From Acidobacteriota bacterium (lineage in GTDB: Bacteria; Acidobacteriota; Blastocatellia; Pyrinomonadales; Pyrinomonadaceae), in NCBI GenBank assembly GCA_041940165.1, contig JBGTSR010000013.1:94797-158796 (forward strand): a stretch of 64,000 bases of DNA. The letters run 5' to 3'. The notes below the pieces were generated by a model that ran no database searches, was not told the origin of the DNA, and worked only from the letters and a program-made list of their open reading frames with translations. The position numbers and the translations under genes were made by a program. This document shows, piece after piece, positions 1 through 64,000 of the stretch; position 1 is the stretch's first letter; each line of letters begins with the position of its first letter.

Positions 1-129
1 GTTTTCTCGTCGATCAGAAAGCCGACCGCTCCGCCGTCAAGGAAGCTCGACGACGAACGGCCCGCGGAAAAACGGATGCCTTCGCTTCGAAAAGCAAAAC
101 ACAAAAAGCCGGAAGAAACGGATCAGTAA
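1..129 (+). CDS. partial CDS, 3' end only (hypothetical protein with a basic tail)
   Basis: Frame +1 is open from the window edge to TAA at 127-129 (...RKAKHKKPEETDQ*). The stop lies 1 nt before the next ATG. No motif recognised. Confidence 0.3.
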   Translation, partial: VFSSIRKPTAPPSRKLDDERPAEKRMPSLRKAKHKKPEETDQ

Positions 130-130
130 A

Positions 131-337
131 ATGCAGAACTACGTTTGGGCCCGCCCCGAAATGCTTGTTACGTTTCGGGCCGAGATCATGAATAGCATCA
201 CCCGCGAGGAACGTACGTTTCGGATCAAGGAAGTTCTCGCAAATGGCCGCGTCAAGCTTTACGATATCGACGGCGAATTTAGCGAGACGGCCTTTGAAGC
301 TCTTAATTTCCTTAGGGACAAAGCACGGCGAATTTAG
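131..337 (+). CDS. small hypothetical protein (68 aa)
   Basis: ATG-initiated ORF in an otherwise unassigned interval. Composition is protein-like. No motif recognised. Confidence 0.4.
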   Translation: MQNYVWARPEMLVTFRAEIMNSITREERTFRIKEVLANGRVKLYDIDGEFSETAFEALNFLRDKARRI

Positions 338-1110
338 AACTCATAGACCCGACCGACCTCGAGAACTTCGATCGAAACACCATCGATCGCTTCGATCTGC
401 CTAACGATCGTCTCCCTAAACATCGGCTTCAGATTTATCGCAAGCACGCGAACGTCACTCTTTTTGAGCTTCCCTAGCTCAAGCGCCAGACGGGCGGGCG
501 TAAGGTGGTCAGATACGCGGGCGAGATCTACCATCTCGTTCGGGAAAGCACACTCGACCAGGATCGCCTTCAGGTTCGGAGCCGCGTTACAAGCCTCCCA
601 AAAATCTTCGGTTTCGGCTGTGTCGCCCGTGATCCCTACGGCAGACTTGCCGTCCGATATCAAAAAACCGTTGGCCGAGACCGGATGATTTACCCCGACA
701 CTTTCAACCGCGAGGTGCTTGACCTGAAACGATCCGCCTCGCTCGAACGGTCTATACTCGACCACCTTGCCGCGATCGTTAGATAGCTCGGAAAAGCGAG
801 GGTAGATAGACCAGTTGAAAATATCGCGTTCCAGAATGTTTATCATTTCCGGAGTCGCGTGGATACGGATCGGCTCATTCAGCACGGCAAAAAGGTCGTC
901 GATGAACAGCGGCAGCCCGGCGATGTGATCCAAATGCGTGTGGGTCAGGATAACGTCACGTACTCCGTCTCGCTGAGCCTGGGTACATGACATTGCGAGG
1001 CATCCGGCATCGACCGCTACCGAGTCGTCGATGACGATCGACAGCAGGTGCTGTCGGGCCGATGCTTTGCCATCGGCGTCGATCGTACTTGGTAGCAGCT
1101 GTACTTTCAT
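334..1110 (-). CDS. MBL-fold metallo-hydrolase, class II cyclic-nucleotide phosphodiesterase-like
   Basis: HTHLDHIAG metal-binding motif (HxHxDH). Start moved to the internal ATG (MKVQLLPS...) at 1110, 7 nt downstream of the SDR stop, because the longer ORF would overlap the SDR gene. Confidence 0.75.
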   Translation of the reverse strand: MKVQLLPSTIDADGKASARQHLLSIVIDDSVAVDAGCLAMSCTQAQRDGVRDVILTHTHLDHIAGLPLFIDDLFAVLNEPIRIHATPEMINILERDIFNWSIYPRFSELSNDRGKVVEYRPFERGGSFQVKHLAVESVGVNHPVSANGFLISDGKSAVGITGDTAETEDFWEACNAAPNLKAILVECAFPNEMVDLARVSDHLTPARLALELGKLKKSDVRVLAINLKPMFRETIVRQIEAIDGVSIEVLEVGRVYEF

Positions 1111-1117
1111 CCGTTGA

Positions 1118-1879
1118 TCACCGCGCGCAGGTCTGGGCCCGACCGCCGTCGATAGCGTAGGTCGCACCGGTTATCCACGATGCCTTGTCCGAAGCAAGGT
1201 AGTAGATCAGTTCCGCGACCTCGGCCGTTGTACCCACACGGCCTATCGGATGTGTCTCCTTTGACCGTTCGAGAAATGCGTCGTACGCCTCTTCGTCCAT
1301 ACCCCCACGTTTGTGGATATTTGTGACTACGACGCCGGGATTGACCGCATTCACCCTGACACCTTTACTCGCCAGCTCGAGAGCGGCCGACCGTGTAAGC
1401 TGGTCGATAGCCGCTTTTGACACACCGTACGCGAGAACGTTCGGAAAGGCACGCGTTCCCGCGACGCTCGAGACGTTTACAATATTGCCTTTGGACTCTA
1501 TCAGATGCGGAAGACACTTTTGCGTCAGCACAAAGACCGACCGCAGGTTTATGTTTAGCATCTTATCCCACTCGTCGACCGAAGTTGTCTCGATCGACCC
1601 GCTGCGAATGATGCCCGCGGAATTGACCAGCACATCTATTTGGCCATGATTGTGAACAGTTTCAGTCGCGATACGTTCAAGCTGCGACTGCTGCGTCAAG
1701 TCAGCAAGGTGCGGTTTGATCGCTCCTACCTTCGACCGCACTTGCTTACCAAGCCCCGTGAGTTCCTTCTCGTTTCGCCCGACCGCTACAACGGTCGCCC
1801 CTTTGTTAGCAAACAAGATCGCGGCAGCTTTACCGATCCCACTGCTGGCCCCTGTAACGATCACCACCTTACCCTGCAT
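1118..1879 (-). CDS. SDR-family oxidoreductase (FabG-like)
   Basis: N-terminal TGASSGIG Rossmann motif, NSAG, and catalytic YGVSK (YxxxK). Length 253 aa is typical of classical SDRs. Confidence 0.9.
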   Translation of the reverse strand: MQGKVVIVTGASSGIGKAAAILFANKGATVVAVGRNEKELTGLGKQVRSKVGAIKPHLADLTQQSQLERIATETVHNHGQIDVLVNSAGIIRSGSIETTSVDEWDKMLNINLRSVFVLTQKCLPHLIESKGNIVNVSSVAGTRAFPNVLAYGVSKAAIDQLTRSAALELASKGVRVNAVNPGVVVTNIHKRGGMDEEAYDAFLERSKETHPIGRVGTTAEVAELIYYLASDKASWITGATYAIDGGRAQTCAR

Positions 1880-1967
1880 AAGTTATTGGATAGAAATTTC
1901 GTTAAGGATAACAGCCGTTTTCGGGCTTAGGCAACCTTAGACGGGCGGGCGTCTCTCGCGGCTCGAA

Positions 1968-1993
1968 ACAAAAAAGGCCGGGGAATCCCGGCC
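1968..1993 (-). terminator. rho-independent terminator downstream of the 2036-2251 gene
   Basis: The minus strand reads GGCCGGGATTCCCCGGCC followed by TTTTTTG. This GC-rich hairpin plus T-run sits about 40 nt after the stop. Confidence 0.6.
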
Positions 1994-2035
1994 ATCAATT
2001 GAAGAATGAATGGAGATGAGAACTATCCGAGTCGG

Positions 2036-2251
2036 TTATGATTCGCTCGGCATCGTGTTCTTTGAAAAAAGCATTTCGATCGCAGCTTTGGTCTCGCGAG
2101 TCTTTCTCAGACGAATATCCGAGACCCAGCCGGTCACATTCGCGACAATATCACGTGCAGCCGCGCGCGAAGTCGTCTTCCGCTGTTTCCTAGAAGGCTT
2201 CGTAGCAATCTCAGCCTTTTTCACGACTTTGATCTTCTTTTTGTCGAACAT
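2036..2251 (-). CDS. small basic hypothetical protein (71 aa)
   Basis: ATG ORF followed by a terminator. Lys/Arg-rich N-terminal half. No motif recognised. Confidence 0.45.
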   Translation of the reverse strand: MFDKKKIKVVKKAEIATKPSRKQRKTTSRAAARDIVANVTGWVSDIRLRKTRETKAAIEMLFSKNTMPSES

Positions 2252-2292
2252 ATTACGGACCCTCCTTGTTTAGGTATTAATGCATCTAAACC

Positions 2293-2339
2293 ATTTGCAT
2301 TTTGCAAAGGTCAGGGAGCGATTATTTGCGATTTGCAAA
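2293..2339. promoter_or_regulatory. two 16-nt direct repeats, each ending in the palindrome TTTGCAAA (candidate operator)
   Basis: ATTTGCATTTTGCAAA (2293-2308) and ATTTGCGATTTGCAAA (2324-2339), 31 bp apart, in the divergent intergenic region between the 2251(-) and 2479(+) genes. Confidence 0.35.
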
Positions 2340-2478
2340 CACTATGATTACGCGCTGAGGCCTACGGTTGTTCCAAAAATTTTGAGTTAACAAAGAATTT
2401 ACAACAACTTGCGTGAGGCCTGATCAGAATCGCTCTGTCTCGATCTACAGGGCACAGTGTTTGCCGCACTTTTTGGCA

Positions 2479-3090
2479 ATGGGCTCTTTCGATCTTCTGA
2501 TCATCTATTTGGCGATCGGTGCTCCGTTTGCGGTTTACCGCGTTACCGGCGGGCGTTGGCTCACGCCCGTGCGACTCGCGCAGGGCGCCGGCATTGGACT
2601 CTTCTTTTGGCCGTTCCTCGCCATTCGTCTGCTTATAGGTTCAGCTTCTCGCCGAGAGCGGCGAACTAAGGCCAAGCCAGACGCCCGGATCGAAAAACTA
2701 CGCTCCGATATTGAAAGACTCGCCCTAAGCGAAGCACGCCCCGAGACGCTCTTCCGATTTCGCGAGGCTTTCTATCGCCTCTCGGGGCTTAGCACGGCTA
2801 GCCGACCCCGAGCAGACAGCAGGCCGTTCGAGTTCTTCGAAATGAGCCAGCATCCGAATGCAACACTCGCGACCGTATGCCTCGCCCGTCGGAATGCGGA
2901 CAGGGTTGTTCGACATCGATCGCAGGCGTTCCTCGAGACGGCGACACTCCTGCGTGAAGGCAGCGAATCGAGCCGCGCGATCGATCTGCTGACTGCAGCG
3001 TTCCCCGGAAGCCAAGCCGTTTCGATCAGCAGAGCTTCTGTGCCGGTTCGGAATAAAGCGATAACAGAGAACGCCGTACTTCCCCGTTGA
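2479..3090 (+). CDS. hypothetical membrane protein
   Basis: Two predicted TM helices directly after the internal ATG (MGSFDLLIIYLAIGAPFAVY..., GIGLFFWPFLAIRLLIG). The start is uncertain; the longest ORF begins with GTG at 2413. Confidence 0.5.
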   Translation: MGSFDLLIIYLAIGAPFAVYRVTGGRWLTPVRLAQGAGIGLFFWPFLAIRLLIGSASRRERRTKAKPDARIEKLRSDIERLALSEARPETLFRFREAFYRLSGLSTASRPRADSRPFEFFEMSQHPNATLATVCLARRNADRVVRHRSQAFLETATLLREGSESSRAIDLLTAAFPGSQAVSISRASVPVRNKAITENAVLPR

Positions 3091-3123
3091 TTTGCCCTTA
3101 CTTGGGGCATACAATCGTAGCGA

Positions 3124-4881
3124 ATGCTGGTCGTACTACACCTGCTCGCGCTTTTTGTCCTTGTCGGGCTGGGATTCTACGTCTTCGTCAATGACCCTCG
3201 CAAACGCGCCAACCAGACTTTTGCAGCATTCATCGCGTTTCTCGCGGTTTGGACCGTTAAGGACCTGACGTTTTGGGAATTCTACCCCCGCAACGCCACC
3301 GCCGGTTGGTGGGTCTCAGCGAGTTTTGTCGTCGCCCTTCTAATGCAATACGCGCTTGTCGTCTTTGCATGGGTATTTCCGGAAAACTCGCGAACGCCTC
3401 GACGAAGAGCTGCGGTTCTATTCGCTCCCGGCCTTATATTCATTCCTGCCGCCATTTTCGAACTTCTCTGGGCAAAGGCAGGCTTTGAGTCGGGGCAATT
3501 CGTCATCGAGCTTACGCCGCTTGCCTACGCCTTTGTCGCCTACGTCTATTTCGTATTCTTCTTCGGAGGCTCGGTCCTGTACCGGAAATACAAGCTCTTC
3601 CGCGGGACTCAGCAGGGCCAACAGGTCGGAGCGATCCTTTGGGGACTCGCGATCACAGGAATCCTGCTAACCGCGGCCAACATCGTGCTCCCCTTCTTTG
3701 GGAACTACGACCTGATCCCGCTTAGTTCTATTTTCGTGCTGCCGGGCGTCTTGATCTATGCCTACGCGATATTAAATTTTAAGTTATTCTCGCTCCAAAC
3801 GGCACTTAACCAGTTCCGCCTGTTCCCGCTGACCTACAAGGTAGCGATCAGTATCGCTTCGGTTGCGATAGCCAGCTTTGTTCTATTTCAGATACCGATC
3901 GTATGGTGGGCTTTTCGAAATGGAATGGATCAGGAAGCTTGGCGGCGATATCTGGTTTTCAGCGTGATCTCGGCCTTGGTGCCGAATCTGCTGCTTCTTC
4001 TTCTCGTTCTTAGAAGCATATCCCGGCCGCTGCAGCGGATAACCCTTACGGCGGTCGAAGTTGCGAAAGGCGCTTATGGAACCGAGGTCGATCTTAAGAA
4101 GAGTAACGACGAGATCGGCCTACTCGCAGACAGTTTTAATGAGATGTCGCGCAAGATGGCCGGCGACATCGAAGAACTTCGGAGGCTCAATGAACATTTG
4201 ATCCGAACCGAGAAACTCGCCGCGATGGGCACGCTCGCCGCAGGCGTCGCCCATGAGGTCAACAATCCGCTCGCCTCGATATCGTCGCTTGTTCAAATGA
4301 TGCGTCAGGAAGAAGGCCACAGCAATGAGACACGCGAACGGCTCAGCCTGATCTCGATCCAGATCGACCGGATCCGACAGGTAACGTCGGATATGACGAA
4401 TTTCGCTCGCTCGCGGCCTGCGGCGAGAACTGAGGTCGACATCAACTCCGTAGTACGAACGGCATTGCGACTGGCGAGTTTTGATAGATCCTTTCAAGAC
4501 CTGGAGATCATTACAGATCTGGCAAGCAACCTCCCGAGCGTTGACGCCGACGAAGACCAATTGCAACAGGTGTTTCTGAATCTCTTTCTGAATGCCCGAG
4601 ATGCGATGGCCGATATATCCGGATCCACGCTGAGCGTTCGAAGCTCTTTGATCGAACGATCGATCTGTGTCGAGATCGCCGATACAGGACCTGGGATCGA
4701 TACAGCTGCGGTCGGACAGATATTTGACCCTTTTTACACTACGAAACCCGCCGGCAAAGGAACCGGACTCGGCCTTGCGGTCTGTTACGGGATCGTCACC
4801 GCCCACGGCGGCAAGATCGAAGTCGCCGGGAATCAACCAAGCGGTTCGCGATTCACTGTCTCGATCCCGGTCACTGAATGA
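3124..4881 (+). CDS. sensor histidine kinase with a polytopic N-terminal membrane domain
   Basis: Multiple N-terminal TM helices, a HAMP-like linker, H-box HEVNNPL, N-box FLNLFLNARDAM, G1 DTGPGI and G2 GTGLGL. No cognate response regulator is adjacent. Confidence 0.9.
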   Translation: MLVVLHLLALFVLVGLGFYVFVNDPRKRANQTFAAFIAFLAVWTVKDLTFWEFYPRNATAGWWVSASFVVALLMQYALVVFAWVFPENSRTPRRRAAVLFAPGLIFIPAAIFELLWAKAGFESGQFVIELTPLAYAFVAYVYFVFFFGGSVLYRKYKLFRGTQQGQQVGAILWGLAITGILLTAANIVLPFFGNYDLIPLSSIFVLPGVLIYAYAILNFKLFSLQTALNQFRLFPLTYKVAISIASVAIASFVLFQIPIVWWAFRNGMDQEAWRRYLVFSVISALVPNLLLLLLVLRSISRPLQRITLTAVEVAKGAYGTEVDLKKSNDEIGLLADSFNEMSRKMAGDIEELRRLNEHLIRTEKLAAMGTLAAGVAHEVNNPLASISSLVQMMRQEEGHSNETRERLSLISIQIDRIRQVTSDMTNFARSRPAARTEVDINSVVRTALRLASFDRSFQDLEIITDLASNLPSVDADEDQLQQVFLNLFLNARDAMADISGSTLSVRSSLIERSICVEIADTGPGIDTAAVGQIFDPFYTTKPAGKGTGLGLAVCYGIVTAHGGKIEVAGNQPSGSRFTVSIPVTE

Positions 4882-4973
4882 TCGTCGTCGCTCGCTCACG
4901 ATTGACACTCCGCCGATTTCGGTAGAACCTATTCTTACCAGCTCAATACTCGAACTCGAACAAGAGGTTTTAG

Positions 4974-6305
4974 ATGAAGCATCTGCTTACGCTCTCTTTT
5001 CTTGCGGTCTTTCTCGTCGGCGTCGCGTCGGCGCAAGAAAAGCCGATCGCATTTGTTAACGCCAAGATCATCCCGATAGTAGGTGAACCGATCGACGAAG
5101 GCGTACTTATTTTTCAAAATGGCAAGATCACCGGTGTTGGCGATGCAAGGCTTGTCCGGCTTTCGTCCGATGTGACGATCGTTGACGTCAAAGGCAAGGT
5201 CATCATGCCGGGCCTCGTTGATACGCACAGTCATATCGGCGGCCCGGCGGGAGCCGATTCGACCGCTCCGATCCAGCCTGATGTTCGCATTCTGGACAGC
5301 GTCAACGCCAGAGCGGCCAATATTCAGCGGGCGCAGGCCGGCGGTGTGACGGTCGCGAACGTAATGCCCGGTTCCGGCCATCTCGACAGCGGCCAAACGC
5401 TCTACCTGAAGCTTCGTGACGACGCTGCGAAGATCGAAGATCTGCTGATCTACGATAAAGCCGGCAAATACATGGGCGGGATCAAGTTCGCTAACGGCAC
5501 GAACCCAATCCGTTCGACCGGTGGAGCGTTTCCCGGAACTCGTGCCAAGTCGGCGGCACTCGTTCGCGAACAGTTCATCAAGGCGCAGGAATATAAAGAT
5601 AAGATCGCAAAGGCCGGCAGCGATAAGACAAAACTTCCGCCACGCGACCTCGCGATGGAAGCGCTGGTCGAAGTCCTCGAAGGCAAGCGGACGGTCCATT
5701 TTCACACGCATCGCCACGACGACATCATGACGGCATTGCGTCTCGCGAAGGAATTCGGTTTTCGTATCGTTCTCCAACACGTCAGCGAGGCGTGGAAGGT
5801 GGCGGATGAGATCGCGAAATCCGGGGCGGCCTCCTCGATAATCATGATCGACGCCCCGGGCGGCAAGCTGGAAACGGTCGACGTGGACTACCGGAACGGC
5901 GTCGCTCTCGAAAAGGCGGGTGCGGAAGTCGTCGGATTCCATACGGATGACGGCATCACCGACTCGCGGTGGTTCCTTCGCTCGGCCGGGGTCGCTGTTC
6001 GCGTAGGAATGAGTCGCGAAAAGGCGCTTTACGGAATGACAATGGCCGGGGCTCGTATGCTCGATCTTCAGGACCGTATTGGTTCGCTCGAATCGGGCAA
6101 GGATGCTGATTTCGTTGTACTTTCCGGCGATCCGCTCAGCATTTATACACAGGTCGAACAGACTTGGATCGAAGGCAAGAAAGTCTTTGACCGTTCCAAC
6201 GCCGAAGATCGTATCTACGCCGTCGGCGGCAAGGGTGCGACCGACGACGGAGACACGGCGGCGCACGATATCCATTGTTTCGACGGCGACGGAGGTAATC
6301 ACTGA
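4974..6305 (+). CDS. secreted amidohydrolase-superfamily protein (dipeptidase/imidazolonepropionase-like)
   Basis: Signal peptide, PGLVDTHSH metal-binding motif, and C-terminal GSLESGKDADFVV typical of amidohydrolases. Confidence 0.85.
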   Translation: MKHLLTLSFLAVFLVGVASAQEKPIAFVNAKIIPIVGEPIDEGVLIFQNGKITGVGDARLVRLSSDVTIVDVKGKVIMPGLVDTHSHIGGPAGADSTAPIQPDVRILDSVNARAANIQRAQAGGVTVANVMPGSGHLDSGQTLYLKLRDDAAKIEDLLIYDKAGKYMGGIKFANGTNPIRSTGGAFPGTRAKSAALVREQFIKAQEYKDKIAKAGSDKTKLPPRDLAMEALVEVLEGKRTVHFHTHRHDDIMTALRLAKEFGFRIVLQHVSEAWKVADEIAKSGAASSIIMIDAPGGKLETVDVDYRNGVALEKAGAEVVGFHTDDGITDSRWFLRSAGVAVRVGMSREKALYGMTMAGARMLDLQDRIGSLESGKDADFVVLSGDPLSIYTQVEQTWIEGKKVFDRSNAEDRIYAVGGKGATDDGDTAAHDIHCFDGDGGNH

Positions 6306-7492
6306 TGCGTTATCTATTTATCGTTATTGCTTCCATTGTTTTCTTTGTGCCGGCTGCGTTCGGACAGATCGCCGTCAAGGGCGAGACCGTCTGGACGATG
6401 ACCGGCGAGCCGATCACCAACGGCGTGGTACTTATCAAGGACGGCAAGATCGAGGCCGTTGGCTCCGAAGCTTCCGTCACGATCCCCGCAAGCTACCGCG
6501 TCTTAACCGCAAAGGTCGTCACGCCCGGCTTGATCGACGCACACACCGTCGTCGGGCTCAACGGTTATCTCAACCAGCCGCATGATCAGATGGCCCTCGA
6601 CGCGGGAGCTTCGTTCCAGCCCGAACTCCGGGCCACCGACGCATACAATGCCGAAGAGAAGCTGATCGAGGTCGTTCGGCAATACGGCGTGACCACGATC
6701 CATACGGGTCACCAGCCAGGGGCTCTCGCCTCTGGCCAGACGATGATCGCCAAGACCTGGGGCAAGAACGTTGACGAGGCGACGATCGTCCCGACGGCGA
6801 TGATCGCCGTCACGCTCGGTTCCGGGGCAAATGCAAGCGGCCGTTCGCCCGGCACTCGCGGCAAGCAGGCAGCGATGCTGCGTGCTGAACTGATCAAGGC
6901 CCAGGAGAACGAGGCCAAGACCGATAAACCGAAAGACCTCAAGTCCGTGATTATGGCCCGCGTGATCAAACGCGAGATCCCGCTGCTAGTCACTGCCGAA
7001 GCGGCTCAGGACATCGTGACCGCCATCCGGATCGCCAAGGAGTTCAACATCAAGATCGTCCTCGACGGTGTTGCCGACGGCCATCTGATCGCGAACGAGA
7101 TCAAAGCTTCGGGATTTCCGGTGATCGTCCATCCGACGATGGGCCGTCCCGGCGGGGACCGTGCCAATCTCTCACTCGAGAACGCCGCAAAGCTTCGAGA
7201 AGCCGGCATTCCGATAGCGTTGCAGAGCGGCTATGAAGGCTACGTGCCAAAGACGCGCATTCTGCTCTTCGAAGCCGGAATGGCCGCAGCAAACGGCCTC
7301 GGCCAGCGTAACGCTCTCGCCGCGATCACCATCGACGCGGCAAAGATGCTAGGTATCGACAATCGCGTCGGTTCGCTCGCCGCCGGAAAGGACGCCGACA
7401 TCGCGATGTATGACGGAGATCCATTCGAATGGACGACGCACTGCACGGGCGTGATCATCAACGGCAGAGTGGTTAGTGAGGTTACGAAATAA
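6305..7492 (+). CDS. secreted amidohydrolase-superfamily protein (divergent partner of the preceding amidohydrolase)
   Basis: Signal peptide, PGLIDAH motif, and GSLAAGKDADIAMYDGDP. Its ATG overlaps the upstream TGA by 1 nt, which suggests translational coupling. Confidence 0.85.
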   Translation: MRYLFIVIASIVFFVPAAFGQIAVKGETVWTMTGEPITNGVVLIKDGKIEAVGSEASVTIPASYRVLTAKVVTPGLIDAHTVVGLNGYLNQPHDQMALDAGASFQPELRATDAYNAEEKLIEVVRQYGVTTIHTGHQPGALASGQTMIAKTWGKNVDEATIVPTAMIAVTLGSGANASGRSPGTRGKQAAMLRAELIKAQENEAKTDKPKDLKSVIMARVIKREIPLLVTAEAAQDIVTAIRIAKEFNIKIVLDGVADGHLIANEIKASGFPVIVHPTMGRPGGDRANLSLENAAKLREAGIPIALQSGYEGYVPKTRILLFEAGMAAANGLGQRNALAAITIDAAKMLGIDNRVGSLAAGKDADIAMYDGDPFEWTTHCTGVIINGRVVSEVTK

Positions 7493-7493
7493 C

Positions 7494-8534
7494 ATGAACG
7501 AATCGACGCCCGCATCGGCTCCGCAGCCCCTTCCGCCCGACGCACATCTGATGCAGATCGGGCTCGGCTACTTCCTCTCACAGGCGACCTTTGTCGCGAC
7601 GAAGCTTCGCATTGCTGATCTGCTCGCTGAGGCTCCAAAAAGTACTTCGGATCTCGCCAACGCGGCCGGCTGCAACGAGGGTGCTTTGTACCGTATCCTT
7701 AGGGCTCTCGCAAGTGCAGGCGTCTTTACCGAGACCGAGGATAGGGTCTTTGCGAATACGCCCGCCAGTTCCCTTCTTCAAGCGGATGCTCCGCACAGCC
7801 TTCGCGAACTGATCCTCTGGATGATCGAAGAACCGCACTGGGCCGTTTATCCCAAGATGCTCGACAGCGTTCGCACCGGCGATCCTGTTTGGGAATCGGT
7901 CCACGGTGAGCGGATCTTTCCGTACCTTTTCCGCACGAATACGGAACTCGGCGACACGTTCAATCGCGCGATGACGAGCTTTTCGCGGGTCACGATCCCT
8001 GCGATCCTTGACGCCTACGACTTTAGCCCGGCCAAAACGATCGCTGACATCGCCGGAGGCTACGGACATCTGCTCGCTGCCGTGCTTCAAAAATACCCGG
8101 ACGCGAACGGAATTCTGTTCGACGTTCGCGAGGTGATCGCCGGAGCACCCGCGATGATGGAAAGCCAGGGCGTTGCAGAACGTGTCAGCCTGGTCGAGGG
8201 CGATTTCCTCGGCTCGATCCCGGTCGAGGCTGACGTCTACATGCTCAAGCACATCATTCACGACTGGTACGACGATACGAATAGCAAGATACTCGGCAAT
8301 ATCCGGGCGGCAATGCCGGATCACGCGAAGGTGCTCGTGATCGACGCCGTCGTACCGCCGGGCAATGTGCCGCACTTTTCCAAGATCCTCGACCTCGAAA
8401 TGCTCGTCGCTCCGGGCGGTATGGAACGCACGGCCGCGGAATTCGAGTCGCTCCTGACCGATTCCGGATTCCGAATGACTCGGATCATTCCGACTCCATC
8501 GCCGGTCAGCATCGTCGAGGCCGAAAAAGCATAA
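7494..8534 (+). CDS. class I SAM-dependent O-methyltransferase (COMT/ASMT-like, with dimerisation domain)
   Basis: N-terminal winged-helix dimerisation region and SAM-binding DIAGGYGH. The start is set at ATG 7494, 2 nt after the upstream stop. Confidence 0.85.
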   Translation: MNESTPASAPQPLPPDAHLMQIGLGYFLSQATFVATKLRIADLLAEAPKSTSDLANAAGCNEGALYRILRALASAGVFTETEDRVFANTPASSLLQADAPHSLRELILWMIEEPHWAVYPKMLDSVRTGDPVWESVHGERIFPYLFRTNTELGDTFNRAMTSFSRVTIPAILDAYDFSPAKTIADIAGGYGHLLAAVLQKYPDANGILFDVREVIAGAPAMMESQGVAERVSLVEGDFLGSIPVEADVYMLKHIIHDWYDDTNSKILGNIRAAMPDHAKVLVIDAVVPPGNVPHFSKILDLEMLVAPGGMERTAAEFESLLTDSGFRMTRIIPTPSPVSIVEAEKA

Positions 8535-8607
8535 CGAAGATCGGCGATCAAGCATCATAATTTTTGTGCTAATCTTGACCTGCAATTTAGGTTGAGACCA
8601 GCACGTT

Positions 8608-11046
8608 ATGATTTACCGACGTTTTGCCTTCCTACTGGCTCTTGTTCTCTTCACCTCCTTCCTGACAGCTCGGGCTCAGGATCGCTGGACGCAGGTCAAG
8701 TCGCCCAACTTTTTCCTCATCGGGAATGCTTCAGACAAGGACATTCGAAAGACCGCGACGCGCCTCGAACAGTTTCGTGAAGCGTTCCGACTGCTCTTTC
8801 CGGGCGTCAACTTGACGGCATCGGTGCCGACGAACGTTGTCGTCTTTAAGAACGACGCCGCGTACAAGCCGTTCAAACCGAAGCGAGCCAACGGAAAGAT
8901 CGACGATGAGATCGCGGGATATTTCCAGCCCGGCGAAGACGTCAACTACATCACGCTCGCCGCCGATGACGATTCGCTCGGGGTCATTTTTCACGAATAC
9001 GTCCACTTCATTATCGACACCAATTTCGGCAAGACCGAGGTCCCGCAGTGGTTTAACGAGGGCCTCGCCGAGTATTACCAGACATTCGTCGTCATAGACG
9101 ACAAGAAGGTCAGGCTCGGGCTCCCGCAGGACGGGCATCTTGGGCTCCTGCAACGCGGACAGCTCATACCGCTCGATCAGATGCTCGCGGTCACCAACTA
9201 TCAGCTTCATCAATCGGGCGGGCATTCACGGAGCATCTATTACGCCCAGTCGTGGGCGATGGTCCATTACTTGATCGCAGGCGGGAGGACAGATTCGCTT
9301 GGAGCTTACCTTTCCGCCGTCGGCCGCGGGGTCGATCAGAAACGAGCCTTTGAAGAAGCGTTTCGCATGAGCTACTCCAAGATGGAGAGCGAGATCAAGA
9401 ACTACGTCTCGAAGGGTTCGTACCGCTACTTCGAGGCCGAGATGAAGCAGAAGATGGATTTTTCGGCGTCGATGCAGTCGTCGCCGCTGACTCCTGCGGA
9501 CACGAATGCATATCTCGGCGATCTGCTCTATCACAACAATCGATGGGATGACGCCGAGCCGTACCTTATTGATGCGATCAAAGCCCAGTCCGATCTGACG
9601 CTTGCCAACACGGCTCTCGGAATGGTCAAGCTTCGCCAGCGAAAGTACCCCGAAGCCCGGGAATACCTCGAGAAGGCAACTTCGAGCGGTGTTGCAAATG
9701 TGCGTGCTCATTATCAATACGCCTACCTGCTCAGCCTCGAAGGGCGTGATGAACTCGGCTTCGTCAATGGTTTTTCGACGGAAACGGCGAGTAAGATCCG
9801 CGCGGCTCTCGCCAAAGCGATCTCGCTCGATCCGGGATTTTCAGAGACGTACGATCTTTTTGCCCTCGTTGCCCTCGTCACCAACGAACATCTCGACCAG
9901 GCAGTTAACCATCTGAAAACTGCCATCAAGCAACAGCCTGGAAACCAGCGGTATTCGATCCGGCTCGCCGAAGTGTATGCCCGGCAGAAGAACTTCGACG
10001 CGGCAATTCCCATCGCCGAGAAGATCGCCCAAAACGGCGAGAACGACTCGATGAAGGCTCGTTCTTCAGGCCTTCTCAACCAGATCCGGAACCAGCAGGA
10101 ATTCGAGCGACAGCAGGCTGAGAACAAGAAGAGCTTCGAGGCCGCGATGGCAGCCTCAGGCGGCCAGCCGCGGCTCGTCAAACGGATCGAAGGCGTTCCG
10201 CGACCGTCTGACGAGGAACTCAAGAAGCTGCAGGAGGAAGAGCGTATCCGCTCGATGAATGAGGCCCTGCGAACGCCGCTCGAAGGCGAGACCCGCATAC
10301 TCGGCCGCATCGAAAAGGTCGACTGCAAGCCGAGGCCGCCCGTTCTAACGATCCGGACCGAGGCCGAGTCCATCGCGATCAGCACGAAGGATTTCGCCAG
10401 CCTCATACTTGTCTCGATCGATCCGGCCGCAACTGAGGCGTCTGTCGGCTGCAACGCCGATCTGAAGGCCTTGCAGGCGATGATCACCTACAAGCCAACA
10501 TCAGCACCGAAGCTCGGCATTCGCGGCGAACTTGTAGCGGTCGAGTTCGTGCCGAAAGACTTTCGCCTGATGACCGAAGCCGAAATGAAGGCCGAGTCAA
10601 AGCTAGTCGTCTGGGATCTCGAAGACCGCAAGATCGTTCGCGACGACAGCGGCCCGCCGCTTCCTTCGGCCGAAGAGATCGAGCGCCGACGCCGCGAGGC
10701 GTTCGTTGAAGGCATCAGGAACGCATTGCGTAAACCGGCCGCGGGAGAGAAGCAGTTCATGGGATTTCTCGACAAGCTGGAATGCACGGAACGTGTGTCG
10801 CTGATGCATTTCAGATCGGGTCAACGGATCGTCAAACTTGCGGTTTCGCCTACACCGCCACCGCAGCTCGTTATGTACGTCACGGACATGGCCGGCACCG
10901 AGATCAACTGCTCGATGAAGCCGATCGAGTATCCGGTCGTCGTGACCTTCGCCGACAAGCCGGATGCCAAACTCAAGTCCGATGGTACGGTCGTGGCGGT
11001 CGAGTTCGTACCGCAGATATTCACGCTCGCACCTAGTCAACAATAG
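8608..11046 (+). CDS. secreted MA-clan zinc metallopeptidase-like protein with TPR repeats and a duplicated C-terminal domain
   Basis: Signal peptide, HEYVH (HExxH) followed by NEGLAEY (gluzincin third ligand), a TPR-like helical region, and two ~89-aa C-terminal repeats ending in VAVEFVP. Confidence 0.75.
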   Translation: MIYRRFAFLLALVLFTSFLTARAQDRWTQVKSPNFFLIGNASDKDIRKTATRLEQFREAFRLLFPGVNLTASVPTNVVVFKNDAAYKPFKPKRANGKIDDEIAGYFQPGEDVNYITLAADDDSLGVIFHEYVHFIIDTNFGKTEVPQWFNEGLAEYYQTFVVIDDKKVRLGLPQDGHLGLLQRGQLIPLDQMLAVTNYQLHQSGGHSRSIYYAQSWAMVHYLIAGGRTDSLGAYLSAVGRGVDQKRAFEEAFRMSYSKMESEIKNYVSKGSYRYFEAEMKQKMDFSASMQSSPLTPADTNAYLGDLLYHNNRWDDAEPYLIDAIKAQSDLTLANTALGMVKLRQRKYPEAREYLEKATSSGVANVRAHYQYAYLLSLEGRDELGFVNGFSTETASKIRAALAKAISLDPGFSETYDLFALVALVTNEHLDQAVNHLKTAIKQQPGNQRYSIRLAEVYARQKNFDAAIPIAEKIAQNGENDSMKARSSGLLNQIRNQQEFERQQAENKKSFEAAMAASGGQPRLVKRIEGVPRPSDEELKKLQEEERIRSMNEALRTPLEGETRILGRIEKVDCKPRPPVLTIRTEAESIAISTKDFASLILVSIDPAATEASVGCNADLKALQAMITYKPTSAPKLGIRGELVAVEFVPKDFRLMTEAEMKAESKLVVWDLEDRKIVRDDSGPPLPSAEEIERRRREAFVEGIRNALRKPAAGEKQFMGFLDKLECTERVSLMHFRSGQRIVKLAVSPTPPPQLVMYVTDMAGTEINCSMKPIEYPVVVTFADKPDAKLKSDGTVVAVEFVPQIFTLAPSQQ

Positions 11047-12307
11047 CCGAGTAGATCAAAGCCCGAAGCTTGCCGTAATCGTCGACCGTCCCGGCGGGCA
11101 GCAGTTGCGTCATGTATACGACGACAAGCTGTTCCTTTGGATCGACCCAGTAGTTGGTGTGGTACGCTCCGCCCCAGCCGTATTCGCCGACTGATGTCGG
11201 AGCACCGTATGCGCCGACGTCCTTTACGACCGAGAATCCTAGCCCGAAACCCTGGCCCGGACGGCCGAAGTCGATCGAGCGCATGTGATCGACCGTCATC
11301 AGTTCGACCGACTTTCTGCTGAGTATCCGTTTGCCGTCAAGCACGCCGCCGTTGAGCAACGCCTGCAGGAATCTGGCGTAATCGCTCGGCGTCGACAGCA
11401 ATCCGGCACCGCCCGAGAAGCTCTTTCGCGGGCCGTTGTTGTAGTGGCCTTGCGCCACGATCGTTCCCTCGACCGGAGCCCTGACCGCTTTGCCGTCAGC
11501 CGCAGAATAGACGGCCGTCAGCCGATCTGCCTTGACCGCGGGCAGATAGAAACTGGTGTCTTTCATCCCAAGCGGCGTAAAGATCTTCTGCTCCAAAAAC
11601 CGGTCAAACGTCATTCCGCTCGCCCTTTCGACGACCACGCCGAGGATGTCGGTCGAATAGCCGTAGATATATCGCTCGCCTGGATGTGCGTCCATCGGCA
11701 GAGCGGCCATACGCTTGATCGTCTCGCCGATCGGCTCGTCGCGGTCAGAGAAGTAGAATCCGCTGATCTTCGCCGCATCCCACTTGTCTTTCGCAGGGCC
11801 GCCGCCGTAGCTGATGCCCGCCGTGTGCGTCAGCAGATCGCGGATTGTGATCTGGCGCTTTGCCTTGACGACGTCGTAGCCGCCGCCCTCTTTAGGCACG
11901 GCGACGGTCGAGTTGGCAAATTCGGGGATGAACTTGCTCACGGGGTCCGAGATCAGCAGCTTGCCTTCTTCCTGCAGCATCATGATCGCGACGCTGGTGA
12001 TCGCCTTACTCTGCGAAGCGATGCGGAAGATCGAGTCCGTTTTCATCGCCGAGTTCGCCTCGCGGTCACGCATCCCGAACGGGTGCATCATCACGACCTT
12101 GCCGCGGCGAACGACCATCGCAACACCGCCGACAAGTTTCTGCTCGGCGACATAGCCATCGAGCGTTCGCGAGAGCGTCGCAAGCCTCTCGGTCGACATT
12201 CCGACCTCTTCCGGCTTCGCACGAGGCAGGTCCTGAGCGGACAGCGAAAAGGTGACGAGCAGGAGAAGCGATAAAAGCAGCGAGTTTTTCAGGGTCGATC
12301 TATTCAT
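11033..12307 (-). CDS. serine hydrolase, beta-lactamase (class C/PBP4-like) family
   Basis: Signal peptide after the internal ATG (MNRSTLKNSLLL...). SxxK motif (SQSK). Length ~424 aa. The 3' end overlaps the convergent gene by 14 nt. Confidence 0.85.
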   Translation of the reverse strand: MNRSTLKNSLLLSLLLLVTFSLSAQDLPRAKPEEVGMSTERLATLSRTLDGYVAEQKLVGGVAMVVRRGKVVMMHPFGMRDREANSAMKTDSIFRIASQSKAITSVAIMMLQEEGKLLISDPVSKFIPEFANSTVAVPKEGGGYDVVKAKRQITIRDLLTHTAGISYGGGPAKDKWDAAKISGFYFSDRDEPIGETIKRMAALPMDAHPGERYIYGYSTDILGVVVERASGMTFDRFLEQKIFTPLGMKDTSFYLPAVKADRLTAVYSAADGKAVRAPVEGTIVAQGHYNNGPRKSFSGGAGLLSTPSDYARFLQALLNGGVLDGKRILSRKSVELMTVDHMRSIDFGRPGQGFGLGFSVVKDVGAYGAPTSVGEYGWGGAYHTNYWVDPKEQLVVVYMTQLLPAGTVDDYGKLRALIYSAIVD

Positions 12308-12479
12308 AAGTTTATTCGGCAGAATAACTTGGAAATGTATCTGGTTCAATCTTCCATTCACGGCCCGATGATCGGCGCCGCACGCTCCCTTGGTATGACC
12401 GGGTTCCTCCGCCGGATTTCAACGCCGCACGATAGTATTCGCCATTTTGTGTTACTCTTTCTCAAAATTCCGAAAACCG

Positions 12480-14039
12480 ATGCATATCTCTATGAAAGCC
12501 TCGATACTTTTGTGTTCTATCTTCGTCTTCTCTTCGATCACACTCGCGCAGCCGCCGGGTGGCGGACGGCAGGGACAGCCGCAGGCGACGCCGACGCCGG
12601 GCGGACAATCACAAACTGCTGCACTGCCGATCCGCGATGAACCGCCAGTTGTCACGAAACACCGCGTGACCGTCGCGGGACGTCAGCTAGACTACACGGT
12701 CACGACGGGCTATATGCCGCTCAAGAATGCGGTCTCGGGCGATATCGAGGCTCGTATGTTCTTCATGGCATACACGCTCGACGGTGCTCCGGCGGGGCGT
12801 CCGCTGACGTTCTCGTTCAACGGCGGGCCGGGCTCTTCGTCGGTGTGGCTGCATCTCGGGGCCCTCGGCCCGAAACGGATCAAGATGCTCGATGACGGCA
12901 TGATGCCGCCGCCCCCGTACGAAATGGAGGACAATCAGCAGACGTGGTTCACCGAGACCGACCTCGTATTTATCGATCCGATCGGCACTGGTTTTTCGCG
13001 TGCGGCGCGGCCCGAACTCGCGGCCCGTTACTTCGGCGTCAACGGGGATATAGAATCGGTCGGCGATTTTATCCGGATGTATCTGAGCCGCAACGAACGC
13101 TGGATGTCGCCGCTTTTCGTGGTGGGCGAGAGCTATGGAACGACTCGTGCGGCGGGGCTTTCGGACCATCTTTTCGGCCGCGGGATAGCTCTTAACGGCA
13201 TCATGCTTGTCTCGGCGGTGCTCAATTTTCAGACGATCCGCTTTGCAAACAACAACGATCTGCCGCTCGTGCTGATCCTGCCGAGCTACGCGACAACAGC
13301 GTGGTATCACAAGAAACTATCGCCCGCGATGCAAAGCAAAACTGTCGAACAGGTCGCCCAGGAAGCGCGGCAGTTCGCTTCGACCGAGTACGCGACGGCG
13401 ATGATGCGTATCGATTCGCTCACCGACCGCGAACGCGACGCTCTGGCGACGAAATACAGTGCTCTAACCGGCCTAAGCAAGGATTTCATTGAACGAAACA
13501 ACTTTCGCGTCGAGCTCGGCGAATTCAACAAAGAACTGCTGAGAAATGAACGCCGCACGACAGGACGGCTCGACAGCCGTTTCAAAGGCATCGACCGCGA
13601 CTCGGCCGGCTCGGGCCCGGACACCGATCCGAGCATGAACGCCATTCGCCCGCCGTACACGGCCGCGTTCAATCAGTACGTCCGCGGCGATCTCGGCTTC
13701 AAGACCGACACGGAATACTACATTCTCGGCGGCGGCATTACAGCCCCGTGGAACTACAACGTCACCAATCAATACGCCGACACGAGCGTTTCGATGAAGG
13801 ACGCCCTAGCCAAGAATCCGTATATGAAGGTCTGGGTCGCCCAAGGGTACTACGACATGGCAACGCCGTTCTACGCCGCCGAGTACACGATCTCCGCCCT
13901 GAATCTCGACCCCGCGTTGAAGAAGAACATCTCGTGGACGTACTACGAATCAGGCCACATGATGTACATCGAAAAAGGCTCGCTGAAGAAGCTAAAGGAC
14001 GACGCCACAGCGTTTATTGCAAAGTCGTTGAAGAAATAA
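12480..14039 (+). CDS. peptidase S10 serine carboxypeptidase family protein
   Basis: Signal peptide and GESYG nucleophile motif (VVGESYGT). Start uncertain between ATG 12480 and ATG 12492. Confidence 0.8.
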   Translation: MHISMKASILLCSIFVFSSITLAQPPGGGRQGQPQATPTPGGQSQTAALPIRDEPPVVTKHRVTVAGRQLDYTVTTGYMPLKNAVSGDIEARMFFMAYTLDGAPAGRPLTFSFNGGPGSSSVWLHLGALGPKRIKMLDDGMMPPPPYEMEDNQQTWFTETDLVFIDPIGTGFSRAARPELAARYFGVNGDIESVGDFIRMYLSRNERWMSPLFVVGESYGTTRAAGLSDHLFGRGIALNGIMLVSAVLNFQTIRFANNNDLPLVLILPSYATTAWYHKKLSPAMQSKTVEQVAQEARQFASTEYATAMMRIDSLTDRERDALATKYSALTGLSKDFIERNNFRVELGEFNKELLRNERRTTGRLDSRFKGIDRDSAGSGPDTDPSMNAIRPPYTAAFNQYVRGDLGFKTDTEYYILGGGITAPWNYNVTNQYADTSVSMKDALAKNPYMKVWVAQGYYDMATPFYAAEYTISALNLDPALKKNISWTYYESGHMMYIEKGSLKKLKDDATAFIAKSLKK

Positions 14040-14139
14040 GTCAAAAAAGCGGAAGCATGCGAATTTTATTGCATTTACGGACGGAATGGTCGAGAATTCT
14101 CTCGACAAGGTCAAATAAATTTCACTCGGAGGAAAGCTA

Positions 14140-14715
14140 ATGAAAGTTACCCACACACCCACGCGTCTTCTCACTCTTCTGAGCCTGCTGCTGGTCGGCA
14201 CATGCGTCGCCGCCAGCGGCCAAACGACCGTGAAGAAAGGCCCGCTAAAGTCACTGAAAGGCCTGACCAAGGTCTACGTTGGCGAAATGTCTGGCTCAAC
14301 GACTGTCGCCGATCACCTGAAGGCAAACACCGAGGGATTGGTCTTTGTAGATAATTGGAAGGATGCCGACTTTTCGATCCATGTTTCTCCCGGCCAAGAG
14401 TTTGCGGACGGGTTCAATTCGGCCCCGCGTTCTACTCCAACGAACGCGATCGTCGCCGATATCGAAGGTCCGATCAATCGACACCCGAGCGACAGCACTT
14501 CGACTTCCGCCGGCCGTTCGGTCGGAATTTCCGTTACTCGCTTTGATGGTGCTGAGAGGATCAACGTCTGGATGAAGTCCCGGTTCATACCGGTTGCCAG
14601 GACCAACATGCCGGCTCATTCTCGCAACGCGTTGGACCCAAACCTTGTCGTATCGATGGAGAGGACCGCATTGGCCCTCGTCGATGATTTTCTGAAATCT
14701 TACAAGAAGATCTAG
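14140..14715 (+). CDS. hypothetical secreted protein
   Basis: GGAGG RBS upstream of the ATG and an N-terminal signal peptide (LLTLLSLLLVGTCVAASG). No catalytic motif. Confidence 0.55.
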   Translation: MKVTHTPTRLLTLLSLLLVGTCVAASGQTTVKKGPLKSLKGLTKVYVGEMSGSTTVADHLKANTEGLVFVDNWKDADFSIHVSPGQEFADGFNSAPRSTPTNAIVADIEGPINRHPSDSTSTSAGRSVGISVTRFDGAERINVWMKSRFIPVARTNMPAHSRNALDPNLVVSMERTALALVDDFLKSYKKI

Positions 14716-14740
14716 CAAGAAATTCGAACGAAACAAAAAA

Positions 14741-14772
14741 GCCGCGAAACGGATTTACCTTCGCGGCTTTTT
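14741..14772. terminator. bidirectional hairpin terminator between convergent genes
   Basis: GCCGCGAA...TTCGCGGC stem, flanked by an A-run upstream and TTTTT downstream. Confidence 0.6.
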
Positions 14773-14790
14773 CGTTTGCGGGGTCTTTTG

Positions 14791-15264
14791 TCAGTCGCAC
14801 TTTACCTTGACCATCGGAAAATCCATCGAGCTTTCCTTGCCGTTCATCGTGCCCTCGATGCGGGCGTGGAGCGTGTCGGCTTTCGGTTGTTTGTAGATGA
14901 TCCGCTGTGGGAAATCGTGTTTGAGATTCTCAAAAACGGCCTCGTTCGCCGAGACCCTGGTCGCGGGAAATGTCGTCGGTTCTTTTGCATTTGACGGCAG
15001 AGCGACATAGGCGAGGCCCTGAGCACCGCTGACGATCCGCAGGAATTCGAATGACACCGAACGCGTGCCCCGCACCGTCTGCGAAGTGCCGAGCATCAGA
15101 TTGTCCGAGGCTTTGCCCCAGCGTTCGATCGTGCTGCGGCCCTGACCGGCCATTTCCCAACAGCCGGCGATCCAGCCGAGATCGGTGACCTTCGGCGGCG
15201 TGGCCTCTTGAGCGGTCGCTGTGATCGCGAAGAGAGCGATCGTTAGTGTTAGAAGTGTTTTCAT
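14791..15264 (-). CDS. hypothetical secreted protein (small beta-rich domain)
   Basis: Start set at the internal ATG that gives the signal peptide MKTLLTLTIALFAITATAQE. GWIAGCWE motif. Family not confidently recognised. Confidence 0.6.
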   Translation of the reverse strand: MKTLLTLTIALFAITATAQEATPPKVTDLGWIAGCWEMAGQGRSTIERWGKASDNLMLGTSQTVRGTRSVSFEFLRIVSGAQGLAYVALPSNAKEPTTFPATRVSANEAVFENLKHDFPQRIIYKQPKADTLHARIEGTMNGKESSMDFPMVKVKCD

Positions 15265-15413
15265 ATTCTTTATTTTCGTTTCAATAAGATTCTTCGCTTT
15301 CTGCGGCTTGCCGCTATCGCACGGCGGTGAGGCTTGCCTCACCGTTGCGGATGCACATTTCACGATCAATATATTCGAAAACTAAAGGATGGTATTGGAA
15401 AAATCCGACAATG

Positions 15414-16226
15414 CTATTCATTTGGAATAAAAATATCCGTCATCTGCCTCGAACGCTCGAAGAAGGCAGTCGGAGTGCCGCCTGAGAACTGATTGAAGTC
15501 GTTGATCAGATGCGACTGGTCGTAGTAGCCGAGGTCAAAGGCTGTGCTGAGGATATCTTCGTCGCCGCGGCGTTCGATCTCGCGAAGCACGCTCTGAAAT
15601 CGGACGACGCGCGAATAGGCCTTTGGCGTGGTGCCCACGACGCGGCGAAACGCACGTTCAAGGCTGCGTTCGCTCACGCCAACTTCCCTCGCGAGATAGC
15701 TGACCTGAACATTACCGCGAGCTTGTCCAATGATCGCGAGGGCTCGTTCGACGTAAGCATTTGAACCCGCCGAGGTCATCAGCCCGGCGAGATACGCCTC
15801 GGCGATCGCAACGCGGGACTCGAAATTCGGAGCGGCCGCAAGCTTTTCTTCGATAAACGCGACCGGATTACCAAGTACGACATCGAGTGGATCGATGCGT
15901 CCGGTGAGTTCGTTCATCTCGAAGGGCATGAACCGGCACGCGCCGGACGGTTGAAACCTGATACCAAAAAGATCGACGTCGCCCGACGGGCCGATCAGCA
16001 CGCTCGTGTGCATCTGCCCGGCGATCAGGCTCGACGCCTGGCGTTCGATGGTGCCATCCGCGTGGTGACGGCGAAATCGATCTGAAAGGTTAAATATGAT
16101 CTCGATGCAGCCGTCAGGAATGACGGGTTCTGGATCGGCTGGACCGCTACCCTTATACTCGAGCGCCCAAAAACACTTCACGTAGGGCGCAAGAAAAGGT
16201 GATGGTGCGGTCTCGGCGTAGAACAT
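15414..16226 (-). CDS. AraC-family transcriptional regulator
   Basis: C-terminal dual HTH of AraC type (...SERSLERAFRRVVGTTPKAYSRVVRFQ...GYYDQSHLINDF). Start set at ATG 16226, which overlaps the upstream stop. Confidence 0.85.
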   Translation of the reverse strand: MFYAETAPSPFLAPYVKCFWALEYKGSGPADPEPVIPDGCIEIIFNLSDRFRRHHADGTIERQASSLIAGQMHTSVLIGPSGDVDLFGIRFQPSGACRFMPFEMNELTGRIDPLDVVLGNPVAFIEEKLAAAPNFESRVAIAEAYLAGLMTSAGSNAYVERALAIIGQARGNVQVSYLAREVGVSERSLERAFRRVVGTTPKAYSRVVRFQSVLREIERRGDEDILSTAFDLGYYDQSHLINDFNQFSGGTPTAFFERSRQMTDIFIPNE

Positions 16227-16735
16227 TATGAAGCCGACTTGGGCTGTGGCAGGTCGCTGTAACCGTCGACCTGGAATTTCCATTTCCCGTTATCGCGAAC
16301 CCCGACGACGATGAACTTACCTTGGCCCGAACCGACCTCTTTGCCATCCTTGAACGTTTTGAGCGTAAAAATGCCGACGTCGTAAGCCATCGAATCGGTC
16401 GCCCGACGCTGAAGGATCCGGAACGAGATCGATAACTTTTGGCCGTTTTTCTTTACTGCGGAAAAGAAATCACGAAAGCCCCAATGTATGGGCGCCGAGC
16501 CGATCTGTATTTCGCCGTTCGGCGGCAGGTACGCGGCGTCCTTCGTGTAAAGAGCCGCGACGGCTGCGGGATCGAGATCGAGATAGCCCTTGCTGAATTG
16601 GGCATAGACCGCATCAAGTCCGGCGTGTTTAGCAACGCCCGCATCGAGCGTCAGGTCGTCGGTCACCTTGGTCGCCTGGGCAAACGCTGCGGCTGCTAAA
16701 ACGATAGAAAAAAGAACTGATAAAGCTACCTTCAT
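16226..16735 (-). CDS. secreted SnoaL-like/DUF4440-like (NTF2-fold) protein
   Basis: Signal peptide from the internal ATG (MKVALSVLFSIVLAAAAFAQ). Size and pattern fit small NTF2-like domains, but the family assignment is tentative. Confidence 0.6.
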   Translation of the reverse strand: MKVALSVLFSIVLAAAAFAQATKVTDDLTLDAGVAKHAGLDAVYAQFSKGYLDLDPAAVAALYTKDAAYLPPNGEIQIGSAPIHWGFRDFFSAVKKNGQKLSISFRILQRRATDSMAYDVGIFTLKTFKDGKEVGSGQGKFIVVGVRDNGKWKFQVDGYSDLPQPKSAS

Positions 16736-16751
16736 GCCTTTACCCCAGATC

Positions 16752-18155
16752 TCAAACGAGTTCGTAGCTGTCCTCGTAACCCGGAACGATGACGTTCCAA
16801 TTAAAACGCTGACGGATGTGATCGGCCATCGCACGTGCGGCCTCGGGCTCGCCGTGCGTCGTGAAAACGGCTTTCGGAGCTTCGGGCAAACCGCTCAGCC
16901 AGCGAAGCACGGCCTTCCAGTCGGCGTGTGCTGAGAATCCTTCGACCTTTTCGACGTGACACCGCACAGGCACCCAATTCTTCATTATCCTGACTTCCTT
17001 CTCGCCGTCCTGTATCCGGCGTCCGGTGGTACCCGCGGCCTGAAATCCCACGAAAACGATCGTCGCGTTCTCGTCAGGGACAATTCGCATCGCGTGGTGC
17101 AGCACACGTCCGCCCGTGAGCATTCCGGATGCAGAAATGATGATCCGCGGGCCTTTCATGCTGTTGAGTTGCTTGGACTCTTCGCGGCTTTCCGTCGTGC
17201 TCATCGAACCCGTCCGCAGCGGATGGCGTTTTTGCGAAAGGAGCGATACGTATTCCTCGTCGTGTTCCTCGTTCCAGCGGTTGTAGACCTGCGTCGCTTG
17301 AGCGGCCATCGGCGAATCGACCGCAACCGGCAGCACCGGAATGCGTTTGGCATCTTCGAGTTCGCGAATGAGATAAAGAACTTCTTGCGTCCGCCCGATA
17401 GCAAAAGCCGGGATCAGCACAGGACCGTTTCGCTCTACGGCTTCGTTAATGATGCGAGCCATCTGCGTTGCCGAGTCGACGTCGCCATGCAGCCGGTCGC
17501 CGTATGTCGATTCGCACATCAGATAATCGCATGCAGGCGGCGGCTCCGGATCTTTCACGATCGGCTGATCATAATGCCCGAGATCACCCGAGAATAGAAA
17601 ACGGACCGACGAGCCGTCTTCCTTGGCGCCTTCCATCTCGATCAGCACCAGACTGGCGCCCATGATGTGTCCCGCGACCATAAAACTCGCGGTTATGCCC
17701 GGCAGTATCTCGTACGGCTTGGCATCATTCGGCACCGGTGAAAGGCGCTCCAGCGTCGCCTTCGCATCATCCTCGTCATAGAGCGGCAGAGCCGGCGTAT
17801 GGCTCGTCAGAGCGTGACGATTACGATAATCGGCTTCCTCTTCCTGCAGCCGGGCAGAATCCGGAAGAAGTATCTTTAGTAGATCAGCAGTAGCCTTTGA
17901 CGTGGTGACCTTGCCCTCGAAACCGAGCTTAACGAGCCGCGGCAGCCAGCCCGTGTGATCGATGTGAGCGTGCGTGATGACGACAGCGTCGATCTCGCGC
18001 GGGTCGAATTGCGGATCTTGCCAATTCCGCTCACGCAGTTCTTTGTGCCCCTGAAAAAGACCGCAGTCTACCAGGATCTTTTTATCGTTGTGTTCGAGAA
18101 GGTATTTCGAGCCCGTGACGGTGCCGACACCGCCGTAGAAGGTAATCCTCGCCAT
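16752..18155 (-). CDS. MBL-fold beta-CASP ribonuclease (RNA-metabolising metallo-beta-lactamase)
   Basis: HAHIDHTG motif, beta-CASP-length insert, and C-terminal FSAHAD and THGEP motifs characteristic of the CPSF/RNase J-like family. Confidence 0.85.
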   Translation of the reverse strand: MARITFYGGVGTVTGSKYLLEHNDKKILVDCGLFQGHKELRERNWQDPQFDPREIDAVVITHAHIDHTGWLPRLVKLGFEGKVTTSKATADLLKILLPDSARLQEEEADYRNRHALTSHTPALPLYDEDDAKATLERLSPVPNDAKPYEILPGITASFMVAGHIMGASLVLIEMEGAKEDGSSVRFLFSGDLGHYDQPIVKDPEPPPACDYLMCESTYGDRLHGDVDSATQMARIINEAVERNGPVLIPAFAIGRTQEVLYLIRELEDAKRIPVLPVAVDSPMAAQATQVYNRWNEEHDEEYVSLLSQKRHPLRTGSMSTTESREESKQLNSMKGPRIIISASGMLTGGRVLHHAMRIVPDENATIVFVGFQAAGTTGRRIQDGEKEVRIMKNWVPVRCHVEKVEGFSAHADWKAVLRWLSGLPEAPKAVFTTHGEPEAARAMADHIRQRFNWNVIVPGYEDSYELV

Positions 18156-18207
18156 TGCCCAAATATACAGGGCGATGCCGTGTTTTCAAAACTTTACGGG
18201 CAGCACG

Positions 18208-19470
18208 TCAGTGCGTTGCGGGCGGGACTTCGTGCGGAAAGAATAAGACGTTGCTCGGCGATGAGAACTTCAACTGCTCCTTTCGCAGTTGTGCCAGGCT
18301 CAGCAACTGGCCGGGGGTTTCGCCGTCGGCGCCAAATGATGACCAACCGATATTTAGCGAGACTTCGACAGTCTGGCTTTCGTTGATGGCAAATCTTCGT
18401 GCAAAAAAGCCGGCGTTGATACGCGTAATGATCTCTTGCGTAACCGCGCGGTCGGCCGTCGGTAAGATCAAAAGAAATTCGTCGTTAAGGGCCCGAGCGA
18501 CAAGATCCATCTGTCTGACGTTCTCTTTCAGCAAAGAAGCGACGAACGCCACCAACCGGTCGCCTGCGGCGTGCCCGAATGTACAGCTCAGTTCTTCGAA
18601 GTTCTTTATGTCGATCGCGAGTACGCTCAGCGGCCGAGTTTCCTTGTTTCGCTGTGCCTCGGCAACCTGATTTTCGAGAATGAGGTAAAAGGCCCGTTCG
18701 TTCGGCAGATCGGTCGTGAGATCGGTAAGCGAATTTGCCTGAGAGCGCTCGAACGATATCGAGCCCAATATTAACGGCTCGATCCTGCTTCCGATCGAGG
18801 CAAAAAGCTCGTAAAACTCGGGCAAGACCGCCTCGGACGTCGCGAAATATAGCTGCAGGACGCCGAAAACGTTGTCGCCGCGCTTTAGCGGTATCGCCAC
18901 GGCCGAACCGAACTCATCCGAGTCGTCTAAGGCAAGATAGCTATCAACCTCGACCTGCCGCGTCGAAAAAGCCTGGCCGGCGAGACCTTCGTCTAGCTCG
19001 AGGCTTTGACCTTTGTGCCGCTCCGCGGAACTTCCGTCAGCGTGCGATGCAACGAGGCGGGTGCGAGTCTTATCGAGCAGAAAAAGGACGATCGAATTGC
19101 AGCGCGTAACGGCCTTAACGCGATCCGCAGTCAACCGGAAAGCATCCGCCGAACTCAGCGAACCTGTAAAATATTCGGCGACCTCGTCTAGCGAACTGAG
19201 ATCGTTACGCTCCAAGCCATCGGTAGCAAGCGCCGTCCCAACTCTTTCCCTTTGTCGCCGATGCAGCAAGAACAAGAGAGTACAAACGCAGATATACGCT
19301 GCGAAAACTGTGGCAAAGCCCACGCCTCGATCGACGATCTCGGGCTCCGAGATCCAAAGCACGTACAGGCCCGCGACGGCCAAAAGCGAGACCAGGAGAA
19401 GCGAGACCGGAAGGAATGAGAATAGGGAAACGCGAGCGGTACGCTCGCCTTCCGAGTGATGTTCGGACAT
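18208..19470 (-). CDS. membrane-anchored GAF domain protein with a degenerate GGDEF domain
   Basis: Two N-terminal TM helices, a GAF-like middle region, and a C-terminal GGDEF fold in which the active-site motif reads LNDEF while an RxxD (RQMD) I-site sits 5 residues upstream. Confidence 0.8.
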   Translation of the reverse strand: MSEHHSEGERTARVSLFSFLPVSLLLVSLLAVAGLYVLWISEPEIVDRGVGFATVFAAYICVCTLLFLLHRRQRERVGTALATDGLERNDLSSLDEVAEYFTGSLSSADAFRLTADRVKAVTRCNSIVLFLLDKTRTRLVASHADGSSAERHKGQSLELDEGLAGQAFSTRQVEVDSYLALDDSDEFGSAVAIPLKRGDNVFGVLQLYFATSEAVLPEFYELFASIGSRIEPLILGSISFERSQANSLTDLTTDLPNERAFYLILENQVAEAQRNKETRPLSVLAIDIKNFEELSCTFGHAAGDRLVAFVASLLKENVRQMDLVARALNDEFLLILPTADRAVTQEIITRINAGFFARRFAINESQTVEVSLNIGWSSFGADGETPGQLLSLAQLRKEQLKFSSPSNVLFFPHEVPPATH

Positions 19471-19639
19471 GTTTGCTTGGGCGAAAGGAGCGCGAAAGTT
19501 GGGAGCGATCGCCAGTAAAAATATAGCGTTTTCAGCGTTTAGCCGTCAACAGATTTATCGCGTCCGAAAACTCGCCCTGGAAACCTGAAAAAAATGTAAA
19601 ATTTTTGCGCCGGAAAATCCATTTTTTTCAATTTTTTAG

Positions 19640-19668
19640 TTGACGAATCGATTTTTGGTTTCTATATT
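19640..19668 (+). promoter_or_regulatory. sigma70-type promoter of the first low-complexity lipoprotein gene
   Basis: TTGACG (19640-19645), 17 nt, TATATT (19663-19668), preceded by an A/T-rich UP-like tract. Confidence 0.5.
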
Positions 19669-19781
19669 ATCGTTTGCTTTGAGAAAGAAAGAGCTCTGAG
19701 CAAGAGGCTGTGTCACGATCAGCCGGTGCCTGAAACACAGGCGAGTTAATTCTTTGAGTAAGATCCAGGAGTCTTAATAAA

Positions 19782-20060
19782 ATGAAAAAGGTAATTGTAC
19801 TTTCAACTGTTCTCGGCATTAGTGCCCTCGGTCTGGCTTGCGGCGGCGCAGCTAACACCAACACGGCTAACAACGCCAACAAAGCTAACACGGCTAACGC
19901 TTCGACGCCTGCGTCGACGCCTGCTACGGTCGCTTCGCCTGTCGCTAATACTTCGAACACGACGACGTCGAACACCACGACCTCGAACACCGCTACTTCG
20001 AACACGACGACCTCGAATACGGCTAATGCTAACAAGCCGGTTCCGAGCCCGACCAAGTAG
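19782..20060 (+). CDS. small low-complexity (Asn/Thr/Ser/Ala-rich) putative lipoprotein
   Basis: Signal peptide ending in the lipobox-like LGLAC. The mature part is almost only N/T/S/A/P and includes TSNTT pentapeptide repeats. Paralogous N-terminus to the 20340 gene. Confidence 0.7.
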   Translation: MKKVIVLSTVLGISALGLACGGAANTNTANNANKANTANASTPASTPATVASPVANTSNTTTSNTTTSNTATSNTTTSNTANANKPVPSPTK

Positions 20061-20087
20061 GAACGAACCTGTTCTGTTGTTGATAGG

Positions 20088-20127
20088 AAAGCGCTCCGCA
20101 CGGTTGCGGGGCGTTTTCTTTTTTTGC
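20088..20127 (+). terminator. rho-independent terminator
   Basis: GCGCTCCGCA-cggt-TGCGGGGCG hairpin followed by TTTTCTTTTTTT. Confidence 0.6.
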
Positions 20128-20196
20128 TATGATTCGGCAGTTCAAAAACGTCTAAGTTTTCTGAATAAAAAATTGCATAATTTTGTGTTTTTGGGG

Positions 20197-20225
20197 TTGA
20201 CTTAATCGCCAACGGACACTATATT
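20197..20225 (+). promoter_or_regulatory. sigma70-type promoter of the second low-complexity lipoprotein gene
   Basis: TTGACT (20197-20202), 17 nt, TATATT (20220-20225). Same architecture as the promoter at 19640. Confidence 0.5.
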
Positions 20226-20339
20226 GTGCAATGTTCCTGAAAATTTAAGAAAGACATGGGACAAAGGCCGACGTTTACGCGGTCTTCGATAAATAAAATT
20301 AGATCTAATCTTTGAAGAAGACAGGAGAATCTTTTAGTT

Positions 20340-20642
20340 ATGAAAAAAGTGATTGCCCTTTCAGCTGTTCTCGCAATGGGTGCCTTGGGAATGGCTTGCG
20401 GCGAAGCTGCTAACACGAATACGGCCGCTAACAAGGCCGCTAATGCAGCCAACACCGCTGCAAACGCAATGGCAAATGCTGCAAACCAGGCTGCGACCGC
20501 TGCTAACGCAATGGCCAACGCTGCTAACACGGCTGCAAACGCGATGTCGAATGCTGCTAACTCGATGGCTAACAAGCCAGCTGCTAACGCTCCGGCTAAC
20601 ACCGCAGCGAATGCCAACGCTAACAAGCCGGCAAACAAGTAG
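20340..20642 (+). CDS. small Ala/Asn-rich putative lipoprotein with 11-residue TAANxxxNAAN repeats
   Basis: Signal peptide ending in LGMAC. The mature part contains TAANKAANAAN, TAANAMANAAN (x2) and TAANAMSNAAN. The nucleotide sequence shows corresponding 33-nt repeats. Confidence 0.7.
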   Translation: MKKVIALSAVLAMGALGMACGEAANTNTAANKAANAANTAANAMANAANQAATAANAMANAANTAANAMSNAANSMANKPAANAPANTAANANANKPANK

Positions 20643-20669
20643 TTTTTCGTTCGTTGATTTCTTTCCGGA

Positions 20670-20703
20670 AAGGCCCGGCCGCACGCGCGGTCGGGCTTTT
20701 TCG
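20670..20703 (+). terminator. rho-independent terminator
   Basis: GCCCGGCCGC-acgc-GCGGTCGGGC hairpin followed by TTTTTCGTTT. Confidence 0.65.
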
Positions 20704-20715
20704 TTTAGATCTCAT

Positions 20716-22734
20716 CTAGAGATCGGGACCTAGCTCGTCCACACTCGAAACAGGTTTCTGACAAGTGAAATTCTCGCAGACATAGACGGCCGGTCCCAGA
20801 CCATTCAGTTTCCCTTCCGTCAACGGTATCGTTTCCTCGCCCACGCGAGCCAGGGCGACCACCGAGTGTGGAAGGTATCGGCCCAAGACCTCGCGTTCAA
20901 GTTCGTTGACCGCCGGTCCCGCTACCACGATCTCTTTCCCGTCTGCCACCAGGAATTCGATCGCTGAAAGAGCCCGGCCGAATCCCTGCGGAAATCGCCG
21001 TATCTGCGCACCTGCAAGCCGCAGTGTCGCGATCGCGAAAGTTCGATATCGCTCGTCGCCGGTATATTTCGCGAGCCTGAGCAGAACATCCGCCGCGACC
21101 GAATTACCTGACGGTGTCGCATTGTCGTAGAAGTCCTTGTTTCTAACGACGAGTTCCTCGTGATCGTGCGATGTGAAGAAAAATCCGCCTAGCTCTTCAT
21201 CCCAAAATTCCGAGATCATTCGATCCGCCAGGCTCATCGCATTGTTGAAATGGTCGACATCTCCCGTGGCCACAAATAACTGCAACAGCCCATCCGCCAA
21301 ATTGGCGTGGTCTTCGAGATACCCGTTCAACTTTGCCCTGCCGTCTTTCCACGTTCGTTGGAGGACATCCCCGACTCGGAGTTCGCTAAGCAGGAACGCT
21401 GCATTCCGCTCCGCGATCTCAAGGTACGCTCCATCACCAAGCACTGCCGCCGCGTCGGCAAATGTCGCGAGCATCAGACCGTTCCACGCCGTCAATACCT
21501 TTTCGTCGCGGCCGGGCTTGATCCGCTTTTCGCGTTCGGTAAACAATTTTTCACGTTTGGAGCCGAGCGGTGCATCGCCCGTCGGCTTTGAGCGTGAGGC
21601 ATTGAGATTCAGGATATTGTGGCCTTCGAAATTGCCGCCATCGGTAACGTCGTACTGTTTGCAGAACTCTGCGGCTCCGTCGCCAAGCACCGCACTGATC
21701 TCTTCCGGCGTCCAGACAAAGAACTTCCCTTCTTCGCCTTCGCTGTCTGCGTCCTGCGTCGAATAAAAGCCGCCGGAGGCGTCGAGCATCTCGCGCCGAA
21801 CATATTCGAGAGTCTCTATCGCGATGCGTTTGTAGAACGCCGCTCGCTCATCGCCGCGGTTGCGGCACACCTGGTACGCGTGCAGATAGACGCGGGCAAG
21901 CTGTGCATTGTCGTACAGCATCTTTTCGAAATGCGGCACGAGCCATATCGCATCGACGGCGTAGCGGTGAAATCCGCCTCCGAGCTGATCATAAATGCCG
22001 CCCAACGCCATTTTGTCGAGTGTGAACAGCACCATCTCGAGAGCTTTCCCATCGCCGGTCCGCTTGTGGTAGCGAAGCAGGAATTCGAGCGACATCGCCG
22101 CCGGAAACTTCGGTGCACCGCCAAATCCGCCGTTGACCGCGTCGAACGAGCGTACGAATGACGAAAATGCTGCATCGAGCATCTCACTGTCCAACCCTCC
22201 GCCGGGTTGAACAACGGACATTCGCCGGAGTTCCCCCACGATCTCATTCGCGGAATGCTCGAGTTCGTCACGGCGCTCGCGATAGGCTTCGGCGATGCTC
22301 TCGAGGATCTGCCGCCACGACGGCATTCCGTATCGCGGAGCCGGCGGGAAATATGTGCCTCCAAAGAACGGCCGCTTGTTGGGTGTCAGAAAAACGTTCA
22401 TCGGCCAGCCACCGCGTCCGGTCGTGAGTTGCACGAAATTCATGTAGATCTGGTCGACGTCGGGACGTTCTTCCATATCGACCTTGATGTTGACGAAATG
22501 CTCATTCATCAAAGCCGCCGTCGCCTCGTCCTCGAACGACTCGTGTTCCATCACATGACACCAGTGACACGCCGAGTAGCCGATGCTCAGCAGAACGGGC
22601 TTATCCTCAGCCTCAGCCTTCTCAAATGCCTCTTCGCCCCACGGATACCAGTCGACGGGATTGTGCGCATGCTGCAGCAGATACGGCGAGGTCTCATCGA
22701 TCAGACGGTTTGTGTGTTCCTTTCTATCGGCCAT
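20716..22734 (-). CDS. thioredoxin-domain (DUF255) / six-hairpin glycosidase-like protein, YyaL/SPATA20 family
   Basis: N-terminus [29 protein letters not shown]...[14 protein letters not shown] is the hallmark of this family. Length 672 aa. Confidence 0.9.
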
Positions 22735-22965
22735 GTCTTTATTGTTTCACGTCACCGCATTAACTTTGAAACACCGACCGAAGTTCTGCTATAGTACGGG
22801 CATCATGACGCCCCGCTGTATAGCAAAACTGCGACCCGCCTGGCAGCGTGCCGACCTGTTCGGCGGCGACTAATCCTTTTTTCTCGTCCTGAGTGCGAGC
22901 AGAAATGCTCGTTTGCCTTCAACCGTTCTACGCGAATCTTCGCGCACTCTTGAAAGGAGAAAATC

Positions 22966-24327
22966 ATGACACCATCAGCAGAATTGCAGCGGCCCATCAT
23001 CAAAACCGAACTGCCAGGGCCGAATTCTCTCGAAATTATCAATGCCGATGCTCGATACGTAACGCCGAGCTATCCGCGGCCGGACTATAAGCTCGTCGCC
23101 GACCACGCAAGCGGCGTCTGGATCACTGATCCCGACGGAAACGTGTTCCTGGACTGCAACGCCGGCGTTGCGGTGTGCTCGACCGGGCACTGCCATCCTG
23201 AGATCGTCTCGGCGGTTCAGCAGCAGGTCAGCGAACTGATCCACCTTTGCGGCACCGACTTTTACTATCGTCACATGCCGGAACTCGGGAAAAAACTTGA
23301 CGAGATCGTCCCGATCGACGGCCCGACCAAGACGCACTTTGCCAACAGCGGTGCCGAGGCCATTGAAACGGCGCTCAAACTCGCCATGTACCACACGCGT
23401 CGGCAGAAGTTCATCTCGTTCTATGGCTCATTTCACGGCAGAACGCTTGGAGCACTGAGCCTCACGAGTTCTAAGCGCGCACAGCGGCTTGGATTCATGC
23501 GACAGGCCATTGACGTCACGCACGTTCCCTATCCCAACTGTTTCCGCTGCCCTTTCAACAAAGGTAAGTGTGACGACGGCTCGTGCTGTATGGGAACCGT
23601 AAGCTGGATCAAAGATCTTCTGTTCAAAACCACGACCCCGCCAGAAGAGGTCGCCGGTATCGTGTTAGAGGTCGTCCAGGGTGAAGGTGGCTATTTGCCT
23701 TGCCCGCCGGAAGTCGTTAAAGGCATCCGCCAGATCTGTGACGAACACGGAATTCTGCTGATCGTCGACGAGGTCCAGTCCGGCATGGGCCGCACGGGCA
23801 AGATGTTCGCCCTCGACCATCACGACGGGGTCAAAGCCGACATTGTCTGCATGGCAAAGGGCCTAGGTTCGGGAATGCCGATCGGAGCTTGCACCGCTAA
23901 AGCAGACATCATGGATTGGCACAAAGGTGCGCACGCGTCGACCTTTGGCGGCAATCCTGTCGCACTGACCGCAGCTCTAAAGACGATCGAACTGCTCGAA
24001 GGCGGCCTCGTCGATAACAGCCGTGAGGTCGGAGCTTATCTCGAAGCTGGCTTAAATAGGCTAAAGAAAAAATACAGCGTTATCGGCGATGTCCGCGGGC
24101 TCGGGATGATGCTCGGCGTCGAATTCGTAAAGGGTTCGGGCGACGTTCCGCACGCGGCCGATCCGGAACTCCGCGACCGCATCGAGATGGCCTGCTTCAA
24201 CAAAGGCCTCATCATCCTCGGCTGCGGCTCGAACTCGATCCGCTGGTCGCCGCCCCTCGTACTTGGTAAGCATCACGTAGACGTAGCACTAGAAATATTC
24301 GACGAAGCGATCGCTGAATCGATCTAG
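22966..24327 (+). CDS. class-III pyridoxal-phosphate aminotransferase (GabT/ArgD-like)
   Basis: AAGGAG RBS, DEVQSGMGRTG motif, and the PLP-lysine region MAKGLGSGMPIGA. Confidence 0.9.
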   Translation: MTPSAELQRPIIKTELPGPNSLEIINADARYVTPSYPRPDYKLVADHASGVWITDPDGNVFLDCNAGVAVCSTGHCHPEIVSAVQQQVSELIHLCGTDFYYRHMPELGKKLDEIVPIDGPTKTHFANSGAEAIETALKLAMYHTRRQKFISFYGSFHGRTLGALSLTSSKRAQRLGFMRQAIDVTHVPYPNCFRCPFNKGKCDDGSCCMGTVSWIKDLLFKTTTPPEEVAGIVLEVVQGEGGYLPCPPEVVKGIRQICDEHGILLIVDEVQSGMGRTGKMFALDHHDGVKADIVCMAKGLGSGMPIGACTAKADIMDWHKGAHASTFGGNPVALTAALKTIELLEGGLVDNSREVGAYLEAGLNRLKKKYSVIGDVRGLGMMLGVEFVKGSGDVPHAADPELRDRIEMACFNKGLIILGCGSNSIRWSPPLVLGKHHVDVALEIFDEAIAESI

Positions 24328-24334
24328 TTTATTT

Positions 24335-24406
24335 GCCCACGAATCACATGAATAGAACGAATTAAGAGCTGTTTTCTTATTCGTATCATTCGTGTAATTC
24401 GTGGGC
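24335..24406. repeat. REP-like imperfect palindromic element (long hairpin)
   Basis: Perfect outer arms GCCCACGAAT / ATTCGTGGGC plus about 13 of 18 inner pairs. One arm consists of three ATTCGT units with 9-nt period. Located 8 nt after the aminotransferase stop. Confidence 0.6.
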
Positions 24407-24465
24407 GAAACTTGCTATTGTATTTCCGCGTTGACTTATTTAAGTAGTATCTTTATTATTAGGCC

Positions 24466-24810
24466 ATGGACACATTCACTGCGATCGCTGAACCGACACG
24501 TCGAACGATCCTCGAACGTCTGGCAGCCAATGGACAGATGTCGGCCACCGAGATCTATCGGGGCTTCAAATCGACGCCGCCGGCAATTTCTCAGCACCTT
24601 AAAGTTTTACGTGAAGCGAAGCTTGTTCGCGTGGAAAAACGGGCCCAGCAGCGTATTTACTACGTAAACCCTAAACCGATGCAGGAACTTGAACGATGGA
24701 TACGCCAGTTCGCCGCGATCAAGGAACGCGAGTATCAGCGGCTCGATACCGTACTGGAAAAGATGAAGCACGAAGCCGCCGAACCGCTTCTTCCTTTCGA
24801 TAACGAGTAA
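24466..24810 (+). CDS. ArsR/SmtB-family transcriptional regulator
   Basis: FTAIAEPTRRTILERLA...ISQHLKVLREAKLV is the typical ArsR winged HTH. Confidence 0.85.
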   Translation: MDTFTAIAEPTRRTILERLAANGQMSATEIYRGFKSTPPAISQHLKVLREAKLVRVEKRAQQRIYYVNPKPMQELERWIRQFAAIKEREYQRLDTVLEKMKHEAAEPLLPFDNE

Positions 24811-24841
24811 TTAAGTCATTAGATAAATAAGGAGTAGACCA

Positions 24842-25357
24842 ATGAGCAATAAAACTGTAATCACCGCCGAGCCCGGCAAGCAGGAACTTTTTATCTCACG
24901 CGAATTCGACGCGCCCCGCGAACTGGTTTGGAAAGCCCACACTGATCCTGATCTCTACGCCCAGTGGGTCGGCCCGCACGGCATGGAAATGACTATAGAA
25001 AACTGGGACTGCCGCGAAGGCGGATCTTATAAGTACACACACGAACGAGACGGGCACAAATACTCGTTCTTCGGCACCTATCACGAAGTTAGCGAGCCAG
25101 AACGATTTATCGGCACGTTCGAATTCGACGGGCTTCCCGAGCGCGGACACGTGATCATGGGCAAGACCACATTCGAAGATCTGCCGATCGGCCGCAGCCG
25201 CGTTGTGCATCAATCGGTCTTCTTCTCGGTTGCCGATCGCGACGGAATGCTCCAGTCCGGAATGGAACGCGGAGTGAACGATGGCTACGAAAAGCTCGAT
25301 GCGGTTCTCGAAGATCTGTCGACGGTTCACGCGACAGGATCAGCGGTGACTGTGTAG
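24842..25357 (+). CDS. SRPBCC-fold protein (AHSA1/START-like)
   Basis: Size and pattern (REFDAPRELVWKAHTDP...) match the Aha1-like SRPBCC proteins commonly encoded after ArsR regulators. Confidence 0.8.
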   Translation: MSNKTVITAEPGKQELFISREFDAPRELVWKAHTDPDLYAQWVGPHGMEMTIENWDCREGGSYKYTHERDGHKYSFFGTYHEVSEPERFIGTFEFDGLPERGHVIMGKTTFEDLPIGRSRVVHQSVFFSVADRDGMLQSGMERGVNDGYEKLDAVLEDLSTVHATGSAVTV

Positions 25358-25392
25358 AGTTTGGTTTATTTCGTTCGCGGCTTCTTTGCGTG

Positions 25393-25449
25393 CTTTGCGG
25401 CTTTGCGTGAAACCGATCGTTTCCACGCAAGGTCGCCAAGGCCGCAAAG
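25393..25449. repeat. REP-like imperfect palindromic element (long hairpin)
   Basis: Outer arms CTTTGCGGC / GCCGCAAAG and inner arms TTGCGTGAAAC / GTTTCCACGCAA. One arm consists of three TTTGCG units with ~9-nt period. Located after the SRPBCC gene stop. Confidence 0.6.
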
Positions 25450-25493
25450 GAAGACGCCAAGAAGATCAACAGAAATTTGGAGCTTAGAAATAA

Positions 25494-25961
25494 ATGAGCC
25501 AGAAGATCACCACTTTCCTAATGTTCAATGACCAGGCCGAACAGGCTATGGAGTTTTACACTTCGGTATTTCAAAATTCACGCGTCAACGCGACGTTCCC
25601 GACACCGGACGGCGGCGTCGCGGGAGGTTCGTTCGAACTCGAAGGGCAACGCTTTCATTGCTACAACGCCGGCCCGCACCCAAATTTTGTCTTCTCGCAG
25701 GCTATTTCGCTGATGATAACGGCCGAGACCCAGGACGAGATAGATCATTTCTACGACACGCTCAGCGAAGGCGGCGAACAGCAGCCGTGCGGATGGCTGA
25801 TAGATAAATTCGGCGTCTCGTGGCAGGTAACGCCGACGATGCTGATGGACCTGCTCAGCGATCCCGACCGCGAGAAAGCAGGCCGTGTGACCGAGGTGAT
25901 GTACAAGATGACCAAGTTGATCATCGCCGATCTCGAAGCCGCCGCCAAAGACCGAGGCTAG
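25494..25961 (+). CDS. VOC/glyoxalase-fold protein (PhnB / '3-demethylubiquinone-9 3-methyltransferase domain' family)
   Basis: ITTFLMFNDQAEQAMEFYTSVF... and ...DKFGVSWQV are characteristic of this family. Confidence 0.75.
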   Translation: MSQKITTFLMFNDQAEQAMEFYTSVFQNSRVNATFPTPDGGVAGGSFELEGQRFHCYNAGPHPNFVFSQAISLMITAETQDEIDHFYDTLSEGGEQQPCGWLIDKFGVSWQVTPTMLMDLLSDPDREKAGRVTEVMYKMTKLIIADLEAAAKDRG

Positions 25962-25963
25962 AA

Positions 25964-25996
25964 AGAAAAAAAGGCGGCCGCAATTAAGCAGCCGCC
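25964..25996 (-). terminator. hairpin terminator downstream of the 26023-28362 gene
   Basis: The minus strand reads GGCGGCTGCTTAATTGCGGCCGCC followed by TTTTTTT. Confidence 0.55.
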
Positions 25997-26022
25997 TCAG
26001 TCACCATCAGCCGATCGAGTCG

Positions 26023-28362
26023 CTAGTTGCGACCCACGCGTCGATCACTCGGTGCCGTGGCCGTAAGATCGAAGGTCGATCCGATACCGAGTTCGAGCGA
26101 GTCCTTCCCTGTGATCAAAACGCTTCCTGCACCCGCGCCGGCTCCAACGCCGGCACCGATCGCAGCACCGTCACCGCCGCCTGCGATAGCACCGATGATC
26201 GCGCCAAGGACGGCACCTATACCGGCCCGCGTCACGGTTTTAGTGGTTTGACTATCGTCTCTGATAGCCCCTTCGTTATTAACCGAAATAGAATCACCAT
26301 TTTCGGCTCGAACAGCATCAATGATCCCGCCAAAGCGATACGACCTGCCATCCACGCGGATCGAATCGAACGTGATCGACATATTCGCACGACCGGTAAA
26401 GCGGCCCGAGCGTTCTGCTTCGACGATGCGGCCTTCGATCACAGCATTGCGGTACTGATTTGGCGAAGTAACCGTCAGCAACACGCGATCGCCGATCTGC
26501 GAAGCTTTCGTACTGACAGCCGTATTCAACTGTGCGGTCATTCGCGTACCGTTCGGCACGTAAAAATCGCCCAGCGAGCCCGTGTTGTTTTCCCAAGTTG
26601 GCCCGGCGTTCACTGCACTCCAGTCAGCCTGCGCGCTGATCTTGTCGTAAACACTCGTGGTCGTTATCGTGTCGTTGCGACCCTCAAGAAAGAGCCGACG
26701 CGTGACCGTCATCTGATTCGTGCCTGAAGGCGTGAACGTCAGGTAGTAGTCGTTCACGCGGTCGCCGGTGTGGTCGATCCTTAGTCCATACCGATCGAGC
26801 GTAGCGGTCGTCGTGACCGAACGTCCACGGTTATTGGTCTCGGTACTTCCGACACCATTCGCCTGAAAGCTCGCTCGCTGCGAATTACTGGTCGCCATCG
26901 TGACACTCGTACCCGAAGTATCGAACGCGATCATTTCGGGCGAAGCGAGCCGGCGTTCGAGATTGCGCCGAATATTTTCACGCTGCGCACTCGAATAATC
27001 GCCGATCGAGCGGTCGATCACCGTCGAGACATTGTCACTACGGCTGCGATTCAGTCGGTACGTGCCTTCGATCGTGGCGTAATCAGTCCAACCGCCGGTG
27101 CCCGGCATCGGGTCGTTCCAATTCCAGGCGACTCGGTAATAGCCCGCAAGCCGGTCGAGATCGCTCCGGATCGAGCCCCACTGCGTTTCCGCCGGCCGCG
27201 TAAATGTGTTCGCCGTCATAAAGCGGTCGATGTACGCTCCGCGTGAAAGCACTTCGCGAGCGTCCTGCTCGGTCGCCCGGCGTGTATTGAAACGGTTCGA
27301 CAGTTCGTCCGTCGCGCGCTCAAATTCAGCGATGTAGCCGGTGATCTCATTACGCTTTTCCCGGTCCTGGCGGTATAGAGCCGTGGTCATCCGCGCACGG
27401 AAGGTATTCGTATTCCGCTCGATGCGGTCGACGAGTTTTCTGAATTCCGAATCATTGATCGTCGGATAAGTCGGGTTACCGGCGATCGGGCCGAGGTCCG
27501 GATTGTCCCATGACCAGCTTACGCGGTAGTAGCTAGCAAGCCGGTCGAGGTCGTTGCGAACGAGTCGCCACTGATTCTCAGCTGGTCTCGCAAAAGCATT
27601 TGAGGTCATGTAACGGTCGATGTAGGCCCCTCGTGAAAGGACTTCGCGAGCGTCAGTTTCAGTCGCACGCCTCGAATTATAACGGCTTGCCAGTTCGTCG
27701 GTAGCACGTTCAAATTCGGCAATGTAGCCGTTTATCTCTTCGCGGCGGTCGCGATCCTGACGGAATAGAGCGGTCGTCATCCTCGAACGAAAGGTGTTGG
27801 TATTACGCTCGATGCGATCGACCAAAGCTCGAAATTGGGCATCGTTGATCGTCGGATACGTCGGATTCCCGCCGATCGGTGCCGGGATCGGACTATCCCA
27901 AGACCAGGTCATACGGTAATAGCCAGCCAGTGTGTTCAGATCGTTGCGAATCAGCGTCCACTGGGATTCGGCCTGATTGTTTAGCCGATTTCTCAGCATA
28001 AACGAGTTGATGAGCCTGGCCTTTTCAAAGACGTCGTTGACCTCACCGGTGATCACCGTCCTGCTGCCGACGCGAACCCGCAGAGTATCCGTTGCATTCT
28101 CAAAATCTGAGATCAGGTCCATGATCCTGTCCTCTCGATTCTCGGAACGCCGATCGTTATTATTAAAAGTCCGCTGCATCGTTGACTTATAGGTGTCGGT
28201 CCGGTTCTCGATCCGGTTCAGCAGCGTTTGTGCCTGTCGAGTGCTTACATATAGTCGTGGACTCTGCGCAATTGCCGTTGCCGCACCCAGGACCAAGAGC
28301 GCCGAAACGGCGAGCACGAGTCTATAAATCGAATAATGTCTATAACTTGCAATAGTTTGCAT
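26023..28362 (-). CDS. secreted repeat protein: three ~130-aa helical repeats, a beta-rich region and a C-terminal glycine zipper
   Basis: Signal peptide. Repeats lie at about 27847-28263, 27457-27846 and 27097-27456; the last two are highly similar at protein and DNA level. C-terminal GIGAVLGAIIGAIAGGGDGAAIGAGVGAGAGAG. Confidence 0.8.
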   Translation of the reverse strand: MQTIASYRHYSIYRLVLAVSALLVLGAATAIAQSPRLYVSTRQAQTLLNRIENRTDTYKSTMQRTFNNNDRRSENREDRIMDLISDFENATDTLRVRVGSRTVITGEVNDVFEKARLINSFMLRNRLNNQAESQWTLIRNDLNTLAGYYRMTWSWDSPIPAPIGGNPTYPTINDAQFRALVDRIERNTNTFRSRMTTALFRQDRDRREEINGYIAEFERATDELASRYNSRRATETDAREVLSRGAYIDRYMTSNAFARPAENQWRLVRNDLDRLASYYRVSWSWDNPDLGPIAGNPTYPTINDSEFRKLVDRIERNTNTFRARMTTALYRQDREKRNEITGYIAEFERATDELSNRFNTRRATEQDAREVLSRGAYIDRFMTANTFTRPAETQWGSIRSDLDRLAGYYRVAWNWNDPMPGTGGWTDYATIEGTYRLNRSRSDNVSTVIDRSIGDYSSAQRENIRRNLERRLASPEMIAFDTSGTSVTMATSNSQRASFQANGVGSTETNNRGRSVTTTATLDRYGLRIDHTGDRVNDYYLTFTPSGTNQMTVTRRLFLEGRNDTITTTSVYDKISAQADWSAVNAGPTWENNTGSLGDFYVPNGTRMTAQLNTAVSTKASQIGDRVLLTVTSPNQYRNAVIEGRIVEAERSGRFTGRANMSITFDSIRVDGRSYRFGGIIDAVRAENGDSISVNNEGAIRDDSQTTKTVTRAGIGAVLGAIIGAIAGGGDGAAIGAGVGAGAGAGSVLITGKDSLELGIGSTFDLTATAPSDRRVGRN

Positions 28363-28580
28363 ATCGTCCTCCTTTGTCTCGTCTTCCCGAAATTTTAGAA
28401 GGGGAGAGTGTTCGTCGCCGAAGCGGAAAGACCCCGTACTTCGGCCATTGACTCGAGTCTATCGAGGTGAAGAGGAACGGTCTGTCGGTTTGAATACATT
28501 GTCTATCGGCTCCCTTCCCTGAAAATTGGACGAGTAGGAGTTTCGTGTTTCAATCGAGCTGAACTATTCTTGCGAGTGTT

Positions 28581-29150
28581 ATGCGTCGACTTCTCTCATG
28601 CGCGTCATTGCTCCTCCTTTTATTAGTACAGGTCTCCTCGCAAACTTCGGACGACGCTTACCTGACTTGGACAGCTCAGCAAGCGGAGAGGATAGCTAAG
28701 AGCACTCGAGAGAATGGAAAAGCAGGCGGCAATTTTGACCTTCGGGTCATCAGCACAAATAAGGCGATCAACTATGGCTTGCGGGCAACTCTCATGACTC
28801 CCGAAGTCATTCGGGCGACGGCTCGATATACTCAGATCCGAGAGCGCCTTACGGAAGTCGAGGTTAAGTCGCTCGTCGAGCAGGCGGAAGCCGCTGGAGA
28901 TCTGGTCGTGATGATCGAGATAAATCCGAACGAAGGTTCTGGCGTAGTCCCGCTTAACTGGAAAGCCTTCCTACAGCCAAAAGGCCTGCCGGCTGGCTCG
29001 CCGGGTACGGTTTCAGGAAAGCAGGCTCCACATTTTCGAAAGGCTCCTCTTTTATCCGGTCTCCACGGCCGGAACTATGAATATGATGTTTTTTGGGTCG
29101 TTTTTCCGCTAGTCGGTGAAGATCGTAAACCTCTGATCGATCCGAGCTAG
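28581..29150 (+). CDS. hypothetical secreted protein
   Basis: Signal peptide (LLSCASLLLLLLVQVSSQ). No motif recognised. Confidence 0.55.
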   Translation: MRRLLSCASLLLLLLVQVSSQTSDDAYLTWTAQQAERIAKSTRENGKAGGNFDLRVISTNKAINYGLRATLMTPEVIRATARYTQIRERLTEVEVKSLVEQAEAAGDLVVMIEINPNEGSGVVPLNWKAFLQPKGLPAGSPGTVSGKQAPHFRKAPLLSGLHGRNYEYDVFWVVFPLVGEDRKPLIDPS

Positions 29151-29264
29151 AACGAAATTCAGTTGATTGTTCGAATCTATAACTCGGAGGGACGGATCTC
29201 GTGGAAGATGCCTTCATCTGTAAGGGATAAAATACTGCGGCTCTCAAAATAGCCAGGACTACTT

Positions 29265-29828
29265 ATGAAAATACTACTTCTGATCGCCACACTAACCGCA
29301 AGCATTGTGACTGTCACGGCTCAAGATAAAGAGTCCGAGTCTGGTCCGCTGCAGTACAAACTTCTAGCTACGACCCGCACGTCGACGATGCAGAAAGAGG
29401 TAAACGAGGCGGCGGACCAGGGCTATCGGATCGTAGTAGGTGCGCCAACGAGTGGCTCCGAGATGGCAATGTTCCTGTCGCGCGACGCGACACCGACCGA
29501 TCCATACAAATACAAGCTTCTCGCGACCACTCGGACCGGAACAATGCAGAAAGAGTTAAATGAGCTTGCCGATCAAGGCTATCGACTGATTCCGAGTACG
29601 ATAATTGCGAAGAAGCAACTTCTGGGTGGCGTCGAGATCGTACTCTTAATGGAGCGACCTCCGAAGGCCGTACGTGAGTTCGAATATAAGCTACTCGCGA
29701 CGAATCGAACGTCAACCATGCAAAAGGAAGTTACGGAAGCAAAAGAGGCGGGTTTCCTTGTAGTGGGCATGATCAGCCGGGACGAGCACATCGTTGTGAT
29801 GGAGCGTGAGCGAACTAAAATACCCTAG
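29265..29828 (+). CDS. secreted protein with three ~50-aa YKLLATxRTxTMQKE repeats
   Basis: Signal peptide, then three copies of YKLLAT(T/N)RT(S/G)TMQKE(V/L)xExxxxG(Y/F). Confidence 0.7.
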   Translation: MKILLLIATLTASIVTVTAQDKESESGPLQYKLLATTRTSTMQKEVNEAADQGYRIVVGAPTSGSEMAMFLSRDATPTDPYKYKLLATTRTGTMQKELNELADQGYRLIPSTIIAKKQLLGGVEIVLLMERPPKAVREFEYKLLATNRTSTMQKEVTEAKEAGFLVVGMISRDEHIVVMERERTKIP

Positions 29829-29883
29829 GTTCTATGGCGACCTGCATTTCTGTAATTAACACTGACTCGACCTCGGCTCTAAG

Positions 29884-30078
29884 TCATGTAACGCCATTGT
29901 CAGCTCTTTCAGTGAAAAAGCAATTAGAACAATAGCGTAGATTTTCGCTCGTATTCTCGGAAGTAAAAACAATACCTAGGCGATCGAGAATATCCCTCTC
30001 GTCCTCGGTCATTTCCGACCATGACTTCATGGTGAGGCCGCCGCATCGCGGGCAGATTTTTTCGCTTCTGTGAATCAT
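29884..30078 (-). CDS. small zinc-ribbon protein (64 aa)
   Basis: CPRC...(about 42 aa)...CSNC, i.e. two CxxC pairs. Short ORF, so confidence is only moderate. Confidence 0.45.
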   Translation of the reverse strand: MIHRSEKICPRCGGLTMKSWSEMTEDERDILDRLGIVFTSENTSENLRYCSNCFFTERADNGVT

Positions 30079-30137
30079 TTGCTATAATCCGTGCGTACCA
30101 AAACAGTCCAATATTACCGCCTTTCGAATAACTTAAG

Positions 30138-32954
30138 ATGAATTTTCGATCTCTGCCGTTCGTTCTTTGTCTCGTAATCGTTCAAGTTGGCTTTGCCTTC
30201 GCTCAGCAACCGGAAAAGAAATTTGAATTCTACGAACGCGGCCCGTATCGCGAAAACGTGCCGCGGCCGCAGTCGATCCTGCGGTTCGATGTCGGCGAGC
30301 ACCATACGACCTACGCTCAGATGGAGCAGGTCATCGACGCGATTGCCAAGGCCGCGCCTGACCGCGTCAAGATCTTCGACATTGGTACGACGAACGAGCA
30401 CCGAATGCAGCATCTTGTCGCGATCTCGTCGCCTGAGAATATGGCACGGCTGGACGAGATCAAGGCGCAGAACGCCCGGCTAGTCGACCCTCGACGCACG
30501 ACCGCTGCCGAAGCGAACTCGATAGCTCAGTCGAATCCGGCGATCGCCTGGATGGCGTACACGATCCACGGCAACGAATCTTCGTCGTTCGAAGCTTTTA
30601 TGCAGGTGATCTATCAGCTCGCCGCTTCGAACGAACCGGCGACGCTCGATATCCTGAAAAACACTGTCGTGCTAGTACTTACGGGCGAGAATCCAGATGG
30701 TCATGAGCGCTTCGCGACTTGGTTTAACAGCGTCTCGACGGCTTCACCAGACCGATTTGCGATCGAGAAACGGGAGCCCTGGGCGATCTGGGGCCGTGTC
30801 AGCCACTACCGTTTTAACCTCAATCGCGACACTCTCGCGTTCACGCAGAAAGAGAGCCGCAACATGCAAAAGGCCTATATGGAGTGGAACGCTCAGGTCG
30901 CGGTCGATCATCATGGCCAGCCCGAACAGTATTTCTTCCCGCCCGTAGCGTTGCCGATCAACCCAAACCTGCCGCAGCCGCAGTACAACAAATGGCTCGA
31001 TGTTTACGGCAGAGCTAACGCCGCTGCGTTCGACAAGAACAAGTGGGATTACTACGTACGCGACATTTTTGACGCGTTCTATCCTGGCTATTGGGACATG
31101 TATCCGTCGCTAAACGGTGCGTCGGGTATGACTTACGAGACCGACGGCGGCGGGCCCAAAGGCATCAACTACACCCGCGAAGACGGCACGATCGTCACGT
31201 TCCGCTCGTCGATCGCCAAGCATTACGTTGCCTCAATGACCACGCTCGAGACGACGGCGAAGAACAAGGTCGACCGCATCAAGGATTTCTATGACTTCCG
31301 CGCGAAAGGTATGGCCGATCACGCCCGTTCCAAACTAAAGCGGATCGTCATCGAGCCGACGAGCGACCGCGTCAAAGCCGCCGATCTGGTCGAGATCCTG
31401 AGGCTCTCGAACATCGAGGTCAAGGTCGCTTCGCAGCCGTTCACGTCGAACACAGCACACAGCTACATCACCGAAAAGAACGCTCCGGCTGCCGCCAAGA
31501 CATTCCCCGCCGGCTCGTACATCGTCGATCTCGACCAACCGCAACGTATCTTTGCCAAAGCCATTCTCGAACAGGATACGCCGCAGGATAAGGCGTTTGT
31601 TGAAGACAACATGGCACGTTTTCGCCGTAATCAGATGCGTGGCAAAGGGCAACCGAAAGAGCAGTATGGTTTCTACGATATCACCGCGTGGTCGCTGCCG
31701 CTTGGCTTTGGCCTGAACGCGTGGTGGACCGAGGAGAACGCGAACGTTCCCCATACGATGGTAGACGCCGCGCATATCGAGAATGCTCGCCGCGGCAGCG
31801 TGTCGGGCCGTGCATCGATCGCCTATATCATTCCGTATGAAACGGATACGACGATGGCGATGGTGCTGCGTTTGCTCCAAAAGGACTACAAAGTCGCCGT
31901 CGCAAACCGTCAACTTAATGCCGGCGGCCGCAACTGGCCGGCGGGAACGTTCGTGATCCGCGTTTCGCGAAACCCCGAATCCATCCACGACACGCTCGCC
32001 GAAAACGCCCGCGAAATGGGTGTGCGAGTTACGGCAGTCAACTCTGGCTACTCCGAAGAGGGCGACACAAGTGTCGGCGGTGAGTACGTCAATTCCCTTC
32101 GCATGCCGAAGATCGCGGTAGCCGCGGACGAAGGCGTGACACAGGAATCGTACGGCTCGATCTGGTGGACATTTGACCGCTGGGGCATCAAGTTCACGCC
32201 GATGACGATCGCGAATATTCGCGGCGGCGGCCTCAAGAATTACAACGTGCTGATCCTGCCCGAAGGCTCGCCGGGACGCTACATGAGCAACTTCGGTGCG
32301 GGCGGGGTTTCGGCCCTGAAAGAATTTGCCTCTGGCGGCGGCAACATCATCACGATCAGCGGAGCGTCTGTATTTGCTGCATTGAAGGACGTTGGGCTTT
32401 CGAGCACTAAGCTCGTAGGCAGCGAGGACGACGAGCAAAAGGGTAAGGCTGACGCGTCAGCATCGCCGTCGCCGGCCGCTTCGCCCTCACCCAAGCCGAC
32501 CGATACTCCGGCCGAAATGGTTACGGATCAGACCGATGGCATCGCTCCGGTCCTGCCTCCGGTCGCATCGCCTTCGGCCGATGCCAATAAAGTTCCCGAA
32601 GGCCTTCCGGGAGCTATTTTCCGGGCCACCGTCGACCGAACGACCTACTTGAATTACGGCGTTCACCAGAACGAACTGCCCGTACTCATCGCCAGCGGCT
32701 ACTTCTTCCGCTATTCGAAAGAAGGCACGAATGCACTCGTTTTCGACGCAAATCCGAAGCGTCCGCTGACTATTTCAGGCTTCGTCTGGGAAGGAAACAC
32801 CGAGCGTCTACTCAAAGGAACGTCGTACATCATCGACGAATCCGTGGGCGGCGGCCGCGTCATCCTGTTTGCCGAAGATCCCTTCTACCGAGGCATGACA
32901 AGGGCAACGACACGCCAATTCCTGAACGCGATCGCCTTTGGCGGGATGTTCTAG
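30138..32954 (+). CDS. large secreted M14-family zinc carboxypeptidase-like protein
   Basis: Signal peptide, HGNESSS (HxxE zinc site), NPDGHE motif, and a low-complexity SPSP linker near the C-terminal third. Confidence 0.85.
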   Translation: MNFRSLPFVLCLVIVQVGFAFAQQPEKKFEFYERGPYRENVPRPQSILRFDVGEHHTTYAQMEQVIDAIAKAAPDRVKIFDIGTTNEHRMQHLVAISSPENMARLDEIKAQNARLVDPRRTTAAEANSIAQSNPAIAWMAYTIHGNESSSFEAFMQVIYQLAASNEPATLDILKNTVVLVLTGENPDGHERFATWFNSVSTASPDRFAIEKREPWAIWGRVSHYRFNLNRDTLAFTQKESRNMQKAYMEWNAQVAVDHHGQPEQYFFPPVALPINPNLPQPQYNKWLDVYGRANAAAFDKNKWDYYVRDIFDAFYPGYWDMYPSLNGASGMTYETDGGGPKGINYTREDGTIVTFRSSIAKHYVASMTTLETTAKNKVDRIKDFYDFRAKGMADHARSKLKRIVIEPTSDRVKAADLVEILRLSNIEVKVASQPFTSNTAHSYITEKNAPAAAKTFPAGSYIVDLDQPQRIFAKAILEQDTPQDKAFVEDNMARFRRNQMRGKGQPKEQYGFYDITAWSLPLGFGLNAWWTEENANVPHTMVDAAHIENARRGSVSGRASIAYIIPYETDTTMAMVLRLLQKDYKVAVANRQLNAGGRNWPAGTFVIRVSRNPESIHDTLAENAREMGVRVTAVNSGYSEEGDTSVGGEYVNSLRMPKIAVAADEGVTQESYGSIWWTFDRWGIKFTPMTIANIRGGGLKNYNVLILPEGSPGRYMSNFGAGGVSALKEFASGGGNIITISGASVFAALKDVGLSSTKLVGSEDDEQKGKADASASPSPAASPSPKPTDTPAEMVTDQTDGIAPVLPPVASPSADANKVPEGLPGAIFRATVDRTTYLNYGVHQNELPVLIASGYFFRYSKEGTNALVFDANPKRPLTISGFVWEGNTERLLKGTSYIIDESVGGGRVILFAEDPFYRGMTRATTRQFLNAIAFGGMF

Positions 32955-32994
32955 ACGAGGAAGTCTACGAAGGTAGCGTTGTTAGCGCCGTTTT

Positions 32995-33495
32995 ATGTTT
33001 ACAGTTAAGGGCTCGTTTTCCGACCAATTTGAGATCTCGGCGCCGATAGAGGCTGTCCGCGATCTCTTCGGCGATATAAAGAGCTTTGCCGAGCTGATGC
33101 CCGGTGTGTCCAAGGCACATCGAGACGCTCAGGGCGTCGGGCATCTGACGATCGACGCCGAAATCCCAGTCGTGGGAACCATGACGCAGCGGTTCGCGAT
33201 CGAGCCGATCGAAGAGGCCGACGATCGCATAGAATGGGCCCCGCAGCAGGGCGAGACGCAGAATTTTCTCCGATACACCGCCGACCTGATGAGCGTCGGA
33301 GCGGCCAAGACTCTCGTCCGATTCGCACAGGCTGTCGAACTCCGCCGCGAACGGGCCCGTGACTTTCACTTCCTCGCGGGCATGGCCGGTGAATCCCTGA
33401 TCAGCAACGAAATGTCCCGGCGCTTCGCCGAAATGGCCAGCAGCTTTATCTCCCGAGCCAAGCAGCGCCTTGAAACGGGGTTCTTGTCCCGCTGA
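32995..33495 (+). CDS. SRPBCC-fold (CoxG/polyketide-cyclase-like) protein
   Basis: 166 aa with a pattern typical of small SRPBCC ligand-binding proteins. Assignment is tentative. Confidence 0.55.
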   Translation: MFTVKGSFSDQFEISAPIEAVRDLFGDIKSFAELMPGVSKAHRDAQGVGHLTIDAEIPVVGTMTQRFAIEPIEEADDRIEWAPQQGETQNFLRYTADLMSVGAAKTLVRFAQAVELRRERARDFHFLAGMAGESLISNEMSRRFAEMASSFISRAKQRLETGFLSR

Positions 33496-33790
33496 TCGCC
33501 GGCGTCCAAATGTCAGGGGAAGAAGCATGCATAGGACCGGTAACGGGGCCCGATCCCACCCGACAACCAATGGCGATGCGGCTTTCGGCTACGCTCTGCT
33601 CGATCAAAAATGTGAGTCGGCGTGTTTTTTAAGTAATCCGAAAAAAATTCTCGGCAAAAACGTGCGACTATGCAATACTTGTCGAAATCAAAGAAGTTAT
33701 TGATCTAAAGCTCTCCCTCCAGAGCTTGTCTACGACCCGTCGTTTCCCGCCGAAGAGTGGGCGTACGACTCTAACTATCTGGGAGATCAA

Positions 33791-36700
33791 ATGCCGAAGC
33801 GACGCGTCCGAATCGTTCTGCCGCTACTTTCACGAACAGCCCTCGTGGCGATCCTGCTGGCCATCGCCGTCGTCGCGGTGTATTTATCGCCGTTACGAAC
33901 TCAGATAGTTGCTGCGTTCGCCCGAGAAGTCATAGGCCAAGAGGCTCGTGTCTTGCCGCATCAGGAGCCGACGCCGCCGCGATCGGAGAACGGTGAGGAT
34001 CGTCCCGAAGCGACGTTTACGGTTTCAAATACGAATGACTCCGGTCCGGGTTCGCTGCGGCAAGCGATACTGGATGCAAACGCCGCCGCCGGTGCCGATA
34101 CGATCAACATAACCACAACCGGAACGATCAACCTCGCCAGCGCCTTGCCGGACGTGACACAGTCCACAACCATAACGGGGCCGGGGTCGAATTCCCTGAC
34201 GATCCGGAGAAATACGGGCGGCGACTATCGTGTGCTCGGATTTTCCGGTGCTAACACCTCGTCCATTTCCGGCGTAACCATCTCTAACGGGAATGTAACG
34301 GGCGACGGCGGCGGTATTTTTAGCTCGCAAACGCTGACGATTACGAATTGTACGATCTCCGGAAACACCGCAACTGGTTTCGGCGGTGGGATCGAAAACG
34401 CGGGCACCTTGACCGTTGATCGAAGCACGATCTCGGGAAACACGTCTTTGATAAATCAATCTGGCGGCGGGATCGACAATCTTGGAACGCTGACGGTCCG
34501 CAGTTCAACGATCAGCGGGAATTCGGCCACCTCGGTAAACACCGGTGGAGGAATTTTTTCGTTTGGCGGGACGGTTTCGATCGTCAATTCGACGATCACG
34601 AACAATCAGTCGAACGCGACCGGCGGGGCGGGTGGCGTCAAGGCCGAGAATACCACCGTTACGATCAAAAACAGTATCGTCGCGGCCAATCAATCCAATA
34701 CGACGATACCGGACACGTCGACGGCGGGATCAGGATCGTTCGTGTCGAACGGCTTTAATCTGATCGGCAATCGCGGCGCCGTGACATTTGGCGGGACTTC
34801 GGACCAGAGCGGAACGTCGACACCATTAAATCCGCTCCTTAGTGCGCTCGGCAACAACGGTGATACGACGCAAACACACGCTCTGCTCGGCGGCAGTCCC
34901 GCTCTTGATAAGGGAAGCAACGCCGGTTCCGGCGTGGCGACGGATCAGACCGGCTTCACGAGAACGGTCGATCTCGGCATAGCAAACGCCTCAGGCGGCG
35001 ACGGGACAGATATCGGAGCGGTCGAGATGGCTTCGATACCGAACTGTACGCAGACGCCGGGCGCGATCAGCTTTGGCCAGACGATAAACGGCACTTTGGC
35101 TGCGGGCGATTGCCATTTTAACGTCGTCGCGCCGGCAACCGCAGGAAACTCGGGAGCTCTGTACGATGCCTACACCTTTAGCGGGACCGCAGGCCAGCAG
35201 GTCGCGATCGCGATGACCTCGCCGGCCGGGCCCGCGAACTTTGACACCGTATTGAGGCTATACCAGGGCAGTTTCCCGGGCGGCACCTTCGTAACGGAAA
35301 ATGACGATATCGATGGAGGCAATAACCGAAATTCCCGGATCCCCGTCAACGGCTTCTTCACCCTCCCGTCGACTGCTACCTACACGATCATCGCCAATGC
35401 TTTCTTTGTAGAGCCTACTGGGGCCGGAATCTATTCGCTTAATCTGACGCTCGGCGACTCGACCGCGCCGACGGCGAGCGGAACTGCTCCTAACGTTACG
35501 ACAGCGGGGGCTACGTTGCACACGGCGACGGTTGTTTACACGGACAATGTTGCGATCAATGCCAGCACGGTCGGGATCGGAGATATCAGGATCACCGGGC
35601 CGAACGGATTTGATGTGGCGACAGATTTTCAAAACGTAACGCCGGGCGGCAACGGAACACCGCGAACGGCAAATTACCCTTTCCCCGTACCCGGTGGTTG
35701 GACCTTTGCGAAAAACGGTACGTACAACATCGTCATGCAGACGAATCAGGTCGCGGACACATCGGGCAACTTCGTCGCGGCGGGGACGATCGGGACGTTT
35801 ACGGTAAATATCCCGGCGAGCCCGCAGACGTTCATCGTCACCAATCTAAACAACGACGGCCCGGGCAGCCTGCGTCAGGCGATCCTTGACGCCAACGCCA
35901 ACAGCCCCGCCGCCGATACGATCAATTTCCAGGCGGGATTGAACGGCACGATCTTGTTGACGACGGGGGAACTCGTGATCACCGATGGCGTGACGATCAA
36001 TGGTCCGGGAGCAAGTGTGGTTACAGTCTCGGGTGGAAACGCCAGCAGGATCTTTCGCACAGTCGGTGGTGTGACCGCAAGTATGAACGGCCTTACCTTA
36101 ACCGCCGGGAACGGTGTCGGCGGTTTCGTCAACAATGCGGGAAGCGCCATTTTGAATCAAGGAATATTGAACATATCAAATGCAGTTCTTACAGGTAACA
36201 ACGCACCCTCAAGTGCGGGAACGATCAACTCGCTGGGCACACTAACCTTGACCAATTCCACTATATCTAACAACAGCACCGCATTTGCCGGCGGAGCTAT
36301 TTTCAGCCTTGGCGGTAATATCACAATCGTCAGTTCTGCTGTCACGACCAATACAACAAACGGACTGAGCGGCGGATCTACAAGTGGAGGAATCGCCGTC
36401 CGAGGTGGCTCGCTGACTATTCGTAATTCAACTATCAGTGGAAACACGGCCCCTAACAACGATCAGAATGGTGGCGGTATTCGAGTGGATGATAATTCGA
36501 ACCTTACGATAATCAACAGTACCGTCACTAATAACTCAGCAGCCGGAGTAAGCAGCGCGAGCGGAATTAGTGTTGACGCGACATCGACCGCGACAATACG
36601 AAACACAATAGTCGCGGGAAATCAGAATAGCTCTACACAACCCGACGTGGTCGCCGCCGGTACTGTCACGTCCAATGGGTTCAATCTTATTGGCAATCGG

Positions 36701-39700
36701 GGAACGTTAACGTTCGGAAGCACGGGTGACCAGAGCGGCACCGGCGAATTGCCGCTCAATCCACTCCTCAGCCCGCTCGCAAACAACGGTGGTCCGACGC
36801 AGACTCATGCTCTGCTCGCGGGCAGTCCGGCGATCGATAAGGGAAGCAATTCCGGTTCTGGCGTGACGACGGATCAGCGTGGTTTAACGCGTCCGCGTGA
36901 TCTGGTTGCGATCTCTAATGCATCCGGTGGCGACGGTTCGGACATCGGTGCGTTCGAAGAGCAGAACGAACCTGCCGCCACCCCGCCGACCGCCGTCGGT
37001 ACATCGCCCAACGTTACAACGTCCGGAGTGACATTGCAGACGGTGACCGTGACTTACTCTGACGATGTCGCCGTCGACGTCAGCACCCTCGGTACCGGCG
37101 ATATAACGGTCACGGGCCCTGCACCAACCGCGACGCCGACTTTTGTCAGCTTCAACCCCGGCGGTAACGGAACACCGCGAACCGCGACTTACACCTTCAC
37201 ACCAGTTACCGGCAGGTGGCGGTCTGCTTTCAACGGTACCTATAACATCGTCATGCAGGCGAATCAAGTCGCCGACACGTCGGGCAGCTTTGTCGCGGCG
37301 GGGACGATCGGTTCGTTCACTGTCAACGTGCCTTCGGCGAGAATTGGTGACTTCCTCTGGAGCGATAATGACGCGGACGGCGTCCAAGATGCGGGTGAGC
37401 CCGGGATCGTAGGGGCGTTAATATTTATCGATTCGAACGGGAACGGCGTATTCGATACCGGCGAACCTCAGTCGCAATCCAATTCGCAAGGACTGTACGC
37501 TTTTTCCGACCTCGATCCGGGAAATTACTCCATCCGAGTTAGGACGGTTCCCGCCGGGTTTGTAGCAACGACGGCTGGTGTCCTTAACTTTGTAATTAGC
37601 ACACCGACGCAGATCGTCGACACCGCCGATTTTGGCTTCAGGCTCGTGGTTACCGACCTCTCGGATTCCAGTTCGGGCAGCCTCCGCCAAGCGATACTGA
37701 CCGCCAACGCAAACACTGCCACCGGCGCCGAAGTCATCAGTTTCCAGGCGGGATTGACGGGCACGATCACGCTGACGACCGGCGAAGTCGTGATCGACGG
37801 CAGCATGACCATCAACGGCCCGGGGGCAGGCGTAATAACGGTTTCGGGCAACAATGCAAGCCGCATTTTCCAATTCAACCTCGGTCATACGGTAAGCCTG
37901 GTTGGTTTAACACTGACAGGGGGAAATGGTACCGGCGGAGGCAACGTATCCGGCGGAGCGATCCGAAATAACGCAACCACGACGATATCGAGCGTCGTCA
38001 TTACCGGCAATTCCGCAGTCACAGGCGGTGGAATATCCAGCGGAGGTACGATGACCATTTCGAATAGTTTGATTGCCAATAACTCCGCTGATAACGGCGG
38101 CGGGCTTTTCAGTCAGGAAACTCTTACGATCACAAATTCGACAATCACGGGCAACACCGCCAACTTCCAGGGCGGCGCAATGAATTTACAGAGAAGCAGC
38201 GCGACGTTGATCAATTCGACGATCAGTGGAAATACCGCGAATAGCACGACTTTCCCGGGAGCGATACAGTTTTTTACGACGACCGGAACACGGACTTTGC
38301 AGGTGGTTAATTGCACTGTCGCGAACAACATGACTGGGACACCGAATACCGTTGGCGGAATTTTGGTTACCGGACAAGGAGCCGGCGTCTCCGCGACGGC
38401 CACACTCCGCAACTCGATCATCGCAAACAACGGCCCTATAAACTTGCTTACAACCAGCACAAGCGGAGGAACGGGAACGATAACGTCGCAGGGCTATAAT
38501 CTGGCCAGTGACAATGGAGCAGGTTTTCTTACCGGAACCGGCGATCAAATAAACACCAACCCACTCCTCGGCCCGCTCGCAGACAATGGCGGCCCTACGC
38601 AGACCCATGCTTTGCTCGCCGGCAGTCCGGCGATCGATAAGGGGAGCAATGCGGGTTCGGGAGTGAACACCGATCAACGTGGGTTTCTACGGCCACGCGA
38701 TCTGAATGCGATCTCCAACGCGGTCGAGGGCGACGGCTCTGACATCGGTGCATTCGAAGAGCAGAATGAACCCGCCCCGACGCCGACTCCAACACCAACG
38801 CCGACAGCGACACCAACGCCGACGGCAACACCGACGCCTACGGCCACGCCAACGCCAACGCCAACGGCTATACCAACACCATCGCCGACGCCGACAGCGA
38901 CACCAACACCTACGCCAACGCCGACCGCAACACTAACGCCAACACCAACACCTACGCCGCCACCGGCGAATATTGTAGTTACGAATACAAACGACAGCGG
39001 CCCGGGCAGTTTGCGGCAGGCGATTGTTGATGTTGCTGCGGGCGGGACAATTACGTTTTCATCGTTGTTCAGCGGGCCGGAACAGATAAACGAACCCGAC
39101 GCTCCGCAGACGATCACGCTGACGAGCGGCGAGTTGTTCATAGATAAATCGATGACGATAACCGGGCCGGGTGCAAATCTGTTGACTATTTCGGGTAACA
39201 ACGCGTCGCGGGTATTCAGGATAAACACCGTAACGGTGGCTTTGAGCGGTTTGACGATCACGGGCGGGAACGTCGTCGGCGGCAACGGCGGCGGCGGCAT
39301 CTTCAATTTCGGGAGTCTAACGCTGAGCAACGCGGTCGTTACCCAGAATCAAACAACCAACCGTGCCGGTGGCGGAATTAACCAGTTTGCCGCTGGCAAT
39401 CTAACGATCATCGACTCGACCATTTCAGGCAATACGGCTACAGATGATGGCGGCGGGATACTCTTTAACAATCCCGCAGGCAGTTTTACGGTGACGAATT
39501 CGACCATTAGCGGAAATACCGTGACTTCCAATGGTCAGGGCGGCGGTATTTGGGTCGCAGCCGGAGCCGCGAGTATTACAAATTCAACGATCACGAATAA
39601 TTCAGTTGCGGGATCTGTAAGCACGAGTGGACTCTATCGAAACGCAGGTGCTGTAACTCTTCGCAACAGTATCGTGGCCGGCAATCAGTCCAACTCGGCA

Positions 39701-40303
39701 AAGCCAGATGTGGGCGCCAACGGCGGAACGGGCGTCACCTCAAACGGCTACAACCTGATCGGCAATCCGGGCTCTCTCGCCGTCTTCAACCAGACAGGCG
39801 ACCAAACAGGCAACGGGCCCACACCGCGCGATCCACTCCTCGGCCCGTTGCAAAACAACGGCGGATCGACGCCGACCCACGCTTTGCAAGCCGGAAGTCC
39901 GGCGATCGACGGTGGCAATAGTTCTGGTTCGATCAACGATCAACGCGGCCTCGGATTCTTGCGTGTCGTCGATCTGCTGGCTCCTAACGCCGCTGGCGGT
40001 GACGGTGCGGACATTGGCGCGTTCGAACTGCAAACCGAGCCGCCGCCGGCGACTGCGTCGATCAACGGCCGCGTGCTCACCCCGACGGGCGCCGCGGTAA
40101 GAAATACGCGCGTCAACCTGATCGATCCGCAGGGATTCGTGCGGGTCGCGACTTCGAGCAGCTTTGGAGTGTTCAACTTTACAAATCTGCCGACCGGCCA
40201 GACGTATCTGATAACCGTGACATCGAAACGATTCCGCTTTTCGCCGCGAAACGTTGTGCTAAACGCTGATGTCACCGGGCTCGATCTGTTTGGGCTGGAA
40301 TAG
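33791..40303 (+). CDS. giant (2170 aa) surface/secreted beta-helix repeat protein
   Basis: GGGAGA RBS and an N-terminal TM/signal anchor. Four modules (about 34010-35030, 35822-36965, 37640-38765, 38969-40035) each start with [11 protein letters not shown](L/V)D and end with [19 protein letters not shown]...GDG.DIGAFE. The interior is made of NxTISGN-type beta-helix turns. Also present: a PPC-like domain, a duplicated Ig-like domain, an SdrD-B-like domain, a PT linker, and a CarboxypepD_reg-like C-terminus. Confidence 0.9.
38774..38968 (+). repeat. Pro-Thr(Ala) linker encoded by near-periodic ACN-CCN repeats inside the giant gene
   Basis: Translates to [63 protein letters not shown]. The DNA is a 6-nt quasi-repeat. 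Confidence 0.9.
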
Positions 40304-40340
40304 TGACTCGACGAGCCATGCGGCTCCAGCCATCTACCGG

Positions 40341-42041
40341 CTAGCCTTCGATCTTGGAATCCACGATCGCGAGGATCTCTTGTTCGTGCCTGATCGCTTC
40401 GTCGCGGATAGTCTCCGCTTTTCGAAGCATATTGGCGGCGAATGCCTTGTCTTTCAAGCCCGCGGCGTTGATCTTGACGTTGAGGAACGCTCCAAGGACA
40501 GATGATCGGGCACAGAGGGCTCCGACGCCTGCGTCTGAAACGGAATTCGGGTTTCCCTCTTCGGCCATCGCCCTGATGACCTCGAACGACGCGAGAGCCG
40601 CTTCCATTGTGCGGAATGGCACTTCGGTGGCATAACGTGTAGCGGCCTGAATTGCATCCGTTCGAGCGGCTTTTTCTTCCTCGGTGCCTTTGGGCAAGCC
40701 GAATGCGTCCATCACGCGGTTGAATGAGTCGGTGTCCTCATCAACGAGGGCGAGCAGTTCGTTCTTGAGTTCCTGAGCTCGCACCGCGTGGTCGGAGAAC
40801 TCTTCCCAACGCTCATCCCAACCGGCTTTGTGCGCCGAGAGATTGGCGACCATCGCCGCAAGTGCGGCACCTAGCGCTCCAAGATAGGCCGATATCGAAC
40901 CGCCGCCCGGGGCGGGCGATTCAGACGCCGTTTCGTCGGCAAACTCGCGGCCGGTGAGGTCGATCAGGCGTTTGGGGGCAGAATCGGCTTCGAGTACGTA
41001 CTCGATGATCTTTTCGTTGGGAATAAAGGGCTTAAGGTCGTCGAGCCCCATCGATTTAATGGCGATCTTGACGATCTCAGACTCTGTGATCCCGATCGAT
41101 CTCCCCTGTTTGGCGAGATAATGCTTACCCGCATCGATGATGGCTTTCTTAGGCACGAGCCCGACGATCTCGAGTCCGGTCACACGAATTCCGCGCGCTC
41201 TCGCCTTTTCACTCACCTCGTCGAACGCAATGTGCAGCGGTGTTTGCGAGAGATTGGTGATATTCATCGACACCTGCGCGATGCCGTACTCGTCGATGTA
41301 CCAGCCGATCGCTTTCGTGCCTTTGAGCGTGCCCGGGATGAGAACTGGCTCGCCGTTCTCGTCGAGGACAGGCTTGCCGGTGATCGGGTTTCCTTCGCGT
41401 TTGACGCGGCCTTTTTCGCGAACGTCGAATGCAACTGCATTCGCACGGCGGGTAGATGTAGTGTTGAGATTGAAATTAACGGCTATCAGGAAATCGCGGG
41501 CCCCGACGGCAGTCGCTCCGGAACGAGCGACGCTTTCGGTGAATTGACTTGGGCCGAAATCGGGCCGCCATTCGGAGCTCGCGATCTTGTCTTTCAGGCC
41601 TTCGTATTCGCCCGCACGGCAGTTTGCTAGGTTTCGACGTTTCTCCTCGCCAGCAGCGTTTTCGTACAGGTAGATGGGAATTTGAAGCTCGTCGCCGATG
41701 CGTTTACCAAGCTGACGGGCGTATTCGGCCGTTTCCTCCATCGAAACGCCCGCGATCGGGACGAGAGGCAGCACATCGGTCGCCCCAAAACGCGGATGGT
41801 CGCCTCTGTGGCGACGCATGTCGATCACTTCCTGAGCTTTCTTAACGGCCTGGAACGCGGCCTCGACCACAGCTTCCGGTTCGCCAACGAACGTGACGAC
41901 AGTCCGATTGGTCGTAAAACCGGGATCGACATCGAGCAGTTTGACGCCTTCGACACGTTCGATAACGTCCGTGATCTGCTTGATGACGGACATATCGCGT
42001 CCCTCACTAAAGTTCGGAACGCATTCGATAAGTCGTTTCAT
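40341..42041 (-). CDS. ftcD: bifunctional glutamate formimidoyltransferase / formimidoyltetrahydrofolate cyclodeaminase
   Basis: The N-terminus LIECVPNFSEGRD is the formimidoyltransferase signature. The C-terminal ~200 aa is an all-helical cyclodeaminase-like domain (SPAPGGGS...). Confidence 0.9.
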   Translation of the reverse strand: MKRLIECVPNFSEGRDMSVIKQITDVIERVEGVKLLDVDPGFTTNRTVVTFVGEPEAVVEAAFQAVKKAQEVIDMRRHRGDHPRFGATDVLPLVPIAGVSMEETAEYARQLGKRIGDELQIPIYLYENAAGEEKRRNLANCRAGEYEGLKDKIASSEWRPDFGPSQFTESVARSGATAVGARDFLIAVNFNLNTTSTRRANAVAFDVREKGRVKREGNPITGKPVLDENGEPVLIPGTLKGTKAIGWYIDEYGIAQVSMNITNLSQTPLHIAFDEVSEKARARGIRVTGLEIVGLVPKKAIIDAGKHYLAKQGRSIGITESEIVKIAIKSMGLDDLKPFIPNEKIIEYVLEADSAPKRLIDLTGREFADETASESPAPGGGSISAYLGALGAALAAMVANLSAHKAGWDERWEEFSDHAVRAQELKNELLALVDEDTDSFNRVMDAFGLPKGTEEEKAARTDAIQAATRYATEVPFRTMEAALASFEVIRAMAEEGNPNSVSDAGVGALCARSSVLGAFLNVKINAAGLKDKAFAANMLRKAETIRDEAIRHEQEILAIVDSKIEG

Positions 42042-42071
42042 TACTTGTTTTAGATAATATTAGCTGAGACT

Positions 42072-42821
42072 TTACGTGACAGCTCCGCCGTCGACGATGA
42101 CGATCTCGCCGCTCATAAAGCTGTTGCGGTCGCTCGACATAAACGCGGCGATCTCAGCGAGTTCATGCGGCTGGCCCTGGCGGCCTTTGGCGACCCAATG
42201 GTCGTGGATCGCGAGCAGGCGTTCGGGCAGGGTGTGCCCAAGGTCGGTGTCAAAAATACCCGCCGCGATCGCGTTCACCGAGATGCCGAAATTAGCAGCT
42301 TCCCGCGAAAGACACTTGGTAAATCCGATCATCGCCGCTTTCGAAGTCGCATAGTGAACCGATGTTGGCAAGCTGCGTATCGCCCCGACCGAGGTGATAT
42401 TCACGATCGAACCGCCACGCGCACGGATCATCTGCTTATAAAAGGGTTTCGTGACCGCAAAAAGGCTATTGACGTTGGTATCAACTACCCAATCCCAGCT
42501 TTTGTCGGTCGTCGTTGCGAAATTGTCGCCTTTGTTGACCGCGGCGTTGTTCACGAGAACGTTTACCGGCCCCCACGCGTCCATTATCTCGCGGGCGATG
42601 TGCTTCATACCGTAGCGGTCCGTGACCGAGACCTTGTAGCTCAAGGCACGTCGGCCATGGGCCTCGATCTTTGCCCGCACCTGATCGGCGAGATCGTCGC
42701 TCGAGTGATAGTTGAACGCTACATCTGCGCCTTCGCGGGCAAAGACCTCGCAAATCGCTGCCCCGATGCCGCGCGTGCCGCCCGATACGAACGCACGTTT
42801 TCCTTCTAGTAAAAGGCTCAA
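42072..42821 (-). CDS. SDR-family oxidoreductase (FabG-like)
   Basis: GGTRGIG cofactor motif, NNAA, and catalytic YATSK. Confidence 0.9.
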   Translation of the reverse strand: MSLLLEGKRAFVSGGTRGIGAAICEVFAREGADVAFNYHSSDDLADQVRAKIEAHGRRALSYKVSVTDRYGMKHIAREIMDAWGPVNVLVNNAAVNKGDNFATTTDKSWDWVVDTNVNSLFAVTKPFYKQMIRARGGSIVNITSVGAIRSLPTSVHYATSKAAMIGFTKCLSREAANFGISVNAIAAGIFDTDLGHTLPERLLAIHDHWVAKGRQGQPHELAEIAAFMSSDRNSFMSGEIVIVDGGAVT

Positions 42822-42908
42822 GTTCTTAGACTTCTCCGTCGTTAGGGATCCAAAAGGAAAGGTTAAATAAAACCGAAGTAAGTAACAAGTCGCTGGAATT
42901 GAAAAGCG

Positions 42909-44087
42909 TCAGGCCGCGACCCGTTCCGCAGTGAAAGGATATGGCAAAATGGCGTTGATCTCACGAATTATCTGATCGGTGGAATTTGGCATCGTCATGC
43001 CTATCGTCGCCTCCTTCATTCGGAAATAGCGCTCGCGGTCGGCCACCAGATCCCGAAGCGTCGGTACGATATCGGTACTTCGGTGAAGCAAAATACCGGC
43101 TCCGCGTTTTTCGAGAAGCTTTACTGTTCCGGCTTCCTGCGGCATCGGAGGCGTTGTCGCGTCGGCTATGATCGGCAGACGGCATGCCAGGGCCTCGAAC
43201 GTAGTGAGGCCGCCGAGTTTCGATACCATAACGTTTGCCGAGTGCATCAGGCGTTCGATCTCGTCCGAATAACCGATGACCTTGACCGGGAATTTCGCCT
43301 GGCTCGCGAGTGTCTCGGCTTCGATTCGAAGCTGCTCATTTTTTCCTGCAAGAAAGATCGCTTGAACATCCAATTCTCCGCGAATCAACTCGCGGAAGAT
43401 CTGCGGAATATTGCCGCCGCCGACCCAACCCGCGTTCAAAAACACCGTGAACTTGTCGGGGTCGAGGCCGTAGAAGCGGCGTGCCTCCTGGGCATCTTGC
43501 TCCTCGACCTCGCGGAACTTGGGATTGACCGGCATGCCCGAGATCTTTATCTTTTCCGGCGAAACGCCGTAATCGAGTAGCTGCTCACGCGCATCTTCGT
43601 TGGCGACTAGATAAAGCGAAACATCATCACACGCCCAGCCTTTCCAAAAGCCGTAACATGGATCAGTTACAACAGTTACGAGCGGAACCTGATCGGTAAG
43701 ATTAAGTTCTCGAAGGATGCGTGCAAAGATATGCTGAGTCAGCGGATGAACGCTGACGACCACGTGCGGGCACCATTTTTCGAACTGATCGCGGATGTAT
43801 CCGGTACACCGCTTCATGAAAAACTCCCGCGTCTCGGGCCTGATCTTGTTCACCGTCCAATACAGGAATTTCATCCAGTGCTGACGGTTTGTGAGAACCC
43901 AGTTATAAAGACGTACGAGTTTGTCGGTGATGTGATGCGAATCTTCGACGCCCTTGATGATCTTCACGACCGACGAATCGCTGCTCCAGACACGCTGAAA
44001 CCCATCCGCGATCGCCTGGGCGGCCGAGCGATGCCCGCCACCGGTGTCAGATGAGATGATCAGGATCTTTGGAGTGTTAGGCTGCAT
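42909..44087 (-). CDS. MGDG-synthase/UgtP-like (GT28-type) diacylglycerol glycosyltransferase
   Basis: N-terminal ILIISSDTGGGHRSAAQAI, VTVVTDP, and the C-terminal GT-B motif ...SKLGGLTTFEALACRLPII...QE. Confidence 0.85.
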   Translation of the reverse strand: MQPNTPKILIISSDTGGGHRSAAQAIADGFQRVWSSDSSVVKIIKGVEDSHHITDKLVRLYNWVLTNRQHWMKFLYWTVNKIRPETREFFMKRCTGYIRDQFEKWCPHVVVSVHPLTQHIFARILRELNLTDQVPLVTVVTDPCYGFWKGWACDDVSLYLVANEDAREQLLDYGVSPEKIKISGMPVNPKFREVEEQDAQEARRFYGLDPDKFTVFLNAGWVGGGNIPQIFRELIRGELDVQAIFLAGKNEQLRIEAETLASQAKFPVKVIGYSDEIERLMHSANVMVSKLGGLTTFEALACRLPIIADATTPPMPQEAGTVKLLEKRGAGILLHRSTDIVPTLRDLVADRERYFRMKEATIGMTMPNSTDQIIREINAILPYPFTAERVAA

Positions 44088-44092
44088 CCTAT

Positions 44093-44314
44093 CTAGTCAA
44101 GCGGTTTTGGCGGCCTCGCCTTACAGTAAGCACATTCTGGGTCGCCGCAAGCACGCTCAAGCCATTCATTGCATTCCGCACAAAAGAATGCGTCATGCTC
44201 GTCGGAATATATCCGTGGGTTTGTACAACGGGAACAGACTTCATCGTCGATAAATCCATCGTACTCCTGGCCGTCGATGCGTACGGTTCCCTCATCCTCT
44301 CGTACTATCGGCAC
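44093..44314 (-). CDS. small Cys-rich zinc-ribbon-like protein (73 aa)
   Basis: Seven Cys arranged as CxxC-x14-CxxC-x7-C-x4-C-x2-C. The stop is 5 nt upstream of the glycosyltransferase ATG. The only available start is GTG and there is no clear SD, so confidence is moderate. Confidence 0.55.
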   Translation of the reverse strand: MPIVREDEGTVRIDGQEYDGFIDDEVCSRCTNPRIYSDEHDAFFCAECNEWLERACGDPECAYCKARPPKPLD

Positions 44315-44561
44315 GATGTTTTGGTGTGGTGGGATTTCAACCCACTTGCGGCTCTTTCACTCACAATTTTTCGGATTTAAACACCGGCGTATCAGCGCTC
44401 TATTATTCGCCGGATCGTGAGCTAAGTCTTCTGAAGAGCTGTTCGGTATATCTCCGCTGGGTTACGCGTCCCATCGAGCTCGCTGACTTCATTTCAGGCA
44501 TGCTTGCCCACCTCTCACTCATGCGGTTCGCACCCGCTGCACACCAAAGCTAATTTTGCTT

Positions 44562-45722
44562 CTAAGCTTTCAGAGCAACTTCCCTTCCCGTTACGAAGCC
44601 GGCCGATTTTGCGGCCTTTTTCATCTGTTTTTCGAGCTTCTTTATCTTGACGAGATGCCCGGCGTTGAACGGCAGCGACGGATAGAAGCAGTTCGACTCG
44701 TGGGTGCAGTAACAGCCGTCGGCGACCTCTTTGCGGCGTTCTTTCATCAAGTCAGACTTCCACGCGGCCTGAAAATCCCACTCGAAGTCACGCAGATTGA
44801 GCACGTCTTCCTTGTTCTCGCAGGACGAAAGTGCCCCGTTGTCATAGATCACGGCCCCTGCCGAGCCGGCGTAGCATTTGAGCTGAGCCTTTTCCTCTTC
44901 CTTGGTCTTGGCGATGACGTCGTGCATGTAGATGTCGACCGCCGCTTTGAAGAAACCGCTGTCGCCGCCGTAATTATTCTTGAGAGCGGCGCTCTTCGTG
45001 TCCTCGAGGATCATGTTCGAGAGTTGCTGATAGCGACGATGGTCGAATTCCAGCTCGATCGGGTCGGCGGACGGAGGCCTGATGTAATTAATATTTACCT
45101 TGTCCGGTTTCAAGTCGTGCTTGAGGAAGTCGTACCAGTCGAAGATCGTCTCTTCGTTCGAATGCATCACGCAGGTGCACGTCTGAATATCGAGTCGCGG
45201 ATACTGCTCTTTCTTCATCTGCTGGAGCGTGCGGGCCGTGTGGATCGCCTTGTCCCAGCTTCCCTCTTTGCGGCGGATCTTTTCGTGGGCGTCCTTCATC
45301 CCGTCAATGCCGAGGGCGACCGAAACGTTCAGGTTCGGGCATTCGTCCATGATGCGGGCGACGTCTGGGAAAATTCGCGGATGGATCTGGCCGTTCGACA
45401 TCAAATAAACGCTGTCGAGCTTGTTGTTTTCGTAAAACGCACGAACGATCTCGGGCAGGTCTTTGCGCGTGAATGGCTCGCCGCCGGCGAGCACGAGCAC
45501 GCCGAGATTCCCGCCCAGAGTCTCAGAGATACGGGCGATCTCGTCGGTTTTCATCTGCAGCTTCTTACGCGGCCGATCATCCAGCTCCTCCGTAAAAAAG
45601 CAGTGCGTGCAACGCATATCACACACACTCGTGACCAGAATATTCAGAAACACCGGCGATATCGGCTTCCCGATCAAAATACTCGCCCAGCGCTTAAAGA
45701 CCTCTTTTGTAGCAAAATCCAT
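44562..45722 (-). CDS. radical SAM enzyme with a SPASM/twitch-like C-terminal cysteine motif
   Basis: CDMRCTHC (CxxxCxxC) near the N-terminus. C-terminal C-x12-G-x4-C ... CxCx5C. Start set at ATG 45722, preceded by an AGGTGA RBS. Confidence 0.85.
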   Translation of the reverse strand: MDFATKEVFKRWASILIGKPISPVFLNILVTSVCDMRCTHCFFTEELDDRPRKKLQMKTDEIARISETLGGNLGVLVLAGGEPFTRKDLPEIVRAFYENNKLDSVYLMSNGQIHPRIFPDVARIMDECPNLNVSVALGIDGMKDAHEKIRRKEGSWDKAIHTARTLQQMKKEQYPRLDIQTCTCVMHSNEETIFDWYDFLKHDLKPDKVNINYIRPPSADPIELEFDHRRYQQLSNMILEDTKSAALKNNYGGDSGFFKAAVDIYMHDVIAKTKEEEKAQLKCYAGSAGAVIYDNGALSSCENKEDVLNLRDFEWDFQAAWKSDLMKERRKEVADGCYCTHESNCFYPSLPFNAGHLVKIKKLEKQMKKAAKSAGFVTGREVALKA

Positions 45723-45897
45723 TATTCTCACCTGTCCGATCTGCGAACGCACGATAAGATGCACCCGCACTTCTCCAAGTTACACATTACTTTATCGGCA
45801 GGGTTTTGGAAAGCGAGAGGATTCGACGTTCAAGACCGCCTACATTGGCGGAAAACCGCTTATCCAAAACATTTCTTGGAAAAGGTCGCGAAAACGG

Positions 45898-45926
45898 TTG
45901 ATAAACATTTTTTATCGTGCTATAAG
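45898..45926 (+). promoter_or_regulatory. candidate sigma70 promoter of the M43 peptidase gene
   Basis: TTGATA (45898-45903), 17 nt, TATAAG (45921-45926). An AAGGAG RBS lies at 46009-46014. Confidence 0.4.
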
Positions 45927-46021
45927 CTATCCGTTCGAATTGCTTTCCTGGCCGTGCCGACCCCGACTCGCGCCACTGAATTCTTACAAAAACGAAACCA
46001 AAAAATTCAAGGAGTGAGGAT

Positions 46022-47011
46022 ATGAAGACGAAGGTTCTACTGTCATTGACGGCAGCGATCTTGCTTGGCGGTTTTGCATTTGGTGTATTTTACGGCCCGA
46101 CGGCACAGGTCGGTGCTCAGAGTACAAAAGACGACCCGGCTCCGGTCGATACGGTGAAAGATGACGAGCCATATACGTTCAATGGCTACACGTGGGCCAG
46201 CAAGAAAGAGTTCATGGACTACGGCAGATGTACGACCAAGATCTTGAGCGAGCCTGAGATGGACCAGATCGAGCGCGAGGTCGACATCGCCCGCGAAAAT
46301 CGCAAATCGGCAAATAGCGGTTTTGAAATGAACGCTACGGGTGGAACGATCCCGGTTTACATCCACGTAATTCGAAACAGTTCCGGCGGTGGCGACGTCT
46401 CGGACAGCCGTATCGCACAGCAGATGGCGGTGCTCAATAACGCGTTTGCAAGTACCGGATGGGGCTTCAGCCTTGTTGGCACGACACGCACAGACAATTC
46501 GACCTGGTACACATGTTCCGGCGGCTCCTGCGAATCGCAGATGAAGAACGCCCTGCGTCAAGGCACTGCAGACGATCTGAATATTTACCTGAACAACATG
46601 GGCGGCGGTCTGCTCGGTTGGGCGACGTTCCCGTCGAGTTACGCGGGTAATCCGAAGAACGACGGGGTCGTAGTTCTTTCAGCCTCGCTTCCGGGTGGAT
46701 CTGCGGCTCCGTACAACCTCGGCGACACGGCAACGCACGAGGTCGGTCACTGGATGGGCCTTTATCACACATTCCAGGGCGGCTGCGCACGCAATGCTAC
46801 GAGCGGCGGCGACCTGGTCTCGGATACACCGGCCGAAAAATCGCCTGCTTACGGATGCCCGACCGGCCGCGACAGCTGCCGCAACATCGCCGGCCTCGAC
46901 CCGATCACCAACTTCATGGACTACACCGACGACGCCTGCATGAATACCTTCTCGGCCGGCCAGGACGCCCGCATGGATTCCCTGTTCACGACCTATCGTT
47001 TCGGAAAATAA
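46022..47011 (+). CDS. secreted M43-family (pappalysin/ulilysin-like) zinc metallopeptidase
   Basis: Signal peptide and the metzincin motif [13 protein letters not shown] (HExxHxxGxxH). Confidence 0.85.
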
Positions 47012-47032
47012 GAGATCGACCGATCAAGAAGG

Positions 47033-47060
47033 AACGGGCGGCCCCGGCTGCCCGTTTCTC
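47033..47060 (+). terminator. hairpin terminator after the M43 peptidase gene
   Basis: ACGGGCGGCC...GGCTGCCCGT GC-rich hairpin followed by TTTCTCATT. The T-run is weak. Confidence 0.45.
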
Positions 47061-47457
47061 ATTATCTCACCGGGTCATCGTCCGTTGTCCGCATGGCTCA
47101 TACGCGCCATTACGCACGACGGCCCGGCTCATGCAGTCGGCCGCGAAAGGCGGAAACCCGACCAGTAGGGAGGGTGCCCGTGTCGCGAACCTCAAACCCC
47201 GAACGAGAAAGACTAAAGACCGGGGACAAATGATCAAAATGATCAAAATCTTGGAAGGAAACGCGTTGGCTTGAGGCCAGTGACATTCCGCAACGGCCGG
47301 AATAGACTAGGTGCATGGCACGCTTCCTATTTCCAACGCCCGTACGACTTGCAGCCTTGATGGGGAGAGTTACTGGCAGAGCGAACGAATTAGGCACGGG
47401 CACACTCCATATCGCCGCCGTCGATGCCGGCCGTTTCCGCCCCTTGGGATAAATTGT

Positions 47458-48285
47458 CTAGTCGCGGGCGGCAAGACGGATCTTTGTTGCCCAGCCGAGG
47501 CGTTCGAAGAGTCGGATCGTGGCCCAGTTCATATCAAATTGGTACCATTTCAGGCCGTGCCGGGCTGAGGTTGGGAAGGCGTGGTGATTGTTGTGCCAGC
47601 CTTCGCCAAACGTTAGGATCGCCACGAACCAATTATTGGTGGAAAGGTCGTTTGTCTTGTGCGGGCGTTTGCCGTAAAGGTGCGAGAGCGAATTGACGAA
47701 CCACGTCGTGTGCCAGCCCACGACCACGCGTCCGAAAACACCCCAGACAACCATGGTCCAGCCGCCGATAGCAAACAAGATGGCAGCTGAGATAATGATC
47801 GGCACGTAGTAGTAGCGCGAGATCAGGACCTGCCCTTTATCTTTCAGAAGGTCGGGTACGTATTTGCGGATCGTCGCCGTATCGTGGTCCTGGGCCGTTC
47901 CCCAAACGATCCAGCCGATCTGCGCCCACCAAAATCCCGGACGGCTCGAATGCGGGTCTTTGTCAGTCTCGACGAACGCATGATGGATGCGATGCGTCGC
48001 TACCCATTTGTCGGGCGGGTCCTGCATCGACATCGTTCCCAGGATCGTGAGGCAGTACTCAAGCCATTTCGGCGCTTTAAAGCTTCTATGCGTCAGCAGA
48101 CGATGCCAGCCCAGACCGACGCCGAGGCTGCCGACGATCCAATTGCCGATCAAAAGGGCCGCGAGGTTCTGCCAACTGAACGTGAAGAAAAGCGGAATCG
48201 CGAGCAGATGGAATGATGCGAGCATCGCAACGTTCTTCCAATTGATACCCGCGCGCGATGTTTCGAGATCGTGAATATTTTGCAT
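47458..48285 (-). CDS. membrane acyl-CoA/acyl-lipid (delta-9-type) fatty acid desaturase
   Basis: Three histidine boxes (HRLLTH, HRIHH, HNNHH) with TM segments between them. Confidence 0.9.
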   Translation of the reverse strand: MQNIHDLETSRAGINWKNVAMLASFHLLAIPLFFTFSWQNLAALLIGNWIVGSLGVGLGWHRLLTHRSFKAPKWLEYCLTILGTMSMQDPPDKWVATHRIHHAFVETDKDPHSSRPGFWWAQIGWIVWGTAQDHDTATIRKYVPDLLKDKGQVLISRYYYVPIIISAAILFAIGGWTMVVWGVFGRVVVGWHTTWFVNSLSHLYGKRPHKTNDLSTNNWFVAILTFGEGWHNNHHAFPTSARHGLKWYQFDMNWATIRLFERLGWATKIRLAARD

Positions 48286-48634
48286 TAAAAGTAAGATGTC
48301 GAACTAACTTAAGAGTAACAGGTCGCCCCTGATGGCAGTTGTGGGCATTTGTAATAGATTTGTCCCGGCCCAAGGCGCGGGAGCCAAAAAATGATTGTGC
48401 GTAGCTGAGAAGCGTGCTATTCTTGCAACTCCGTTGCGTTCATTATAGGACGCTGTCGGCGGATATTTGATAACCGAATGCAGGCAGAAGCGGGATCTGT
48501 GAAGGCGGATCGTGGGGCCAGTTTCGCCCCAGGCGCGCGCGGATGGACAAAAATGGGGCGAATAATTTTTTTTGCCAAAATCGGCGGGACAGGTCACAAA
48601 ATGCTGATAAGTTGTTTATTTACAATATGTTCCC

Positions 48635-48679
48635 TGTCCCACAGACCTGTGGGACAAGAGTGGGACAAACGCGGGACAA
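48635..48679. promoter_or_regulatory. palindrome plus three helically phased GGGACAA direct repeats
   Basis: TGTCCCACAG-ac-CTGTGGGACA (48635-48656). GGGACAA copies start at 48651, 48662 and 48673, exactly 11 bp apart. Confidence 0.4.
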
Positions 48680-48704
48680 GGCGCTAACTTGCTCGGACGT
48701 CCGG

Positions 48705-49697
48705 CTACTTATCGGTCATCAGCGGCGTGGCGTAATAGCCTTCGCGGGAGCGGACCGAGAGCTTGGGCATGCCGCGGGGCGGATTTATCTTGACCTTGAG
48801 TTTGTGCCACTTGCCGTCGGGGTTGAAATCTTTCGGGACGTAGCCGATCGAGTATTGATGGCGGAGTTCGAGGGCGATGCGCTCGAAGATCTCGTCGAGG
48901 CTGCCGTCAGTGGCGAAATAGGCCTTGCCACCAGTGGATTCTGACAGCTGCTCGAGGAACGGATGGCCTTCGTATTCGCTGCCGTACACGCCGGCCGCAT
49001 AAATGATGACATCGGCCTCCTTCATATAGCGTCGCATTTCCTGGTAGCTATAGCGGGAATTGTTGTCCATGCCGTCGCTGATGATGATCACGGCCCTTTT
49101 CTTGTGGCTGCCGCGTGAGACGCGGTCCATCCCGAGGTAAACGGCGTCGTACAAAGCTGTGTTGCCGCCGGTCTTTACCATCGACAGGCTGTCCAGAACG
49201 ACTCTCGGATCACGCGTGCGGTCGGCCAGCAGCCGGACCTTGTCGTTAAATGCGATGACCGAGTACTCGTCCGACGGATGGCTGGTCGCTATGAAGCGTT
49301 CGAGCGCCCGTCGCGAACGGGAGATCTTCTCGCCGTTCATCGACCCAGAAACGTCGTACACGATCGCGACCGAAGCCGGAGCGTCCGTGTCCGAGAAAAA
49401 GACGATGTCCTGCTGGATGTTGTCTTCGAAGACCTGAAAGTGCTTCTTTGAGAGATTCGAAACGTAGCGGCCCCACTTGTCGTGAACCGTCAGCGTCAGC
49501 GTGACCAGATCCGTCTGGACCTTGAGCGGGCCATCATCGTCCGGGTCGACGATAACCGGCGGTGTCGGGGTCGGATTTGCGGTCGCGGGCACCGAATTCT
49601 GAGATGCTGCCAGTCCGGTAAGAAAGGCAGCACCTACTAACAAGCATGCTAGTGCCAAACACAAACTGCGTGATATCGATGGGATACTCTTTGTCAT
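48705..49697 (-). CDS. secreted von Willebrand factor A (VWA) domain protein
   Basis: Signal peptide/TM, a VWA fold with the MIDAS-like DVSGSM motif, and an overall layout like the VWFA-related proteins common in Acidobacteria (from recollection). Confidence 0.85.
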   Translation of the reverse strand: MTKSIPSISRSLCLALACLLVGAAFLTGLAASQNSVPATANPTPTPPVIVDPDDDGPLKVQTDLVTLTLTVHDKWGRYVSNLSKKHFQVFEDNIQQDIVFFSDTDAPASVAIVYDVSGSMNGEKISRSRRALERFIATSHPSDEYSVIAFNDKVRLLADRTRDPRVVLDSLSMVKTGGNTALYDAVYLGMDRVSRGSHKKRAVIIISDGMDNNSRYSYQEMRRYMKEADVIIYAAGVYGSEYEGHPFLEQLSESTGGKAYFATDGSLDEIFERIALELRHQYSIGYVPKDFNPDGKWHKLKVKINPPRGMPKLSVRSREGYYATPLMTDK

Positions 49698-49725
49698 CTT
49701 GTTTCAAATTCGCCGGCGCGTCGTG

Positions 49726-51081
49726 TCAAATATCGTCGAGAACGACCAAAGCGGTCTCGTTGCCCCCGGACGAAATATTCACTAGCGAACCGCTGCCGAG
49801 GCGAACCATTCCGCCTTCGACGCGTCCGTTGAAAAGAAATGGATCGAAATCGACGTTCAACGCCTCCATGAAAGCCTCGGAATCGTCGAAGACCGGCATG
49901 TCGACCTTATCTACACGGACCCGTTCCTGCACGACAAACTCCTCAGCCAGGGCACGTTGGATAGCGTCGTCCCATTGCGACTCATCACTTTCCCAGCCAA
50001 AGGAGATCCCATGCCCGCCATAGTCGTCATTGGGCTTCAGGACGAAACGCTGTTTTTCTGATCGAATATGGTCGAGCAGATCGACATCCTGACCTTGGTA
50101 TTTGGTTCGGCATTCGCCTACTGTTCGGGTCCACGGAACGTGCGCGTCTATTACCTCACGCTGTTCCCGCGTGAAAAGCTTCTCGTATCTTTCGTCAGTA
50201 AGTAACGCAAAACTAGCCTTCTTGTGCGGCAGCTTCGAACGAAACGAGTTGATCATGCAGACGGAGCTATCTGCAAGCGCCCGATACAGTGCGTGCTGCT
50301 CGTCGAATCGGTCAAGAAACTCATGGATAAGTACCCGCTTATAAAAGACATCGATCTCGAATTCGCCCGAACTGAGCACGCCATTCTTGTACACAAGATC
50401 GTTCGGATCGCATATTGTTGTCTTATAACCGTGGTCCTCAAAGTGCTCGGCGAGGAGGACGAATTCCGCCTGAGTATCGACGCCGACCCAGTCGACGATC
50501 GCGATATTTGGTGAGGTCTTTTGCCCGCCGAACTGTCTGTAGGCCGTCTCGAGCGACTCGATAAGCCTTACTCGAGGAGCCGGAAAATGGTGCGGATGGG
50601 CCTCGAGAAACCGGAGTACGGCCGGTATACGAAAAAACAACTCGCGAAGAGGCCTCTGATCGCCGATCCCTGCGGGATTCTCGCCGTTGTACTCGAGAAA
50701 GGCAAAACCATCGGCGTGAAGAAATGTGTCGAGGCGGCTGTTGACCGCGACGTCTTTGTAACCGGGTTCGAGCCGCGCCCACCTTGCCTCTTTCTCGGAA
50801 ACGCCGAGTTCCTCGAGCAGCTCGTCATTTGCGAGAGCTGCATGAGTCATCGACTGAAATGCTTCGAAAAGGTGCCGTGCAGCCCGCCGGATCTCGAGAT
50901 ATCGTGATCCCGGCAAGAAATACGGACGTAGAAACGGACAGATCGGCCGGTCACCGTGAAGTATTCCGCCGGCTCGCTGCAGTGCGGTGAGCTCCTCAAA
51001 AAGAGCCGTATCGAACCGATGTTCGTGAAGTAACTGCCGGTCGAGGTCGAGAGTCAATTTTTCTACGCTTACTGCCATCAC
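49726..51081 (-). CDS. ATP-grasp-superfamily-like protein (glutathionylspermidine-synthase / circularly permuted ATP-grasp-like)
   Basis: FLEYNGENPAGIG and FVLKPNDDYGGHGI segments resemble these families. The assignment is from memory of the family patterns only. Confidence 0.5.
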   Translation of the reverse strand: MMAVSVEKLTLDLDRQLLHEHRFDTALFEELTALQRAGGILHGDRPICPFLRPYFLPGSRYLEIRRAARHLFEAFQSMTHAALANDELLEELGVSEKEARWARLEPGYKDVAVNSRLDTFLHADGFAFLEYNGENPAGIGDQRPLRELFFRIPAVLRFLEAHPHHFPAPRVRLIESLETAYRQFGGQKTSPNIAIVDWVGVDTQAEFVLLAEHFEDHGYKTTICDPNDLVYKNGVLSSGEFEIDVFYKRVLIHEFLDRFDEQHALYRALADSSVCMINSFRSKLPHKKASFALLTDERYEKLFTREQREVIDAHVPWTRTVGECRTKYQGQDVDLLDHIRSEKQRFVLKPNDDYGGHGISFGWESDESQWDDAIQRALAEEFVVQERVRVDKVDMPVFDDSEAFMEALNVDFDPFLFNGRVEGGMVRLGSGSLVNISSGGNETALVVLDDI

Positions 51082-51333
51082 TGTCGCTTACGCATGATCG
51101 TATCCGACCGGTCTTGGCCTCGCGGCCATGCACAGAATTTCTTTGCCAAATTCATATTATAGTCCATTTCTACGGCGTTACCGGCTTGAGAGCTCGATCC
51201 GACCTGGAAGCGCCGAAACACCGGCGATTCGACGATCGTTGATCAACCCCGCCCGGCTGCACTATTGGGCATCGGCAATTTATTCTCCTCGGCAAAAACG
51301 CGACGCGTGATTTGATCGGCTCTGTGTCGCATA

Positions 51334-52554
51334 ATGTCTGTAATGCGACGAGTCTATCTCGACAACAGTGCTACCACGCCGATCGCTCCTGAGGTCGTCG
51401 AGGCGATGATGCCTTATCTGACCGAGCAGTTCGGCAATCCGTCGAGCATTCATTACTTTGGTCAGCAGGCACGTGCAGCGGTCGACAAAGCGCGTCATCA
51501 GGTCGCAGCTCTGATCAACGCACGGCCGAACGAGGTGGTTTTCACTTCCGGCGGCACCGAGTCGAACAACCTCGCCATCCGCGGACTCTGCGAAGCGAAT
51601 AACAAACACGGCCGGCACATCATCACGACCGCGATCGAACATTCCGCGGTCAAGAACGTTTGCGAAGACCTCGAAAAGCAGGATTACTGGGTGACTTACC
51701 TGCCGGTCGACGCCGACGGACTCGTTAAAGTCGAGGACGTCGAGGCCGCGATCACCGCGGAAACGATCCTGATCTCCGTAATGACCGCAAACAACGAGAT
51801 CGGTACTATCCAGCCAGTCGAAGAGATCGGTCGCATGGTCCACGGTTTGCGTGAAAAGGGCCGCAAGATCTGGTTTCACACGGACGCCGTTCAGGCCGTC
51901 GGAAAGATGTCAGTCGATGTCGAAGAGTTCGGCTGCGATCTGCTTTCGATCTCCGCCCACAAGATCTACGCTCCGAAAGGGATTGGTGCTCTGTACATGC
52001 GGCGCGGAGTGCGACTGCATCCGCAGAATATCGGCGGTCACCAGGAACGCGAACGCCGCGGCGGCACCGAATCCGTCGCCAATATCGTCGCATTCGGCCG
52101 TGCGTGCGAACTCGCTCAGAGCGAATTGAGTGTCTCAGCCGACTACCTTCGCTCGCTTCGTGACGACCTCGAAAGCCGGATTGGAGAGTCAGTTCCGGAC
52201 GTGATCTTCAACGGCCACCGCGAACGGCGCCTGCCAAATATCTCGAACATCTCGTTCCGACGTGTCGAGGGCGAAGCTCTGCTTATAAATCTCGATATGC
52301 AGGGCATCGCCGTTTCTACCGGGTCGGCATGCTCCTCAGGCACGCTCGAACCGTCGCCCGTCATCCGAGCACTGTCAGAGCCTGCGTCAGCGGGCGGGCA
52401 TTTTGGAGGGGCTCAGGAAGCGATCGACCGCGAAGACCGTGCCCGCGGTGCAATGCGGTTCAGCTTCGGCCGGCTCAACACCGCCGAAGACATCGACCGA
52501 GTCATTGCCGCGGTTCCCGCCGCGGTCGAGAATCTTAGATCTCTGTCCAGATAA
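51334..52554 (+). CDS. cysteine desulfurase (NifS/IscS family)
   Basis: VYLDNSATTP N-terminus, PLP-lysine SAHKIYAPKG, and the active-site loop GSACSSG. Confidence 0.9.
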   Translation: MSVMRRVYLDNSATTPIAPEVVEAMMPYLTEQFGNPSSIHYFGQQARAAVDKARHQVAALINARPNEVVFTSGGTESNNLAIRGLCEANNKHGRHIITTAIEHSAVKNVCEDLEKQDYWVTYLPVDADGLVKVEDVEAAITAETILISVMTANNEIGTIQPVEEIGRMVHGLREKGRKIWFHTDAVQAVGKMSVDVEEFGCDLLSISAHKIYAPKGIGALYMRRGVRLHPQNIGGHQERERRGGTESVANIVAFGRACELAQSELSVSADYLRSLRDDLESRIGESVPDVIFNGHRERRLPNISNISFRRVEGEALLINLDMQGIAVSTGSACSSGTLEPSPVIRALSEPASAGGHFGGAQEAIDREDRARGAMRFSFGRLNTAEDIDRVIAAVPAAVENLRSLSR

Positions 52555-52600
52555 AAAGAAGCGGCCCGCCGGTTGCCCGACGAAGCCGCTCGTTCCCCCC
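52555..52600 (-). terminator. weak hairpin terminator downstream of the GIIIGD-repeat gene
   Basis: On the minus strand, a 6-8 bp stem (AGCGGC / GCCGCT) with a large loop is followed by TTCTTTTTAT. This is marginal. Confidence 0.35.
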
Positions 52601-52622
52601 GGTGTGGAAACTTGATGGCGAG

Positions 52623-52922
52623 TTAGTCGCCGATGATGATGCCGGCACGGTCACCGATGATGATGCCTTCGCGGTCGCCGATGATGATGCCTTCTTTGTC
52701 GAGGCAGGTCTCTTTCGAGTCACCGATGATGATGCCTTCAAGAACGTCAACAAACCTGTCGAAAAGGCCCGTGGCACGATCGCCGATGATGATCCCGTGA
52801 GTTTCTTTTTCCGTGCAAGGCTTTTCGGCACGGTCGCCGATGATAATGCCTTCTGCGTTTGCGAACGTCGTTCCCATCATGAGCACTGCGGCTAGGGTCA
52901 ACGCTTTGACTGTGTTTTTCAT
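52623..52922 (-). CDS. small secreted protein with six GIIIGD repeats (99 aa precursor)
   Basis: GGAGAA RBS 7 nt before ATG 52922 and signal peptide MKNTVKALTLAAVLMMGTTFANA. The mature part contains (E/H/A)GIIIGD six times, encoded by GGCATCATCATCGGCGAC-type units with C-ending codons that match the host bias. Confidence 0.65.
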   Translation of the reverse strand: MKNTVKALTLAAVLMMGTTFANAEGIIIGDRAEKPCTEKETHGIIIGDRATGLFDRFVDVLEGIIIGDSKETCLDKEGIIIGDREGIIIGDRAGIIIGD

Positions 52923-53351
52923 TTTTCTCTTCTCCTGGTCGGTTAAGTTTTTTGGTTTCAAGGAATCCATCGTTTCCTTCCTGCCCTTATATAGACAAGG
53001 CTCGTGCCAAAACGTGCCATTCTATCGAAAGAGTTCGTAACTGTTGGAAATGTGCAAGTTACAGCCTCATTTTTGCGGTTCGACGACGTTTCTGAAAACC
53101 GAGATAAAGTGGATACTCACGTAACACGAATTTCCCGAACTTCGCCTAAGTCGTTCATTTCCTATCAGTTCCACAATTGGGTACTTTCTAACCACTTTTG
53201 CCGTGTATAATTGGTATACACCAGTTCTTTTAACCGCTCATTTTTTCTAGCTTTTTTTGATTAAACTGTGTTAAAATTTTTTTGTCTTTGATGGACCTGA
53301 GACCATCAGAGTGCATTCACCCGAGCCCGTTCAGCTCAGAACTCCCGTTCT

Positions 53352-55613
53352 ATGAACAGAGAGATCCTTTCCAACACTGTCAAAGGGATCGTTGTCCTCA
53401 TCGCCGCGATCTGCCTCGGCGTAGCTCTGGCCGAACTACCGGGCACCTCATTTACGTGGGGCTTTCTGGTCGTTATCGGTTTTGGTGCTTTGATCGCTCC
53501 GAGGATGAGCCTAACGCTTCCGCGATCCCGATTCGCGATCAGCTTTTCTGACGCGGCGGTTTTCCTTGCCTTCCTGATGTACGGAGGGCCGGCAGCGATC
53601 ATCGTTGCGGTGGTCGAGTCGGCCTCGAATTGTCTCTATCTGAGATCCCGAGGCTTTTACTTTGGCAAGTGGATGATCCCGACGAATGTCTCGATCAACA
53701 CCGTCGCAGTCGCAGCGACATGGGGGCTCTGGACACTCGCCTCCCCGCTGGTCACCGCACCGGTGAACTCGACACAACATATCGTTGCGACGGTGAGCAT
53801 GCTCGCCGTAGCACAGTTTTTCGTTTCTTCGATCATCGTTGCGATCATTGCGTGGGCCCGCAAAGGCACGAATCCATGGCAAACGTGGAAACACGATTGC
53901 TTCACGAGCTCGATGACGCAGATCGTCGGTGCGGGGCTTGCAGGGCTTGCGTTCAAACTTGTCAGCTACGCTGATTACGTCACCGGACTCATAGCGTTTA
54001 CCGCTCTGGTGATCGCCTATCTTAGCTATCGTCAATCCATCAACGAGGTAAACGATGCGATCCTGACAGCCGAATCCGCAGAGCGTGAAAAGGCCGAGGT
54101 CGAACGCGAGAAGGCCGAGGTCGAACGCGAACGCCGTCTTGAGGTAGAACGTCACGCCGGTCAGCTTGCTTCGAGCCTCGAAAAAGAGGAGAAAGCCAAC
54201 GAGGCCCTTCGAAAGAGCGAAAAAGACCTTCAGCACGCGGCTCTTCACGACCCGCTGACAAACCTGCCAAATCGAAAGCATTTCCACGACCGTTTGCGTT
54301 CCATGATCGACGCCTACAAGGCTGATCCGCGCAACACCTTCTACGTTCTGTTCCTTGACCTTCGTAAATTCAAGAACATCAACGATAGCCTCGGCCACGC
54401 GCTCGGCGACAAAGTTCTGATGATCGCGGCCAAGCGTTTCGTCCGCATGCTCAACGCGACGGACATGGTCGCCCGCATCGGCGGAGACGAATTCGCGGTC
54501 ATTCTCGGCGGCATCTCAAATATCGGTAAGGCGCAGAAGGTCGCACGGAGACTGCTCGACAATATCGCTCATCCGTTCTCGCTCAGCGGCAATAATGTCT
54601 CGATCAGTGTAAATATCGGTATTGCTCCTTGCGACACCGAGTATGAAAAGCCTGAAGAAGTGCTCCGCGACGCCGATATCGCGATGCATTATGCGAAGGA
54701 ATGGAACAGCGGCGTTGCCGTATTTACGAAAGAACTTCGCGAGCGGTTTCTCGAACGCGTCCGTTACGAGAACGACCTTCGCCATGCCCTCAACCGCAAG
54801 GAATTTTCGATGAGCTATCAACCGCTTATCGACATTCAGGACGGCTCGCTGATGGGATTTGAGGCATTGCTTCGTTGGCACCATAGTGAGTTCGGTAATA
54901 TTCCGCCTAACAAGTTCATTCCGATCGCGGAGGAATCCGGTCTGATCGTTCCGATAACGGTCTGGATACTCGAAGAGACCACGCGACAGCTTGCTTCGTG
55001 GCAAAAGATCAGTGCCGAATACCGCGACCTGATCGTCAGCGTCAATATTTCCGGAAAACACCTCTCGAACGACGATCTGATCGCCGACGTCGAGAATGCC
55101 TTGGCGATCTCAAAGATCGACCCATCGGCCCTGAAACTTGAGATCACGGAGAGCACGGCGATGGAAGACGCCGAGCATACGATCGATATGCTCAACCGTC
55201 TGAAGCTGCTCGGCATTCAGCTCAGCATCGACGATTTTGGTACCGGGTATTCGAGCCTCAGCTATCTGCACAGACTGCCGTTCGACACGCTCAAGATCGA
55301 TCGCTCATTCGTTTATAGCGTAGGCGAGAACGGCGAAGACTCCGAGATCCTGCAGACGATCATTTCCCTCGCCAAGAACCTTAAGAAGAAGGTAATTGCG
55401 GAAGGCATCGAGACCGAATCTCAGCTCAAACTGCTCCAGAATCTGGGTTGCGATTATGGCCAGGGGTACCTGCTCGCCCGGCCCGCGACGAAGGAAGCAA
55501 CAGAACGCTCGCTCTATGAGCGGAAGAAATGGCTTCCGGAAAACGAACTCATCGAGAACGAGAACCTCTCGGACGAAAAGATCCCCGAAAACCAAGAACT
55601 TCCCGTTTTTTGA
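53352..55613 (+). CDS. membrane sensor with GGDEF and EAL domains (c-di-GMP synthase/phosphodiesterase)
   Basis: About 6-7 N-terminal TM helices, a coiled coil, an intact RIGGDEF, an EAL domain with FEALLRW and DDFGTGYSSLSYL, and the ExE/KID motifs. Confidence 0.9.
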   Translation: MNREILSNTVKGIVVLIAAICLGVALAELPGTSFTWGFLVVIGFGALIAPRMSLTLPRSRFAISFSDAAVFLAFLMYGGPAAIIVAVVESASNCLYLRSRGFYFGKWMIPTNVSINTVAVAATWGLWTLASPLVTAPVNSTQHIVATVSMLAVAQFFVSSIIVAIIAWARKGTNPWQTWKHDCFTSSMTQIVGAGLAGLAFKLVSYADYVTGLIAFTALVIAYLSYRQSINEVNDAILTAESAEREKAEVEREKAEVERERRLEVERHAGQLASSLEKEEKANEALRKSEKDLQHAALHDPLTNLPNRKHFHDRLRSMIDAYKADPRNTFYVLFLDLRKFKNINDSLGHALGDKVLMIAAKRFVRMLNATDMVARIGGDEFAVILGGISNIGKAQKVARRLLDNIAHPFSLSGNNVSISVNIGIAPCDTEYEKPEEVLRDADIAMHYAKEWNSGVAVFTKELRERFLERVRYENDLRHALNRKEFSMSYQPLIDIQDGSLMGFEALLRWHHSEFGNIPPNKFIPIAEESGLIVPITVWILEETTRQLASWQKISAEYRDLIVSVNISGKHLSNDDLIADVENALAISKIDPSALKLEITESTAMEDAEHTIDMLNRLKLLGIQLSIDDFGTGYSSLSYLHRLPFDTLKIDRSFVYSVGENGEDSEILQTIISLAKNLKKKVIAEGIETESQLKLLQNLGCDYGQGYLLARPATKEATERSLYERKKWLPENELIENENLSDEKIPENQELPVF

Positions 55614-55693
55614 CGCGGGAAGCCGAGTTGGTCTTTTGAAACAACGCGAATATACTCTGTCTATCACTAATAGACAGGAGTTATCTACGCGCT

Positions 55694-57811
55694 ATGTTTA
55701 GAAAGACCTTTGCCGGCTTGGTGCTGCTCGCATTTGCGGTCGCCATTGTCCCGGCTCAAAAATACGATTATCCGAAAGCAAAACGAGGCGACGTCGTCGA
55801 TGACTACAACGGCGTGAAAGTCGCGGATCCGTACCGTTGGATGGAAGACACGGAGTCGTCCGACATGCGTTCATGGATCGACGCTCAGAATAAGCTCACG
55901 GACGCTTATCTGGCAACGATCCCACAGCGCGAACGTATTCGCAATCGGCTCACCGAACTTTGGAACTACGAACGTTACTCGGCACCGTCGAAGATCACTG
56001 AAGGCTTCTATATCTATTCCAAGAACGACGGCTTGCAGAATCAGAGTGTCTGGTACCGCGCGAATTCGATCAACGATCCGGGCAAGGTTTTCTTTGACCC
56101 GAACAAGCTGTCGACCGACGGGACTGCGGCACTGAGCGGCTCTTCGTTCACCGACGACGGGAAGCTTTGGGCGTACGGTGTTGCGATAGCCGGTTCGGAC
56201 CGGACATCGTGGCGAATCATGAACACGCAAACGGGCGAGTACCTTACGGACACGCTCTCGCCGAACCGCCAGGGCGGCGTCTCATGGCTAAAGGACAATT
56301 CGGGCTTCTTCTACAGCCGCTTCCCTGCTCCCGAATCAGGCGCTGAGCTAAAGGCAGCGAACAAGTTCCAAAAACTCTATTTCCACAAACTCGGAACGCC
56401 CCAATCAGAGGACTATGTCGTTTACGAACGTCCGGATGATGGCGAGCTCTTCGTTGGCGGCGGCGTCACCGAGGACGGCAACTGGCTGCTTATCTCCGTC
56501 GCGAAAGGCACCGAGCGGATGAATATGGTCTACGTCAAGAACCTGACGATGGAAAAGGCCCCGATCATGCCAGTGGTAACGGATCGCAAGTTCTCCTTCT
56601 CGCCGATCGGGAATGACGGTTCTGTCTTCTATTTCCGCACCGATAAAGACGCTCCGCGGGGCAAGGTTGTAAAGGTCGATGTACTCGCCCCCAACAAAGG
56701 CTGGGAAGACGTGATCCCCGAGACCGAAGACACGCTCAACGGCGTTTCGTTCATCAATGATCAGTTCGTCCTTAACTACATGAAGGACGCGGCAACACGC
56801 ATCAAGATCCACGACATGAACGGAAAATGGGTGCGTGACGTCGAACTCCCGGGAATCGGTTCCGCGGGCGGTTTTGGCGGCCGGCGTACTGATAGCGAGA
56901 CATTCTATACGTACAGCAGTTACAACGAGCCACCGACGATCTATCGCTACGATATGAAGACGGGCAAGAGCACACTTTTCCGCCGTGCAGGTGCGAAGGT
57001 CGATCCGTCGCAGTTCGTCGTAAAGCAGGTTTTCTACAATAGCAAGGACGGCACGCGTGTGCCGATGTTCATCTCGCACAAGAAGGGCCTTAAGCTCGAC
57101 GGCTCGAATCCGACGATCCTCTATGGCTACGGCGGTTTCAACATCTCGCAGACGCCTGGATTTTCGGTCTCTCGCATCGCGTGGATGGAGATGGGCGGCA
57201 TCTATGCCGTTGCTAATATCCGCGGTGGTGCCGAATACGGCAAGTCTTGGTGGCAGGGCGGCTCGCGGCTTAACAAGCAGAACACGTTTGACGATTTTGC
57301 CTGGGCCGGTAAATACCTTATCGAGCAGAAATACACGTCAACGCCGAAACTCGCCATCCAGGGCGGTTCGAACGGCGGACTTCTGGTCGGAGCCGTTCTC
57401 AACCAGCATCCAGAGCTTTTCGGTGCGGCATTGCCGGCAGTCGGCGTGATGGATATGCTGCGCTTCACCGAATTTACGGTCGGTGCCGCGTGGAAGTCCG
57501 ATTATGGTGATCCAAAGGTTCCGGCTGACTTCAACGCATTGCTCGCGTATTCGCCGCTTCACAACGCAAAGCCCGGAACAGAATACCCGGCAACGCTGGT
57601 GACAACGGCCGACCACGACGACCGCGTATTCCCGGCACACAGCTTCAAATACACGGCCGCGATGCAGCACGCTCAAGCTGGCGACGACCCGATCCTGATC
57701 CGCATCGAGACCAAGGCTGGCCACGGCGCAGGCAAACCGACTTCGAAACAGATCGAAGAACTCGCCGATATTTACGGATTTCTCGTTAAATCTCTGGGAA
57801 TGAAGTACTAA
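55694..57811 (+). CDS. prolyl oligopeptidase (S9A family)
   Basis: Signal peptide, an N-terminal beta-propeller region, the nucleophile motif GGSNGGLL, and DHDDRV plus a C-terminal His region. Confidence 0.9.
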   Translation: MFRKTFAGLVLLAFAVAIVPAQKYDYPKAKRGDVVDDYNGVKVADPYRWMEDTESSDMRSWIDAQNKLTDAYLATIPQRERIRNRLTELWNYERYSAPSKITEGFYIYSKNDGLQNQSVWYRANSINDPGKVFFDPNKLSTDGTAALSGSSFTDDGKLWAYGVAIAGSDRTSWRIMNTQTGEYLTDTLSPNRQGGVSWLKDNSGFFYSRFPAPESGAELKAANKFQKLYFHKLGTPQSEDYVVYERPDDGELFVGGGVTEDGNWLLISVAKGTERMNMVYVKNLTMEKAPIMPVVTDRKFSFSPIGNDGSVFYFRTDKDAPRGKVVKVDVLAPNKGWEDVIPETEDTLNGVSFINDQFVLNYMKDAATRIKIHDMNGKWVRDVELPGIGSAGGFGGRRTDSETFYTYSSYNEPPTIYRYDMKTGKSTLFRRAGAKVDPSQFVVKQVFYNSKDGTRVPMFISHKKGLKLDGSNPTILYGYGGFNISQTPGFSVSRIAWMEMGGIYAVANIRGGAEYGKSWWQGGSRLNKQNTFDDFAWAGKYLIEQKYTSTPKLAIQGGSNGGLLVGAVLNQHPELFGAALPAVGVMDMLRFTEFTVGAAWKSDYGDPKVPADFNALLAYSPLHNAKPGTEYPATLVTTADHDDRVFPAHSFKYTAAMQHAQAGDDPILIRIETKAGHGAGKPTSKQIEELADIYGFLVKSLGMKY

Positions 57812-57832
57812 GCGGTAGGACGAGAAAACAAT

Positions 57833-57870
57833 TAGGGCCGGCGACGGATCGATTCCGTTTGCCGGCCCTA
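57833..57870. terminator. bidirectional hairpin terminator between convergent genes
   Basis: TAGGGCCGGC...GCCGGCCCTA, a perfect 10-bp GC-rich stem. Confidence 0.65.
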
Positions 57871-57875
57871 ACTTT

Positions 57876-58334
57876 CTACTGGATCTCGTCCGCCATCAGG
57901 AGGCCAAAATACGTGACGCGTTCGCCGGTGTGGTGGTGCAATATCTCGGCAGCTTTCTCTTTCTCACCCTTCTTTTCGACCTTGACCATGATGATGCAGT
58001 CGCCGTCCTGTAGGTGTTTTTCGTAACGCTCGAGGTAGATGCGCGGCGGCCCCACATGACGGGCCGCGTGAACGAACTGTTCCCATACGCCGGGGCTCGT
58101 ACCCTCGTACTTTTGAGCGGTCGCCGCTGCTCCGCCCCAGCCGCAGAACGCTTCGATATTGCTCTCGTCGAACCCGTTTGCAGTCAGTTCATTCACCGCT
58201 GCGATCACCGCGTCAGAATCGGTGAATATGCTTACGACCTTGTATAGCGGATACGCTATCACCTCATCGGTCGCGACCGCGATATCCTTAGAAGCACTAT
58301 CTTCTGCAGCCTTGTCTTTTTCTTCCGTGATCAT
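57876..58334 (-). CDS. hypothetical protein (152 aa)
   Basis: Start set at ATG 58334 (MITEEKDK...), preceded by an AAGGAG RBS. No motif recognised. Confidence 0.55.
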   Translation of the reverse strand: MITEEKDKAAEDSASKDIAVATDEVIAYPLYKVVSIFTDSDAVIAAVNELTANGFDESNIEAFCGWGGAAATAQKYEGTSPGVWEQFVHAARHVGPPRIYLERYEKHLQDGDCIIMVKVEKKGEKEKAAEILHHHTGERVTYFGLLMADEIQ

Positions 58335-58414
58335 CTTAGGGTCTCCTTTGTATTTTTCATCTAGCATACACCAAGATGTTCACCCCGACTTATTAGCACG
58401 GTCTGCATTCCGCA

Positions 58415-60664
58415 TTACATTAGATCGACGGGGTCTATCTCGACGAAAACAGTGCGCATGTCGCAGCCGTTCTCTTCCGCCTCGAGTAGCGCGATGTCCA
58501 GTGCTTCGCGAAGGATCTTTCGCGAGATCCCTTTGACGATGATCTGCCGGCGGTGTTCGTTCTTTAGAAATGCGATCGACGCGGGTGCCGGACCGAGAAT
58601 ACGGATATCGCGTCCTTGGCGAGCGGAATCTAGCGCTTTGCGCAGTATCGCGGCCATTCGATTGACGTACTGCGGGTCGCGATGCTTCAGCATTATAGAA
58701 GCAAGCACGTAAAACGGCGGATAGTTGAGCCGTTGGCGGTATTTTAGCTCCTTCTCGTAAAAGCCCGCGTAGTCCTGCTCTTTGGCAAAGGTTAGTGCGT
58801 AGTGATCGGGATAATAAGTCTGGATCAACACGCGCCCGGGCCGATCGCCACGCCCGGCACGCCCGGCAACCTGCGTGATCAGCTGAAATGTGCGTTCCGC
58901 CGAACGCAGATCCGGTAGGCCGAGCCCGATGTCGACGGAAACCACGCCGACCAGCGTTACATTCGGAAAATCATGCCCTTTTGCGATCATCTGCGTACCG
59001 ACTAGCATGTCGATCTCGCCGCGATCGAACCGGGCCAGGACCTCGTCGATCTCACCCTTGTTCGACATCGTGTCGCGATCGACGCGGGCGATCCGCATTT
59101 GCGCGAATTTCTTGGTGAGCTGGTCAGTTATGTTCTCGGTGCCTTCGCCAACGAAGTAGAGGTATTCGCTTTCGCATTTCGGGCAGGTCTTCGGGACGCC
59201 CTCGCGATAGCCGCAGTAGTGGCAAAGCATTCGGTTATCACGACGGTGAAAGGTAAGCGTGATGTCGCAATTCTTGCATTTGAGCGTTTCGCCGCACGAA
59301 CGGCAGAGCACAAACTGCGAAAATCCCCTGCGATTGAGCAAGACGATCACTTGTTCACCGCGAGCGTGCGTTGCCGCGATCTCGTCCAGCAACTCCGGTG
59401 ACAGCGGTACGTCCTTGCCAAGCCGCTTAAAAACGTCGCGCATATCGACGAGTTCGGCTTTTGCGAGTGGCCGTCCGCCGATACGTTCGGGCAGGCTGAG
59501 GTATGAATACTTGCCTGTCTGCGAATTGTAGAACGATTCCATTGCAGGCGTAGCCGAGCCGAGCACCGCGACCGCTCCGGCGAATGAAGCACGCATAACC
59601 GCGACATCTCGGGCGTGGTAAAAGGGCGATTCGTGCTGCCGATACGACGGATCGTGCTCTTCGTCAACGATGATCAGGCCGATATTCTCGAGCGGTGCGA
59701 AGACCGCAGAACGAGTGCCGATCACGACGCGGGCCTCGCCGCTGCGAATGCGACGCCACTCATCGAAACGCTCGCCGGACGAGAGATTTGAGTGAAGGAT
59801 CGCTACATCCGCTCCGAAAACACTTTTCAACCGCCTCGAAAAGACCGGCGTCAGAGCGATCTCGGGTACGAGCATCAATGCCGAGCGTCCCGCCGAAAGG
59901 GTGTGGCTCATCGCCCGAATGTAAACCTCGGTCTTGCCGCTGCCCGTAACTCCGTGAAGGAGGAACGACGAGAAGTTCCCGCCGTCGATCGCCTCTGTTA
60001 TCGAATTCAAGACATTTTGCTGTCCACCCGTAAGCTCAAATTCCCTGTTCGTCGGAATTGTCGCACCCGCAAGGGGATCGCGCCGCTGGTCCTGAACGTA
60101 GATCTCGAGCACGGCTTTTTTTTCCAAGGTTCGAAGCGGCGATGCGGTACAGGCTGCCGTTTCGAGCAGTTCTGTGAACAGCATCTCGCGGCCGTTTGCA
60201 CCGAGGATCTCGACAATTTTCTTCTGTTGTTCAGTAAGTTCGAAACCGTCCGGTATCGCCAATAGACGCACCGCTTTTCGCCGTTTTGGACGAACTCGCT
60301 CGGAGTTTATGCCCGCGGGAAGCGAGGCCTTCAGCATCTCGCCCCAGAATGACGAATAATAATCGGCGGCCCACTGGGTGAGCCGCAGGATCTCGGGCGT
60401 GATCAGCGGTTCGTCGTCCAAAAGCTCGATCGCGGTCTTTATTTTCGACTCGTCGACATCCGCTTCGTCCGGAATTCCAACAGACAGTCCGACCGCGTAT
60501 CCGACCAGGTCGCGCCGCCCGAACGGCAGTCGCAACCTCGCCCCAAGCCTGACTTTTCCGCGTATATCGTCCGGCAATCGATATGTAAATACACGCCTCA
60601 GCGGCACGGGAAGTGCGGCTTCGACGTAGCTTGGAAGTTGGGGATCGGCGTCGAGCGAGGACAT
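58415..60664 (-). CDS. priA: primosomal protein N' (replication restart helicase PriA)
   Basis: Walker A GVTGSGKTEVY, DEEH box, the Cys-rich zinc-binding insert (CRSCGETLKCKNCD...CHYCGY...CPKC), and length 749 aa. Confidence 0.9.
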   Translation of the reverse strand: MSSLDADPQLPSYVEAALPVPLRRVFTYRLPDDIRGKVRLGARLRLPFGRRDLVGYAVGLSVGIPDEADVDESKIKTAIELLDDEPLITPEILRLTQWAADYYSSFWGEMLKASLPAGINSERVRPKRRKAVRLLAIPDGFELTEQQKKIVEILGANGREMLFTELLETAACTASPLRTLEKKAVLEIYVQDQRRDPLAGATIPTNREFELTGGQQNVLNSITEAIDGGNFSSFLLHGVTGSGKTEVYIRAMSHTLSAGRSALMLVPEIALTPVFSRRLKSVFGADVAILHSNLSSGERFDEWRRIRSGEARVVIGTRSAVFAPLENIGLIIVDEEHDPSYRQHESPFYHARDVAVMRASFAGAVAVLGSATPAMESFYNSQTGKYSYLSLPERIGGRPLAKAELVDMRDVFKRLGKDVPLSPELLDEIAATHARGEQVIVLLNRRGFSQFVLCRSCGETLKCKNCDITLTFHRRDNRMLCHYCGYREGVPKTCPKCESEYLYFVGEGTENITDQLTKKFAQMRIARVDRDTMSNKGEIDEVLARFDRGEIDMLVGTQMIAKGHDFPNVTLVGVVSVDIGLGLPDLRSAERTFQLITQVAGRAGRGDRPGRVLIQTYYPDHYALTFAKEQDYAGFYEKELKYRQRLNYPPFYVLASIMLKHRDPQYVNRMAAILRKALDSARQGRDIRILGPAPASIAFLKNEHRRQIIVKGISRKILREALDIALLEAEENGCDMRTVFVEIDPVDLM

Positions 60665-60725
60665 CTATGCGTCTTTTGCTCAAGAATGATAACCTATTGG
60701 CACCGCACTGCGGAACGCAGCCTTT

Positions 60726-61235
60726 ATGGTCGATATTTTTAAGCCTGAAGAAAAGAAAAGTGGTCCTAACACGACCCTTATTGTCGGCGTTCTCATTGGC
60801 CTGGTCGCGATCGGCGCCGCGATCGGCTTGCTAATGCTCCAGCCATCGTCCGAGGAGCAGGTCGCAAATATGCTCGCGGGCGTCTATCGTGAAGGCTCGC
60901 CCGAATTCGATCAATATCAAAAGGACATCGTCATTTCGACGTCAAACGATACCGTGCAGTCGCCGACCGGCCTCGGCACGATCTCGATGTTTATCAAAGG
61001 CCAAATACGTAATCGCGGCCAGCGGACTTACGACGCCCTCGAGGTTAATGTCGCCGTCGTCACGCAATTCAACGTCGTTCTGAGAGAGCGACGAGTCCTG
61101 GTCGTACCCGTCCAACGTTCGACAATCGGCCCTGGCGAGACGATTCCGATCACGCTTTCGCTCGAAGGTTTTTCGCCCGAAGACGACCGTGCCAACATCC
61201 GCTGGAAAGTGACAGCGATCAAACCCGTTTCTTAA
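60726..61235 (+). CDS. hypothetical membrane-anchored protein
   Basis: Single N-terminal TM helix (LIVGVLIGLVAIGAAIGLLML) followed by a beta-rich ectodomain. No motif recognised. Confidence 0.55.
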   Translation: MVDIFKPEEKKSGPNTTLIVGVLIGLVAIGAAIGLLMLQPSSEEQVANMLAGVYREGSPEFDQYQKDIVISTSNDTVQSPTGLGTISMFIKGQIRNRGQRTYDALEVNVAVVTQFNVVLRERRVLVVPVQRSTIGPGETIPITLSLEGFSPEDDRANIRWKVTAIKPVS

Positions 61236-62908
61236 TCAAACGAGACTTTCGTTCCAAGGTCCGGATTGAAGAATCGCTGCCGTGAGTCCGCTCGCTTTGC
61301 CTTTAGCAGCGAAGGAAAACGCGCCGACTCTCGCAATTCTTCCGGGTACTCAAGCAGATCGAGCAAGGTCGGGAAGATATTTCCGTGCGACGCTCGGTAG
61401 TTAACATCCGGTTTTGCTTCGATGTCTCCGATGATGAACAGCGGCACGGTAGCCTCCGCTTTCGTATTGCCGCCGTGCGAGGAACGGCCATTTGCGAATA
61501 GCGTCTGGCCGTGGTCGCCGGTATACAGCACAACGGTGCCGTTCGGGATCGCCGAGTAATCGTCGATCAGTGCTTCGAAGAACGAATTTACGTTGTAGCG
61601 GATCGAATTGTCATAGGCGTTCACGACTCCTGGCAGCTGATCGCCCGACGGAATATCAAATTTTCCGGCACTGACATACGCCGGCTGCCACACGGCTCGA
61701 TCCAGCGGATAGTTTATGTGATACGGAATGTGCGAACCGTGCTTGAAGACCATTATGAAATTCCCGCTCGATGAATTTACGATCGCCTTCACCTTTCTGG
61801 CGAGCATCTCATCGACCTGCCACGTCTCATAGCGAAGGCCGTCGGTTATGTCTATAATTCCCTGCCACGAATCGATGTAATTGCGGTCGTCGGCATTCGC
61901 TCCCCAATAGCCGTTCATCTGCCCGTCGAGGAAGTAGGTCGTATAGCCCATTGCCTTGGCGAACTGAAAGACCGTAGGAAACGTGTTCACCTTGAATTCC
62001 GTCCGGTCCGGAAAATCATCCGGGCCCAAACCAGTTATCAGCGCGTTGTAGGTAAACCGGCTGCCTGTTGATGCCGCCGCGGCGATGCCCCAGTTGTGCA
62101 GAATTTCGCGCGAAGCCAGGTCGTCGAGGAACGGCGTCGTCTTTCGGGCGTATCCATTCAGGCTGAAATGATCGCCCATGACCGACTCGTCAATGACAAC
62201 TACGATGTTTCGCTGAGGCTTATGATCGGCCGGCAATTCGGGCTTGCGGACGGCTCGTCGCGGGGCCTTCCCGGCACCCAAGGCCGACGGATCCGCAGCT
62301 TGTTTCAGGGGGCCGTAAACGAAAAGGTCCGTCGAGGTACGAAAGAACGCCGCAGTCGCGAAGGTCGGGAATTTCTGCTCGGCGACAAACGGAATGACCG
62401 TGAAGGCCACGATCATCGATCCGGTCGCGAATGCAAAATGCCTGAATCCCTGGCGCTTCTCGGCCTTCGCGAACAATAGCACCGCGATCACAGCCGCGAT
62501 CGGAAAAAGAGCGAGCGGATTGATGTACATCAGGACCGACGCGATCTGCTGATCCGGCGTCGCTGCGACCGCTGTCTCAAAATCGACCTTGTCGGTAAAA
62601 CGTCCGAGAGCTTTTTGGTACCCGTATTCGATTACTAATGAGAGTGCCAGGACGGTCAGCCCGACAATGCGCCACATCAATGACGCCGCAACGAGAAACC
62701 TCACGAACCGGAAGAATAGCCAGTATGAGATCCCAAGACAGATAAGAGCGAGGCCAATAAAAACGACGGGCTCTTCATCGATCAGATACAGGAAATAATT
62801 GGCGTGATCTACGCCGACGATGTAGGCCTCAAACACGAACAATCCGAGGGCAAGGCTGGCGGCAAGCCAGCCAAGGGCTCGGTTGCTCAATGTCTTCGGT
62901 TTGATCAT
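61232..62908 (-). CDS. sulfatase-family phosphoethanolamine-transferase-like membrane protein (EptA/LptA-like)
   Basis: About 5 N-terminal TM helices, then a sulfatase-fold domain with NIVVVIDESVMGDHFSLNGY and YTGDHGQ. Confidence 0.75.
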   Translation of the reverse strand: MIKPKTLSNRALGWLAASLALGLFVFEAYIVGVDHANYFLYLIDEEPVVFIGLALICLGISYWLFFRFVRFLVAASLMWRIVGLTVLALSLVIEYGYQKALGRFTDKVDFETAVAATPDQQIASVLMYINPLALFPIAAVIAVLLFAKAEKRQGFRHFAFATGSMIVAFTVIPFVAEQKFPTFATAAFFRTSTDLFVYGPLKQAADPSALGAGKAPRRAVRKPELPADHKPQRNIVVVIDESVMGDHFSLNGYARKTTPFLDDLASREILHNWGIAAAASTGSRFTYNALITGLGPDDFPDRTEFKVNTFPTVFQFAKAMGYTTYFLDGQMNGYWGANADDRNYIDSWQGIIDITDGLRYETWQVDEMLARKVKAIVNSSSGNFIMVFKHGSHIPYHINYPLDRAVWQPAYVSAGKFDIPSGDQLPGVVNAYDNSIRYNVNSFFEALIDDYSAIPNGTVVLYTGDHGQTLFANGRSSHGGNTKAEATVPLFIIGDIEAKPDVNYRASHGNIFPTLLDLLEYPEELRESARFPSLLKAKRADSRQRFFNPDLGTKVSFD

Positions 62909-62923
62909 GTAGAGGCTGAGGGC

Positions 62924-63859
62924 TCAACCTTCGCGAACGAAAAGGTCTTCGAGCGATTGTTTGACGGGCTGGACCGAGGCGAGGCGGCCGCCGGCACGGC
63001 GAGTTATGGCGAGCACGGCGTCGATATCGGCTTCATCGGCGACCTGTATCAGGGCACCGTTCGGTTTGGCTGAGATCTCGGCACCGGCGATGAATTCGAC
63101 GTCGTCGCGAATCGCTTCGGCAGAAACTCCCTCGACGTTGATCTCCATCACGCGAGTTCCTTCCACCTGGGTCAGCAGCTCGCTGAGATTGCCCGAGGCA
63201 GTGAGTCTGCCGCCGCGAAGGATAGCGACCTCGTCACACAGCGATTCGATATCCGATAGAATATGCGTCGACATAAAGACGGTCACGCCTTTATGTCGCA
63301 GCCCGGCGATAAGTTCGCGTATCTCGCGACGTCCGACGGGGTCGAGGCCGCTCATCGGTTCATCGAGGAACACGGCTTCAGGGTCGTTGATCAGTGTTTG
63401 TGCGAGTCCGACCCGCTGCAGCATTCCTTTCGAATACTTCCGAAGCTGTTTCTTCCAGTCTTTTTCCTCGAGGCCTGTCACGGCTAGAAGTTCCTCCGAC
63501 TTCTTCCGCCGTGTCGCGGCATCGTGGCCGAATATCCGCCCGAACAGATCCATCAGTTCGAGCGCGGTCAGATAATCGTAGAAATACGGATTCTCGGGAC
63601 AATATCCGATCCGCCGGTGCATGCTGACGTCCGAGATGTCGTGACCGAGGATCTTCGCCGAACCCGCCGTTGGGAACTGCAGCCTCATCAACGTTTTGAT
63701 CGTCGTCGTTTTGCCGGCCCCGTTGCCGCCCAGGAATCCGAAGATCTGTCCGGACTTTACCTGCAGATCGAGTCCGTCGAGTCCGCGCACTCGTTTCTTT
63801 CGCCAAAAGCCAGTGACGTAGTCCTTCGTGAGTCCGTTTATCTCGATCGCGTATTCCAT
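62924..63859 (-). CDS. ABC transporter ATP-binding protein
   Basis: Walker A GGNGAGKTT, signature-like YSKGMLQR, and Walker B VFLDEPMSGLD. Confidence 0.9.
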   Translation of the reverse strand: MEYAIEINGLTKDYVTGFWRKKRVRGLDGLDLQVKSGQIFGFLGGNGAGKTTTIKTLMRLQFPTAGSAKILGHDISDVSMHRRIGYCPENPYFYDYLTALELMDLFGRIFGHDAATRRKKSEELLAVTGLEEKDWKKQLRKYSKGMLQRVGLAQTLINDPEAVFLDEPMSGLDPVGRREIRELIAGLRHKGVTVFMSTHILSDIESLCDEVAILRGGRLTASGNLSELLTQVEGTRVMEINVEGVSAEAIRDDVEFIAGAEISAKPNGALIQVADEADIDAVLAITRRAGGRLASVQPVKQSLEDLFVREG

Positions 63860-63861
63860 TC

Positions 63862-64000
63862 TTACTCGCTGAACGGCAACTCCGTTTTTTCTCGGTCGAG
63901 CGTCACGACACAGTTTTCCTTATCCAGCACATATGGAGCACCGGTCGGGTCTACGAGGCGCCGCGAGCTATCGACGCGAAACTGCCTTCCCTCTGGCAGA
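63862..64000 (-). CDS. partial CDS, 3' end only (hypothetical; likely co-transcribed with the ABC ATPase)
   Basis: The minus-strand frame is open from the window edge to TAA at 63862-63864, 2 nt before the ABC ATPase ATG. Confidence 0.35.
   Translation of the reverse strand, partial: LPEGRQFRVDSSRRLVDPTGAPYVLDKENCVVTLDREKTELPFSE

Follow-up and report, generated by a model that had tools for sequence, protein, structure and literature searches.

Several radical SAM enzymes act on sugars or on membrane lipids. In the synthesis of Sulfolobus calditol by Cds and of the hopanoid cyclitol ether by HpnI, HpnK and HpnJ, a radical SAM enzyme (Cds or HpnJ) remodels a lipid-linked hexose after a glycosyltransferase (GT) step (PMC13459092). 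In apramycin C3′-deoxygenation, AprD4 is a radical SAM diol dehydratase and its partner AprD3 an NADPH-dependent reductase (PMC5461906). Auxiliary clusters are also found in the radical SAM enzymes Tes (GDGT-MAS), Mss and Gms (PMC13459092), of which Tes and Mss act on membrane lipids. The published criterion for Mss is homology to the T. maritima / T. ethanolicus Mss with E ≤ 1e-50 and at least 30% identity; no Mss homologue is reported for acidobacterial genomes, subdivision 4 included (PMC13159169). The family to which the organism studied here belongs makes membrane-spanning iso-diabolic acid lipids (PMC13159169).

The window analysed here, 64,000 nucleotides from a member of the Pyrinomonadaceae, a family of soil Acidobacteria (subdivision 4), holds a minus-strand module of a radical SAM gene, a GT gene and an SDR gene that shares with the Cds and Hpn systems the combination of GT and radical SAM enzyme (PMC13459092). 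It differs from them in having a dedicated SDR. Its radical SAM enzyme is not homologous to HpnJ, a cobalamin-dependent class B enzyme: the Pfam search reports no B12-binding domain, and the HpnJ model is not among the best 25 of its 53 NCBIfam matches. The window GT is a GT28 enzyme of the diacylglycerol type, not of the HpnI type.

The radical SAM gene (44562–45722, minus strand) encodes 386 residues from an ATG. An upstream GTG at 45770 would give a 402-residue protein, but we favour the ATG because relatives mostly have 386–390 residues. The cysteine motifs described in the sequence-only reading are all there: the SAM-cluster motif CDMRCTHC (C34-D-M-R-C38-T-H-C41), C283-x12-G296-x4-C301 and, as the last motif, C337-x-C339-x5-C345. 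The cysteines are invariant or nearly so in a 64-sequence family alignment (C34, C38, C41, C283 and C301 invariant, G296 nearly invariant), with the family signature CxxxCxxC ... C-x12-G-x4-C ... C-x-C-T-H-E-x2-C. A match to PF04055 (E = 6e-17; 62.7 bits against a cut-off of 29.5) places the protein in the radical SAM superfamily. The AF2 model (pLDDT 91) is a soluble α/β fold with no predicted membrane segment, and contains a twitch-type β-hairpin at residues 289–299 (strands 289–292 and 297–299) flanked by the C-x12-G-x4-C motif, in keeping with the C-x9-15-G-x4-C pattern around a C-terminal hairpin that marks twitch/SPASM auxiliary-cluster enzymes. The CX2CX5CX3C motif of full two-cluster SPASM proteins is absent from the protein and its close relatives. 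Radical_SAM and Fer4_12 are the only domains reported in the Pfam search, which does not list PF13186 (SPASM). We conclude that the enzyme is of the twitch, or partial-SPASM, type. Its best profile and Foldseek matches are the SPASM/twitch RiPP maturases SkfB, SuiB, CteB and PqqE, which have the radical SAM core and the C-x12-G-x4-C hairpin module in common with it but end in CX2CX5CX3C where the window enzyme has CxCx5C. The sugar-modifying enzymes BlsE and DesII stand level with the maturases in Foldseek (ranks 3–10), and matches to sugar- and peptide-modifying enzymes alike have TM scores of about 0.5–0.6 at ~15% identity. No NCBIfam model reaches its cut-off, and the enzyme falls in no named family.

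The GT gene (42909–44087, minus strand; 392 residues, N-terminus MQPNTPKILIISSDTGGGHRSAAQAI) starts 5 nt past the end of a 73-residue ORF and is of the MGDG-synthase/UgtP type, as had been read from the sequence. It covers the full PF06925 (MGDG_synth) profile at E = 8e-22 and has the GT28 C-terminal domain PF04101 at E = 4e-6, so that both domains typical of MGD1 and UgtP are present at full length. In the PDB its relatives are limited to UgtP (9wde) and MGD1 (4wyi), both diacylglycerol glycosyltransferases, at E of about 1e-32, so the module was rightly read as lipid-related in general terms. The GT lies far below the equivalog cut-off of the UgtP model NF010135 (diglucosyl-DAG synthase; 162.5 bits against 500), which indicates a separate subfamily within the same family. 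From family membership, its acceptor is predicted to be diacylglycerol or a related glycerolipid. We know of no coupling of UgtP/YpfP, a processive diacylglycerol glucosyltransferase, or of plant MGD1 to a radical SAM enzyme. The SDR (42072–42821, minus strand; 249 residues) is a classical FabG-like protein (PF13561, E = 6e-56) that scores below the FabG equivalog cut-off (TIGR01830; 206 bits against 297.75); it is generic and could equally use an acyl chain as substrate, a point against the sugar chemistry proposed below. ftcD (40341–42041, minus strand) comes next, in the order first described; the GT and the SDR are 87 nt apart and not 88.

Linkage of the three genes is tight and ancient. 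The radical SAM enzyme is 86–94% identical across 80 Pyrinomonadaceae genomes, and its median identity in relatives exceeds that of the GT (89% versus 78%), which points to a strongly constrained core function. In every one of the related loci with enough sequence (68 of 68), the radical SAM gene is followed directly by a GT, and in 58 of 61 the GT is followed by an SDR, usually 83–160 nt away. The two first genes are separated by only 9–50 nt in 35 of 74 loci. The order radical SAM, MGDG_synth GT, SDR also persists in a second, distant lineage (L092 and L093; 36–37% identity to the window for the radical SAM enzyme, 52% for the GT and, in L092, 62% for the SDR), and two further loci of that lineage (L094 and L087) keep the radical SAM–GT order. 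By this synteny, the radical SAM enzyme and the MGDG-synthase-like GT do form a functional pair, which the SDR joins as third member. Had the three genes been neighbours that share no pathway, their adjacency reflecting the conserved gene order of a single family, one could account for certain 35%-identical radical SAM relatives that stand alone and for P0121, a 67%-identical relative with no adjacent GT. Conservation of the trio at 37% radical SAM identity, spacers down to 9–25 nt and independent GT fusions in relatives make that explanation very improbable. The P0121 locus also counts against the shared pathway proposed below.

Beyond the clade, the nearest radical SAM relatives are at most 38% identical and lie in varied gene contexts, and those with fusions repeatedly join the enzyme to GTs. 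P0126, which shares the CFCTHExxC motif, carries a GT2 fusion. Among remoter relatives, which match the window enzyme at E of about 1e-37 to 1e-41, P0204, P0248, P0261 and P0267 have N-terminal GT2 fusions and P0199 is fused to a WecG/TagA GT26. P0305, which matches P0127 at about 1e-22, is fused to the lipid-flippase-like domain LPG_synthase_TM, and its operon also holds GT2, GT4, an NAD-dependent epimerase/reductase and Metallophos; P0125 adjoins Metallophos and an NAD-epimerase.

Two other lipid genes had been put forward as part of the setting. The desaturase (47458–48285, PF00487) and the sulfatase/EptA-type domain of the ORF at 61232 are both real, but in relatives neither is found in synteny with the module.

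The 73-residue ORF (44093–44314, minus strand, GTG start) follows the radical SAM gene after a gap of 247 nt and has the seven-cysteine spacing first described (C27xxC30-x14-C45xxC48-x7-C56-x4-C61-x2-C64). The paired CxxC spacing fits the folded zinc ribbon that it was taken to resemble, and Pfam reports a weak A2L zinc-ribbon match and nothing else. It is a real gene: its sole homologue, on the Niallia taxi megaplasmid pMEGANia, is 49% identical over the full length (E = 8e-11) and keeps all seven cysteines, in unrelated surroundings with neither a radical SAM gene nor a GT. A tblastn search of the loci found no counterpart in the 80 related genomes. Of the trio first proposed as syntenic (radical SAM gene, 73-residue ORF, GT gene), the outer pair holds in every locus that could be scored and the ORF in none. 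The same slot in relatives holds HicAB modules or Uma2 nucleases, or is empty, and the radical SAM–GT junction is an insertion hot spot across the family. The GC3 of the ORF is 0.51 against 0.64–0.74 in its neighbours, an atypical codon usage. Its absence from relatives, the variable slot, the low GC3 and the unrelated Niallia context lead us to reject it both as a rubredoxin-like partner of the radical SAM enzyme and as a RiPP precursor; it is strain-specific cargo that landed between an RNA element and the GT start, outside the conserved module.

The second reading offered from the sequence, that the radical SAM enzyme cross-links this cysteine-rich protein as a RiPP precursor which is then glycosylated, is effectively refuted by synteny, and we regard it as barely credible. 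SkfB and SuiB are among the top sequence and structure matches and a small cysteine-rich ORF does adjoin the radical SAM gene, as such a module would have it; but the related genomes, all without the ORF, never lack the radical SAM gene or the GT, and a gap below 50 nt in 35 of 74 loci could not accommodate a precursor. No domain for peptide recognition is present at the N-terminus of the enzyme. In the AF2 model a single helix of ~25 residues precedes the cluster motif, too little for an RRE, whereas SkfB, SuiB and CteB align with it from their residues 106, 123 and 90 onward. Membership among the RiPP maturases was rejected, with neither an RRE/leader-binding domain nor a conserved precursor gene found.

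Since the radical SAM gene always lies beside a diacylglycerol GT and a reductase, we propose, with confidence a little short of even, that the three genes form an operon for the synthesis and tailoring of a membrane glycolipid. The synteny, the GT fusions of relatives, the diacylglycerol family of the GT, the Foldseek ranks of BlsE and DesII and the precedents of Cds, HpnJ and AprD4/AprD3 favour this proposal. The GT, judging by its family, would move a hexose from a UDP-sugar to diacylglycerol or to alkyl-acyl-glycerols, the latter being typical of subdivision-4 Acidobacteria. The radical SAM enzyme would bind SAM at one [4Fe-4S] cluster, would probably hold a single auxiliary cluster on C283/C301/C337/C339/C345, and would act on the lipid-linked sugar by hydrogen-atom abstraction, leading to oxidation, dehydration or rearrangement. 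By analogy with AprD4/AprD3 the SDR would reduce the resulting carbonyl, and by analogy with Cds and HpnI/HpnJ the GT would act first and the radical SAM enzyme second. AprD4/AprD3 pairs a sugar-modifying radical SAM enzyme with a reductase that uses NAD(P)H (PMC5461906), an arrangement like the one proposed. AprD4, DesII and BlsE are only about 15% identical to the window enzyme and belong to antibiotic pathways, where they act on soluble aminoglycosides or nucleotide sugars, whereas the window module consists of core genes tied to a lipid GT. For Pyrinomonas, PE and PC rather than glycolipids are reported as the main polar lipids (PMC4644332), which counts against a glycolipid product. The fold of the enzyme resembles sugar-modifying enzymes no better than peptide-modifying ones, an observation that speaks against sugar chemistry.

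The sugar might instead be altered before transfer, with the radical SAM enzyme and the SDR making an unusual UDP-sugar in the manner of DesII and BlsE for the GT to attach to diacylglycerol. The rank of these two enzymes among the best structural matches, the sugar-nucleotide epimerase/dehydratase-type genes (NAD-dependent) in related operons and the lack of a predicted membrane segment are consistent with this. The structural likeness is equally low to many families, however, the module has no conserved nucleotidyltransferase or other gene for sugar activation, and the fusions to LPG_synthase_TM and to GTs that use lipid-linked acceptors point to membrane-bound substrates. We consider such donor-side chemistry unlikely.

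We judge it similarly unlikely that the radical SAM enzyme works on the hydrocarbon chains of the glycerolipid glycosylated by the GT, by tail-to-tail coupling to iso-diabolic acid, mid-chain methylation or a step in making the ether bond, with the SDR handling a carbonyl intermediate. Linkage to a lipid GT is equally compatible with such lipid-tail reactions, an observation that counts against sugar chemistry. Iso-diabolic acid and glycerol ethers are abundant in subdivision-4 Acidobacteria (PMC4644332), and no Mss homologue is reported for Acidobacteria, whose own membrane-spanning-lipid synthase has not been identified (PMC13159169; 10.64898/2026.02.09.704826). The auxiliary clusters of Tes, Mss and Gms (PMC13459092), the universal presence and very high conservation of the module in the Pyrinomonadaceae and the physical tie of the radical SAM gene to a lipid-acceptor GT favour the same reading. 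Against it, likeness to Tes is generic: the Tes model NF045702 gives 34.1 bits against a cut-off of 450 with residues 24–174 aligned, sequence and profile matches to GDGT-MAS (7tol) span only residues ~18–112 around the SAM cluster, and Foldseek puts GDGT-MAS at rank 26 (TMq 0.42 over 247 columns). The window enzyme is also shorter than Tes (386 versus ~490–526 residues), lacks its ~100-residue N-terminal domain and has fewer C-terminal cysteines, five in place of the full two-cluster SPASM motif. A class B methylase would need the B12 domain that it lacks, the recurrent fusion partners in the family are glycosyltransferases and not lipid-tail enzymes, and outside relatives at no more than 38% identity in varied contexts would fit poorly with a synthase common to subdivisions 1, 3, 4 and 6. 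Membership in Tes/GDGT-MAS was rejected, the likeness being confined to the generic radical SAM core. The acyl-chain coupling, methylation or cyclisation first suggested finds no positive support, and from that reading we retain the lipid-related radical SAM–GT module, without the rubredoxin-like partner and the syntenic desaturase and EptA-like genes. That the enzyme is the missing oxygen-tolerant subdivision-4 enzyme for membrane-spanning or ether lipids, coupling iso-C15 tails to iso-diabolic acid or carrying out a glycerol-ether step on GT-supplied glycolipids, is a longer shot still; if it were so, a brGDGT-type lipid route would have evolved independently of Tes and Mss.

The non-coding gap between the radical SAM gene and the 73-residue ORF (44315–44561, within the minus-strand module) holds a structured, tRNA-shaped RNA of about 225–230 nt (44317..44547, minus strand, sense to the operon), with which it would be transcribed. 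Its fold has a closing helix of 7–8 bp, two hairpins that recall the D arm and the T arm of tRNA (the latter GUGGG-UUGAAAU-CCCAC) and, inside these, about 170 nt of further helices. The element is 85–87% identical to the entire radical SAM–GT spacer of three relatives (L049, L053 and L058), and a fifth copy occurs in L090, so that it is known from one locus in five genomes, with covariance-model scores of 247–278 bits. The model has 61 predicted pairs with 98% of cells paired, and compensatory changes occur at 10 pairs, a number reached in 0 of 500 shuffles (slid controls, 0–1). ARAGORN finds no tRNA or tmRNA in it, a search of 901 nt against Rfam yields nothing at E ≤ 1, and the element alone at E ≤ 10 matches only uup (13.7 bits, chance level). 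We conclude that the RNA is previously undescribed. In place of the anticodon and variable region of tRNA or tmRNA it has the ~170 nt of extra helices, and it lacks the U8, G18G19 and CCA features of tRNA. Like tRNA-like or RNase P-substrate intercistronic RNAs and cis-regulatory leaders, it has a closing helix stacked next to a hairpin of 5 bp whose 7-nt loop resembles a T-loop, and it lies inside a polycistronic unit directly before a start codon; it may be a processing or stabilising signal, or a translational control element. The element ends 5–8 nt ahead of the next start codon.

On the minus strand of the window, a 386-aa radical SAM protein (44562-45722) is followed by a 247-nt spacer (44315-44561), a 73-aa open reading frame (ORF) with a GTG start and seven cysteines in the pattern CxxC-x14-CxxC-x7-C-x4-C-x2-C (44093-44314), a 392-aa glycosyltransferase that starts 5 nt past this ORF (42909-44087), a 249-aa short-chain dehydrogenase/reductase (SDR) 87 nt beyond the glycosyltransferase (42072-42821), and ftcD, with three FTCD domains in Pfam (40341-42041). 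An upstream GTG would extend the radical SAM protein to 402 aa; most relatives have 386-390 aa. Pfam assigned Radical_SAM to the first protein, MGDG_synth and GT28-C to the glycosyltransferase, and adh_short_C2 to the SDR. All ORFs and cysteine motifs described in the sequence-only reading of this locus were thus found, whereas its interpretation was supported only in part. Promoter and terminator sites in 41900-46100 were no more numerous than in shuffled sequence, a result that carries no weight either way on operon structure. A 489-aa ORF antisense to the radical SAM gene (44556-46025, plus strand) is unsupported and is what commonly arises opposite a gene of high GC3 (0.74). A 2170-aa secreted-looking protein (33791-40303, plus strand) is encoded close to the downstream end of ftcD on the other strand; it contains right-handed beta-helix-type 'TISGN/TITNN' repeats, repeated DxDGxxD-like units and an extended (TPTP)n linker.

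The nearest proteins to those of the window come from Pyrinomonadaceae/Blastocatellia metagenome-assembled genomes, that is, Acidobacteria subdivision 4. We compared 80 species-level genome loci, collected by a contig scan that used a single protein as query and so returned close relatives only. Across these loci, identity to the window copy was 86-94% for the radical SAM protein (median 89%), 71-86% for the glycosyltransferase (median 78%) and 79-94% for the SDR (median 87%). In all 68 loci with enough sequence, the radical SAM gene had the glycosyltransferase gene directly downstream in the same orientation, and the SDR gene followed the latter in 58 of 61, usually at a distance of 83-160 nt. 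Neither ftcD nor the M43 peptidase gene was a conserved neighbour across loci, nor were the desaturase gene (47458) and the sulfatase-domain, EptA-like ORF (61232) that had been cited as further lipid genes nearby; the desaturase had no match in related loci. In the relative OLB17, a block encoding Aminotran_5, GGDEF-EAL and S9 peptidase proteins directly abuts the radical SAM gene, whereas in the window about 5.6 kb, desaturase included, is interposed between the two. Because this linkage is kept and the other neighbours are not, we conclude that the conserved unit is radical SAM-glycosyltransferase-SDR.

The arrangement recurs in a second, distant lineage (the P0127/P0273 clade) of 454-aa proteins, which are 36-37% identical to the window enzyme and share its CYCTHESSC motif. 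Two loci of this lineage (L092 and L093) carry the radical SAM gene followed by an MGDG_synth glycosyltransferase (52% identical to that of the window) and an SDR (62%), and two more (L094 and L087) carry the radical SAM gene followed by the glycosyltransferase. Within Pyrinomonadaceae (L004-L083) the radical SAM protein is better conserved than the glycosyltransferase (median 89% versus 78%); between the lineages this order flips (radical SAM 37%, against 52% for the glycosyltransferase and 62% for the SDR), which suggests either that the constraints on the radical SAM enzyme have shifted or that a non-orthologous member of the same family has taken its place. The trio in L092 (8001-12888) precedes a TPR lipoprotein gene and then HesB/IscA-type (PF01521) and NifU (PF01106) Fe-S assembly genes, which may bear on how the radical SAM enzyme is matured.

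Like the recurrence of the trio, fusions in relatives are evidence that the three genes cooperate and act on lipid-borne sugars. P0126 joins a radical SAM domain that has the family motif to GT2; it is 38% identical to the window enzyme, and a GDSL lipase-like gene and then another radical SAM gene lie downstream of it. Of the more distant relatives, which match the window enzyme at E values of about 1e-37 to 1e-41, P0204, P0248, P0261 and P0267 have N-terminal GT2 fusions and P0199 is fused to a WecG/TagA GT26 domain. P0305, which matches P0127 at E of about 1e-22, is fused to an LPG_synthase_TM flippase-like membrane domain, and its operon (L096 748-9115) encodes GT2, GT4, NAD-dependent epimerase/reductase and Metallophos proteins; P0125 likewise adjoins Metallophos and NAD-epimerase genes. 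Together these fusions, with GT2 at either end, suggest that membrane glycoconjugates are the common theme of a large radical SAM family, which has hundreds of members, is repeatedly joined to glycosyltransferases and lacks a characterised representative.

The family alignment of 64 sequences shows the cofactor motifs C34xxxC38xxC41, C283-x12-G-x4-C301 and C337xC339x5C345 to be invariant or nearly so. The last of these differs from the CX2CX5CX3C motif of SPASM domains, and the enzyme most likely holds one auxiliary cluster. Neither the window enzyme nor its 30-38% identical relatives reached the cut-off of any NCBIfam model; the best for the window enzyme was TIGR04133 (61 bits against a cut-off of 425), and the model of Tes, the tetraether synthase of archaea, gave 34 bits against 450. 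Assignments to HpnH, MoaA, NirJ/Ahb, anSME and viperin were rejected on scores far under their cut-offs. When 1.84 billion cluster representatives were searched, all Pyrinomonadaceae proteins fell into one cluster, with the next full-length relatives only 35-38% identical and 365 representatives below 1e-30. An AF2 model (pLDDT 91) predicts a radical SAM barrel with a twitch-type hairpin and helices. Foldseek and profile comparisons with the PDB gave only generic likeness (TM 0.5-0.6, about 15% identity) to SkfB, SuiB, BlsE, DesII, MoaA, EpeE, viperin and anSME, and GDGT-MAS/Tes ranked 26th and aligned over the core alone. The window enzyme belongs to a radical SAM family without any studied member.

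From the observed linkage, family assignments and cofactor motifs we infer a substrate and a chemistry, and tentatively propose that the trio makes a hexosyl-glycerolipid whose lipid-linked sugar is remodelled by the radical SAM enzyme and the SDR. The glycosyltransferase, for which UgtP and MGD1, both diacylglycerol glycosyltransferases, are the only relatives with solved structures, would form the hexosyl-glycerolipid; the radical SAM enzyme would then abstract hydrogen from the lipid-linked sugar and oxidise, dehydrate or rearrange it; and the SDR would reduce the carbonyl so produced. Both halves of this mechanism have precedents. In the calditol synthase (Cds) and HpnI/HpnJ systems, a radical SAM enzyme remodels a lipid-linked hexose once a glycosyltransferase has acted (PMC13459092), and in AprD4/AprD3 an NADPH-dependent reductase works alongside a radical SAM diol dehydratase (PMC5461906). 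The module follows a known logic, the combination of a glycosyltransferase and a radical SAM lipid tailoring enzyme, in an uncharacterised variant. A variant in which the radical SAM enzyme acts on the donor side, making an unusual UDP-sugar, seems unlikely. If the head-group proposal is true, the product would be a radical-SAM-tailored bacterial glycolipid, a counterpart of calditol/cyclitol-ether chemistry and in itself new enzymology.

Pyrinomonadaceae/Blastocatellia are abundant in soil and wastewater, and brGDGT palaeoclimate proxies draw on the unusual ether and membrane-spanning lipids that these bacteria make; to our knowledge, little of the genetics behind them has been worked out. 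Among Acidobacteria, iso-diabolic acid is associated with subdivisions 1, 3, 4 and 6, and Chloracidobacterium thermophilum lacks its ether-bound form. The sequence-only reading favoured chemistry on the lipid tails, carried out by the radical SAM enzyme with a rubredoxin-like partner, and this would likewise be new enzymology. In favour of tail chemistry, the radical SAM gene is universal and about 90% identical across the family, and its very highly conserved module is tied to a lipid glycosyltransferase. Iso-diabolic acid and glycerol ethers are abundant in subdivision-4 Acidobacteria (PMC4644332), and no homologue of the bacterial membrane-spanning lipid synthase (Mss) was found in Acidobacteria, from which the authors infer an alternative, convergent pathway there (PMC13159169); a 2026 preprint discusses only Mss, Ger and PlsA (10.64898/2026.02.09.704826). 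Against tail chemistry, however, the likeness to Tes is generic, the B12 domain for methylation is absent, the recurrent family partners are glycosyltransferases rather than lipid-tail enzymes, and the clade appears limited to Pyrinomonadaceae and one distant lineage. What stands of that earlier idea is the pairing of the radical SAM enzyme with a lipid glycosyltransferase. We regard tail chemistry as improbable on this evidence, and its strong form, that the radical SAM protein is the missing acidobacterial membrane-spanning or ether-lipid enzyme, as very doubtful. The trio is a compact target for experimental follow-up, which it merits mainly because three genes suffice for a test.

The 73-aa ORF has no place in the conserved unit. 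By tblastn it had no counterpart in any related locus, and the interval it occupies between the radical SAM and glycosyltransferase genes is highly variable. This spacer was shorter than 50 nt, often 9-25 nt, in 35 of 74 loci; about 25 loci had spacers of roughly 450-490 nt that encode either a Uma2-family nuclease of 158 aa or toxin-antitoxin pairs of the HicB/HicA type, in three or more kinds, and about 10 had spacers of 660-750 nt that encode a TPR lipoprotein or a Uma2 nuclease of 216-220 aa (examples of such spacers are L001 9159-9622, L004 7159-7625, L007 7159-7819, L023 7159-7646 and L046 7159-7908). The junction of these two tightly linked operon genes is an insertion hot spot. Throughout L001-L083, the inserts were always oriented with the operon.

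The GC3 of the 73-aa ORF is 0.51, against 0.64-0.74 in the adjoining genes. A word-index protein search with this ORF found nothing, and phages and PHROGs gave no match. However, tblastn against plasmids detected in Niallia taxi an unannotated 74-aa ORF, carried by the megaplasmid pMEGANia, that is 49% identical over its full length (E=8e-11; L095 5001-5225; NZ_CP102590.1 80921-81136) and keeps all seven cysteines, so the word-index null was a false negative reflecting limited sensitivity and the 73-aa ORF is a real gene. The two ORFs represent a rare small zinc-ribbon family, common to Bacillota and Acidobacteriota, that has no Pfam model. No radical SAM or glycosyltransferase gene lies near the plasmid homologue. 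This unrelated context, the variable slot, the atypical GC3 and the missing counterparts contradict a role as rubredoxin-like partner; we conclude that the gene is cargo, an incidental insertion. The other proposal made from sequence, that the ORF is a RiPP precursor matured by the radical SAM enzyme, was rejected because no precursor is conserved in this variable slot and the homologue stands apart from any radical SAM or glycosyltransferase gene. It is further contradicted by the lack of an N-terminal leader-binding domain, as only about 25 residues precede the radical SAM cluster motif; the alignments to SkfB, SuiB and CteB begin at residues 90-123 of those proteins.

The radical SAM-proximal 230 nt of the window's spacer holds a candidate structured RNA of about 225 nt (44317-44547, minus strand). 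The region is 85-87% identical to the whole ORF-free radical SAM-glycosyltransferase spacer of three other genomes (L049 6315-6545, L053 1372-1600 and L058 1930-2159), and a metagenome scan gave a fifth copy in the same position (L090 1931-2162, minus strand). All five copies adopt one predicted fold of 61 pairs in 11 helices: a closing helix of 7-8 bp (UGGUGUG/CACACCA), a GCGG/CCGC hairpin, a 38-nt hairpin whose tip covaries, a multi-helix domain of about 136 nt, and a GUGGG-UUGAAAU-CCCAC hairpin with the loop UUCAAAU in one copy. In the alignment, 98% of cells were paired and ten pairs showed compensatory changes, a count reached in 0 of 500 shuffles and compared with 0-1 in slid controls. 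Conserved G-U pairs fix the strand, so the RNA is on the sense strand of the operon.

Searches against 4227 Rfam models returned no match at E<=1 (901 nt) and only a chance-level 13.7-bit uup match at E<=10 (element alone), and neither ARAGORN nor Rfam detected a tRNA or tmRNA. With a covariance model, no copies were found outside the radical SAM-glycosyltransferase spacer in the window or 87 loci, and none in a viral scan. This tRNA-shaped intercistronic element is a new candidate structured RNA, known from one locus in five genomes. Since its distribution is patchy, and it is missing even from the window's closest relatives (94% radical SAM identity), it conforms to the pattern of the other elements in this slot. 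The RNA starts 7-40 nt past the radical SAM stop codon and reaches to within 5-8 nt of the following start codon, which in four genomes is that of the glycosyltransferase and in the window that of the 73-aa ORF; so placed, it may control translation of the gene that follows. Given its tRNA-like outline, with the closing helix beside a T-arm-like hairpin, it may instead or also serve as a signal for RNase P-type processing or for stabilisation.

Follow-up and report, generated by a model that had tools for sequence, protein, structure and literature searches.

The locus described here raises the question of what is done by a protein that consists of a signal peptide and six exact copies of one hexapeptide, GIIIGD, and in particular whether the hexapeptides are released or act within the intact chain. 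The gene lies in a 64,000-nucleotide stretch of an Acidobacteriota genome, the whole of which is referred to as the window. Its coding sequence, delimited from the sequence, its homologues, and dN/dS, occupies 52623 to 52922 of the minus strand, including the stop codon (ATG at 52922-52920 and TAA at 52625-52623 in the ORF translation), and encodes a pre-protein of 99 amino acids. The translation matches exactly the ORF and the six GIIIGD copies of the preliminary description, and the good ribosome-binding site reported there is read from the sequence as AGGAGA (52936-52931, minus strand), 8 nt upstream of the ATG. A longer, 115-amino-acid version starting at 52970 was rejected, as homologues begin with MK(N/K)T and the upstream DNA shows no in-frame conservation. 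The plus-strand ORF with ADDDA repeats (52602-52895) is a mirror artefact, as had been supposed.

The pre-protein opens with a Sec-type signal peptide, MKNTVKALTLAAVLMMGTTFANA (52854-52922; this and all features of the product are on the minus strand). Its basic n-region, hydrophobic core, and A-N-A cleavage motif, judged by eye, agree with the earlier assignment, and predicted cleavage after A-N-A would leave a mature part of 76 amino acids (8.1 kDa, pI 4.5, 24% Ile). Module 1 (residues 25 to 30, 52833-52850) starts 1 residue past the predicted signal peptidase site and is separated from module 2 (residues 43 to 48, 52779-52796) by hydrophilic linker 1, AEKPCTEKETH, with Cys36 (52815-52817) in its middle. 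A central linker of hydrophobic and charged residues, RATGLFDRFVDVLE (52737-52778), whose position is taken in relatives by further or degenerate modules, leads to module 3 (residues 63 to 68, 52719-52736), which is followed by hydrophilic linker 2, SKETCLDKE, containing Cys73 (52704-52706), the second of the two cysteines noted originally. The C-terminal tandem array GIIIGD-RE-GIIIGD-RA-GIIIGD (52626-52691), detected by Tandem Repeats Finder as a 24-bp repeat at 52626-52694, carries modules 4 to 6 (residues 78 to 83, 86 to 91, and 94 to 99), the last of which is the end of the protein. Copies 1, 2, 4, and 5 are followed by Arg, copy 3 by Ser, and copy 6 by the stop codon. Every checkable part of the earlier observation was thus confirmed, and the sequence evidence indicates that the gene is real and its product exported.

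The assertion that no characterized family has this repeat held in Pfam, NCBIfam, PDB, and the literature. The window protein has no Pfam-A or NCBIfam match above the cutoff (best, Flavi_NS4B, E = 0.046, and Hexapep_2, E = 4.6), 30 diverse members matched 0 Pfam families and gave only stray NCBIfam matches, and models of chaplins, curlins, and hydrophobins matched neither the window protein nor these 30. A PDB profile search returned 0 matches at E ≤ 1, and a full-text literature search on hexapeptide modules found no relevant paper. A left-handed beta-helix of the Hexapep type was considered and rejected: Hexapep_2 scored 7.5 bits versus a cutoff of 27, and the modules are spaced by 8, 7, 15, 18, or 20 residues, which are not multiples of 6 and argue against the contiguous, in-register [LIV]-G-x4 hexads, three per turn, by which that fold is recognized. 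AlphaFold2 gave no fold with 21 sequences (pLDDT 38) and no confident strand pairing with 112 (pLDDT 41 to 50 over the mature part). The motif DGIIIGDS also occurs in two unrelated large proteins, P0082 and P0092, within structural repeats of ~18 residues.

Comparison with other genomes indicates that this hexapeptide-repeat protein is the founding example of an undescribed family. Homologues numbered 20 in a first search and >500 with a profile, and the same design recurs in no fewer than 519 protein clusters, which reduce to 371 representatives at 50% identity. All named members belong to Pyrinomonadaceae or to Acidobacteriota metagenome-assembled genomes (MAGs), from which the family appears to be confined to one group of soil Acidobacteria. 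Owing to a narrow search pattern, only 3 loci were recovered from the GTDB species representatives. The preliminary description had held that a lack of homologues, or a repeat not conserved in them, would speak against the gene; homologues exist and keep the repeat principle, and neither objection therefore stands. The comparative data have likewise already refuted the view that the ORF arose by chance, or is a coding shadow cast by a DNA repeat, and yields no protein: >500 homologous clusters preserve the reading frame, the signal peptide, both cysteines, and the place of the stop codon, and the ribosome-binding site, promoter, and terminator are conserved. In addition, dN/dS in the family comparison is 0.11 to 0.40, and identical modules differ at synonymous sites. 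In the window gene, the six hexapeptides alternate between GGC and GGG, ATT and ATC, GGC and GGT, and GAC and GAT, and identical hexapeptides of orthologues also vary synonymously, e.g., AGC versus TCG for Ser in L006. Identity of the copies despite different synonymous codons implies that selection acts on the peptide.

Design rules were counted across 233 members. The module consensus is G-[IL]-[ILM]-[IV]-x-x, with 3 to 8 copies per protein; P0005 and P0006, for example, differ by one inserted unit. The mature protein is framed at both ends, as the C terminus falls exactly at a module end in 223 members, and A-N-A stands immediately before the first module in 120, many others having one intervening Asp or Glu. 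Exactly two cysteines are present in 223 of the 233, each at the center of a hydrophilic linker, and in four Cys-free members both were lost together. A layout of one module, two to four modules, and one or two modules around the two cysteines is kept in about 220 members, with each Cys typically ~6 residues from either module and flanking linker lengths of 2 to 23 residues per side. The linkers are of low complexity, rich in Pro, Thr, Ser, Lys, and Asp, and highly variable in length. Most residues that precede a module are Asp, Glu, Thr, or Ala, spacers are most often two residues long, and a single Arg or Lys follows about half of the nonterminal copies (397 and 97 cases, respectively). The residue after many inner copies is Leu, Ala, Phe, or Ile, and no basic residue is present, as in GIIVAG-LT-GIIVAG. 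The basic residues proposed earlier as cleavage marks after four copies are therefore present in the window protein, but as a family rule they are common and not universal.

Close relatives differ from one another in all copies of a protein at once. P0003 has four copies of GIIIGD and P0023 four of GIIVAD behind identical signal peptides, and L014 and L017 carry six copies of GIIVAG and GIITAG, respectively, each copy differing by two nucleotides; synonymous sites neighboring the modules also differ between these two loci. Two or more module types nevertheless occur together in 158 of the 233 proteins, with no positional rule for the types fixed across the family. Mean identity is 0.57 in the signal peptide and 0.50 in the mature part, the signal peptide being the higher in 69 of 105 pairs. 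The gene has no paralogues and is present as a single copy per locus and per 64-kb window.

The control region, which the preliminary description did not mention, contains a sigma-54-like promoter and an upstream palindrome. The promoter, TGGCACGAGCCTTGT (52995-53009, minus strand), has a −24 element, TGGCAC, and a −12 element, TTGT, at canonical spacing 87 nt upstream of the ATG, and is the sole match in the 64-kb window versus 0.10 expected. Each of the 15 distinct loci examined has the form TGGCAC-N5-TTG[T/A] 71 to 92 nt upstream of the ATG. Relative to TTGCW, the C of the −12 element is always replaced by T or A, and for that reason we infer the use of sigma-54 from the element. A conserved GCAG stands near the position, about 12 nt downstream of TTGT, at which a sigma-54 promoter would start transcription. 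Approximately 200 bp farther upstream, the perfect palindrome TGTATA-N5-TATACA (53204-53220; one match versus 0 expected) is a candidate site for an activator of the enhancer-binding type and is kept in 11 of 14 loci. In L014 it remains beside the small gene after an IS1595 insertion, and in L018, where the exact palindrome is unmatched, similar TGTATAC/GTATCC half-sites remain beside the gene. No Sigma54_activat gene was seen among the neighbors scanned. A sigma-70 promoter scan found no site, and TTGGCA fails as a −35 element on spacing (9 to 13 nt). An Rfam scan of 52300 to 53600 at a permissive threshold gave only subthreshold noise; the leader contains no riboswitch, for c-di-GMP or otherwise. 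Past the stop codon, a GC-rich hairpin with a T-run resembling an intrinsic terminator (52550-52591, minus strand; z-score, −2.7) is shared with the convergent Aminotran_5 (nifS-like) gene at 51334-52554 and fits the earlier view of a monocistronic gene convergent with nifS.

On the other side, across a gap of 429 bp, lies the divergent gene already recognized for a GGDEF-EAL protein (53352-55613, plus strand), which encodes a polytopic membrane protein and is described here as context. It adjoins the small gene in 12 of 14 informative loci, including L015, where the other flank has been replaced, and in L003 a PilZ-domain gene is inserted beside the small gene. Its membrane domain matched no Pfam sensor family, and the sensor lacks a periplasmic domain of appreciable size and shows no known sensory fold. 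The link to c-di-GMP that had been thought conceivable remains unsupported: genes inserted in L014 and L018 separate the pair, the small gene keeping its control region, and the ratio of membrane-domain to catalytic-domain divergence (2.51 for the same module type versus 2.29 for different types) gives no signal of coevolution, at low power. The Aminotran_5, radical SAM, and MGDG-synthase genes are conserved to the same extent, as part of a regional synteny by descent within one bacterial family, and in some loci the flanks are broken by unrelated insertions. The dedicated protease or transporter anticipated in homologous loci was looked for, and none is consistently adjacent; nor is a receptor gene, and no TPR (RRNPP) regulator lies beside the gene in 15 loci. 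An exported M43/pappalysin peptidase encoded at 46022-47011 is a candidate processing protease, although, of about 10 loci with enough flank, only 3 have its gene within 10 kb. Peptidases of the M43/pappalysin family cleave before Lys or Arg (PMC6949598). A processing role of a neighboring S9 prolyl oligopeptidase was considered unsupported because Pro, which precedes the two cysteines in 57 and 92 of about 220 members, is neither universal nor located at module borders.

The best reading of these observations, held tentatively and at less than even confidence, is a multicopy precursor of hydrophobic peptides; at the same strength, the gene would encode a pro-protein, exported by Sec, in which the hexapeptide module and not a folded domain is the working unit. 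Transcription would occur on demand from the sigma-54-type promoter, with an activator bound at the upstream palindrome. After the protein crosses the inner membrane, signal peptidase would create the N terminus of the first module, and the two cysteines may form one disulfide, enclosing the inner modules in a loop and maintaining the solubility of a very greasy chain. An exported endopeptidase could then cut between modules, most simply before the following Arg or Lys, and release a short acidic-hydrophobic peptide in several copies, with the sequence (E)GIIIGD in this protein and variant sequences in relatives; each copy would end like the C terminus of the protein itself. Such a peptide might be a diffusible, lineage-specific ligand, comparable to short hydrophobic peptide pheromones. 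What we infer in this scheme comprises disulfide formation, cleavage, which protease acts, and any signaling role or receptor.

Release of the modules is favored by the position of both mature termini at module boundaries, by Arg or Lys after modules together with Asp, Glu, Thr, or Ala before them and two-residue spacers, by the concerted change of copies between close relatives, and by a free copy number. A signal peptide conserved as much as or more than the variable mature part, the lack of an AlphaFold2 fold, and low-complexity, length-variable linkers that look like spacers point the same way, as do a monocistronic, single-copy, tightly regulated gene, the exported M43 peptidase as a candidate protease, and the existence of known pheromones of similar chemistry (EGIIVIVVG and DIIIIVGG). 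Against it stand the near-invariant midlinker Cys pair and kept layout, neither of which a simple string of cores needs, the inner copies with no following basic residue, the proteins with two or more module types, the lack of a consistently adjacent protease, transporter, or receptor, and a GGDEF-EAL sensor that does not covary with module type. Moreover, we know of no multicopy linear peptide signal in diderm bacteria.

The Cys pair and the kept layout are instead points for an intact protein. A disulfide-stapled miniprotein of very short, all-hydrophobic beta-strands, which assembles with itself into films or fibrils or forms a coat on a hydrophobic surface, as chaplins, hydrophobins, or functional amyloids do, is a distinct possibility, though a doubtful one; it and the precursor are, as best guesses, the two leading explanations, with the intact beta-repeat close behind. 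The modules would be strands, the hydrophilic Cys linkers disulfide-linked loops on one side of a beta-meander, and the flanking Asp, Glu, Arg, and Lys gatekeepers against aggregation; both faces of the sheet would be greasy, hence the self-association. The near-invariance of the Cys pair and its joint loss in the four Cys-free members, the fixed three-segment layout with each Cys ~6 residues from either flanking module, runs of beta-branched Ile and Val bracketed by Gly and charged residues, and tandem 8-residue units compatible with strand-turn-strand all agree with this, as does the use of DGIIIGDS in the structural repeats of P0082 and P0092. The absent AlphaFold monomer fold would also be expected of a structure that depends on assembly. 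However, strand pairing was not predicted with confidence even from 112 sequences, linker lengths vary widely, module types follow no fixed positional pattern, and an isosteric Val-to-Thr swap need not sweep all copies if strands merely pack. No chaplin, curlin, or hydrophobin model matches, and no CsgG/E/F- or FapF-like outer-membrane secretion or nucleator gene was found in any locus examined; the extracellular fibre suggested originally is left with no encoded means of passing the outer membrane. Of the two readings first offered, multicore precursor and beta-strand self-assembly, both stay in the lead, the former shorn of its RiPP version and the latter of an encoded export route for a fibre.

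In a rather unlikely alternative, the protein remains within the cell envelope as a periplasmic multivalent ligand or regulator that docks by beta-strand addition onto a partner, which may be the divergent GGDEF-EAL protein (by analogy to the control of YfiN by YfiR), a TonB-like protein, or a chaperone or protease domain. Adjacency to the GGDEF-EAL gene, retained in L015 despite the replaced flank, the PilZ-domain gene in L003, a multivalent design of identical modules, and export with no evident outer-membrane route speak for it, as would the pattern (D/E)-G-I-I-V-(S/T), which we take to resemble TonB-box strands. Yet the adjacency may be no more than the synteny shared by the other neighbors, insertions split the pair in L014 and L018 while the control region stays with the small gene, and the sensor offers neither a sizeable periplasmic domain or known sensor fold nor a coevolution signal. 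Even less probable is a complete peptide-signaling circuit between cells of a diderm soil phylum, in which an exported protease frees several copies of a lineage-specific hexapeptide from the sigma-54-controlled Sec precursor and these reach a polytopic membrane receptor, possibly the GGDEF-EAL neighbor, which would directly couple peptide quorum sensing to c-di-GMP turnover. A secreted antimicrobial or toxic peptide resembling defensins or conotoxins, to which a conserved signal peptide, a Cys framework with fast-changing residues between the cysteines, and a hydrophobic, possibly membrane-active product might point, is very improbable; the gene is monocistronic with no immunity or export gene nearby, occupies one constant chromosomal site as a single orthologue and not a mobile or variable locus, and encodes an acidic mature protein (pI 4.5).

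Acidobacteria are among the most abundant soil bacteria; to our knowledge, almost nothing is known of how they communicate or build surfaces, and peptide signaling is barely documented in Gram-negative-type phyla. The present family is large (>500 sequence clusters), lineage specific, and entirely unannotated, and its design is explicit, with six-residue modules selected to be identical, swapped in concert, and framed by a signal peptide and a Cys pair. Should the modules be released, they would constitute a multicopy signal of linear peptides in a phylum of the Gram-negative type; a protein acting intact would instead serve as a minimal natural model of beta-aggregation modules that are gate-kept and stapled by a disulfide. 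The TGGCAC-N5-TTG(T/A) element also bears on the form of sigma-54 promoters in the phylum Acidobacteriota.

Among known systems, multicore RiPP precursors (cyanobactins and graspetides, e.g., plesiocin) likewise carry several identical or near-identical short cores per product, but they have a cytoplasmic leader and adjacent tailoring enzymes and proteases. The RiPP-type precursor suggested earlier was abandoned because a Sec signal, ending in A-N-A family-wide, replaces the leader and no maturation or tailoring genes are conserved nearby. Two neighbors were dismissed as RiPP enzymes: the radical SAM gene accompanies MGDG-synthase within the general synteny, and the ATP-grasp-like assignment at 49726-51081 comes from a weak match, no such gene having been seen beside the small gene in other loci. 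YfiR-YfiN also pairs a small, exported, Cys-containing protein with a membrane-bound GGDEF protein encoded beside it; here, however, there is no YfiR similarity, the genes are divergent and not in an operon, the sensor has no periplasmic domain, and the pairing is broken in two loci.

Chaplins of Streptomyces, CsgA, and FapC are, like the present protein, small, Sec exported, strongly hydrophobic, and beta-prone. Chaplins also have one conserved Cys pair, although with no ChpA-C match this likeness is analogy only, and the repeats of curli and Fap supply strands, as the modules could here. In contrast to chaplins and curli, the modules are only 6 residues long and exact copies, and nucleator and outer-membrane secretion genes are absent. 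CsgA-type repeats are normally predicted well, whereas no beta-solenoid is predicted here. In architecture, the nearest parallels to a multicopy precursor are yeast alpha-factor MFalpha1 and neuropeptide prohormones, in which a signal peptide is also followed by tandem identical peptides with short spacers containing basic residues, a last copy at the stop codon, and variable copy number. These are eukaryotic and are cut at dibasic sites by Kex2 or prohormone convertases, whereas here a single Arg or Lys follows about half of the nonterminal copies, there is no pro-region, and long Cys-bearing linkers interrupt the array.

In chemistry, the comparison is with the SHP/Rgg and Phr/Rap systems. 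There is no sequence homology, and the present host belongs to another phylum and has an outer membrane; SHP and Phr precursors contain one copy each, whereas here there are many copies and a Cys pair, with cleavage putative, and neither an adjacent RRNPP-type cytoplasmic receptor nor a consistently nearby Opp permease. Nevertheless, both are small exported precursors, with the active peptide, or here a module, at the extreme C terminus; both diversify their peptides quickly between lineages and are encoded divergently from a regulator-type gene; and the peptides, like (E)GIIIGD, are short, rich in Ile and Val, and contain an acidic residue, as in the short hydrophobic pheromones EGIIVIVVG and DIIIIVGG of Firmicutes (PMC3679016).

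The small gene (52623-52922, minus strand) encodes a 99-residue protein, MKNTVKALTLAAVLMMGTTFANA-EGIIIGDRAEKPCTEKETHGIIIGDRATGLFDRFVDVLEGIIIGDSKETCLDKEGIIIGDREGIIIGDRAGIIIGD-stop, with a signal peptide and, as the preliminary description had stated, six exact copies of the hydrophobic module GIIIGD and two Cys residues. The ribosome-binding site and gene layout that it had proposed are also confirmed: AGGAGA lies 8 nt 5' of the ATG, an Aminotran_5 (nifS-like) gene (51334-52554) is convergent, and a GGDEF-EAL gene starting at 53352 is divergent, with 429 bp between them where approximately 430 bp had been estimated. A GC-rich hairpin with a T-run lies 3' of the stop codon. The mature protein has 76 residues (8.1 kDa, pI 4.5, 24% Ile), and modules make up 47% of it. 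An upstream start giving 115 residues was rejected: MK(N/K)T is where the homologues start, and the DNA upstream of the 99-residue ORF is conserved at the nucleotide level without keeping the reading frame. The plus-strand “ADDDA” ORF, already dismissed in the preliminary description, is an artefact. Each locus has one copy of the small gene, with no second copy elsewhere in the 64-kb window.

The small gene is real and is the first-described member of a sizeable family. Homologues that conserve the repeat, proposed earlier as a check on the gene, are numerous: 20 relatives were recovered with the single sequence, and a profile run against 1.84 billion cluster representatives returned 371 proteins at E≤1e-3 (115 of these at E≤1e-10). 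A second profile search gave 519 clusters at 90% identity, and the module design is kept. All organism-named matches are from Pyrinomonadaceae, “Chloracidobacterium sp.” or Acidobacteriota MAGs, or acidobacterial soil bins, and every family match is annotated as hypothetical. Orthologue pairs have dN/dS values of 0.11-0.40. Synonymous codons vary among identical modules in the window gene (GGC/GGG, ATT/ATC, GGC/GGT, and GAC/GAT), in L004 (Ile as ATT, ATA, and ATC), and in L006 (Ser as AGC versus TCG), and copy identity is therefore kept at the peptide level. The probability that the ORF arose by chance is negligible. Searches of Pfam, NCBIfam, and PDB with the window protein and 30 diverse members gave no family or structure match, no paper on GIIIGD was found in the literature, and other module variants gave two unrelated papers only. 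The product thus falls outside every curated family, and the family itself is undescribed, lineage restricted, and unusually legible in design.

Family rules were counted over 233 members. The module consensus is G-[IL]-[ILM]-[IV]-x-x; GIIVAG, GIIIGD, GILVSD, GIIVGD, GIIVTD, GIIVSD, and GIIVFG are frequent, and less frequent modules include GTMVSD and GIIYGG. Proteins contain three to eight copies in a near-universal layout of one module, a Cys linker, two to four modules, another Cys linker, and one or two modules. The protein ends with a module in 223/233 members. The first module directly follows A-N-A in 120/233, and in many others, the window protein among them, one Asp or Glu separates the two. 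The position after a module is Arg in 397 cases, the C terminus in 223, and Lys in 97, with Leu, Ala, Phe, Ser, and Ile also frequent, and the most frequent spacer is 2 residues. Exactly two Cys residues are present in 223/233 members, each near the middle of a hydrophilic linker rich in Pro, Thr, Ser, Lys, and Asp (median of 6 residues on either side of Cys; range, 2 to 23). The four Cys-free members lack both together, which points to a disulfide pair. A single module type is present in 75 proteins and two or more in 158; no fixed positional rule for module types was found among the 233 members.

Two proteins from the family searches, P0003 (four GIIIGD and one GILVSD) and P0023 (four GIIVAD and one GILVSD), have identical signal peptides and differ at the same two residues in all four copies. 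Locus L014 encodes six GIIVAG modules, and its close relative L017 encodes six GIITAG and one GIIVAG, a Val-to-Thr change needing two nucleotide substitutions per copy. The Thr codons of L017 are all ACA and the neighbouring Gly, Ile, and Ala codons vary among copies, so selection, or very short conversion tracts, makes the copies match. Mean identity is 0.57 for the signal peptide versus 0.50 for the mature part, with the signal peptide higher in 69 of 105 pairs; it is conserved as much as the mature part, or more. The opposite is usual in secreted proteins. This pattern is reminiscent of precursor genes in which the leader is conserved and the product varies.

TGGCAC-N5-TTG(T/A) lies 71-92 nt ahead of the ATG in 15/15 distinct loci examined, usually extended to TTTGGCACG-N4-TTGTAATAGAGAG(G/T)GCAG. 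The window copy (52995-53009) is the sole such match in 64 kb (0.10 expected). Both the spacing and the −24 element are those of a canonical sigma-54 promoter, but T or A replaces the consensus C at −12, and for this reason we only infer that the small gene uses sigma-54. No sigma-70-like promoter was found for it, and its leader matches no riboswitch or other Rfam family. Several homologues are miscalled with N-terminal extensions (...GTLWHDGCN... and ...ARCGTVIEIE...) because the promoter element lies there. In most loci, the −24 element is preceded at a distance of 10-12 bp by one or two further GGCAC(G) copies (53010-53020 in the window and homologous positions), making three GGCAC copies in all in L001 and L010; these might represent overlapping promoters or a binding site built from direct repeats. 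A perfect palindrome, TGTATA-N5-TATACA (53204-53220; one match versus 0 expected), lies ~200 bp upstream of the sigma-54-like element and is conserved in 11/14 loci. The accompanying GTATCC and GTATAC half-sites complete an arrangement typical of activator-binding sites, making this a candidate site. Another conserved repeat or palindrome motif, GTTTAACACGTT(T/A)AAC, is found near the GGDEF-EAL start in most loci (A1 columns ~110-125) and is degenerate in the window (TTTTAACACAGTTTAAT; 53290-53310 region). In L014 it has not stayed with the small gene, and it therefore probably belongs to the promoter of the GGDEF-EAL gene.

The order S9 prolyl oligopeptidase, GGDEF-EAL, small gene, Aminotran_5 (nifS-like), radical SAM, and MGDG-synthase recurs across the family, so that shared descent accounts for much of the linkage. 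On its nifS side, the small gene adjoins an insertion hot-spot, with five genes in L001 and a different gene set as replacement in L015. In L003, the closest named relative, a gene between the small gene and the nifS-like gene (10647-11525) encodes a 292-aa protein with a weak match to PilZ (c-di-GMP receptor), the sole c-di-GMP hint besides the GGDEF-EAL neighbour. Three divergent loci (L012, 961-1224; L015, 10538-10714; L018, 10357-10608) have a cytoplasmic-looking 58- to 87-aa ORF with a conserved AEWEK(Q/E)(E/Q)IPL motif on the same strand, immediately 3' of the small gene; the window has no such ORF. Between the nifS-like gene and the radical SAM block, the window encodes a VWA-domain protein adjoining a weak circularly permuted ATP-grasp match (48705-51081, minus strand; E=1.3e-4). 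No ATP-grasp gene was seen at the matching position in other loci, and L015 has a VWA gene near the small gene. The GGDEF-EAL side is steadier and is broken in two loci. In L014 (8661-9620 and 781-3013), an IS1595 element and ~6 kb are inserted, displacing a 70%-identical sensor orthologue whose gene call omits the first 84 residues; in L018, a beta-gamma-crystallin gene (8310-9440) separates the small gene from the GGDEF-EAL orthologue. The promoter remains with the small gene in both, and the exact palindrome is retained in L014, whereas L018 shows related TGTATAC/GTATCC half-sites only. Elsewhere in the window are a second c-di-GMP enzyme, a GAF-GGDEF protein (18208-19470, minus strand), and a 2170-aa ORF (33791-40303, plus strand) whose domains are right-handed beta-helix, SdrD_B, and CarboxypepD_reg; this is probably a giant protein of the surface or adhesin type.

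We tentatively favor a multi-copy peptide precursor. Release of peptides would be favored by mature termini that are both module boundaries, the frequent Arg or Lys after a module, freely varying copy number, concerted change of copies (as under peptide-level selection), and a conserved leader with a variable product. The disordered-looking linkers, with no predicted fold, would also favor release: in AlphaFold2 models, mean pLDDT was 38.5 with 21 sequences and, with 112, pLDDT was 41-50 across the mature part, with no consistent secondary structure. The lack of any encoded system for exporting a fibre across the outer membrane was likewise counted for a released peptide. An exported M43/pappalysin peptidase with a signal peptide and an 11-residue motif (46022-47011, plus strand) is a candidate protease and one concrete lead in support of peptide release. 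Peptidases of this family cleave on the N-terminal side of Lys or Arg (PMC6949598), and a cut between GIIIGD and R would give every copy the same C terminus as the natural protein end. However, its gene is found no more than 10 kb away from the small gene in three loci only (also L001, 17615-18604, and L005, 7445-8413) and is absent from this range in L003, L014, L015, L017, and L018. Streptococcal pheromones (EGIIVIVVG and DIIIIVGG) indicate that peptides of such chemistry can be signals (PMC3679016), although this is no more than a resemblance.

An intact, self-associating beta-repeat scaffold, which we rank close behind, would be favored by the almost invariant Cys pair, the fixed three-segment layout, the missing basic flank at many inner copies, and the fact that most proteins combine at least two module types. 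Geometrically, a four-stranded meander with both Cys loops on the same side and a disulfide staple is consistent, and its all-Ile faces would make the protein self-associate, as chaplins do. Two large, unrelated proteins, P0082 (660 aa) and P0092 (576 aa), contain DGIIIGDS within about ten structural repeats of ~18 residues, of the form QNDGIIIGDS(I/V)TL and with paired Cys (TCxVTC). The family profile picked them up through the common DGIIIGD string; they show that the motif can serve as a beta-strand element, but are probably convergent. A periplasmic multivalent regulator or ligand is improbable. The sensor (53352-55613, plus strand) has an intact RIGGDEF motif, an EAL domain, and a polytopic membrane domain of ~230 residues that matches no Pfam family and evolves 2-3 times faster than the catalytic part. 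The membrane/catalytic divergence ratio is much the same for shared (2.51, n=10) and different (2.29, n=18) module types, thus giving no sign, at low power, of ligand-receptor coevolution. An antimicrobial or toxic peptide is less probable still.

The family is striking, the finding is sound, and the main readings are cheaply testable. By analogy, the family stands between multi-copy or C-terminal peptide precursors, such as yeast alpha-factor, Phr, and SHP, and small, Cys-paired, hydrophobic assembly proteins, such as the chaplins.
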